In this document: positions 1-36,157 of the stretch, one piece after another
How the letters are laid out: the number at the start of each line of letters is the position of its first letter
Numbering within the stretch: the stretch's first letter is position 1
Source of the DNA: Bacteroidales bacterium
GTDB taxonomy: Bacteria; Bacteroidota; Bacteroidia; Bacteroidales; UBA7960
NCBI GenBank assembly: GCA_007122745.1
Contig: SKTA01000071.1
Span: forward strand, 1-36,157
Direction: 5' to 3'
DNA: 36,157 bases
Notes under the pieces: generated by a model
The model's input: only the letters and a program-made list of their open reading frames with translations
What the model was told of the DNA's origin: nothing
Database searches by the model: none
Program-made: the position numbers and the translations under genes

Positions 1-1217
1 ATTATATCCAGTTCAGCATCCGATATACCGCTGCGCGCCTTAAAGCCATCATACCAAATATCAAAAGGCTCCAAATCCCGTCCCAACCTGCTTGCAATCA
101 ACCCGCCAACCTCTTTCATTACAGGGGAGCTAACCAGTTCGATAAAAACGGCTTCAACCTCCTCCATGCTCATTTCCAACCCTTGCTCGAAAGCGCGTTC
201 AATTGCTGTCGGATAGTTGGGCGCATAAGGGTCAGCCGCTTTCCTGGCATGGAAATTCTCCAGTAAATGGTTGTAGCGGGTGTCAGGCTCGGGTTCGGTT
301 GATAGGATTTCCCCCTCGAGGTGCACCTCATTTGTGAAAGGGTTCCATTTTACCTTGTCGTTGTTGATCACCTTTTCCGGAATGCTTTGATCGATGATGC
401 GTTGCATCACCTGGTAGATTATGCTTTGTTTTTTAAACCCCTCTACGGTACCGTCATAGTTTGCCTTCAGTTCATCACGCAGCCCCCAGTGTGTGATCAG
501 GCGCAAATGATCCGGAAACAGTTGCTCTCCCTTATCGTTGACCAGCTGCCCCATGATGATGTTGTATTCCGAAACATAGTTGTCCGCTTCGGTTCCGACA
601 CGCGAAATATGCTGTGTGACTTCGGCAGGAATGCGTGAGGTGAACACATCGCCCATCCGGGCATAAGCCCAATCAAGACGCCCCAAATCCTGACCGAGTT
701 CATTCTTTTCTTCAAGAGAATAAAAAGGAAAATTCAGAACGGTCAGAAAAGCGATTTTGTTTTTGTAAAAGTCTTCCGCAAGGTGTGCAGCAGGTGCATA
801 GCTGCCAAACATCACATCAACAGGCTGAATCGGTCCCCAGTCGAGATGAAGCGGCTTGGTAAGCTCCAGCATCATTTGGTTAAAATGGCCCCAGATGTAC
901 TCGTAATTGCGCGACAACTTGTTGAAAAGCTCCTTTCGTTGTTCCTGATCGGCAATATAGCTTTCCAGACAGAAACGTTTGTAATCCTCTGTGCTACCAT
1001 CCTGCTCTGTCCATAACGCAGCAACCTGGGTGGCGCCAAGATGTATCATTTCCTTGTTCTCCACGCCATGCTCCTTAACCAAATCCTTGACCACCTGTTC
1101 CACAGCTTTATCAGATATAATACCCATAGTTATAGTTTGTTTTCTGTTGCTGTCTGTCGTACATCCTGCTGAGAACAACATAACAGCAATTGTGATTAGA
1201 CTCAGTAATTTTTTCAT
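1..1217 (-). CDS. Hypothetical lipoprotein, C-terminally truncated by the window edge (first 405 codons present)
   Basis: Absent from the supplied ORF track because it runs off the edge. Hand translation of the minus strand from the ATG at 1217 gives 405 codons with no stop: MKKLLSLITIAVMLFSAGCTTDSNRKQTITMGIISDKAVEQVVKDLVKEHG...WGLRDELKANYDG...DIWYDGFKARSGISDAELDI. It has a signal peptide with lipobox LFSAGC. I do not recognise the family. The three + strand track ORFs here (321-638, 783-1016, 991-1263) are shadows of this gene. Confidence 0.75.
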   Translation of the reverse strand, partial: MKKLLSLITIAVMLFSAGCTTDSNRKQTITMGIISDKAVEQVVKDLVKEHGVENKEMIHLGATQVAALWTEQDGSTEDYKRFCLESYIADQEQRKELFNKLSRNYEYIWGHFNQMMLELTKPLHLDWGPIQPVDVMFGSYAPAAHLAEDFYKNKIAFLTVLNFPFYSLEEKNELGQDLGRLDWAYARMGDVFTSRIPAEVTQHISRVGTEADNYVSEYNIIMGQLVNDKGEQLFPDHLRLITHWGLRDELKANYDGTVEGFKKQSIIYQVMQRIIDQSIPEKVINNDKVKWNPFTNEVHLEGEILSTEPEPDTRYNHLLENFHARKAADPYAPNYPTAIERAFEQGLEMSMEEVEAVFIELVSSPVMKEVGGLIASRLGRDLEPFDIWYDGFKARSGISDAELDI

Positions 1218-1430
1218 GACTGTCTTTTGTTTTTTTGTAATAATTGTGATTATTCATCTGTGAATAACCATATCGGAGCAAAAATAAACAAAAGCATCAT
1301 ATGTTTCTAATACATCTGCATCAAAAAGAAAAACCTGTTTCGACCGATTGGTTTTTGTCATATATCAATCATCAAAACAGAAATCATCTGATAACTTATT
1401 AAATATCAAACAAATCTTGTGTCGCTATTG

Positions 1431-1462
1431 TTTGTATAGTATATGCAAAATAGTTACATTTG
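1431..1462 (+). promoter_or_regulatory. Candidate Bacteroidota sigma-A promoter for the encapsulin operon (-33 TTTG at 1431-1434, -7 TACATTTG at 1455-1462)
   Basis: TTTG, a 20-nt spacer, then TAcaTTTG. This matches the Bacteroides -33/-7 consensus (TTTG-N19-21-TAnnTTTG). It predicts a 5' UTR of about 100 nt before the ATG at 1574. Motif match only. Confidence 0.4.
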
Positions 1463-1467
1463 CATAT
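1441..1467. promoter_or_regulatory. Perfect 9-bp inverted repeat ATATGCAAA-N9-TTTGCATAT, operator-like, overlapping the candidate promoter
   Basis: Left arm at 1441-1449 and right arm at 1459-1467, exact reverse complements with a 9-nt spacer. The left arm lies between the -33 and -7 boxes. The right arm overlaps the -7 box and the predicted transcription start. Confidence 0.45.
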
Positions 1468-1573
1468 GCCTGATTTTATGAAGTGTAAAACAAATCAGAT
1501 TATACCGACTGATTTTAAGGCATCAAAAAATCATTCAATTTAAAACAATCATAACAATTAAAAACAATTTATT

Positions 1574-1936
1574 ATGTCAGCTTATCACGAACCAGCAGAT
1601 GAATTATCACAAGAGGCACGAAATTTCTCACGTGCACTCAACAGTTTAAAGGAGGAAATTGAGGCGGTAGACTGGTACCACCAGCGTGTTGTTACCAGCA
1701 ACGACCCCGACCTGAAAGCCATTATGGCGCACAATCGCGATGAAGAGATTGAGCATGCCTGCATGGCACTCGAGTGGCTGCGTCGCAATATGCCCGGTTG
1801 GGATGAAGAATTGCGTAACTGGCTGTTCAAAGAGGGCGAAATCATGGGAAGTCATGGACACGATCACGATGACCATGACCACGGTGATCATGCTAGTGGC
1901 TCAGATTCATTAGGAATTGGAAAAATTAATAAGTAA
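1574..1936 (+). CDS. Encapsulated ferritin-like protein (EncFtn/Flp), encapsulin cargo
   Basis: The 120-aa protein has a helical ferritin-like core with LKEEIEAVDWYH and an ExxH ferroxidase-type motif (DEEIEH). A His/Asp-rich tract follows, then a C-terminal SLGIGKINK resembling the Family-1 cargo-loading peptide (LGIG core). It sits 12 nt upstream of the shell gene. Confidence 0.88.
   Translation: MSAYHEPADELSQEARNFSRALNSLKEEIEAVDWYHQRVVTSNDPDLKAIMAHNRDEEIEHACMALEWLRRNMPGWDEELRNWLFKEGEIMGSHGHDHDDHDHGDHASGSDSLGIGKINK
1904..1933 (+). other. C-terminal encapsulin targeting (cargo-loading) peptide DSLGIGKINK
   Basis: These are the last 10 codons of the EncFtn ORF. The hydrophobic/Gly pattern is similar to known Family-1 targeting peptides. 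Confidence 0.7.
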
Positions 1937-1947
1937 AGGAGGACAAT

Positions 1948-2739
1948 ATGGATATTTTAAGAAAATCAATGGCGCCGATTTCGGATGCCGCATGGGAAGA
2001 GATCAATGAGACAGCTGTAGAAGTTCTCACTTCTGTTCTTTCCGGACGTAAATTTTTGGATATAGAAGGACCTAAAGGCTGGGACTATGCCGCTTTATCA
2101 ACAGGGCGCATTCAGGTTCCTGCAAATCAGAAAGGTGCTGTGAAATATGGCACACATCAGGTGTTGCCCCTGGTAGAGGCAAGAGTTCCTTTTGAGTTGA
2201 ACATCTGGGAACTGGATAATGTTGCCCGTGGTGCCGAAGACATTGACCTTGAAGCAATGGAGGATGCCGCCAGGGAGATTGCAAAGTTTGAAGAAACAGC
2301 AATCTATGAAGGCTTTAAAGCCGGTCAGATTGCCGGATTAAAACAAAGATCCGATTATGATGTCATGCCCTTTCCCCAGGTCGGTGAAGAGATTGCCGGT
2401 GCAATCGCTACAGCAGTATCAAAGCTGAAGGCCAACTCTATAGAAGGCCCATACTCGTTGGTGCTTAATACCGAAAAGTGGCAGCAGGTAAATGCATACG
2501 TAAAGGGGTATCCGCTGCGCAAACAGTTGGAGAGCCTTTTAGGTGGCAGCATCATCATGGCGCCTTATGTGAAGGATTCTTATCTGGTATCGGAGCGTGG
2601 AGGAGACTTCCGCCTGGTGCTCGGTCAAGACCTCTCAATTGGTTATGAATCTCACAACAATAAAACAGTACAGCTCTATTTTACAGAGTCTTTCACCTTC
2701 CAGGTGATTGATCCTGCAGCAGTGCTTGTACTTAAATAG
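1948..2739 (+). CDS. Family 1 encapsulin nanocompartment shell protein (linocin M18-like, HK97 fold)
   Basis: The 263-aa protein has blocks I recognise from Thermotoga maritima-type encapsulin: GRKFLDIEGPKGWDYAA, IWELDN, IEGPYSLVLNTEKW, VSERGGDFRLVLGQDLSIGYE and FTESFTFQVIDPAAVLVL. AAGGAGG lies 5 nt upstream of the ATG. Confidence 0.95.
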   Translation: MDILRKSMAPISDAAWEEINETAVEVLTSVLSGRKFLDIEGPKGWDYAALSTGRIQVPANQKGAVKYGTHQVLPLVEARVPFELNIWELDNVARGAEDIDLEAMEDAAREIAKFEETAIYEGFKAGQIAGLKQRSDYDVMPFPQVGEEIAGAIATAVSKLKANSIEGPYSLVLNTEKWQQVNAYVKGYPLRKQLESLLGGSIIMAPYVKDSYLVSERGGDFRLVLGQDLSIGYESHNNKTVQLYFTESFTFQVIDPAAVLVLK

Positions 2740-2767
2740 CAGTTTTTATCAATAGGTTTTGGTTTTG

Positions 2768-2798
2768 AAGGAGGGCTTTTTACAGGTCCTCCTTTTTT
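2768..2798 (+). terminator. Rho-independent terminator after the encapsulin operon
   Basis: The AAGGAGG(GC) arm at 2768-2776 pairs with (GT)CCTCCTT at 2786-2794, including one G-U pair. The loop is 9 nt and a T6 tract (2793-2798) follows. Confidence 0.6.
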
Positions 2799-2871
2799 GA
2801 TGTCCGGCCCTGATTAGGGTGGATTCTGTCGACTATTGGTTTAATTAATGCCAACTTGCCCGGGAATTGTT

Positions 2872-2879
2872 TAAATTTG
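2872..2879 (+). promoter_or_regulatory. Candidate -7 promoter box TAAATTTG upstream of the T9SS cargo gene
   Basis: Exact TAnnTTTG match 47 nt upstream of the start at 2926. There is no good -33 TTTG at the expected spacing. Confidence 0.3.
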
Positions 2880-2925
2880 AACTGTTTGAAACTTTAATAA
2901 CATATGTATTACCTGGTAAAAAGGA

Positions 2926-5172
2926 GTGATTTTGGACAAAAGAGACATTCTTCTGATTCTGTTTTTGCTTTTTGTTTCCCCGGGGTTACAGGCTTTCAGT
3001 GATGGCAGGGACAAGTCTGAGAAACTGGGCCGGAAAAACGAAAAAACCACCTCCTTTTCACAGCTTCAGGAAGACCTGATTCTATTTGAGTCTTTTGAAG
3101 AAGAAGGGGTGTTCCCACCGGTAGGATGGACCTACGTCAACGGAGAACCTGGAGCCTATTGGCAACAGAACAACATCTATTCCTATGACGGTGATTTATC
3201 AGCCCGCGCCTATCAGGGCTATCAGTCAAACTACCAGGCCAATGAATGGCTTATCACCCCTCAAATCGACTTTGATAATCCTGCAGCCCGGTGGCTGACC
3301 TTTTTTGGTTTTACCCACAGCGAACCGGACGGCGTGAGAGAAAAGTTGCACATTATGGCTGTCGATCAGGTTTATGATAACGTGGAAACCCTGTATGATA
3401 ATGCCATTATTTTGGATGTGGTTTCGTTAGGATACCCCTGGGCAGAATACATCATAGATATGAGTCAGCTTAGCGGAGAAATGCACCTCGCTTTCGTGTA
3501 TCTGGTCCGGGAGGAAGACGAAACATCATTTGCGTGGCTTTATCTGGATAAAGTGAAGGTCGGCAATTTCGATATCCATACACTCACCATGGAGGCTCCT
3601 GAGGGAGATGGATCGACCAATCCTGCCCCGGGTCAACACCCATATGTAGATGGACGCACAGTTGTTTTACAGGCCATTCCCGATTATGGTTGGGACTTCA
3701 GCCACTGGGAAGGAGATGTCCATGAGCCATATAACATGAACACGATGATACTCATGGATGAGGATAAAACTGTAAAAGCGCATTTTACGCCTCTTGAACC
3801 CTATCCGGTTCCCTTTTTTGAAGATTTTTCGGGATTGACAATCTCAGCAATACCTGTAGGATGGACCAAAACCCATCCGAACTGGGGTGCATGGCCAACA
3901 ACCAACGCCGGAGGTGCCCGTCCCGAAATGCGCTTTCATTGGAATCCCTCCTCCGATGACAATCTGTTTCGTCTGACAACCCGCCCAATTAATGCAGGCC
4001 AGGCATCTGAACTTATGCTCGAATTCAGACATTTTGTGAATGATTTTCTTGGAAATTACATACTTAAGGTTCAGTCTTCTACCGACACAATACACTGGAA
4101 CGATGAGTGGGCTCACTATATGAAATCTTCCGCAAGGGAGGGTGAAAAGCCTGCTAAAAGGCAACTTGGCAGAGACCATGGCCCGGAAGTGGTGACCGTT
4201 AACCTGAATCACCTGACCGGAGAGGAGGCGTTTTATATTGCTTTTGTTTTTGAAGGCGATAACAGCCGGATCAATTCCTGGTTTATTGATGATGTTTTCA
4301 TTGGAGACACGCAACCCTATTACACTGTCAACTTTCTGGTAAAAAACAAACTGGATGGTGAACCAATAGGTGGTGTGCTGATTGGTATTGAAAACACCGG
4401 TCTTTACACCCATACCAACAACAATGGCTTTGCCTCTTTTGAATTGACTTCAGGAAGCTATAAAGCTTTGTTAAGCAAAGAAGAGTTTAATAACAAAGAG
4501 ATCCCTTTTGTTGTGGAGGAGGAAAATTTACTTATTGAGGTTGAAATGGAACCGGTGGATTATTCTCATAATGTAATTTTTAATGTAAACATGGGTGATG
4601 CGGTGTTTGGCGATGGGAACATTGCTTTTGATCCCGATGCAAATCATCAGGTGTATGTTGCCGGCTCTTTTGTGGGAGACTGGATCACGCCGGGCGAAAA
4701 CCCGGATTACAGGCTAAATCCCAGGCCTGAAAATCCTGACATGTATACCGTTACCTTGCAGCTGAATAAAGATACTTACGAATATAAATATTTTGTAGTT
4801 TTGGATGAACAGCCGGGATGGGACTACGGAGAATGGGAGGGAGAACCAAACCGGACAGTGGTGGTTTTGGGTCCTGACGTGGTCAGTGATGTGTGGGGGG
4901 ACCAGCCGGTTGACACGGACGATCCCGACTTTTTTCACAACCAGATCACTGTGTTTCCCAATCCGGCTCATCACCATGTGCATTTAAAGGTTGATAATCC
5001 GGATGGACTGAGTTATGTGTTGTTTGACATGAACGGTGGAAAGCTTAATGCTGAAAAACTTTCCGCATACAAAACCTCCATCCCGGTTTATAACCTGAGT
5101 ACAGGTACCTATTTGATCAAAATCATGAAAGGTCAAAAGGACATAAAGAACGTTTTGATCATCAAAAAATAA
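2926..5172 (+). CDS. Secreted multidomain protein with a T9SS type-A C-terminal sorting domain (InlB-B-like repeat, CarboxypepD_reg-like and CBM/E-set-like beta-sandwich modules)
   Basis: 748 aa with signal peptide LLILFLLFVSPGLQA. HTLTMEAPEGDGSTNPAPGQHPYVDGRTVVLQAIPDYGWDFSHWEGDV resembles the Listeria-Bacteroides (InlB B) repeat. YTVNFLVKNKLDGEPIGGVLIGIE...GFASFEL resembles a carboxypeptidase-regulatory-like domain. VYVAGSF...YTVTLQLNKDTYEYKYFVV resembles a CBM20/E-set-like domain. The C-terminus is ITVFPNPAHHHVHLKV...GTYLIKIMKG...VLIIKK. The start is GTG 2926 or TTG 2932. Confidence 0.8.
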   Translation: MILDKRDILLILFLLFVSPGLQAFSDGRDKSEKLGRKNEKTTSFSQLQEDLILFESFEEEGVFPPVGWTYVNGEPGAYWQQNNIYSYDGDLSARAYQGYQSNYQANEWLITPQIDFDNPAARWLTFFGFTHSEPDGVREKLHIMAVDQVYDNVETLYDNAIILDVVSLGYPWAEYIIDMSQLSGEMHLAFVYLVREEDETSFAWLYLDKVKVGNFDIHTLTMEAPEGDGSTNPAPGQHPYVDGRTVVLQAIPDYGWDFSHWEGDVHEPYNMNTMILMDEDKTVKAHFTPLEPYPVPFFEDFSGLTISAIPVGWTKTHPNWGAWPTTNAGGARPEMRFHWNPSSDDNLFRLTTRPINAGQASELMLEFRHFVNDFLGNYILKVQSSTDTIHWNDEWAHYMKSSAREGEKPAKRQLGRDHGPEVVTVNLNHLTGEEAFYIAFVFEGDNSRINSWFIDDVFIGDTQPYYTVNFLVKNKLDGEPIGGVLIGIENTGLYTHTNNNGFASFELTSGSYKALLSKEEFNNKEIPFVVEEENLLIEVEMEPVDYSHNVIFNVNMGDAVFGDGNIAFDPDANHQVYVAGSFVGDWITPGENPDYRLNPRPENPDMYTVTLQLNKDTYEYKYFVVLDEQPGWDYGEWEGEPNRTVVVLGPDVVSDVWGDQPVDTDDPDFFHNQITVFPNPAHHHVHLKVDNPDGLSYVLFDMNGGKLNAEKLSAYKTSIPVYNLSTGTYLIKIMKGQKDIKNVLIIKK
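4930..5169 (+). other. T9SS type-A C-terminal sorting domain (Por secretion tail)
   Basis: The last 80 aa are FFHNQITVFPNPAHHHVHLKVDNPDGLSYVLFDMNGGKL...LSTGTYLIKIMKGQKDIKNVLIIKK. This fits the vyPNPa...l.iyd..G..v....l..G.Y.v.v......K.vi.k pattern. Confidence 0.75.
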
Positions 5173-5212
5173 CCAAAACAATTAACAACCCATAATTAAA
5201 AAAACATCAACA

Positions 5213-6454
5213 ATGAAAAAAACTGTTGTTTTGTTTTTGCTGGCATCCTTTGTCTGCTTAAGCCTTCATGCGCAGTCACCTAAAGGTTTCAACTATCAGG
5301 CAGTGGCGCGCGATATTTCCGGAGAGATACTCGCTGACCAGGGCGTGGGTCTGCAAATCGACATTTTGCAGGGATCAATTGAAGGAGAAGCGGTTTACCG
5401 GGAAGTATTTTTTCCTGTAACCAATGAGTTTGGACTGATCAATATAGTTGTTGGAAGCGGAAGTGTGCTTTATGGCAACTTTGAGGAAATTGACTGGTCT
5501 CAGGGCCCCTGCTTTATTCAGATACATCTTGATCCGGATGGGGGTTCAGATTTTGCCGAGATGGGCACCAGCCAACTCCTCAGCGTACCCTATGCCCTGC
5601 ATGCATCAACCTCTGCCGACAGCTTCAGTGGAGATTATCAAGATCTTGAAAACTTGCCAGACCTTGACAATATGGTATTGCTTCATAATCCCCAGTCGGG
5701 AGATATGTTGTATTATTCCGGTGAAAACTGGGAAGCGATACCGATTGGTGAAGAGGGGCAGGTACTGACCATTGTTGACGGGTTGATACAGTGGGCTGAT
5801 CCGGAGCATGATCCGGGCAATACCGTGACCGATATTGACGGAAACGTGTATCAGATTGTTGAGATTGATGGCGTTGAATGGATGGCTGAAAACCTGAAAG
5901 TGACAACCTACCGCAACGGTGATCCCATCCCGAATGTAACCGCAAACAGTGATTGGGCAGCCCTCGAAACGGGTGCCTATGCTGCTTACAACAACAACAT
6001 CGCTCATGTGGAAACTTATGGATATCTCTATAACTGGTATGCTGTTGATGACGAGAGAGAACTTTGTCCGGAAGGATGGCGGGTCCCTTCCGATGAGGAA
6101 TTTGAAGACTTCATGAACTTTCTGGATCCCAATGGCAGCATCAACGACAACAATGCTTCAGGAAAGATCAAAGCTACCGGCACTTTGGGCGACGGAGAAG
6201 GGGGGTTATGGTCACCGCCGAATACCGGAGCTGTTGACCAATATGGGTTTTCCGCACTTCCTGCCGGGGGCAGGTTTTCCAACGGAAACTTTGCAGGCAT
6301 GAATGCCCTGACCTATTTTTGGTCTGCCACACCCACACCTTCCGAAATACTTCAAAGGGCCTGGATTTGGTACATGAGCTACAACAGCGACACGTTTTAC
6401 CGCAACAACTATTCACGCAAAGAAGGATATAGCATCCGCTGTATTAAAGACTGA
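5213..6454 (+). CDS. Secreted protein with a C-terminal FISUMP (Fibrobacter succinogenes major paralogous, TIGR02145-like) domain
   Basis: 413 aa with signal peptide MKKTVVLFLLASFVCLSLHAQ. The C-terminal half reads DIDGNVYQIVEIDGVEWMAENLKVTTYRNGDPI...YGYLYNWYAV...LCPEGWRVPSDEEFEDF...GFSALPAGGR...YFWSAT...GYSIRCIKD. Confidence 0.85.
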   Translation: MKKTVVLFLLASFVCLSLHAQSPKGFNYQAVARDISGEILADQGVGLQIDILQGSIEGEAVYREVFFPVTNEFGLINIVVGSGSVLYGNFEEIDWSQGPCFIQIHLDPDGGSDFAEMGTSQLLSVPYALHASTSADSFSGDYQDLENLPDLDNMVLLHNPQSGDMLYYSGENWEAIPIGEEGQVLTIVDGLIQWADPEHDPGNTVTDIDGNVYQIVEIDGVEWMAENLKVTTYRNGDPIPNVTANSDWAALETGAYAAYNNNIAHVETYGYLYNWYAVDDERELCPEGWRVPSDEEFEDFMNFLDPNGSINDNNASGKIKATGTLGDGEGGLWSPPNTGAVDQYGFSALPAGGRFSNGNFAGMNALTYFWSATPTPSEILQRAWIWYMSYNSDTFYRNNYSRKEGYSIRCIKD

Positions 6455-6488
6455 TGCGTGTTCAGCCGTTAAAAAAGGGCTTGGCCAA

Positions 6489-8150
6489 TTACTGCTTCTT
6501 CACGGTTTTATCAGAAAAGTATCCCTCCATTTGCTGACGGAATTCAGCCATGGTCATGTCATACTTTGGTGTCATACTTTTCTTTTCCGGGAAATTTTCC
6601 ATGTGCAGTGTGCTGGTTGGGAATGCAAAGCGCACACCCAGTTGTTCAGCAAGACGAACGATCTCAATCAACACTTCATGACGCGTCTTTAGCTCTTCCG
6701 GCCAGGTTGGCACGGCAAAAAAGATATAAAACATGATCCTTAGGGAAAAGTCCCCCATCTCATTAAATTCAACGATATAGAAATCCTTGCGTGTTTTGGG
6801 ATGGTTATCCACAATTTTCCGCAAGCCATCAACGAAAACCTCAATCAGATCCGGAGGCGTGTCATACGTGATGGAGATATGCATGAAAAAGCGACGGAAT
6901 TCCCTGAGTCCGTGATTATCAATGCTCGAATCTGCAAGTATGCCGTTAGGAACATAGTGAAGGGAGTTTCTGAAAGTGCGGATCCGTGTTGAACGGAAGC
7001 CAACATCCTCGACTGTGCCGTCGATCTCGCGGCAGGTAATCCAGTGTCCGACTGAAAAAGGCTTGTCGATAAAGATCATCACTGATCCAAACAGGTTTTT
7101 GAGCGTGTCCTGGGCCGCCAAAGCCAAAGCCAATCCACCAATGGATAGCCCTGCAAGCAGCGCGGTGATGTTGATATTCAGGTTTTGCAGGATAAACAGA
7201 CCACCGATAATGACAACAAAAACCTTCAGCACTTTGCGCAGCAAAGGCACAATATGATTGTCCAGACTTGAATCGGACTTGCCGGCCAACTTTTCGAGAT
7301 ATAGTGCAAAGACATCTACCAGCTTGTAAAACATCAAAGTGGCAAAAAAGGGAAGGATCGCCTTGAAGGCAATTGTAAAATACCTGCTTACTTCAACGGG
7401 AAGTTGCAGTAAAGGAAACATCACCATCACAAACACAAAAACAATAAAAAGGCTTAACGGTCTGGCAACAGGCAGCAAATAAGGCCTTATAAGACTGTCG
7501 TAACCCATTTGTTTTGCCCCTTTGTATAATGCACGGTTAAGGAGAAATGTCAAAAGCTTGTGAATAAGAAAACTCAAAAGGATCAGTAAGAGAATGCCCA
7601 GATGTTGCCAGAGGTACAAACCGATAAAGGTGTGTGTTCCTGCCTGTGGCAATATATTAACCAAAAGGTCGGGGCCAAACGGGAACACCTCGCGGTGGAG
7701 GCGATCAATGGCAGCAATGCTCTTCTGGCTGTATAGCCAAAGGTTGTCTTGTTTTACCAGGTATATTTCAGGCAGATGATGCGTTGGTGTGTATTCCTGT
7801 CGATCGCTAACCGTGTCCACGTAATTTGCTTCCCGAGGCGCTTTGTCCAAATCAATGAAATATCCTTTTCCATCATAAACCTGTTTAAGCTTGATGGCAT
7901 ACTCTTCGGCCTCTTCAGGGGTTAGTCCGGGTTGGAAAAACGGCAACGCCGCATTCCCCGGTTCGTAGTCGGTGGGCTGAAGAAAATGCAAGTGGGTGCG
8001 CAAACTGTGATAGGGCGTGCTCACATCCGGACGGATCCCCTCCTCTGCAAATGGGCGATCTGTTGTTTGGTTTTCAGAAGATAAAACGGGTGAAAAACCA
8101 ATCATCAGACAGTAAACAATCAACAAAAATTGCTTTAAATGTTTTTTCAT
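6489..8150 (-). CDS. Mechanosensitive ion channel, MscS family (large form with an N-terminal periplasmic domain)
   Basis: LKNLFGSVMIFIDKPFSVGHWI...DGTVEDVGFRSTRIRTFRNSLHYVPNGILADSSIDNHG is a canonical MscS TM3/beta-domain signature. I place the start at the ATG at 8150 (MKKHLKQFLLIVYCLMIGFSPVLS signal-like N-terminus), not at the track start of 8201. Confidence 0.9.
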   Translation of the reverse strand: MKKHLKQFLLIVYCLMIGFSPVLSSENQTTDRPFAEEGIRPDVSTPYHSLRTHLHFLQPTDYEPGNAALPFFQPGLTPEEAEEYAIKLKQVYDGKGYFIDLDKAPREANYVDTVSDRQEYTPTHHLPEIYLVKQDNLWLYSQKSIAAIDRLHREVFPFGPDLLVNILPQAGTHTFIGLYLWQHLGILLLILLSFLIHKLLTFLLNRALYKGAKQMGYDSLIRPYLLPVARPLSLFIVFVFVMVMFPLLQLPVEVSRYFTIAFKAILPFFATLMFYKLVDVFALYLEKLAGKSDSSLDNHIVPLLRKVLKVFVVIIGGLFILQNLNINITALLAGLSIGGLALALAAQDTLKNLFGSVMIFIDKPFSVGHWITCREIDGTVEDVGFRSTRIRTFRNSLHYVPNGILADSSIDNHGLREFRRFFMHISITYDTPPDLIEVFVDGLRKIVDNHPKTRKDFYIVEFNEMGDFSLRIMFYIFFAVPTWPEELKTRHEVLIEIVRLAEQLGVRFAFPTSTLHMENFPEKKSMTPKYDMTMAEFRQQMEGYFSDKTVKKQ

Positions 8151-8202
8151 AACAAGACTTTTTTGATGTTGTCGTAAAAATACAGAATCCTGCAAGCACA
8201 TA

Positions 8203-8210
8203 CAAACATA
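8203..8210 (-). promoter_or_regulatory. Candidate -7 box TATGTTTG (minus strand) for the MscS gene
   Basis: The reverse complement of caaacata at 8203-8210 is an exact TAnnTTTG match. It lies about 50 nt upstream of the ATG at 8150 and downstream of the track's 8201 start, which supports the shorter gene model. Confidence 0.35.
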
Positions 8211-8228
8211 TTTTAAAAAGTTTTATCT

Positions 8229-11200
8229 TTGGATGAATTACAAAACCTGAAAAGCGTGGGAAAAGCTAAAAAGTTTGGTGCTTTTGGCGGCGTTTATGTT
8301 CCGTCTTTGTTATCTATTCTTGGAGTTATATTGTTTCTTCGCCTGCCGTGGATTGTGGGGATGGCAGGACTTTGGTCAACCCTTGGGATCATCCTTGTTG
8401 CCCATGTCATCTCCATCACGACCGGATTAAGCATTTCATCGCTTGCCACCGACAAACGGGTTGAGACCGGTGGGGCCTATTTCATCATATCACGCAGCCT
8501 TGGTCTTCCGATTGGCGGAACACTGGGACTGGCACTTTTTGTTGGTTTTTCCTTTAGCATCAGCTTGTACCTGATTGGTTTTGCTGAAACCTTTCTCTCA
8601 TACTTTGGCTTCGAACAAAGTCTATACACCATCAGGATCACCGGTTCAGTAATATTGTTGCTGGTAACAATTGTAACCTTTATAAGCACGTCTTTTGCAA
8701 TAAGGGTTCAATACCTGATTCTGGCAATTTTAGCGCTGTCTTTATTGTCAGTATTTGCCGGAAGCCATGGCCTTCATCCTGTTGATTCACTGGTAAGACC
8801 AATGGAAGGAGCGATGCCATGGATTGTGTTGTTTGCCATATTTTTTCCGGCGGTTACAGGTTTCAACACCGGTGTATCGATGTCGGGTGACCTGAAAAAC
8901 CCACAAAATGCCATTCCTGTTGGCACAATCCTGGCCATTTTAACCGGTTTGGTTGTTTATGTTGGGCTGGCAGTATTCTTATTTTATACCGTTGACAGAA
9001 ACCTGTTGGTTAATGACCCCAATGTGTTGTTTGCGATCTCCTGGGTTCCGCAACTGGTTGTTGCAGGAATTTTTGCTGCCACATTATCATCGGCACTTGG
9101 CAGCATTATGGGAGCGCCAAGGATACTCAGGGCGGTAGCCATTGACCGGATCCTGCCCGGCTTTTTTTCGCGCGGATACGGATCTGCTGACGAGCCACGC
9201 AACGCCCTCATTTTAACCTACCTGATTGCACAGGCTGGGATACTCATAGGGGAATTGAACGTCATAGCCCGCATTGTAACGATTTTCTTTATCATCACTT
9301 ACGGTTTTCTGAACATTACCTATGTTGCGGAAAGCTGGGCCAGCAGCGATTTTCGACCAACATTCAGAATTCCCCGTTTCGTTGGTATCATAGGCGCCAT
9401 GGCAAGCATCGTGGTCATGATACAGCTTGATGTTTTGGCGCTTATTGTTGCCTCTGTTTTGCTTATAATACTGTTCCTTTACCTGAAGCGGAAAGAGCTT
9501 TCATTGCAAAGCGGAGATACCTGGACCGGCATCTGGTCATCACTCGTGAAAACCGGTTTGGGGAGGCTGAACAAAAGTACCCGGATGGCACGCAACTGGC
9601 GTCCGAATGTGATGCTGTTCAGTGGTGGAGAAAAACACAGACCACACCTTATAGAGATGGGTAAGTCGCTGGTGGGAAAGTTAGGTGTGTTTACCAACTT
9701 TGAACTGACAGAGCAGCCTTCCGGGGAGATCCTGTTTGGTCTAAAAGAAGTGCCAAGGCTTGCAGAAAGAAGGCAAGACCAGGGTGTTTTCACGCGAAAA
9801 CATACCTGTCGTGATATATATGAAGGGATTGATGTGATATCCAGGGTTTATGGGTTTACCGGATTTGAACCCAATACGATTCTTATGGGATGGGGAAGAA
9901 ATACCAGGAACCCGGAGAAGTTTGTCAAGCTATTGAACAACCTGAAACGTCAGGATTATAACAACTTGTTTCTAAGCTATGATAAAGATAAGGGGTTTGG
10001 TAAGAAACGACAGATCGATTTTTGGTGGAGCGGCAAAGGGAGATCACTCTCGCTGGTGCTCTCCTTGATGAAGTTTCTTACTTCAGGGAATGTATGGAGA
10101 GCTGCCAGCTTCCGGATTTTTGTGGTTCACTCCGATAGTTCAAAAACAGACCCACTCTACAGCCTTATCAACCAACTTCTGGACAACCACAGGCTGAAGG
10201 CCGATGTCAAAGTCATTAACAATGCCGTCGAACAGCTTCCCGCGGAAAAGATCATCCGCGCCGAATCACGGGAGTCCGATCTTTGTATCATAGAGCTGCC
10301 GGAGTTTAACTCCAAAGATCCTGAAGAGGTTTTACAAAAGGCAAACCTGCTTATTGACAGTGTGACGACTGCCCTTCTTGTTTCTGCATCCACCTTCTTT
10401 GATGAAATAAATATCATTGATGAAAAACACCCCCCTGAACCGGAGGAAGGGTTCGAAGTAAAAGAGCGCGCCACTTTCGATGTGGTCAGTTATCTTCAGC
10501 CATCATCAAGGGAGATCATCACGAATGAGGTGGTCAATATTGCACAGACAGCCGGTAAGTTTGCCCTGAAATATTATGAAAAAGGTCCGGAAAGAATTCA
10601 CAGGCTCGATTTACGCTTCTTTCCTGAGCTGCTAAACTTCACCCTGAAGACCATTGACACATTGCAGCGTTCAGTGAGTAGTTCGAAAAGTGCTGACCGC
10701 GATAAAAACTTCCTCGTCATTCTGAATGACTTTTCCTTTCACTCCCAGCGGCATATCCACATGTTGCGCGAACAAAGGGTGCAGACCATTCAGCAACACC
10801 TTGAAGAGGCGAATGCGAGCTATCTTGATGAACTTCGTGCAATGATCAACGTGATGCCGGAGTACATCAGGATCAAACTTTCGGGGAAGGAATTTGCCAT
10901 TAAGGAACACGACCGTTTCAGAACCCGCTTTTATAAAACAAGAAAAAGACTGTTGTCTGCCATTTTAAGAAGGCCTGTAACACACAAAATCCGCGTAACA
11001 CCTTCAGCCCGATACTTTTTATACCACAAGCGAATTCAGCTTATTCATGAGCTGATGGTTGATTTTGCGCTGCATTCCTTCATGGAGGTGGTTGAAGTGG
11101 GCAAACTTTTCAATGCCATCCACGAACTTATAGAAAAGGTTAGACTGGAAGGGAATAACAAGGCGAAAGGGCTTGAAATGATCAAGCTTGAACGGAATCG

Positions 11201-13409
11201 TCTTGCTGCCAAAGTGGATGTCATGGAGCAAGGCAACAGAAACTTTTACTTACAAGCAGGGCAAAAGATGCACGAAGCGCTTTTGAATGACATTCAAGAG
11301 TTTAGCCACAACCTGGAAAGTACCGGGGCCAACATTTTAAGCCGCAATTTTTATCCATATTTCAAAAAAGACCCTGCCATCGTTGCAGAAATTGAGCGTT
11401 TTGCAGCTGTTTGGTCAAAAAACCTTTCCCTTTTTATCAATAAAGCGATTATTGATTATTACATACTTTCGATCAAAAGCCGCATCCAATCCAAAATAAA
11501 AAAATACAATTACGAATTTCAGCTACTCCTGAATAGTGAGCTGATCCGTCATCTTGATGATTTTGAGCGCCTTGTTCAGCAGCTGCTTGCAGATAAAGAG
11601 GCTGGACTTTCCAAAACACCCCGTTTGGAGCATGAACACCTGAAAGCGATTCCCGTTGCCGAAGTATATAATGAACTTTATTCTGAGATAGGAGAGTTGC
11701 TGAATGATATTCCCGATAAAATGGAGGTAACCGCTGAACAATTGGGGGAAAAGTTTAAAGAAACCGCTTTCACTGAGGCTGAACGCTTGATGGTCAGCTT
11801 AAGAAAAACTGTTGAGTATTATGTCAGCACAGAGCTCATCGATTTCAGCAACAAGAAATGTCTGGACATCGAACAGGAATTAAAACAGCATCTTGTTTCT
11901 GTAAAGGACATGGTGCGTTTGCTAAACTTCAGTCTGGACAACCGGGGCAAGGATGATGCGGCTGCTGAACAGGCCGACCGTGACCGTCAGGCCCTGGTTT
12001 TGATCCAATCATTTATGGACAAGCTGGTGTTTGAAAGGCAGCAAATTCTACAACTTGCAGAAAGTGTTGAAAGGGCATTTGCTACCGGGCTGAAGCAAAG
12101 CTTTGACCCGCTGTCCTCCGCTACAATCAATAAAACAAGCCTTGCCGTGAGGAAGAAGTCAAGGGAGGCTGAACAGTCAGAATTTTCCGGTAGTCTGCAA
12201 CGCCAGTGGCAACGTCTCAGAGAAATAACCCGCGATCGTTTTGTGGATCTTTTATACAGTAAAAGCGAAGGGCAGCTATGGATCAGCCATTTTGAGCAAC
12301 CAGAGGTCACATTGAATAACTCCAATAGGGATATTCTGGCTTTTGCCGAGACCATTACGCCAGACCCGACGATCATAAAAGAATTACCATTCTATTACAC
12401 TTCACTTTTTTCCGGACAGTCCGGAACAGGTGATGATTTTTGGGTTGGAATGAATGCAGAGATTCAGGCCTGTGTGCAGGCAATCCAGCGGTTTAAGGCA
12501 GGCTTTCCAGGGGCATTGCTTATCACCGGCGCCCGCACCTCCGGAAAGTCAAGCCTTTCAAAAAAAGTGGCGGAACGCTTTTTCAGCATGGAGCATATTC
12601 ACTCCGTTCAGGCACCCCAGGATTGTTCTGCTGATGCTGATCTGTTTGTGCTTAAACTACTTGACTCATTGAATGCGAGAAACAAACGGATAGAGGATGT
12701 GTTCAGGGCGATGCCTGCCGGGAAAGTGATCATTATTCATGATCTGGGACTGTGGTGGGAACGTCGTCCCGGTGGTAACCTGGTGGTGGAAACAATCCTG
12801 AATCTGATTGACCGTTATGGACATAAGTGCCTGTTCATTATCAATGTGAACGCTTATGCATTCAACCTGATTGACAAACAAACAAGGCTAAGCAGTTATG
12901 CGCTGGCAACTGTGCAATGTGAACCTTTTGACGCCAGGGAGCTAAAAGAGATGATCATGCTCAGACATCAGGCAGGCGGACTGAAGTTTCAAATTCACAA
13001 AAAAGAGGAGAGCCGTATGACGGCATGGGACTTTGCCCGCCTTTTCAACCGGCTCTTTGATCAATCGAACGGCAATCCCGGACTGGCAGCCAGACTCTGG
13101 CTCTCTTCCATCAAAAAGGTTTCAGGAAAAACCATTGTGTTGGATTCTTTTAAATTACCTGATAAAAAGGTTTTTGATGCGCTCACCCCCGGACAATGGT
13201 TTTACATCCAACAGTTTTTATACAATCGGCGATTCACAGTTGGTAAGCTGGCAAAAAACCTTGAGCGAACAGAGGCTGATGTGAACAGGGATATTCGTGA
13301 ACTTATGCGCACCGGTATTTTTGTTGAAAGGTTTGAGGGTGTTTTTGCCATAAGGTCGGGGTTGGACCTTTATCTTGCAGAACAATTAAAAAATAAAAAG
13401 AGATTATGA
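8229..13409 (+). CDS. Giant fusion protein: SLC12/cation-chloride-cotransporter-like APC permease, SLC12-type cytosolic C-terminal domain, about 650 aa of helical region, then a STAND/ORC-like P-loop ATPase with a winged-helix tail
   Basis: Uninterrupted 5,181-nt ORF. The N-terminus KFGAFGGVYVPSLLSILGVILFLRLPWIVG and roughly a dozen hydrophobic segments span aa 1-420. NWRPNVMLFSGG, FEPNTILMGWG, DFWWSGKGRSLSL and CIIELPEF fall in aa ~455-725. Walker A is GARTSGKS (aa 1434-1441). Walker-B-like is KVIIIHDLG. A GxP-like NGNPGLAARLW follows. The C-terminal wHTH-like segment is FTVGKLAKNLERTEADVNRDIRELMRTGIF. The start is uncertain, either TTG 8229 or GTG 8256. A TATCTTTG -7-like box at 8224-8231 favours 8256. 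Confidence 0.85.
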   Translation: MDELQNLKSVGKAKKFGAFGGVYVPSLLSILGVILFLRLPWIVGMAGLWSTLGIILVAHVISITTGLSISSLATDKRVETGGAYFIISRSLGLPIGGTLGLALFVGFSFSISLYLIGFAETFLSYFGFEQSLYTIRITGSVILLLVTIVTFISTSFAIRVQYLILAILALSLLSVFAGSHGLHPVDSLVRPMEGAMPWIVLFAIFFPAVTGFNTGVSMSGDLKNPQNAIPVGTILAILTGLVVYVGLAVFLFYTVDRNLLVNDPNVLFAISWVPQLVVAGIFAATLSSALGSIMGAPRILRAVAIDRILPGFFSRGYGSADEPRNALILTYLIAQAGILIGELNVIARIVTIFFIITYGFLNITYVAESWASSDFRPTFRIPRFVGIIGAMASIVVMIQLDVLALIVASVLLIILFLYLKRKELSLQSGDTWTGIWSSLVKTGLGRLNKSTRMARNWRPNVMLFSGGEKHRPHLIEMGKSLVGKLGVFTNFELTEQPSGEILFGLKEVPRLAERRQDQGVFTRKHTCRDIYEGIDVISRVYGFTGFEPNTILMGWGRNTRNPEKFVKLLNNLKRQDYNNLFLSYDKDKGFGKKRQIDFWWSGKGRSLSLVLSLMKFLTSGNVWRAASFRIFVVHSDSSKTDPLYSLINQLLDNHRLKADVKVINNAVEQLPAEKIIRAESRESDLCIIELPEFNSKDPEEVLQKANLLIDSVTTALLVSASTFFDEINIIDEKHPPEPEEGFEVKERATFDVVSYLQPSSREIITNEVVNIAQTAGKFALKYYEKGPERIHRLDLRFFPELLNFTLKTIDTLQRSVSSSKSADRDKNFLVILNDFSFHSQRHIHMLREQRVQTIQQHLEEANASYLDELRAMINVMPEYIRIKLSGKEFAIKEHDRFRTRFYKTRKRLLSAILRRPVTHKIRVTPSARYFLYHKRIQLIHELMVDFALHSFMEVVEVGKLFNAIHELIEKVRLEGNNKAKGLEMIKLERNRLAAKVDVMEQGNRNFYLQAGQKMHEALLNDIQEFSHNLESTGANILSRNFYPYFKKDPAIVAEIERFAAVWSKNLSLFINKAIIDYYILSIKSRIQSKIKKYNYEFQLLLNSELIRHLDDFERLVQQLLADKEAGLSKTPRLEHEHLKAIPVAEVYNELYSEIGELLNDIPDKMEVTAEQLGEKFKETAFTEAERLMVSLRKTVEYYVSTELIDFSNKKCLDIEQELKQHLVSVKDMVRLLNFSLDNRGKDDAAAEQADRDRQALVLIQSFMDKLVFERQQILQLAESVERAFATGLKQSFDPLSSATINKTSLAVRKKSREAEQSEFSGSLQRQWQRLREITRDRFVDLLYSKSEGQLWISHFEQPEVTLNNSNRDILAFAETITPDPTIIKELPFYYTSLFSGQSGTGDDFWVGMNAEIQACVQAIQRFKAGFPGALLITGARTSGKSSLSKKVAERFFSMEHIHSVQAPQDCSADADLFVLKLLDSLNARNKRIEDVFRAMPAGKVIIIHDLGLWWERRPGGNLVVETILNLIDRYGHKCLFIINVNAYAFNLIDKQTRLSSYALATVQCEPFDARELKEMIMLRHQAGGLKFQIHKKEESRMTAWDFARLFNRLFDQSNGNPGLAARLWLSSIKKVSGKTIVLDSFKLPDKKVFDALTPGQWFYIQQFLYNRRFTVGKLAKNLERTEADVNRDIRELMRTGIFVERFEGVFAIRSGLDLYLAEQLKNKKRL
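12528..12551 (+). other. Walker A / P-loop (GARTSGKS) of the C-terminal ATPase module
   Basis: The codons ggc gcc cgc acc tcc gga aag tca are in frame with the 8229 ORF (aa 1434-1441) and match GxxxxGK[ST]. Confidence 0.8.
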
Positions 13410-14119
13410 ACCTGTTGATCTTTACCATAACCGGCCTTTTGTTATTGCTGCTTTTCCGGGTACTGAACCGGATCACCAAAGCCTTCATTAGAAAACGGCA
13501 ATTGCGTAGCGTGTTACTGCGAACATTGCCCGTGATCGAACTTGTAGCATGGGTCGCCTTTTTATTCTGGGGTGTATTGGTCCTTTTTGGACAACACCAG
13601 TATTATGACCTGATTGTTGTATTGCTGGCAGTATTGGTTATATTAGGACTGGCGTGGTTTGTGTTTCGTGATTTCCTTGCCGGCGTCCTGTTGAAGTCTG
13701 AAAAAGCATTGCATCCCGGACAGGTCATTAAAACGCCAATCGTTGAAGGGAAGATCAAATCGATGGGATTCCGAAACATAGAACTTATAAATGAAGCCGG
13801 TGAAACTGTCAATATTCCATATTCCAGACTCAGTGATCAGCTTTTCATAATTCCTCCCGATAATGAAGACAGCCTGCCTCATCAGGCAAAGATCACACTT
13901 GAACCCAAACAGGCGACAGAACAAACCAAAGAGAGGGTTTATAAATACCTTATGGCAATGCCATGGGTGATCAGCCCGGCGCCTGGTATACAGATCATAA
14001 AGAACAATGAAGGTCATCATATGATGCATGTTACCTTTTATACTTACATGCGTACACATGCGCTGATTGTTGAGGAAAAGATAAGGACATTTCTGAAGGA
14101 GGACGCCGGAGTTCAATAA
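13406..14119 (+). CDS. Minimal MscS-like mechanosensitive channel protein (3 TM segments, beta domain and C-terminal alpha/beta domain)
   Basis: 237 aa with three N-terminal hydrophobic helices. RDFLAGVLLKSEKALHPGQVIKTPIVEGKIKSMGFRNIELINEAGETVNIPYSRLSDQLFI fits the MscS TM3/beta-domain pattern (..G....e.p...Gd.I.....G.V..i..r.t.l....G..v.iPNs.l). Its ATG overlaps the upstream stop as ATGA at 13406-13409. Confidence 0.7.
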   Translation: MNLLIFTITGLLLLLLFRVLNRITKAFIRKRQLRSVLLRTLPVIELVAWVAFLFWGVLVLFGQHQYYDLIVVLLAVLVILGLAWFVFRDFLAGVLLKSEKALHPGQVIKTPIVEGKIKSMGFRNIELINEAGETVNIPYSRLSDQLFIIPPDNEDSLPHQAKITLEPKQATEQTKERVYKYLMAMPWVISPAPGIQIIKNNEGHHMMHVTFYTYMRTHALIVEEKIRTFLKEDAGVQ

Positions 14120-14130
14120 AGCACTTCTGT

Positions 14131-15105
14131 TTAACTATTTCTGTTAACGGTGAACTCAATGAGCTGTTCGAGAGAGTGGCGGCCCGGACTTTCCGGTAGT
14201 TCGAGGAGCAAACGCAAGGCCTCTGACTTAAAGGCGTTCATCCGTTCGGTGGCATATTCAATTCCCCCTTTGTCATAAACCATTTCGATAAGGGAAGCTA
14301 CTTTCTGATCATTATGACTGTGGCTTTTGACGCTATTAATGATCCTGCGCCTTTCAATGTAGGATGAATTGTTGATCAGGTATATCAGGGGAAGTGTCAT
14401 TTTTCGCTCTTTGATGTCGGTGCCCGTGGGTTTCCCTTTGGTGGAGCCTGCATCAAAATCAAGAATATCATCTTTGATCTGGAAGGCAATTCCTGCCTGT
14501 TCACCAATTAGGTGCATTTTTTTGATCTCCTCAGGGGATGCTCCGGTTGATGCAGCACCACACGACAGACATGAGGAGATCAGAGATGCGGTTTTTTTGC
14601 GAATGATCTCCAGATAAACATCTTCGCCAATATCAAGGCTGCGTGCCTTTTCTATCTGCATCAGCTCCCCTTCACTCATTTCGCGGACAGACTCGGTAAC
14701 GATCTGAAGCAGATCAAAATCATTATGATCCAGACTGAGCAATAGTCCCCTGGAGAGCAGGTAATCACCAACAAGAACTGAAATTTTGTTTTTCCACAAT
14801 GCATTCAGAGAAAAGAAACCCCTGCGTTCATTGGAATCGTCAACCACATCGTCGTGGATCAGCGTTGCGGTATGCAGCAATTCAATAAGTGTAGCAGCAC
14901 GATAAGTGCGCTCAGATATCTCACCGAAAATTCCTGCTGAAAAAAAGACATACAGCGGTCGTATTTGCTTTCCCTTACGCTTTACAATGTATCGGGTGAT
15001 CTTGTCAAGCAGTCCAACCTCACTTTTCAAAGACGCTTTAAATCGTGCTTCAAAGTTTTTAATGTGTGCTTCAACCGGCTCTTTTATTTGTTTCAGTGTG
15101 GTCAT
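14131..15105 (-). CDS. ispB: Long-chain polyprenyl diphosphate synthase (octaprenyl/solanesyl type)
   Basis: 324 aa with a first Asp-rich motif LIHDDVVDDSNERRG and a second, FQIKDDILDF. A small residue (Ala) at position -5 from the first DDxxD is typical of long-chain enzymes. Confidence 0.88.
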   Translation of the reverse strand: MTTLKQIKEPVEAHIKNFEARFKASLKSEVGLLDKITRYIVKRKGKQIRPLYVFFSAGIFGEISERTYRAATLIELLHTATLIHDDVVDDSNERRGFFSLNALWKNKISVLVGDYLLSRGLLLSLDHNDFDLLQIVTESVREMSEGELMQIEKARSLDIGEDVYLEIIRKKTASLISSCLSCGAASTGASPEEIKKMHLIGEQAGIAFQIKDDILDFDAGSTKGKPTGTDIKERKMTLPLIYLINNSSYIERRRIINSVKSHSHNDQKVASLIEMVYDKGGIEYATERMNAFKSEALRLLLELPESPGRHSLEQLIEFTVNRNS

Positions 15106-15123
15106 ATGCGAATGGTTCCTGCT

Positions 15124-15131
15124 GCAAACTT
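15124..15131 (-). promoter_or_regulatory. Candidate -7 box TAAGTTTG (minus strand) for ispB
   Basis: The reverse complement of caaactta is an exact TAnnTTTG match about 18 nt upstream of the ATG at 15105. Confidence 0.3.
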
Positions 15132-15206
15132 AGTTGTTCTTGCTTACATAATAAAACAAACTGTTATGCTTTTTGTTGCAATCACCCCGAAACAAGTTAT
15201 CTTTTC

Positions 15207-16733
15207 TTATGGTCGCAACCTGATGCGATCTGCAACAATGCTTGAAATTTTCTCTACAGGAATCCTTTCCTGTTGCATTGTGTCCCTTTCCCTGATAGTT
15301 ACGGTGTTGTCTTCAAGAGTTTGATGATCGATGGTGATGCAGTAGGGTGTTCCTATGGCATCCTGCCTGCGGTAGCGTCTTCCAATCGCATCTTTATCTT
15401 CATACTGACAAAGAAAATCGTATTTAAGGGTGTCAAATATCTCTCTGCCCTTTTCCGGAAGGCCGTCTTTTTTCATCAACGGCAATACAGCCACTTTTAT
15501 AGGCGCAAGTGCCGGTGTTATGTTCATGACAACGCGCTGACTGCCATCTTCCAGTGTTTCTTCGTTGTAGGCATGGCTAACGATGGCAAGGAACATGCGG
15601 TCAAGACCAATGGATGTTTCTACCACATAGGGCACATAACTTTCGTTGGTTTCGGGGTCAAAATATTGTAACTTTTTGCCCGAGTGCTTTTGGTGTGCGC
15701 CGAGGTCAAAGTCGGTGCGGGAGTGCACACCTTCCAGTTCCCTGAACCCAAAGGGAAACTCAAACTCAATGTCAACGGCAGCATTGGCGTAGTGTGCCAG
15801 TTTTTCGTGTTCGTGAACCCTAAAGTGTTTGGTCGGAATTCCAAGTGCCAGATGCCACTTCATCCGCTCCTCCTTCCAGTATTCATACCATTCTTTTTCT
15901 TCTCCCGGCCGAACAAAAAACTGCATTTCCATCTGTTCAAACTCACGCATCCTGAAGACAAACTGACGGGCAACGATCTCGTTGCGAAACGCTTTTCCGA
16001 TTTGTGCAATCCCAAAGGGAAGCTTTTTTCTGCCGGTTTTCTGAACATTCAGGTAGTTAACAAAAATGCCCTGGGCCGTTTCCGGGCGCAGATAGACCTG
16101 GGAAGCACCGTCGTTCAAAGACCCCATCTGGGAACTGAACATGAGGTTAAACTGGCGCACATCGGTCCAGTTGCGGGAACCTGAAACCGGACAGGCAATG
16201 CCCAGCTCTTCGATCAGGGCCTTGATTTCGCCAAGGCGATCCGCTTCAAGTGCCTTTACAAAACGCTTATTTATGTCTGCGATCTTTTCAATATTTGCCA
16301 GAACCCGTGGGTTTGTTTTGCGAAACATCGCCTCATCAAAAGTGTCTCCAAAACGTTTTTCCGCTTTCCGAACCTCTTTTTCAATCTTTTCTTCCAGCTT
16401 GGCGACATGCTCTTCGATCAGAACATCGGCGCGGTATCTTTTCTTGGAGTCCTTGTTGTCGATTAAAGGATCGTTGAAAGCATCAACGTGTCCGGAAGCT
16501 TTCCAAACAGCCGGATGCATGAATATTGCCGCATCAATACCAACAATATCCTCATGATATTGCACCATCGATTTCCACCAGTAATCCTTGATGTTATTCT
16601 TTAATTCAGCACCATTCTGACCATAGTCATAAACAGCACTTAATCCGTCATAGATCTCACTCGATTGAAAAATAAAACCGTATTCTTTACAGTGTGCGAT
16701 AATCTTTTTAAAACGGTCTTCTGTGTTAGCCAT
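15207..16733 (-). CDS. glyQS: Glycine--tRNA ligase (homodimeric alpha2 class II type)
   Basis: 508 aa. The N-terminus FKKIIAHCKEYGFIFQSSEIYDGLSAVYDYGQNGAELKNNIKDYWW and the blocks YLRPETAQGIFVNY, FRNEI and GLDR are characteristic. Confidence 0.95.
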   Translation of the reverse strand: MANTEDRFKKIIAHCKEYGFIFQSSEIYDGLSAVYDYGQNGAELKNNIKDYWWKSMVQYHEDIVGIDAAIFMHPAVWKASGHVDAFNDPLIDNKDSKKRYRADVLIEEHVAKLEEKIEKEVRKAEKRFGDTFDEAMFRKTNPRVLANIEKIADINKRFVKALEADRLGEIKALIEELGIACPVSGSRNWTDVRQFNLMFSSQMGSLNDGASQVYLRPETAQGIFVNYLNVQKTGRKKLPFGIAQIGKAFRNEIVARQFVFRMREFEQMEMQFFVRPGEEKEWYEYWKEERMKWHLALGIPTKHFRVHEHEKLAHYANAAVDIEFEFPFGFRELEGVHSRTDFDLGAHQKHSGKKLQYFDPETNESYVPYVVETSIGLDRMFLAIVSHAYNEETLEDGSQRVVMNITPALAPIKVAVLPLMKKDGLPEKGREIFDTLKYDFLCQYEDKDAIGRRYRRQDAIGTPYCITIDHQTLEDNTVTIRERDTMQQERIPVEKISSIVADRIRLRP

Positions 16734-16742
16734 TTAAAGTAG

Positions 16743-16766
16743 TGTTTAGTTGTTTAGATGTTTAGT
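16743..16766. repeat. Three tandem 8-bp units (TGTTTAGn; CTAAACA on the coding strand) in the lipid-kinase/glyQS junction
   Basis: tgtttag occurs at 16743-16749, 16751-16757 and 16759-16765, a period of 8. The array spans the upstream gene's stop codon (16762-16764) and the 28-nt leader of glyQS. Confidence 0.8.
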
Positions 16767-17691
16767 TGATAACCACTCTGACGCTTTTTGGAACAATGTT
16801 GAACTCGAAAGGTGAATGCCCGAGAGACTCTCCGTCAGCCTCAAGCAATATGGGTGTATCCGACTCAATTACAATGTGTTTTGCCAAAAAACTCTCCACA
16901 TGTTTGTATTTTTTGATGGTACCGTTATAAAGCCTGTTGACGTTGGCCAAAACGGATAGTTTTGTTAAATCCTTGATCACGGTCAGGTCAAACAAACCAT
17001 CGTCTGTTTTTGCATCCGGAGCCTGTCGCATCCCACCACCATTGTATTGTCCGATCCCAACCCCAACACTGAAAATTTTGTCCCGTATTATTTTTCCGTC
17101 AACAATGATCTTTGTGCCACAAGACTTATATGAAAACAACGAACTGATCAGGTTTTTCAGGTACAGCATCGGATTGCCCTTACCCCTGATTTTGTCTGCA
17201 TTTGTTTTTTGAGCAACCAGTCCGTCGAAACCCAATCCGGCCATGTTGATAAAATAACGCATCTTTTCACGGTTGTTGTTGTAATACTTTACCGTTCCGG
17301 CGTCCTGAATGAGCGTTTTTTCTTTTTTGAGAATTCTTATGGCTCCGTCGTAATCCAGCGGGATGTTGTAAGTCCTTACCCAATCGTTGCCCGTCCCTAC
17401 TGAGATTATCCCCAAGGTTATTTCCGTTGTTGGAACGGTTTGTTGACTGAAGATTCCGTTGACCACCTCATTCATGGTGCCATCACCACCCACTGAAATA
17501 ATTTTCCGAAACCCCAGGGCAACATTTTCTTCAACAATGTCAACTGCATGCAACGGTCCTTTGGTGTAAACCGCGTGAAAATCGATTTCGTGCTTTTCCA
17601 GAAGTTCAGAAATGCGATTCCAGTCTCTCCGGACTTTTCCTATGCCTGCATTGGGATTTACGACCGCCAGCCATTCTTTCATAATTGTCAT
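16762..17691 (-). CDS. YegS/BmrU-family diacylglycerol/lipid kinase
   Basis: 309 aa with AVVNPNAG near the N-terminus and the GGDGTMNEVVNG catalytic-domain motif. An alternative ATG lies at 17682. Confidence 0.85.
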   Translation of the reverse strand: MTIMKEWLAVVNPNAGIGKVRRDWNRISELLEKHEIDFHAVYTKGPLHAVDIVEENVALGFRKIISVGGDGTMNEVVNGIFSQQTVPTTEITLGIISVGTGNDWVRTYNIPLDYDGAIRILKKEKTLIQDAGTVKYYNNNREKMRYFINMAGLGFDGLVAQKTNADKIRGKGNPMLYLKNLISSLFSYKSCGTKIIVDGKIIRDKIFSVGVGIGQYNGGGMRQAPDAKTDDGLFDLTVIKDLTKLSVLANVNRLYNGTIKKYKHVESFLAKHIVIESDTPILLEADGESLGHSPFEFNIVPKSVRVVIN

Positions 17692-17766
17692 TTTAAAAGC
17701 AAAAAACGATAAAACAAACCCACCTTATTTTTTGCAAGCTGCAAAATTACGAAAAATAGATCAACC

Positions 17767-18756
17767 TCAGGCTAAAATGTTATCCATCAGGTGCTGGGCA
17801 ATCTGTACGGCATTGGTTGCCGCCCCTTTGCGCAGGTTGTCTGCAACGATCCACATATCCAGACCATAAGCGACGGAGTGGTCTCTCCGGAGTCTGCCAA
17901 CAAATACCTCATCCCTGCCTTCTGCGAATTTTGGCATCGGATACATGTTTTCACCCGGATTGTCTTCAACAACAATTCCTGTTGTTTCGCTGAGCATTTT
18001 TCTGATATCGGCCAGCTGGAAGTCTTTTTCAAATTCGACATTTACCGCTTCTGAATGGCCGCCAATCACAGGAATCCTGACAACGGTGGCGGTAATTTTT
18101 ATCTCAGGACTTTCCAGTATTTTTCGCGTCTCATCCACCAACTTCATCTCCTCAGAAGAATAGCCGTTGTCAAGGAAAATTCCGCCATGTGGAAAACAGT
18201 TTAAGTCAATAGGGTGGGGATAAGCCATTTCTCCCTGAATGCCTGCTCGTTCGTTGTTCAGTTGTTGCACAGCCTTCACACCTGTTCCCGTCACCGACTG
18301 GTAAGTGGCGATCACCAGGCGGCAGATGCCGAAAGCCTTATGGATGGGAGCCAGCGCAAGAACCATCTGTATGGTGCTGCAGTTGGGGTTGGCAATGATC
18401 TTTGTGTCTTTCGTAATGGTATGCGCATTCACCTCCGGTACCACAAGAGGAACCCGGGCATCTCCCCGCCATGCAGAGGAATTATCAATCACAAAACTCC
18501 CTTTTTCGGCAAACATGGGAGCAAATTTTTTGGATGCTTCAGACCCTGCAGAAAAGATCACAATGTCAGGGGCTGCGTCAACAGCATCTTCAACGGAAAC
18601 AAGATTGTGAACATTTCCTTTAAACATAACTTCACGTCCCACAGAACGTGATGATGCACACGGAATAAATGTTGAAACAGGAAGGTTCCGCTCTTCCAGC
18701 ACTTTGACCATGACCTGACCCACCAAACCGGTTGCGCCCACTAAAGCTAAGACCAT
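17767..18756 (-). CDS. asd: Aspartate-semialdehyde dehydrogenase
   Basis: 329 aa with the Rossmann N-terminus LALVGATGLVGQ, the active-site block IANPNCSTIQMV, and TYQSVTGTG. Confidence 0.95.
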   Translation of the reverse strand: MVLALVGATGLVGQVMVKVLEERNLPVSTFIPCASSRSVGREVMFKGNVHNLVSVEDAVDAAPDIVIFSAGSEASKKFAPMFAEKGSFVIDNSSAWRGDARVPLVVPEVNAHTITKDTKIIANPNCSTIQMVLALAPIHKAFGICRLVIATYQSVTGTGVKAVQQLNNERAGIQGEMAYPHPIDLNCFPHGGIFLDNGYSSEEMKLVDETRKILESPEIKITATVVRIPVIGGHSEAVNVEFEKDFQLADIRKMLSETTGIVVEDNPGENMYPMPKFAEGRDEVFVGRLRRDHSVAYGLDMWIVADNLRKGAATNAVQIAQHLMDNILA

Positions 18757-18868
18757 ATAAACAAAAATTAATACCTAAAACAAAAATACATAGACAAAAA
18801 ACAAAACAATTCAATTAGTAGTACTATTTTTACACTTAATGTCATCTGTTACAAAAATAACGTAAGAA

Positions 18869-21472
18869 ATGAGATATTTAATCTTTTTAAGCTGCATTTG
18901 TATGCCTTCAATCCTTTTTGGTCAGTTTTCCGATGATTTCAGTGATGGTGACTTTACCCATGACCCATCCTGGACGGGAGATGCTGAAAAATTTACCGTG
19001 GAAGGGGGGTTGCTACGATTGATTGACTCGGCAGCCGGCATGGCTTACCTGGCCACAGCGAGTGGGGTAATGGATCACACACAATGGGATTTCTGGGTCC
19101 GCATTGCCTTTACCCCTTCTGACAATAATCATCCACGCATATACCTCACCAGTAACACCGGGGATCTTAAGGCTCCGCTCCAGGGATACTTTTTGCAGAT
19201 CGGGAAAAACGGTGGTGATAATAAAAGACTTTATTTTTATCGTCAGGATGGGTCTGAAACAAATCTTCTGATGACCGGCAGCATGAACATTGCCACCGGT
19301 ACAAACAATATATTGCGGGTTCGTGTACTGCGGGACGGTGCCGGTTTTTGGCAGTTTTTTGCCGATCCCGCAGGAAGCACGATGTTTATTCCTCAGGGAG
19401 AGGCATTTGACAACACGTATACCAGCACTGAATGGTTCGGTGTCAGATGCACTTATACTGCCAGCAACAGCAACCGTTTTTATTTTGATGATTTCAGGGT
19501 GGGGGAGATCATTCCCGAAGATCCGCCTTATGTGCACCGGATACAGGTAGTTGCCCCAAACACGCTGGATGTTATGTTTAGCCGTATCGTAACAGAAAAC
19601 TCAGCAGGTAACAACCTAAACTATTATGTGAGTGACGGACCCGGACATCCGATTGTGGCTGCCTTTGACGATCAATACCCATATAAGGTCAGGCTTTTAT
19701 TTGCAGAGAATTTTGATCAGAACCGTCTTTATTCCATTCAGGTAACAGGAATTCAAAGTCCGGATGGTCAGATGATGGAACCGTATGAGGGTGATTTTGT
19801 AAACTATGTGTCGCAACGGTTTGACATCGTTTTCAATGAACTGATGGTGAACAGCAGGCCGGAAGTTTCATTGCCCCCTTTCGACTGGCTGGAGCTGTAT
19901 AACACGACCGATCTGCCCATTAACATTGAAGGCTGGACACTACAGCATGGCACCACCATGCGGGAGTTACCTGCCGCGCTGGTTCCATCGCGCAGCTATC
20001 TTGTTTTGACAACAGAAGCTGCTTTCCCTTTTATGGAAGCATATGGAAACGTAGTTGCCGTGCCGGGCCTTTCAGCCAATGCGCTCACAATCGGAGGTAC
20101 GCAATTGGTGCTATGGGACAACGCTCAAAAACTGGTATCCTTTGTTACCTACACAGATCAGTGGTACCGCAACCCATCCAAGTCATCGGGTGGCTGGTCC
20201 CTGGAAAAAATTGATCCTTACAACTATTGTCAGGGTGCTGAAAACTGGATCGCTTCTGAAGACCCAAGAGGTGGCAGTCCGGGCATAGCCAACCCGGTAA
20301 GAGCCGACAATCCGGACCTGTCGCCACCCCGATTGCTTAGGGCAGGATTTATCGATAGCCTGAACGTTGTGCTGTGGTTTTCAGAACCCATGGATGATGA
20401 AGCTCTCTGGAAGGCAGATCATTATATTATAGATCAAGGCATTGGAAACCCATTGTCGGCAAGCCCTGTGGGTCCCGACTTCTCCTGTGTCCACTTGCAA
20501 CTGGTGGAACCCTTGCAAAAGGATCTCATCTACAACATTACTGCAAGCGATCTGTTTGCTGATTGCGCAGGCAACACACTGAGCGGGTATACCGCCCGGC
20601 TTGCAGTTCCACGAAAAGCCCCAGAGGGTGACATCATCATCAATGAAGTGCTTTTTAATCCTCCCTATTTCGGGTCCCGTTATGTGGAACTTTATAACCG
20701 GTCCGGTCAAGTTTTTGATATGGCCGATTATTTTCTGACATCAAAGGATACTGTTGAACATAATCTGATTACGCTTCAAACCATAAGCAATGTCTCCTAT
20801 CTGTTCTTCCCCGGTGATTACCTGGTGCTTTCAGCCGACACATCAGCGGTAAAAGGTACTTTTTTAATCCCCGATCCGGATGCTTTTCTGGAGTTAGCCG
20901 GTATGCCACGCATGACCAACGCAGAGGGGATCATTGTATTGGCAAACAAGAGCCACCAAATCATTGATAAGATGCATTACAACGAAGCCATGCATCTGCC
21001 AATGCTCTCCAATGTTAAGGGGGTTGCACTGGAGCGAATTCATCCTGACAGGCCAACCGGTGATAGATTTAACTGGCATTCAGCTTCAGCATCTTCAGGG
21101 TTTGGAACGCCTGCTTATCAAAATTCGCAGCATGCAACCTATCATAAACCGGAAGGGTTTGAGGTTGAAATTGTTCCCAAAGTGTTTGCACCCGACGGGA
21201 GTGGAAAAGACGACCTGTTGCATGTTCACTATGCATTGGAACAACCGGGATATGTCGCCAATGTGCGTATTTATGACAGCAAGGGACGAGCGGTTCGTCA
21301 ACTTGCCAAAGGGGAACTGATGGCCACCTCAGGAGTGTTCACCTGGGATGGTACTACAGATGCCGGAATGAAGGCGGCCATCGGCGTTTATGTCATACAC
21401 CTGGAGCTTTTTAACAAACAGGGTTCGGTTAGAAATTTTAAGAGAACTGCGGTTCTTGCAGGTTCTTTTTGA
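18869..21472 (+). CDS. Secreted protein with two lamin-tail domains (LTD) and a C-terminal FlgD-Ig/T9SS-type-B-like beta-sandwich
   Basis: 867 aa with a signal peptide. LTD-like segments are IVFNELMVNSRPEVSLPPFDWLELYNTTDLPINIEGWTL and IIINEVLFNPPYFGSRYVELYNRSGQVFDMADYFL. The C-terminus is FAPDGSGKDDLLHVHY...VRIYDSKGRAVRQL...FTWDGTTDAG...GVYVIHLEL. Confidence 0.75.
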   Translation: MRYLIFLSCICMPSILFGQFSDDFSDGDFTHDPSWTGDAEKFTVEGGLLRLIDSAAGMAYLATASGVMDHTQWDFWVRIAFTPSDNNHPRIYLTSNTGDLKAPLQGYFLQIGKNGGDNKRLYFYRQDGSETNLLMTGSMNIATGTNNILRVRVLRDGAGFWQFFADPAGSTMFIPQGEAFDNTYTSTEWFGVRCTYTASNSNRFYFDDFRVGEIIPEDPPYVHRIQVVAPNTLDVMFSRIVTENSAGNNLNYYVSDGPGHPIVAAFDDQYPYKVRLLFAENFDQNRLYSIQVTGIQSPDGQMMEPYEGDFVNYVSQRFDIVFNELMVNSRPEVSLPPFDWLELYNTTDLPINIEGWTLQHGTTMRELPAALVPSRSYLVLTTEAAFPFMEAYGNVVAVPGLSANALTIGGTQLVLWDNAQKLVSFVTYTDQWYRNPSKSSGGWSLEKIDPYNYCQGAENWIASEDPRGGSPGIANPVRADNPDLSPPRLLRAGFIDSLNVVLWFSEPMDDEALWKADHYIIDQGIGNPLSASPVGPDFSCVHLQLVEPLQKDLIYNITASDLFADCAGNTLSGYTARLAVPRKAPEGDIIINEVLFNPPYFGSRYVELYNRSGQVFDMADYFLTSKDTVEHNLITLQTISNVSYLFFPGDYLVLSADTSAVKGTFLIPDPDAFLELAGMPRMTNAEGIIVLANKSHQIIDKMHYNEAMHLPMLSNVKGVALERIHPDRPTGDRFNWHSASASSGFGTPAYQNSQHATYHKPEGFEVEIVPKVFAPDGSGKDDLLHVHYALEQPGYVANVRIYDSKGRAVRQLAKGELMATSGVFTWDGTTDAGMKAAIGVYVIHLELFNKQGSVRNFKRTAVLAGSF

Positions 21473-21475
21473 GTT

Positions 21476-22183
21476 TTAATCGGTAATGGCAAGGGTAGCA
21501 ATCCATACCCGTACCCCCTTAGTTTGAAGCAGTTTTTCAACGCAGGCTTCAAGTGTTGCCCCTGTGGTGATCACATCATCAACTAAAAGAATCGATTTTT
21601 GCTCCAGCAAAGCAGTATTAGGTGTTTCAAAGACAGAGGACACATTTTGCCAGCGCTGCAACCTGTCTTTCCTGGTTTGTGTTTCGGTGTGCTTGCTTCG
21701 GATCAGTAAATCTGTCCGGAATTTAATCTTCATGCTTTTCGCGATTCCCTTTGCAATTACGGCACTTTGGTTAAACCCGCGCTTGCGCTCTTTGTCAGGA
21801 TGCAATGGTACAGGAATTACACAGTTTATAGAATTGTAAAGATCAGATTGGGCCATGTTATTTCCAAGGATTGTTCCAAGATAATGACCAAGATCAATAT
21901 TCCCTTTGTATTTAAACTGGTGAATCACACGTTGTACCTTCCCCTTTTTGTGAAAGAAGTATAATGCAGTACCGGTCTCAATTTTCTGACGGCCCCAGAA
22001 TATTCTGGAAAGCTGGTTTTCTTTGTGTTTATGAAACCGTGTTTGCGGCAATAAGGTTCGACATAATGTGCATAAGTGTTTTTCATGGGTCATCAGGCAC
22101 CTTTTGCATGCAGAACATGTTTCAGGGTAAACCAAAGAGATGAAGTTTTTTATATACAGCCTGACCATACCTGAAAAGCTCAT
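21476..22183 (-). CDS. comF: ComF-family phosphoribosyltransferase-domain protein
   Basis: 235 aa with an N-terminal Cys cluster (CSACKRC...CTLC) and the PRTase motif ILLVDDVITTGATLEA. Confidence 0.85.
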   Translation of the reverse strand: MSFSGMVRLYIKNFISLVYPETCSACKRCLMTHEKHLCTLCRTLLPQTRFHKHKENQLSRIFWGRQKIETGTALYFFHKKGKVQRVIHQFKYKGNIDLGHYLGTILGNNMAQSDLYNSINCVIPVPLHPDKERKRGFNQSAVIAKGIAKSMKIKFRTDLLIRSKHTETQTRKDRLQRWQNVSSVFETPNTALLEQKSILLVDDVITTGATLEACVEKLLQTKGVRVWIATLAITD

Positions 22184-22424
22184 AAAATCACATAAATTGT
22201 GTAAATTTGTCGCGCCTTATTTGCGAGCAATAATTTGACCAATTGCAGTGTTGGCGTTTTGTTTGGAATGCTTGAGTAAAAACGCGCTAATGCAGGCAAA
22301 AATAACAACAAGCGTGCAAGGAATAAAGATAAGGAGTTAACTAATTTAGCTATTGGTCGTTTTTTTCTTTTGTGCGCCCAAAAATTGAATGAATCAGAAA
22401 CCACGATAACAGAATTTGTCAAAA

Positions 22425-23351
22425 ATGGAAACGCAATCAAATCAGGAATCCCGGATGCCTCAAAAGTCCGGAAAAAACGAGAACATCTACCGCATAACGA
22501 TAGCGGTTTTGGGTGTATTGGTATTATTATTGGCGATTTTGTGGTATACGGGTCGTCAATCATTAAAGGAGGTAACCCATGAGCGTGAAGTAGCCATGAT
22601 CCTTACAGAAGAACTGCAACTTGAGCTTGATTCGGTTTTGGACGAGTATTACACGGTAAAGTTGGAATACGACAGCATTCTTGTAGACAAAGACAGCATC
22701 ATTCAGGCCAATGCCAGGGAAATCCAGAGCCTTATCGCCCGTCAGGCCGATTATTACAGGATCCGTCGTCAGCTCAATTTGCTTAGAGAGGTAACACAGA
22801 ATTACGTGAAGGAGATTGATAGCCTTTATACGGAAAACAAGGTGTTAAAGGCTGAAAACATACAGATGCGTGAAGAGATCCTTCAGGTACAACGCCGAAC
22901 CACAGAGTTGACACAAAATAAGGCAGAACTGGAAACAAAGGTAGAAGTTGCCTCCGAACTGCGTGCCTATCAAATTGACGCTTTCCCTTTTCGTCTGCGT
23001 GGCCGCGGACGGGAGGATGAAACGGACAGGGCAGGAAGGGTGGAACAGGTTCGTGTCTGTTTCCTGATTGGTGAAAACCCCATAACCCCGGCAGGAGAGC
23101 ACAATGTATATATGCGAATTGCTGACCCATACGGACAGATCCTCAGGGGTAGTGACGATATTGCATACTCTTTTGTGCACCAGGAAGACACCTTGCAATA
23201 TTCCGTAAAAGGTACCATCGACTATCAAAACAGACAAATGAATAAATGCCTTACCTGGCAACGTATTGCAGAGTTCGAACCGGGTGTTTATGACATCTCA
23301 CTTTATACCGACGAATACCGTTTGGGCGATTCAGCCTTTGAATTGCGCTAA
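22425..23351 (+). CDS. Membrane-anchored coiled-coil protein of unknown function
   Basis: The track ORF starts at TTG 22416. I prefer the ATG at 22425 (METQSNQES...). It has one TM helix (ITIAVLGVLVLLLAILWY), about 130 aa of heptad-rich sequence, then a roughly 110-aa probably beta-rich C-terminal domain. No family recognised. Confidence 0.7.
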   Translation: METQSNQESRMPQKSGKNENIYRITIAVLGVLVLLLAILWYTGRQSLKEVTHEREVAMILTEELQLELDSVLDEYYTVKLEYDSILVDKDSIIQANAREIQSLIARQADYYRIRRQLNLLREVTQNYVKEIDSLYTENKVLKAENIQMREEILQVQRRTTELTQNKAELETKVEVASELRAYQIDAFPFRLRGRGREDETDRAGRVEQVRVCFLIGENPITPAGEHNVYMRIADPYGQILRGSDDIAYSFVHQEDTLQYSVKGTIDYQNRQMNKCLTWQRIAEFEPGVYDISLYTDEYRLGDSAFELR

Positions 23352-23377
23352 CCTTTTAACACAAAAATTGCACATAA

Positions 23378-25831
23378 ATGCTTATTTCATATAATTGGCT
23401 GAAGAACTACGTGGATTTTAACCTTAGTCCGGAAACATTGTCTGTGTTGTTGACAGACAGCGGCTTGGAGGTAGAGAGTCTTGAAAAACATGAATCCATA
23501 ATGGGAGGCCTCAGGGGCGTTGTGACGGGCCAAGTTTTGACGTGTGAGGCACACCGGCGGGCAGACCGATTGACACTAACCCGCGTTGACACAGGAACAG
23601 GGGAACCCCTTCCTATTGTTTGTGGGGCCCCCAATGTGAAACCCGGCCAAAAAGTTCTTGTGGCCATCGAAGGCACAACATTGTATTTTAACAAAAAGGA
23701 ACTTACCATTAAAGCGGTAAAGATCCGCGGAGAAGAATCCCGCGGGATGATATGTGCGGAAGATGAGCTTGGGCTGGGTGACTCCCACGACGGCATCATG
23801 GTTCTTGCGAAAGACACACCCGTAGGCGTTCCGGCAGCAGAACTTTTTGATGTCTATGAAGACTGGATCTATGAGATTGGACTTACACCCAACCGGATTG
23901 ATGCCGCATCACACATCGGCGCTGCCCGCGATATCGTGGCAGTGATCAACCATCAGAAAAAAAAGAGGGAACAATCAATAAAATGGCCTGACATAACTGG
24001 ATTCAAACCCGATAATGAAAAGCTGACAATACCCGTTACCATAGAGAACCCCGAAGCTTGTCCAAGGTATTCGAGCCTGACAATCAGTGGCGTTACCGTT
24101 AAGGAGTCCCCGGAGTGGCTCAAACAGAAACTGAAAGCCGTTGGTCAGAAACCTATCAACAATGTTGTGGATGTTACCAATTTCGTTTTGCAGGAGGTTG
24201 GACAACCACTACATGCATTTGATCTGGCTGCCATTGAAGGAAATGAAGTTGTTGTCAGGAAGCCCGTGAAAAACACTGTTTTTGAAACCCTGGACGGGGA
24301 AAAGCTTTCGCTTACAGGCCATGACCTGATGATCTGTAATGCAACAGCGTCAATGTGCATGGGTGGGATCCTTGGTGGAATCAAATCGGGCGTAACAGAG
24401 AAAACAACAGATATATTTCTTGAAAGCGCATGCTTTGACCCGGTTACGATAAGAAAGTCGGCCAAGCACCATGGCATCAAAACGGAAGCATCGTTCCGTT
24501 TTGAGCGGGGCAGCGACCCAGAGATTACCCTTTATGCACTAAAAAGAGCTGCACTGCTGATCAGGGAGCTTGCGGGAGGTGAAATATCTTCTGAGGTCAG
24601 TGACATTTATCCGGGAAAGCAAAATCCTGTCGAACTCGACTTGCATGTTGAAGATGTAAACCGCCTCATTGGCAAACAGATACCCTTGGAAGAGATTCGG
24701 TCAATCCTCGAAGACCTCGATTTTAATATACTTTCCGATAATGGAAAGGTCCTGCATGTTTCCGTTCCTTCCTATAGGGTCGATGTTACAAGAACTGCCG
24801 ATGTAGTTGAGGAGATCTTGCGCATCTACGGGTATAACAATGTAGAAATACCCGAGAAGATGAGTGCATCCATCGTGATATCACCGAAACCTGACAAGGA
24901 ATTGTTGCTGAACATGGTGGCAGACCTTCTGACGGCAAGGGGATTTAACGAGATCATGAATAACTCCCTGACAAAAGAAGGCTATTACTCAAAACATGGC
25001 TTTTATCCGGAGCGGCTGGTACATATCGTGAACCCACTTAGTCAGGATCTGAACGTGATGCGGCAAACATTGCTTTTTGGTGGTCTGGAAAGCCTCGTTT
25101 ACAATCTGAACCGAAAAGTCCAAGACATGAAGCTTTATGAGTTTGGAAACACCTATTTCCGTGACCCGGACCGGCCTGATGCCACTTTGCCTCCATATAA
25201 CGAACAGTTATGCCTGGCCATGTTCATGGCAGGTCGATCGCATGCGGAAAGCTGGTATGTTGAAGATAAGGGTCATACCTTTTTTGACTTGAAAGATGCA
25301 GCAGTTGCCGTTTTGAATAAAATGGGCATTTCCGGTGAGATGATCCATATCCGGCAGGATGCTTCAGAATTTCCCTTTGCCTTTTCTTCTGTTCTTATTG
25401 TTGATGACCGTCAAATTGGCAAGATCGGAAAGCTCTATCCCAAAATATTGAAAGATTTTGATGTAAAACAGGATGTTTTTTATGGAGAGCTGGATTGGGA
25501 AGCTGTCATGGCCATTGGGTCGCGCAGAACCCTTGTTTTTGAAGAAGTTCCCAGGTTCCCTGCAGTAAGAAGAGATCTGGCCCTGTTGCTGAATGAAGAT
25601 GTTTCTTTCTCTGACATTGAAACAATTGCTAAACGGACTGAGCAAAAGATGTTAAAGGAGGTCAATCTTTTTGATGTTTACCAGGACGACAAATTGGGGA
25701 AGAACAAGAAGTCTTATGCGGTGAGCTTTCTGTTTCAGGCAGACAAAACCCTGACCGACAAAGAGGTTGACAAGGTGATGAACAAGCTGACAAAAGCTTT
25801 TGAACAGAAACTGTCTGCAGCCATTCGGTAA
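23378..25831 (+). CDS. pheT: Phenylalanine--tRNA ligase beta subunit
   Basis: 817 aa. The N-terminus MLISYNWLKNYVD, a tRNA-binding domain, B3/4 and B5 blocks, and the C-terminal FDVY...KSYA anticodon-binding-like end are characteristic. Confidence 0.95.
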   Translation: MLISYNWLKNYVDFNLSPETLSVLLTDSGLEVESLEKHESIMGGLRGVVTGQVLTCEAHRRADRLTLTRVDTGTGEPLPIVCGAPNVKPGQKVLVAIEGTTLYFNKKELTIKAVKIRGEESRGMICAEDELGLGDSHDGIMVLAKDTPVGVPAAELFDVYEDWIYEIGLTPNRIDAASHIGAARDIVAVINHQKKKREQSIKWPDITGFKPDNEKLTIPVTIENPEACPRYSSLTISGVTVKESPEWLKQKLKAVGQKPINNVVDVTNFVLQEVGQPLHAFDLAAIEGNEVVVRKPVKNTVFETLDGEKLSLTGHDLMICNATASMCMGGILGGIKSGVTEKTTDIFLESACFDPVTIRKSAKHHGIKTEASFRFERGSDPEITLYALKRAALLIRELAGGEISSEVSDIYPGKQNPVELDLHVEDVNRLIGKQIPLEEIRSILEDLDFNILSDNGKVLHVSVPSYRVDVTRTADVVEEILRIYGYNNVEIPEKMSASIVISPKPDKELLLNMVADLLTARGFNEIMNNSLTKEGYYSKHGFYPERLVHIVNPLSQDLNVMRQTLLFGGLESLVYNLNRKVQDMKLYEFGNTYFRDPDRPDATLPPYNEQLCLAMFMAGRSHAESWYVEDKGHTFFDLKDAAVAVLNKMGISGEMIHIRQDASEFPFAFSSVLIVDDRQIGKIGKLYPKILKDFDVKQDVFYGELDWEAVMAIGSRRTLVFEEVPRFPAVRRDLALLLNEDVSFSDIETIAKRTEQKMLKEVNLFDVYQDDKLGKNKKSYAVSFLFQADKTLTDKEVDKVMNKLTKAFEQKLSAAIR

Positions 25832-25866
25832 AAATGGTTTAAGAAATGCATTTTAGGGAAGCGAAT

Positions 25867-27093
25867 TTAGCCCGGTGCCTTATCCATTGACTTCCACATG
25901 TTTTTCAGGGGCAACAACGACGCAAGTAGTCCGATGCAGAAGACTGTAAAGGCTACGAGTATCAGGTCAAGGGCTTTAACCACCACAGGATAGGCATCAA
26001 TGATAAAGGATCCTTCTGCCTGGATGCCAATGATTCCGTATTTCATCTGCAACCACGAAACCAATCCGCCCAGAAGAATGCCTCCCAGCGCACCGCCCAT
26101 GCTGATCAGCACACCTTCCAGCAAAAAAATCCGTTCAATCAGCTTTCGTGATGCCCCCATGCTTCTCAGAACCGAAATGTCTTTCCGCTTCTCAAGCACC
26201 AGCATAGTCAGTGAACCGACAATGTTAAAAGCCGCTATCATCAGAATAAATGAAAGAATGAAAAAAATGGCCCATTTTTCTGAACGCATCACCTTGTAGA
26301 GAAACTCCTGCTGCTGCATGCGGTTTCTGACAACATAATCAGGACCGGCAAGCTCTGCAATGCGGCGATATACTGTTGATATCCGGTATCCCTCTTCTAC
26401 TTCAATAACGATGGAACTTGCTTCGTCATCATACTCCAGAAGGCGTCGCATCAATCGTAAGGGAAGCAATACAAACTCTGCATCCACTTCAGCCTGGACG
26501 GCAAAAATCCCGCAGGCATGGTTTGATGATGTCCGGAATGCCTGGGCAGGAGTCAATCCTGCTGTCCGCCCCCTTGCCGGAATAAAAATTTCAATGGGAT
26601 GCAGCAGGTCATGAATGCTCACATTTAGGATCGAAGCAACACCATTTCCAAGCACCAACAGGTTGCGGTCGTTTTTTTCAAGCTCATAAACCCCTTCTAC
26701 AATCAGCGTATCAACACCGGTGATTTTGTGATACAACGAATCTACACCCCTCAGTCTGACCAAATGTTGCCGTTCGCGATACCTGACCATTCCAGACTCA
26801 TCGAGAACGGCTCCTGCATAAAGAACCCCCTGAACTGAGTTAAGCTCGTCGAGAGGAAACTGTGAAAGTTGGAAAGTCTTTCCCCTCGCAGGGGTGATTT
26901 CAATATCCGCATGAAAAGCATTAAACTGTGTAATGATCAGCTTTTCAAGTCCGTTTGTAACCGACAAGATCACAACAAGCGCCATAGCACCAACACCAAT
27001 GCCAATCATCGACACCAGGGTGATGATGTTGATGGCGTTGTGCTTCTTTTTTGCAAGCAGGTACCGCCACGCTATGTATAACGGAAATCGCAA
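25867..27093 (-). CDS. FtsX-like ABC transporter permease, LolC/E family
   Basis: 408 aa starting MRFPLYIAWRYLLAKKKHNAINIITLVSMIGIGVGAMAL, with a large periplasmic loop and a C-terminal FtsX 3-TM bundle. It appears to start at TTG 27093, 4 nt after the upstream stop. Confidence 0.85.
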   Translation of the reverse strand: MRFPLYIAWRYLLAKKKHNAINIITLVSMIGIGVGAMALVVILSVTNGLEKLIITQFNAFHADIEITPARGKTFQLSQFPLDELNSVQGVLYAGAVLDESGMVRYRERQHLVRLRGVDSLYHKITGVDTLIVEGVYELEKNDRNLLVLGNGVASILNVSIHDLLHPIEIFIPARGRTAGLTPAQAFRTSSNHACGIFAVQAEVDAEFVLLPLRLMRRLLEYDDEASSIVIEVEEGYRISTVYRRIAELAGPDYVVRNRMQQQEFLYKVMRSEKWAIFFILSFILMIAAFNIVGSLTMLVLEKRKDISVLRSMGASRKLIERIFLLEGVLISMGGALGGILLGGLVSWLQMKYGIIGIQAEGSFIIDAYPVVVKALDLILVAFTVFCIGLLASLLPLKNMWKSMDKAPG

Positions 27094-27097
27094 ATTA

Positions 27098-27922
27098 TTA
27101 AGCTTTAAGGTTTTTTCGAGCCTGCACTAAAAGGCCGGTTCCTTTATTATGTGTTTTTTTTACGTCCCAAAGATTCAGTAGCAGCGCGAAAGGCATCACA
27201 GCCAGATAATAAAACGGCAATAAAAACAAAAATGCCCTGGACTTCCCGAGCATTAACACCGGATACTTCATAGAAATTCGCCATGCAAGGCTTCCCGGCT
27301 TACCATAAGTGTATTTGATGGTTACTTCATTGAAGCCGGCATCAAACAGCTTGGACCGGATATCCTCAGCTGAATACCCATCGCGCACATGCTCCTCAAT
27401 AAACGACCTGTCTCCCTCTTCCATGACATCACTTCCACCCAGATCTGACGGGGTGCTGATTAGTAACATGCCATCACCTTTCATCGATTCGTAAAAATTT
27501 TTAAAAACCTGCCGGTCTTCCTCTATATGCTCCATTACATCAACAGAGAGGATCAGGTCAAACCTGTTGGGATGAACATAATCCACAAGATTTGCGGTCA
27601 TGAAACTAACATTGTTGATCTTTTGTTGCTTGAAAAAAGCATTACAAGACGCTACTTCATCCTTTTTGATGTCAACAGCAGTTATTTGCCACGAGGGGCA
27701 CTTTCTGGCCATTCGCCAGGAATATTGGCCCAGTCCGCTTCCTGCATCAAGAACATGCAACTTCTGATCCCCTTTCCTTGAAAAGCGGTATTTTTTTAAT
27801 GCTTTTCCTACATACCAGCTTCTTAAAAGCAATACATCCAAAAGAAAATAAAACAATTTCCTGGTAAAAGCATGGCGGTCGAACAGCTTGCTTAAAAACT
27901 GTTTTATGGGGTCGTAATGCAT
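27098..27922 (-). CDS. Class I SAM-dependent methyltransferase with flanking hydrophobic (membrane) segments
   Basis: 274 aa with SAM motif I VLDAGSGLGQYS and the post-I/II block LILSVDVMEHI. Hydrophobic stretches are LFYFLLDVLLL (N-terminal) and AFLFLLPFYYLAVMPFALLLNLW (C-terminal). Confidence 0.8.
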   Translation of the reverse strand: MHYDPIKQFLSKLFDRHAFTRKLFYFLLDVLLLRSWYVGKALKKYRFSRKGDQKLHVLDAGSGLGQYSWRMARKCPSWQITAVDIKKDEVASCNAFFKQQKINNVSFMTANLVDYVHPNRFDLILSVDVMEHIEEDRQVFKNFYESMKGDGMLLISTPSDLGGSDVMEEGDRSFIEEHVRDGYSAEDIRSKLFDAGFNEVTIKYTYGKPGSLAWRISMKYPVLMLGKSRAFLFLLPFYYLAVMPFALLLNLWDVKKTHNKGTGLLVQARKNLKA

Positions 27923-27931
27923 GCCGTGAGG

Positions 27932-28267
27932 TTACTTTTTAAGTAAATTCTCTATGTTTTCGATGTAGTCGAGGCTGTCGTCAACAAAAAACCGGAGTTC
28001 AGGAACATGACGCAGCTGGTTCTTTACCCGCATCCCTAATTGACGGCGGATCTCGTTGCGTTTCATGTCAATCAGTTTGATCACCTCTGGTGCATCCTTG
28101 CCAAAAATGCTAAGGTATACCCGTGCAATGGATAAGTCTGCAGTCACATAAACCTTTGTGACTGTTAACATGGCCCCGGGAAACCAGTCTCTGCCGGTGA
28201 TCTGCAATATTTCCCCCAGGTCTTTCTGTATCAGGCGGGAGATGCGTAATTGTCTGTTTGTTTCCAT
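27932..28267 (-). CDS. rbfA: Ribosome-binding factor A
   Basis: 111 aa. RQLRISRLIQKDLGEIL...VTKVYVTADLSIARVYLS...LRHVPELRFFVD is the typical RbfA KH-like pattern. Confidence 0.9.
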   Translation of the reverse strand: METNRQLRISRLIQKDLGEILQITGRDWFPGAMLTVTKVYVTADLSIARVYLSIFGKDAPEVIKLIDMKRNEIRRQLGMRVKNQLRHVPELRFFVDDSLDYIENIENLLKK

Positions 28268-28390
28268 GGAGGCAAAGATACGATTTTTGATGTGGATGTC
28301 GAATTGTATTATGCCCTGTTGTTTTAAAGATTATTTGGAAATATTATTGGATTATGTTATATTTATGGCATCTAAAAACAATTTTTTTCT

Positions 28391-28423
28391 AACCAAAACC
28401 ATTTTCCTTCAACCAAAACCATT
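28391..28423 (+). repeat. Exact 13-bp direct repeat AACCAAAACCATT x2 (20-bp period) immediately upstream of the class I fumarase start codon
   Basis: The copies lie at 28391-28403 and 28411-28423. The second ends 5 nt before the ATG at 28429. Confidence 0.85.
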
Positions 28424-28428
28424 CATGT

Positions 28429-30048
28429 ATGAAAACTCCGGCATTTTTTTACCAGGATCCTTTTCCAACGGGTGCTGACGAAACCAACTACTATCTGCTG
28501 ACCAAAGATCATGTCTCTACTGAGCAAGTCCTTGGCAAAACCATGCTAAAGGTCGACAAGGAGGGGCTTGAAAAACTTGCCCAGACTGCATTGCGTGACG
28601 CATCTTTTATGCTGCGCACAGAACATATCAAGCAGGTCGCTGCGATTCTGGATGACCCCAAAGCCAGCGAAAATGATAAATATGTGGCATTAACGATGTT
28701 GCGTAATGCTGAAATATCTGCAAAAGGCGTGCTTCCGTTTTGTCAGGATACCGGTACGGCAACCATTATCGGAAAAAAGGGACAGCAGGTATGGACTGGG
28801 GGTGGCGATTCTGAGGCACTTTCAAAAGGGGTTTACAATTTGTTTACTGAAGAAAACCTGCGTTATTCGCAAACCATCCCATTGGATATGTACAAAGAGA
28901 AAAACTCCGGAACAAACCTGCCTGCACAAATTGATCTTTATGCGACGGATGGTTCTGAATACCAGTTCTTGTTTGTTGCAAAAGGGGGTGGGTCCGCAAA
29001 CAAAACCGCTCTCTACCAACAAACCAAAGCATTGCTGAACCCTGAAAAACTGGAGGCCTTTCTTGTCGACAAGTTGAAGTCGCTTGGAACAGCCGCCTGT
29101 CCGCCATACCATGTCGCCTTTGTTGTCGGAGGTACTTCTGCTGAAGCAACACTGAAAACCGTTAAGCTGGCTTCTGCGAAGTACCTGGACAATCTGCCGG
29201 ATTTGGGGAATGAGCATGGCCAGGCATTCCGCGACAGGGAGATGGAGCAAAAAGTCCTGAAAGCTGCCTATAACCTGGGTATTGGTGCTCAGTTTGGAGG
29301 TAAATATTTTGCTTTGGATATCAGGGTAATCCGGTTGCCACGCCATGGAGCTTCCTGTCCGGTAGGAATGGGTGTTTCCTGTGCGGCAGACAGAAACATC
29401 AGGGCAAAAATCAACAAGGATGGTCTTTGGGTTGAAAAACTTGAAGACAACCCGGGACGTTTCATTCCAGAAGAACTTCGCACGGTGGATGATGCAGCAG
29501 GTGCTGTTGAAATCAACCTGGATCAGTCGATGGAGGCAATTCTTGCTGAACTTACAAAGCATCCTGTAGGCACCCGCCTTTCATTGAATGGCACCATCGT
29601 TGTCGGCCGCGATATTGCCCACGCAAAACTGAAAGAACGGCTTGATGAAGGTGAGGGTCTCCCCGAATACATCATAAACCATCCCATCTATTATGCCGGA
29701 CCGGCAAAAACACCGGAAGGAATGCCTTCTGGTTCTTTTGGACCGACCACTGCCGGACGCATGGACTCTTATGTTGATCTATTTCAGCAGCACGGCGGCA
29801 GCAAGGTGATGATTGCAAAAGGAAACCGCAGTCAGGCTGTTACGGATGCCTGCAAAAAATATGGTGGCTTTTACCTTGGCAGCATTGGCGGTCCGGCTGC
29901 CATCCTTGCACAGGAGAACATCAGAAACGTTGAATTACTTGAGTATCCGGAATTTGGGATGGAGGCCATTTACAGGATCCATGTTGAAAAGTTTCCAGCC
30001 TTCATTCTGGTGGATGATAAGGGCAATGACTTCTACAGCATAATCTGA
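28429..30048 (+). CDS. Class I (Fe-S dependent) fumarate hydratase, single-polypeptide FumA/FumB type
   Basis: 539 aa. [15 protein letters not shown] and the C-terminal beta-type domain ([14 protein letters not shown]...YYAGPA...GPTTAGRMD) are characteristic. Confidence 0.92.
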
Positions 30049-30081
30049 TACCACTGAACATCTTGAGTGAAATGCTTGTTT

Positions 30082-30105
30082 ACCCCGGTAGTTTGCCGGG
30101 GTTTT
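30082..30105 (+). terminator. Rho-independent terminator between the two fumarase genes
   Basis: ACCCCGG (30082-30088) pairs with CCGGGGT (30096-30102) around a 7-nt loop and is followed by TTTT. Confidence 0.65.
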
Positions 30106-30168
30106 CATTTATTTGCGGCATCCATCATCAGAATATCCTGAAAAACATTGATAACCAAATTCAAAACC

Positions 30169-31548
30169 ATGTACAGAAGAGAACACGACAGCCTTGGGCC
30201 GGTTCAGGTTCCGGCTGATAAATACTGGGGTGCTCAGACCCAGCGGTCGCTGGAGAATTTTCGCATTGGCAGGGAAAAAATGCCCACAGAGATAATTCGC
30301 GCATTTGCACTTTTAAAAAAGGCTGCTGCCATTGTCAATAATAGGATGGGGATACTGGATATCCGTCTGTTAAACCCCGTTATTCAGGCTTGTGATGAAA
30401 TTCTTGAAGGCAAAATGGACGATCATTTTCCCCTGGTTGTATGGCAAACAGGCAGCGGCACCCAAAGCAACATGAATCTGAATGAGGTGATCGCCAACCG
30501 GGCACACGAACTGATGGGTGGCAGCCTCGCTGACAATAAAAAGGAAGTACATCCCAACGACCATGTCAACAAATCCCAATCGTCAAATGACACTTTCCCC
30601 ACGGCAATGCACATTGCAGCGTACACCCTGATTGAGGAACAAACGTTGCCTGCTCTGATAGAGATGAAACAAGCCTTACAGGAACGTTCGAATACATTTC
30701 AGGACGTGGTGAAAATTGGCCGCACACATTTGATGGATGCCACGCCGCTTACCCTGGGACAAGAGTTCTCTGCATTTGCTGCACAATTGGAGTATGGGAT
30801 AAAGGACCTGCAGCATAGTCTGGATCATTTGCGGGAACTTGCTCTTGGTGGCACAGCTGTTGGAACCGGGATCAATGCACCCAAGGGCTTTGATAAAGCT
30901 GTTGCGAATGTGATCGCGGATTTGACACAAAAACCTTTCATAACTGCGCCCAATAAATTTGAAGCGCTCTCGGCACATGATGCAGTTGTTGCAAGCAGTG
31001 GTGCTTTAAAAACAATTGCTGTATCCCTGATGAAAATAGCCAACGATATTCGTTTGCTGGCATCTGGTCCGCGTTGCGGCATCGGGGAGATCACACTTCC
31101 TGCCAATGAACCCGGTAGTTCAATTATGCCAGGAAAGGTCAACCCTACTCAGGCTGAAGCATTGACGATGGTCGCTGCCCAGGTGATCGGCAATGATCTG
31201 GCCATAACCACAGGCGGGATGAACGGGCACTTTCAGCTAAATGTGTTCAAGCCCATGATGATTTATAACCTTTTGCAATCGGCGCAATTGATTGCGGATG
31301 CCTGTAACAGCTTTACTGATAAATGTGTTGTGGGTATAAAAGCCAACAGGGAACAGATCAGTAAGCATCTGCAAAACTCGCTGATGCTGGTAACAGCGCT
31401 AAATACGCACATAGGCTACGACAAGGCAGCAAAAATTGCAAAGAAAGCTTATGAAGAAAACATCAGTTTAAGGGAGGCGGCACTTGGTCTTGGACTTGTG
31501 TCAGGAGAGGACTTCGAGCGTTGGGTCAATCCGACGGACATGTTATAA
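30169..31548 (+). CDS. fumC: Class II fumarate hydratase
   Basis: The [13 protein letters not shown] signature is present. The N-terminus [31 protein letters not shown] aligns with the FumC N-terminus as I remember it. I therefore use the ATG at 30169 rather than the track's TTG at 30148. Confidence 0.95.
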
Positions 31549-31550
31549 AA

Positions 31551-31574
31551 AAAGGGGCAAACGCCCCCTTTTTT
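31551..31574. terminator. Short bidirectional hairpin terminator between convergent fumC and gldN
   Basis: An A-tract precedes GGGGC (31554-31558), loop AAAC, GCCCC (31563-31567), and a T6 tract follows. T-runs therefore follow the stem on both strands. The stem is only 5 bp. Confidence 0.45.
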
Positions 31575-31589
31575 ATTTCGTTCTCTGGA

Positions 31590-32453
31590 TCAATAGTGCC
31601 AGAGATCAATTTCCATGTTCCTGATCCTTTCCTTGATCCTTTCTGCTTCAAGCAGCCGTTCTACAGGATCTTCAATATATTCGCTGATAACCCTGTTGTC
31701 GGGTCTGTCTTCCCTGTAGATTGTAGCATTGAAGAAACGACGAATAAATATATCGTCAAATGACATTAGCTGGCTGCTGTTATGCACATTATAAACAGGC
31801 GCTATGGCTAATATCGGTCTGGCTTCCTCAAAGGGGATCCAAAAGAGTGGCTCCTGTACGTTTGTCAATTGACCGGTTACCTCATCTCTGTCAAGCATGG
31901 CAGGTGATAAACCTATAATTCGCACATCCAGCTTGCCTCTTCTTTTATCTATAAACCATTCCTCTTTAATTCTGATAATATAGACATCTGTGGTTGAGAA
32001 GGGTACCATTTCAGTAATTTCCACACCTTCAACAACATAAGTGAAGGGTCTTGCCAGGTCTTCAAACAACCTTTCAGGATCCAGTGGTTCTTCCTGAAAG
32101 CTTTCGTCATCAATGCCATATGCCCTGATCTCACCGGCAAGGATCGCCTCCTTCAAAATCTGCATCAGGCTTTTGTAGTCACCGGAGGGGGTTTCCGGAA
32201 AATAAAGAACCTGGTTCATCCTTTCGCGAAGGTCAATCCGCTGCCATACCCTGAGTGACCAAATGACGTCTGCCTCCCTTACATAAGGGAGTTCTATCGG
32301 CCCCCTTTCATGAATCGCCCTTCTTTCATAAAAACCGTCTCTTGGAGGTGGCGGAGCTTCTTCCGGGACAACCTGGCCATGAGCCTGCGGGATCATTAGC
32401 ATACTTATAATGGGCAATAATATCAAAAACTTTATCATATGGATATCCTCCAT
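31590..32453 (-). CDS. gldN: Gliding motility / T9SS protein GldN
   Basis: 287 aa with a signal peptide (IKFLILLPIISMLMIPQAHGQ). It is the last gene of the conserved gldKLMN order. An alternative ATG lies at 32438. Confidence 0.88.
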   Translation of the reverse strand: MEDIHMIKFLILLPIISMLMIPQAHGQVVPEEAPPPPRDGFYERRAIHERGPIELPYVREADVIWSLRVWQRIDLRERMNQVLYFPETPSGDYKSLMQILKEAILAGEIRAYGIDDESFQEEPLDPERLFEDLARPFTYVVEGVEITEMVPFSTTDVYIIRIKEEWFIDKRRGKLDVRIIGLSPAMLDRDEVTGQLTNVQEPLFWIPFEEARPILAIAPVYNVHNSSQLMSFDDIFIRRFFNATIYREDRPDNRVISEYIEDPVERLLEAERIKERIRNMEIDLWHY

Positions 32454-32466
32454 GGATTAAAAATGA

Positions 32467-34050
32467 TTACTCGATTGTAAAAGACAGGGCGCCGAGGTTT
32501 CTTTCTCTTCCATCAGGGCCAGGTCGTGTTATAATATCTGTAAATGTAACGGATTGTCCGCTTCTCGCATTATTAATCAGTAAAACCATTTCGCTGGTCA
32601 GGGTGTTGCCGCTTTCCTGCCTTTCCCGTCTGATCTCCCCGGCTCTTTCGGTAATCATTTCGAAGCGAGCCACCTCATACCGCAGGTCAAACACAAAGTC
32701 TTCTGCCATTCTTGCTTCGATAATGGTTTGTGGTCTTGTAAGAAGCTGCCGTGGGATCCTTCCGCTCCTTTGGCCTGCAATGTAGGCGGTCGGGTCTGGG
32801 TTTCTTAGCACCCTGAATGGTGTTACAGCCATGGTTTCCAAACGGTCGCCAACCCGGGCCCTTACTGTAATGTTTACTTCGCGGACTTCAGGATCTACAT
32901 TTACGATGTAGCTTCCGTCTCTTTGTCTTGTCAGGGTACCTCCTCTTGATATTTCCGGAACCAGGTTTTCGCTTGGAACGCCGCTTGCTGCAATGGATAC
33001 AGGGTTTTCGAGGCCGGCATAGAAAACATTCATTCTTGTGGGTGATACTGTTGCCATTGGAGATTCAACAGTATATTGTGTTCTGAAGGGGTGAGACGTT
33101 TCGACGCCGGCTGGCGATCTTACTACGATCCTGCCATTAACGGTATGTGTGCCGGCAGATCTTGCTGCAAGCCGCAGGCGGCCTATGCCGTCGCTAACAG
33201 GTATTCTGCCGATACCATCAACGAAAACTTCAGGGTCCTGGCGTGTATCGATGGCGGCCACAAAAACATCCGCTTCAAACTGCCCTCCCTGCATAACGAT
33301 TCTGCTCTCCGGAACGATCCTTGCGCTTACTTCATCAAAACGGAACTGTCCGGCGTGGATCAGGTCATAAAGCATGCTGATTGCATCGAACTGTGCGTTG
33401 CGTATCTCTGTGACCATCCGGCTCAGGTTTGTTGCCACGGCAACGGAAATGACACGTTCAAAATTGTATGTTTGCCAGTCGACACTGGAGCCTCCTCTGT
33501 CGAATGGGCCATCTGTATCGAGTCCAAGCTTAACGCTTTGGTTGTGTAATGCAAGGATACTGTCAATCTCAGATTTAAAGTTTTCTATCATTGTCCTGAG
33601 TGTGTGCGCGCGGGTGCCGGTGCCACCGGAATAACCACCCTCCTCCATCCAGAACCTTGTCGACCGACTGTAATTGTCTTTCTGCCTCAGGTCGATCAGG
33701 TCAAGTGTATCTGCTTCTTCAAAATCTATGTTGTTCAACATGGCAATCATAAGTGTTCTGTTGGTCATAACGTAACTGACCATGGAGTCTGCAAGCTCTT
33801 TAACATAGAGGGCTTGCCCATGATAAGGAAATACATGTTCTTCGGAAAAGTTTTGCACCTGTGCATTGAAGTCATCATAGATCATATCCACCTTCATCTC
33901 AAAATTTTGATTGGTCTCCTGGATACCCCTGTCAATCAAAGGGAATGAATCAAGGACCTCCACAGACACGTTGAGGGCCATCAGTGCAAGGAAGATCAGA
34001 TACATCAGTCCGATCAGTTTTTGTCTGGGGGTTTGTTTTCCTCCTGCCAT
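32467..34050 (-). CDS. gldM: Gliding motility / T9SS protein GldM
   Basis: 527 aa. The N-terminus MAGGKQTPRQKLIGLMYLIFLALMALNVS is the hallmark GldM single TM helix, followed by a long periplasmic region. Confidence 0.93.
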   Translation of the reverse strand: MAGGKQTPRQKLIGLMYLIFLALMALNVSVEVLDSFPLIDRGIQETNQNFEMKVDMIYDDFNAQVQNFSEEHVFPYHGQALYVKELADSMVSYVMTNRTLMIAMLNNIDFEEADTLDLIDLRQKDNYSRSTRFWMEEGGYSGGTGTRAHTLRTMIENFKSEIDSILALHNQSVKLGLDTDGPFDRGGSSVDWQTYNFERVISVAVATNLSRMVTEIRNAQFDAISMLYDLIHAGQFRFDEVSARIVPESRIVMQGGQFEADVFVAAIDTRQDPEVFVDGIGRIPVSDGIGRLRLAARSAGTHTVNGRIVVRSPAGVETSHPFRTQYTVESPMATVSPTRMNVFYAGLENPVSIAASGVPSENLVPEISRGGTLTRQRDGSYIVNVDPEVREVNITVRARVGDRLETMAVTPFRVLRNPDPTAYIAGQRSGRIPRQLLTRPQTIIEARMAEDFVFDLRYEVARFEMITERAGEIRRERQESGNTLTSEMVLLINNARSGQSVTFTDIITRPGPDGRERNLGALSFTIE

Positions 34051-34112
34051 AATTTGGGTTGTATCTTAAGTCAAAAGCTGTTACTAATAATATAGATTAA
34101 TTAGCCCAATGA

Positions 34113-35006
34113 CTATCTGTTTACATTAAAATTCATTGCAGAGAGCATGTTGCCATATACACTGTTCAGGCTCTTGATGTTCTCTGTAAGCCGTGCCATC
34201 TCGTCCTTATATTGCTGTGCTGTTGCAGCAGAACTACTGAGCTGATCTGTAATGACGCCAACTGCTTCTTCATGCCTTTTTGTAACTTCGGTTTGATTAG
34301 TTGCAGCTTTCATTTGGAGCTCGTATGCCGTGTTAAGCGCTGTAAGGCTTTTGGTCATTTCCTCGGAGGCATAAATGTTGTCCTTGGCTTTTGTAGCTGT
34401 TTCCTTATAGGAATCACTGATGTCGTTCAGTGAATGTACGGCACTTTTCAAACTTGTGTTGTATTCTTCAGACAGACTTAAATCCTGCTTCAGGTATTCT
34501 GCTTTATTTTTGTAGGACTGGCTCAAATCAAGGACAGATTTGGATGCGGTTTCCATGTTCTGAATGTATTGATTGGTTGCAATTGTTGCATTTGAAAGGT
34601 CTGCCAATCGTGCCGCATTGTCGCTAAGGTTTCGCAAACCGCGTCCCAGCCTGTTGATCAGCTCCGGTCCAATGTCAGCTTCTTCCATCAGTTTGTCCAG
34701 GTTGGAAGAAAGGGTAATGTTTTGTGTGCCACCGGCAACCATTGTTCTTTCGCGGGAAATAGTTTCGGTTGGCTCTAATCCGGCAAGTTCGGGATACACC
34801 AGGCTCCAGTCAGGTTCTTCCGGAACGTGTTCAAATGCAGAAAAGAAGAAAACAATGGCTTCTACACCCATGCCTACAACAAGTGCCTCATCAGCAAACG
34901 GCCAGTGCATGATCTTGAAAAGGGCACCGATAATCACCAATGATGCTCCCCATCCGTACAATCTGGACATAAAAAGTTTCCAGGTTCTGTTTTGTGCAAA
35001 TTTCAT
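34113..35006 (-). CDS. gldL: Gliding motility / T9SS protein GldL
   Basis: 297 aa. LYGWGASLVIIGALFKIMHWPFA...GMGVEAIVFFFSAFE gives the two GldL TM helices with the conserved Glu, followed by a cytoplasmic helical tail. Confidence 0.93.
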   Translation of the reverse strand: MKFAQNRTWKLFMSRLYGWGASLVIIGALFKIMHWPFADEALVVGMGVEAIVFFFSAFEHVPEEPDWSLVYPELAGLEPTETISRERTMVAGGTQNITLSSNLDKLMEEADIGPELINRLGRGLRNLSDNAARLADLSNATIATNQYIQNMETASKSVLDLSQSYKNKAEYLKQDLSLSEEYNTSLKSAVHSLNDISDSYKETATKAKDNIYASEEMTKSLTALNTAYELQMKAATNQTEVTKRHEEAVGVITDQLSSSAATAQQYKDEMARLTENIKSLNSVYGNMLSAMNFNVNR

Positions 35007-35042
35007 TTTTAGTTGATTTAGGTTTAAACAAACTTCTTTTTC

Positions 35043-36157
35043 TTAATATACGTTTGATGCGCCTCTGCGACCATCGCCCGGGTCCCGGCCGGGGAAGGTC
35101 TGAATGCTTCGAAAGCCGATATGTGATGTTGCTGTATCCTGGTACTCATAAGATCTTGTGCTTACCTGAAGGAAATAACCGATGTCCTTCCATGAGCCAC
35201 CGCGAACAACTTTGCGCTTCAAGGTTGGTGGATCATCTGGGCTTGCATTATACTCATAATCCGGATTCATGTCAGACATTTGATAGTAATAAGATTCACT
35301 GTATGCTGTTCTGGTCCACTCCGCTACGTTCCCAGCCATGTCATAAAGGCCATAGTCGTTGGGGGGGTAATATCCTGCAACAATTGGGTAAAGGCCTCCG
35401 GTATGCGTGTATCTTCCTCTTTGTGGTTTAAAGTTTGCCAGGAAGCAACCCTCCCCATCATATACGTAGGGGCCACCCCAGGGGTAAGGACTTAAATGGC
35501 GCCCCCCGCGAGCTGCATACTCCCACTGTGCTTCCGTAGGCAGTTCAAACTTATGTGAAAAAGGTTGGTTTTCACTGGCAAGATAGCTGTTAAGGTATTC
35601 AGTGCGCCATGAATTAAATGCCTTGGCTTGATTCCAATCCACACCAACTACCGGATAATGGTCATAGGTGGGATGCCAGAAATACATTTCTGTCATCGGT
35701 TCATTGTAAGAGTAGGTAAAGTCCCTGATCCACACAAGGGTGTCCGGGTAAACAGGAACTGTATTTTGGGATACCAGGTCTTGCCTTGAAACATTAAGGT
35801 CCCTGGCAGCTTTATGCAGGTCGATGGTGAAATAGGAGTAAATGAGTTGGCGGGTGTCAATTTCCCTGCGACCGAAAAAGCGTTCATCCTCTCTCAGAAA
35901 CATCTGTTCCAGCACCTCCCTTTCCTCTTCACCATCCCAGTGAATCCTTCTGGGTCCACCATCTCTTGGCCACCGGATTAAAGGCTCATCAAGGAGGAAC
36001 CCTTCGTCATCCTCCAGAATACCGTAATCTTCAAGTTCAGGAATGGCCATGGCCTCCTGAGCAAGAAGTTTTCTGGCTATTGAATCCCGTACCCAAAAAA
36101 CAAACTGGCGATACTGGTTGTTTGTAATTTCCGTTTCATCCATATAGAAAGCTGACA
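35043..36157 (-). CDS. gldK: Gliding motility / T9SS lipoprotein GldK (FGE-sulfatase fold), N-terminally truncated by the window edge
   Basis: The track starts it at an internal Met (36143). The frame stays open to the window end (...SAFYMDETEITNNQYRQF). The C-terminal GGSW..., RSIQ block and the position upstream of gldL also fit GldK. Confidence 0.9.
   Translation of the reverse strand, partial: SAFYMDETEITNNQYRQFVFWVRDSIARKLLAQEAMAIPELEDYGILEDDEGFLLDEPLIRWPRDGGPRRIHWDGEEEREVLEQMFLREDERFFGRREIDTRQLIYSYFTIDLHKAARDLNVSRQDLVSQNTVPVYPDTLVWIRDFTYSYNEPMTEMYFWHPTYDHYPVVGVDWNQAKAFNSWRTEYLNSYLASENQPFSHKFELPTEAQWEYAARGGRHLSPYPWGGPYVYDGEGCFLANFKPQRGRYTHTGGLYPIVAGYYPPNDYGLYDMAGNVAEWTRTAYSESYYYQMSDMNPDYEYNASPDDPPTLKRKVVRGGSWKDIGYFLQVSTRSYEYQDTATSHIGFRSIQTFPGRDPGDGRRGASNVY

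Follow-up and report, generated by a model that had tools for sequence, protein, structure and literature searches.

We confirmed that the long fusion reading frame in the window (the whole stretch of DNA that was analysed, 36,157 nucleotides) is a genuine gene, whose product joins a cation-chloride cotransporter (CCC, SLC12 family) to a long helical domain and an AAA+ ATPase module with a winged helix, and which is followed directly by a gene for a compact MscS-type channel. The fusion gene is widely conserved in bacteria and is without prior study: the literature searched contained no account of a CCC fused to AAA+ or of CCC and MscS genes in one operon, and the original prediction, made from the sequence, likewise knew of no characterised example of this architecture. 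We consider it an even chance that the two genes form an operon for ion and osmotic (turgor) homeostasis. The features of the locus are listed below, with residues numbered here and throughout from position 8229; numbers in the corrected protein are lower by 9 (K1440 becomes K1431).

6489..8149, reverse strand: larger, divergent MscS-family channel gene (Pfam MS_channel first, second and third domains; NCBIfam MscS models)
8203-8210, reverse strand: putative -7 box TATGTTTG of the divergent MscS gene (motif match)
8224..8231, forward strand: putative Bacteroidetes-type -7 box TATCTTTG of the operon promoter, overlapping TTG 8229 of the open reading frame list
8256..13409, forward strand: coding sequence for the fusion protein with its start corrected to GTG (1,717 aa; a start at 8229 gives 9 residues more)
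8292..9488, forward strand: CCC/SLC12 transmembrane (LeuT-fold) domain, aa 22-420 (Pfam AA_permease, KCC3 alignment)
9591..10403, forward strand: CCC cytosolic C-terminal domain, aa ~455-725 (TIGR00930, KCC3 alignment, weak Pfam SLC12)
10404..10511, forward strand: acidic, poorly conserved linker, aa ~726-761 (conservation, AF2 pLDDT)
10512..12269, forward strand: all-helical domain, aa 762-1347 (AF2 model; no Pfam, NCBIfam or PDB match)
12243..12281, forward strand: conserved motif VxLLYSKSEGxLW (V1339, Y1343 and S1346 invariant)
12426..12923, forward strand: predicted AAA+ alpha/beta base, aa 1400-1565 (AF2, Foldseek, motif conservation)
12924..13148, forward strand: predicted AAA+ lid, aa 1566-1640 (AF2, Foldseek, motif conservation)
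13161..13406, forward strand: predicted C-terminal winged-helix domain, aa 1645-1726 (AF2, profile matches)
13406..14119, forward strand: partner gene for a compact MscS-family channel, 237 aa (Pfam, family profile against E. coli MscS)

The fusion gene and its distribution

The frame is uninterrupted from 8229 to 13409 on the forward strand (1,726 codons if counted from TTG). The original prediction was right that this frame holds no stop, and all of the motifs it quoted were found where it had placed them, but its start at TTG 8229 is probably not the true one. The N-termini of homologues read M/V-AKAKKFG and align exactly with the column of GTG 8256, from which the N-terminus is MGKAKKFGAFGG, and the -7 box lies over the TTG; these point to GTG 8256 as the most likely start. 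The -7 motif TAnnTTTG occurs 26 times across the window, against 27 expected, and its match in the window was dropped as sole evidence of a promoter. Since this frequency is that of chance, its weight as a promoter element comes only from positional conservation across orthologues, where, among 58 non-redundant upstream regions, 35 have it beginning 45 to 25 nt 5' of the start codon.

More than 120 clusters (90% identity) cover the full length of the fusion, at 91-44% identity. Of the 150 best representatives of 50%-identity clusters, 93 are at least 1,600 aa long, and nearly every fully covered locus in GTDB species-representative genomes is a single open frame of ~1,700 aa. The family includes 386 representatives (50%-identity clusters) at < 1e-30, and full-length fusions recur across hundreds of clusters, with the identity of the C-terminal half falling as low as ~22-25%. 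The original prediction had proposed a full-length comparison, with stops or separate genes at the domain junctions in relatives to count against it; because the fusion is conserved, the single fused protein stands. Shorter 'standalone' matches among the representatives were mostly colinear fragments of full-length genes, the apparent free module of L009 (P0212) is a frame-disrupted fused gene and the apparently CCC-less module of L090 has a degraded CCC upstream. An assembly chimera or a frameshift of two unrelated genes, for which the unusual length and nothing else would speak, has a negligible probability and was ruled out by full-length relatives: the identical continuous frame is present in independent ENA, NCBI, JGI and Logan assemblies, GC content is even along the gene and every segment of the protein is conserved.

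Members of the family come mostly from Bacteroidales MAGs. Those that a source has named at all are called no more than 'amino acid permease', 'amino acid transporter', 'hypothetical protein', 'AAA family ATPase' or similar. The closest relatives are from MAGs of Cock Soda Lake sediment (55 g/L salt, pH 9.9; PMC6704655), with others from aquifers and digesters, so that the family is not limited to saline habitats. Inheritance across the Bacteroidales seems vertical, and core-genome synteny (encapsulin, polyprenyl synthase, an aminoacyl-tRNA synthetase and Asd) is kept between 56%-identical orthologues. Both of these observations argue against a role in anti-phage defence or abortive infection, in which the NTPase would act as a sensor that triggers the channel or transporter as membrane effectors and collapses ion gradients. 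Pairs of an NTPase and a membrane protein are common in defence systems, 2-3 copies of the family are present in some MAGs and some relatives have weak nSTAND3, nSTAND5, nSTAND6 and BrxC/BrxD matches. We nevertheless regard such a role as very improbable, as PADLOC gave no match for the module, the partner or the upstream MscS gene save a WYL-like one of E 0.004 on the winged helix, the annotated neighbours include no mobile-element genes, a repeat-type sensor domain is absent and the ion-coordinating residues of the transporter are conserved.

Domains of the fusion protein

The first ~700 residues are a genuine SLC12/CCC transporter (TC 2.A.30) with its cytosolic C-terminal domain, as the original prediction had proposed for aa 1-420 and ~455-725. 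Pfam AA_permease matches aa 22-420 (1e-43) and the K-Cl cotransporter model TIGR00930 matches at 2.9e-114, with its best stretch at aa 270-678 and a score below its full-length cutoff, which is tuned to eukaryotes and is missed because the extracellular loops and N-terminus are lacking here. The solved structures of KCC3, KCC1 and NKCC1 were matched at E 1e-75 to 1e-71, reaching ~aa 690, compared to 1e-9 at best for amino-acid transporters. The KCC3 alignment extends to aa ~688 (residue 679 of the query), into the cytosolic domain after TM12, and although the query scores weakly on Pfam SLC12 (19.8 bits against a cutoff of 27), its relatives P0148, P0213 and P0262 exceed the cutoff. The C-terminal domain of archaeal MaCCC is the only available X-ray structure cited in a CCC review (PMC4301019).

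Conserved residues of the transporter include GVI (TM1), the Tyr of GGAYF (TM3), the Pro/Thr of FFPAVTG (TM6) and the Tyr of FFIITYG (TM10). From published CCC structures we take the GGAYF Tyr and FFPAVTG Pro/Thr to be the K+ site, and GVI and the FFIITYG Tyr to be the Cl- site. TM8 reads AATLSSAL, in which TLSSAL is identical to NKCC1; this segment has its best match in NKCC1 (5e-12) and the TM1-3 segment in the KCCs. The transporter probably carries out electroneutral, NKCC-like, Na+/K+-coupled Cl- uptake, although we know of no prokaryotic CCC for which transport has been measured.

The linker (aa ~726-761) has the lowest conservation in the protein (0.34), with pLDDT < 50 at residues 1-15 of the AF2 model. 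It is followed by the long helical region for which the original prediction could name no family, and nor could we: AF2 models it with confidence (pLDDT 82, pTM 0.69) as ten helices, seven of them of 47-74 residues, with a few short strands, while searches against Pfam and NCBIfam gave no match and Foldseek against the PDB gave no known fold (best E 0.12). The pyrophosphatase, SmhA, ZorA-tail and BAR matches of Foldseek, none better than that value, were set aside as noise, and no internal repeats were found when sub-segments were compared to each other with hhalign. The VxLLYSKSEGxLW motif coincides with a collapse of model confidence (pLDDT < 50, AF2 model residues 613-637).

The original prediction of a P-loop ATPase with a GxP-type lid and a terminal winged helix was borne out by structural modelling. 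AF2 modelled aa 1390-1726 with a pLDDT of 90.2, and Foldseek gave 404 PDB matches at E<1e-3, led by Orc1/Cdc6, RuvB, ORC and RFC (2.5e-8 to 1e-6, TM ~0.45-0.5), with alignments that span about 340-390 columns of Orc1/Cdc6 and include the winged helix. On these models aa 1400-1726 form the base and lid of an AAA+ ATPase and a winged helix, with archaeal Orc1/Cdc6, RuvB and RFC as the nearest neighbours. The assignment rests on AF2 and Foldseek because sequence searches against the PDB gave little: a single-sequence search returned nothing useful and a profile search only weak winged-helix and P-loop matches. The query is under all Pfam and NCBIfam cutoffs for the ATPase (AAA_16 21.5-23.3 bits against 32.6), while all 16 relatives tested match AAA_16 (best 2.8e-8), as well as AAA_14, AAA_22, nSTAND3 and ATPase_2, and some exceed the cutoffs (P0235, 35.5 on AAA_16; P0265, 42.3 on AAA_22).

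The base carries FWVGM (a degenerate hhGRE), Walker A (G1434-xxxx-G1439-K1440-S), Walker B (IIIHD1505-L-G, then WWER) and sensor-1 N1541. The lid carries PFDAREL..IMLR1579-H1580 in the style of ORC/Cdc6, with GNPG (1615-1618) at the position of the sensor-2 Arg. Among 244 relatives, K1440 is kept in 231, D1505 in 235, W1509/W1510 in 239, N1541 in 207, R1579 in 242, and H1580 and G1618 in 239 each, which points to strong selection on the nucleotide-binding motifs. The sensor-2 Arg is absent, with Gly at its position in 239 of the 244; no conserved Arg that could act in trans as a finger was found in alpha-4 or box VII of these relatives, and Walker B is D-L-E/G, with no Glu directly after the Asp. 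In place of the arginine finger and sensor-2 Arg, the near-invariant R1579-H1580 opens the lid. The lack of a sensor-2 Arg, box VII Arg and Walker B Glu fits a binding switch, and the module is unlikely to power transport directly: ~650 residues separate it from the permease, it has neither an arginine finger nor a sensor-2 Arg, and split operons encode it as a soluble protein of its own.

The winged helix is modelled as H-H-H-strand-strand-H, with a conserved H/N1666. Its profile matches are to ArsR/HlyU winged helices (E 0.003), and with weak HTH_11 and TrmB matches, a resemblance to ArsR/HlyU/MarR DNA binders, and Orc1/Cdc6 and RuvB as best structural matches, all DNA-binding AAA+ proteins, it could suggest a membrane-tethered transcription regulator or 'transceptor', in which the state of the transporter is passed through the AAA+ module to a winged helix that binds DNA and controls osmotic-stress genes. 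ToxR/CadC, and MalT held by MalK, are analogues of such an arrangement, split and free modules are soluble and a palindrome (TTTGGGT-AA-ACCCAAA) lies over the promoter in one clade. This clade is the only one with the palindrome, however, the domain is held covalently at the membrane in most species and the MscS gene is the only conserved neighbour that could be under such regulation. The winged helix is also near neutral (net charge about +0.4), and the exposed positions of its recognition helix (aa 1682-1694) are acidic and vary between relatives, conservation being limited to hydrophobic core residues. DNA binding, which the original prediction had allowed for, therefore seems unlikely on the features of the domain, and we judge a tethered regulator quite unlikely. 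The wider 'transceptor' function of the original prediction, a nucleotide switch tethered to a transporter, is plausible.

The MscS partner and the proposed mechanism

The partner gene has a predicted layout of three TM helices, a beta domain and an alpha/beta domain. It matches Pfam MS_channel_2nd (8e-8; 32.7 bits against a cutoff of 20.2) and its family profile aligns to residues 30-248 of E. coli MscS (E 1.4e-10), which identifies it as a real MscS homologue, presumably a compact mechanosensitive channel and a valve for solute release. Its ATG overlaps the stop codon of the fusion gene (ATGA), as expected of translationally coupled genes. An MscS gene of ~235 aa lies directly 3' in about 85 loci, which is nearly all of them, with a 4-nt overlap in 59 of the 85; the linkage of the ATPase module to an MscS gene is thus obligatory, being seen in nearly every locus. 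The 3' MscS gene at 13406-14119 had been overlooked in the original prediction.

In two lineages, L008 (Sandaracinaceae) and L091, the operon is split into three abutting genes in the order CCC, module, MscS. Cyclobacteriaceae loci have the module and MscS gene without a CCC, and in two of them (L005, L006) a divergent Na+/H+ exchanger adjoins the pair. Free modules are without a hydrophobic segment and should therefore be soluble. Since some modules have no CCC, the transporter could be an accessory and not what the module acts on. We considered whether the module is an assembly, anchoring or quality-control factor for an MscS-like heptamer (for example a cytoskeleton-like scaffold to position the channel), with the CCC fused for co-localisation only. 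The module and MscS gene, coupled in translation, are the invariant core that is kept without the CCC, and a helical domain of such length and rigidity would suit a scaffold. We find this unlikely, as the CCC fusion is very old and strongly conserved, across hundreds of clusters to 22-25% module identity, the CCC stays operon-linked in split-gene loci and ORC/Cdc6-type AAA+ proteins have no known chaperone role.

Further MscS genes lie next to the operon, both in the window and in L001, L003 and L067. In the window's lineage a third gene, for a divergent MscS, adjoins the operon; it probably encodes 553 aa from ATG 8149 (the open reading frame list extends it to 8201, hence 553-570 aa depending on the start) and is present upstream in the soda-lake clade. 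In L001 and L067 the upstream MscS gene is shorter and co-directional.

Because a fusion of transporter and ATPase is linked with a small MscS channel gene, the operon may amount to a self-contained device for salt content and turgor. The extra MscS genes around it and the soda-lake origin of the closest relatives fit this reading. In the mechanism that we propose, the cytosolic C-terminal domain of the CCC would lead through the flexible linker into a rigid helical arm of ~590 residues, ending in the ORC/Cdc6-like AAA+ module (base, lid and winged helix). We infer that this module would be a nucleotide-dependent conformational or oligomerisation switch, not a motor, which through the arm could set the activity of both the MscS-like channel and the attached transporter, so that salt uptake and release would be reciprocally controlled within one complex. 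This would be a turgor and volume homeostat, in which the AAA+ switch physically bridges an NKCC-like importer and an MscS-type valve and sets them reciprocally by its nucleotide state and possibly by the ion or crowding state. We offer this specific arrangement tentatively, as a possible but doubtful one. Several observations count against the reading as a homeostasis operon: the proteins most similar to the ATPase in structure act on DNA and do not regulate transporters, a third of the protein is a helical domain that matches nothing known, the module occurs without a CCC and the family extends beyond saline habitats.

Significance and comparison with known systems

If the homeostat is real, it would do in one prokaryotic complex what the NKCC/KCC-WNK circuit does for volume control in animals. 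It would also provide the first case of an MscS channel regulated by an ATPase, and of an initiator-type AAA+ module that has been taken into membrane transport. Animal CCCs regulate volume and are important targets for drugs, and a bacterial CCC with a built-in regulatory machine would be useful for mechanistic and structural work. In the current view, membrane tension is all that gates MscS channels, and an obligatory ATPase partner would mean a further level of control. Initiator-type modules of AAA+ and winged helix are familiar from the replication and recombination of DNA, and one dedicated to membrane transport would broaden their uses. The ~590-residue helical domain appears to be a new domain, matching no solved structure or Pfam family.

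With the SLC12 family, comprising the eukaryotic proteins (NKCC1, NCC, KCC1-4) and the archaeal MaCCC, whose C-terminal domain alone has a solved structure, and for which volume and osmotic control is an established function, the fusion shares a 12-TM LeuT-fold permease and cytosolic C-terminal domain, the K+/Cl- site residues and the TM8 TLSSAL of NKCC1. It differs in having no long extracellular loop and no regulatory N-terminus, and in having ~1,000 extra C-terminal residues and an obligatory MscS gene as partner. Control of the eukaryotic CCCs comes from WNK-SPAK/OSR1 phosphorylation and not from an ATPase of their own.

The module shares with archaeal Orc1/Cdc6, RuvB and RFC the order of AAA+ base, lid and winged helix, a pre-P-loop motif, the PF..EL..IL.R helix after beta-5 and an S-x-G-x-x-x-A..L sensor-2 region. 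However, sequence identity to these proteins is just 11-15%, the module has an invariant Gly (GNPG) for the sensor-2 Arg and a D-L-E/G Walker B with an invariant WWER behind it, it has no conserved arginine finger, its winged helix is not basic and its association, by fusion or as a neighbouring gene, is with membrane transport proteins and not with replication genes. The original prediction had described the module as STAND/ORC-like, of which the likeness to ORC/Cdc6 was retained on the Foldseek matches and the STAND part was not. There are weak, consistent AAA_16, nSTAND3 and ATPase_2 matches to the STAND NTPases and their relatives (AAA_16, ATPase_2, NB-ARC, NACHT), and shared features are a GxP-like GNPG, a Trp that follows Walker B and a helical lid with a winged helix behind it. 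STAND proteins have a sensor-1 Arg, an acidic Walker B pair, a GxP module, a winged-helix His that contacts the nucleotide and C-terminal repeat arrays, whereas sensor 1 is Asn here (207/244), Walker B is D-L-E/G, there is no C-terminal TPR, WD40 or LRR array, the long helical domain is N-terminal to the ATPase and no DNA-binding output domain is evident in the fusion. No STAND protein was among the top 50 Foldseek neighbours of the ATPase, and STAND membership is not established. The STAND protein MalT is restrained by MalK, a subunit of the maltose transporter, and the module would share with it the principle of a transporter-linked nucleotide switch.

The partner shares TM1-3 and the beta and alpha/beta regions with E. 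coli MscS (and YnaI, MscK and MscM), and in the upstream gene (553-570 aa) Pfam finds the full set of three MscS domains. The partner is shorter (~235 aa), is without the C-terminal barrel tail and appears dedicated to an AAA+ module; to our knowledge no MscS channel is paired with an ATPase. The concept is shared with the bacterial K+ systems Trk/Ktr (RCK) and Kef, where ion transport in osmotic adaptation is gated by a module that binds nucleotide in the cytosol. These have a Rossmann-type RCK ring, unrelated in fold to AAA+, and no helical arm, and their transporter family is a different one from that of the fusion described here.

Reading frame and conservation of the fusion gene

We found a single open frame at 8229-13409 on the forward strand in the ORF list of the window, and all of the peptides quoted in the original prediction are present in its translation. 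GC content is even along the gene (0.43-0.47). The listed start is TTG 8229, which falls within a -7 promoter box of the Bacteroidetes type. In homologues from 10 loci the conserved sequence begins at the column of GTG 8256 (M/V-AKAKKFGAFGG), with no conservation upstream of that column. Over the whole window the -7 box motif is about as frequent as chance predicts (26 matches vs 27 expected); of 58 non-redundant orthologous upstream regions, 35 have it beginning 45 to 25 nt ahead of the start codon, and it is rare elsewhere in these regions. Because homologues start at this column and TTG 8229 sits inside a box conserved by position, the true start is most likely GTG 8256, giving a protein of 1,717 aa. 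We kept the numbering based on 8229, from which 9 should be subtracted for the 1,717-aa protein. The genes and promoter elements referred to below are:

1574-1936, forward strand: encapsulated-ferritin-like gene (120 aa), directly upstream of the encapsulin gene
1948-2739, forward strand: encapsulin shell gene (Linocin_M18, 1e-87)
6489-8201 as listed, reverse strand: larger MscS gene, divergent from the fusion gene, start probably ATG 8149
8203-8210, reverse strand: -7 box of the larger MscS gene, TATGTTTG (motif match)
8224-8231, forward strand: -7 box of the fusion gene, TATCTTTG (motif match)
13406-14119, forward strand: partner gene encoding a 237-aa MscS-like protein, its ATG overlapping the fusion stop codon (ATGA)

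For the larger MscS gene, ATG 8149 is the probable start rather than 8201; from there it encodes 553 aa, compared with 554 aa for its homologue at locus L003. Positions 8149-8256 form a compact divergent promoter region with back-to-back Bacteroidetes -7 boxes. At seven other loci (L037, L038, L039, L040, L043, L045 and L048) a palindrome, TTTGGGT-AA-ACCCAAA, overlaps the -7 box approximately 20-40 nt 5' of the start codon while the surrounding sequence diverges. This palindrome is clade-specific, being absent from the window's clade, and might act as an operator or form a 5'UTR hairpin.

More than 120 clusters (90% identity) came up in a word-indexed search, spanning 97-100% of the query, with lengths of 1,683-1,763 aa, identities of 91-44% and names including "amino acid permease", "amino acid transporter", "hypothetical protein" and "AAA family ATPase". 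An exhaustive HMMER search of the C-terminal 997 residues only against representatives of 50%-identity clusters gave 1,495 representatives at E < 1e-3, 704 below 1e-10 and 386 below 1e-30. Among the best 150 of the 1,495, the match typically lay at residues ~740-1715 of ~1,700-aa proteins, 93 were at least 1,600 aa long and the shorter matches were mostly colinear fragments. Of five distant members (22-27% identity in the module, that is, the helical domain, AAA+ and winged helix), every one had an N-terminal AA_permease match and four also matched SLC12. A scan of GTDB species-representative genomes yielded 80 loci, all from Bacteroidales or Bacteroidia MAGs and none from a cultured organism, and tblastn found one ~1,700-aa open frame at nearly every fully covered locus, the frame being disrupted at L044, L079, L083, L084 and L088. 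Conservation of the fusion in relatives was therefore borne out, and because the full-length protein recurs across clusters, distant members and genome loci, an assembly chimera or frameshift artefact is effectively excluded. Two MAGs carry the fusion gene and partner in two or three distinct copies (JAWOHT01: L063, L064 and L075; CAYLYP01: L060 and L087), which could be paralogues or a strain mixture in the bin.

Domains of the fusion protein

The protein was divided into the following parts:

aa ~14-725, forward strand: transporter, with Pfam, NCBIfam and solved-structure matches
aa ~726-761, forward strand: acidic linker, with the lowest conservation in the protein and low model confidence
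aa 762-1347, forward strand: helical domain (AlphaFold2 model)
aa 1339-1351 (12243-12281), forward strand: motif VxLLYSKSEGxLW, where the last long helix ends
aa 1400-1726, forward strand: AAA+ module (AlphaFold2 and Foldseek), including the winged helix at aa 1645-1726

The N-terminal SLC12 permease and the cytosolic C-terminal domain following it were both confirmed. Residues 22-420 match Pfam AA_permease (1e-43), the K-Cl cotransporter model TIGR00930 matches at 2.9e-114, and the first 730 residues match solved structures of KCC3, KCC1, KCC4, NKCC1 and NCC at E values of 1e-75 to 1e-61 and amino-acid transporter structures at only ~1e-9, with the KCC3 alignment extending through the cytosolic C-terminal domain to ~aa 688. 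The Tyr of GGAYF, the P..T of FFPAVTG, the GVI in TM1 and the Tyr of FFIITYG are conserved; we take these to be the K+ and Cl- site residues of published CCC structures. TM8 reads AGIFAATLSSALGS, its counterpart being AGIFSATLSSALAS in NKCC1 and STCGAGLQS in KCC3. Since this segment ranks closest to NKCC1 (5e-12), ahead of NCC (1e-7) and the KCCs (1e-6), we infer that the transporter probably mediates Na+-coupled cation-chloride uptake.

The long helical region had been noted as lacking a recognised motif, and no known family or fold was found for it: there was no Pfam or NCBIfam match, no internal repeats were found and the best Foldseek match in the PDB had an E value of only 0.12. The AlphaFold2 model (pLDDT 82, pTM 0.69, from a 41-sequence alignment) consists of ten helices, seven of 47-74 residues, and a few short strands. 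In VxLLYSKSEGxLW, where model confidence falls below 50, V1339, Y1343 and S1346 are invariant, and the motif may serve in docking or phosphorylation.

The AAA+ module was modelled with pLDDT 90.2 and pTM 0.87 and had 404 Foldseek matches in the PDB at E < 1e-3, led by archaeal Cdc6/Orc1 (2qby, 2.5e-8), RuvB, eukaryotic ORC subunits, Aeropyrum ORC2 and RFC, in alignments covering base, lid and winged helix. AAA_16 was matched by 16/16 relatives tested (best 2.8e-8), AAA_14, AAA_22 and nSTAND3 by most of the 16 and ATPase_2 by 7/16. Of the STAND/ORC-like ATPase originally proposed, the ORC/Cdc6-type AAA+ with winged helix thus holds; STAND membership is not supported, as Asn occupies sensor 1, repeat arrays are absent and no STAND protein is among the top 50 structural neighbours.

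Residue conservation in the AAA+ module, counted over 244 family members
G1434 (Walker A): Gly in 239/244
G1439 (Walker A): Gly in 242/244
K1440 (Walker A): Lys in 231/244, Arg in 8 more
D1505 (Walker B): Asp in 235/244
W1509 and W1510: Trp in 239/244 each
R1512: Arg in 228/244
G1516: Gly in 243/244
N1541 (sensor 1): Asn in 207/244
R1579: Arg in 242/244
H1580: His in 239/244
G1615: Gly in 242/244
G1618 (sensor-2 position): Gly in 239/244
W1624: Trp in 244/244

Walker B has the form hhhhD-L-E, with Glu at +2 in 185/244 members; 43/244, including the window protein (12741-12749, aa 1505-1507) and its soda-lake relatives, have D-L-G, and, should E1507 be the catalytic base, proteins of this clade may bind ATP but not hydrolyse it. 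The sensor-2 Arg position is occupied by an invariant Gly (GNPG), and no conserved Arg was found at the box VII position in the 244 members. Judging from these residues, a switch would fit better than a motor, because nucleotide binding is clearly under selection and the hydrolysis machinery looks weak.

The family profile of the winged helix weakly matches ArsR/HlyU winged helices (E 0.003). DNA binding had been suggested as one possible output, and a membrane-tethered transcription factor would be the corresponding reading of the protein. However, the winged helix carries a mean net charge of +0.4 over the family, its putative recognition helix (aa 1682-1694) varies and is frequently acidic, and conservation is mainly of buried hydrophobics, plus Q1662, H/N1666, R1668 and E1700. 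A conserved sequence-specific DNA reader would be expected to look different, and we regard a transcription factor as quite unlikely.

The MscS-like partner and its loci

The partner matches the MscS beta domain above the Pfam threshold, and residues 30-248 of E. coli MscS, comprising TM1-3, the beta domain and the alpha/beta domain, align with a profile of 11 partners (E 1.4e-10). A homologue lies directly downstream at loci of 44%, 48% and 56% identity and at almost all genome loci. Its start overlaps the fusion stop by 4 nt in 59/85 loci, which points to translational coupling of the two genes. Subunits produced in a fixed ratio are typically coupled in this way. The larger MscS gene also occurs in the soda-lake clade, and L001 and L067 have a short co-directional MscS gene immediately upstream.

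At L008, from a Sandaracinaceae MAG, there are three abutting genes for an 815-aa CCC-like permease, an 883-aa helical and AAA+ protein and a 262-aa MscS-like protein, and L091 is arranged likewise (782, 891 and 236 aa); the split coincides with the domain junction marked in the original prediction. In Cyclobacteriaceae, the module at L005 and L006 is 986 aa long and its gene overlaps that of a 234-aa partner (29% identity to the window partner, E 7e-25); no CCC occurs at either locus, and L007 resembles them. The free modules contain no stretch of hydrophobic sequence and are therefore soluble. A Na+/H+ exchanger gene divergently adjoins the module (L005:1391-2659 and L006:750-2018, both reverse strand), so a link to a cation transporter may persist even without fusion. 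These split and CCC-less loci show the invariant core to be the module plus the MscS-like channel, with the CCC usually fused, sometimes adjacent and occasionally absent. Ser/Thr protein kinase genes lie directly downstream of the MscS-like gene at L008 (8907-10193, reverse strand) and ~4 kb downstream at the GC-rich L009 (14415-15414, forward strand); this may be coincidence in kinase-rich genomes.

By annotation, the window is ordinary Bacteroidota core genome, with an EncFtn/encapsulin pair, T9SS cargo proteins, polyprenyl synthase, a class II aminoacyl-tRNA synthetase, Asd, PheT, fumarases and gldLMN. No PADLOC defence model was matched, and a defence system is a very improbable reading. 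The order encapsulin, MscS, fusion gene, mini-MscS (the partner), polyprenyl synthase, tRNA synthetase, DAG kinase and Asd is kept in a 56%-identity orthologue. The family-1 encapsulin operon (1574-2739, forward strand) is syntenic in L003 and L004. Class I (Fe-S) and class II fumarase genes lie side by side (28429-31548, forward strand), followed by the T9SS/gliding genes gldL, gldM and gldN (31590-35006, reverse strand).

The closest relatives belong to CSSed and T3Sed MAGs; in the ATPase part their identities are 92, 85, 73 and 67%. The CSSed MAGs were recovered from Cock Soda Lake sediments at 55 g/L salt and pH 9.9 (PMC6704655). The family is not restricted to brines, since other members come from MAGs labelled as aquifer, digester or other sediment.

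Proposed function and comparison with known systems

We propose, with about even confidence for and against, that the two-gene unit serves ion and turgor homeostasis. The CCC would import salt, the MscS-like channel would act as a solute release valve, and the AAA+ and winged helix would form an ATP/ADP-dependent switch which, sitting on a rigid helical arm, would connect and control importer and valve. That the module instead scaffolds the MscS channel or helps to assemble it, without regulating the CCC, seems unlikely. The parts of the proposed homeostasis unit come from known superfamilies, namely CCC, AAA+ of ORC/Cdc6 architecture and MscS. Full-text literature searches gave no description of the gene combination or of the helical domain, in agreement with the earlier statement that no example of the architecture had been characterised; there is a realistic, though less than even, chance that the operon represents a regulatory complex of a new type. 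The family is large, has clean limits and is completely uncharacterised, and while all statements on its function are inferred, the hypotheses are directly testable. Compared with known systems, the module differs from STAND NTPases in having a sensor-1 Asn and no repeat arrays, and TM8 of the window protein is closer to NKCC1 than to the KCCs.
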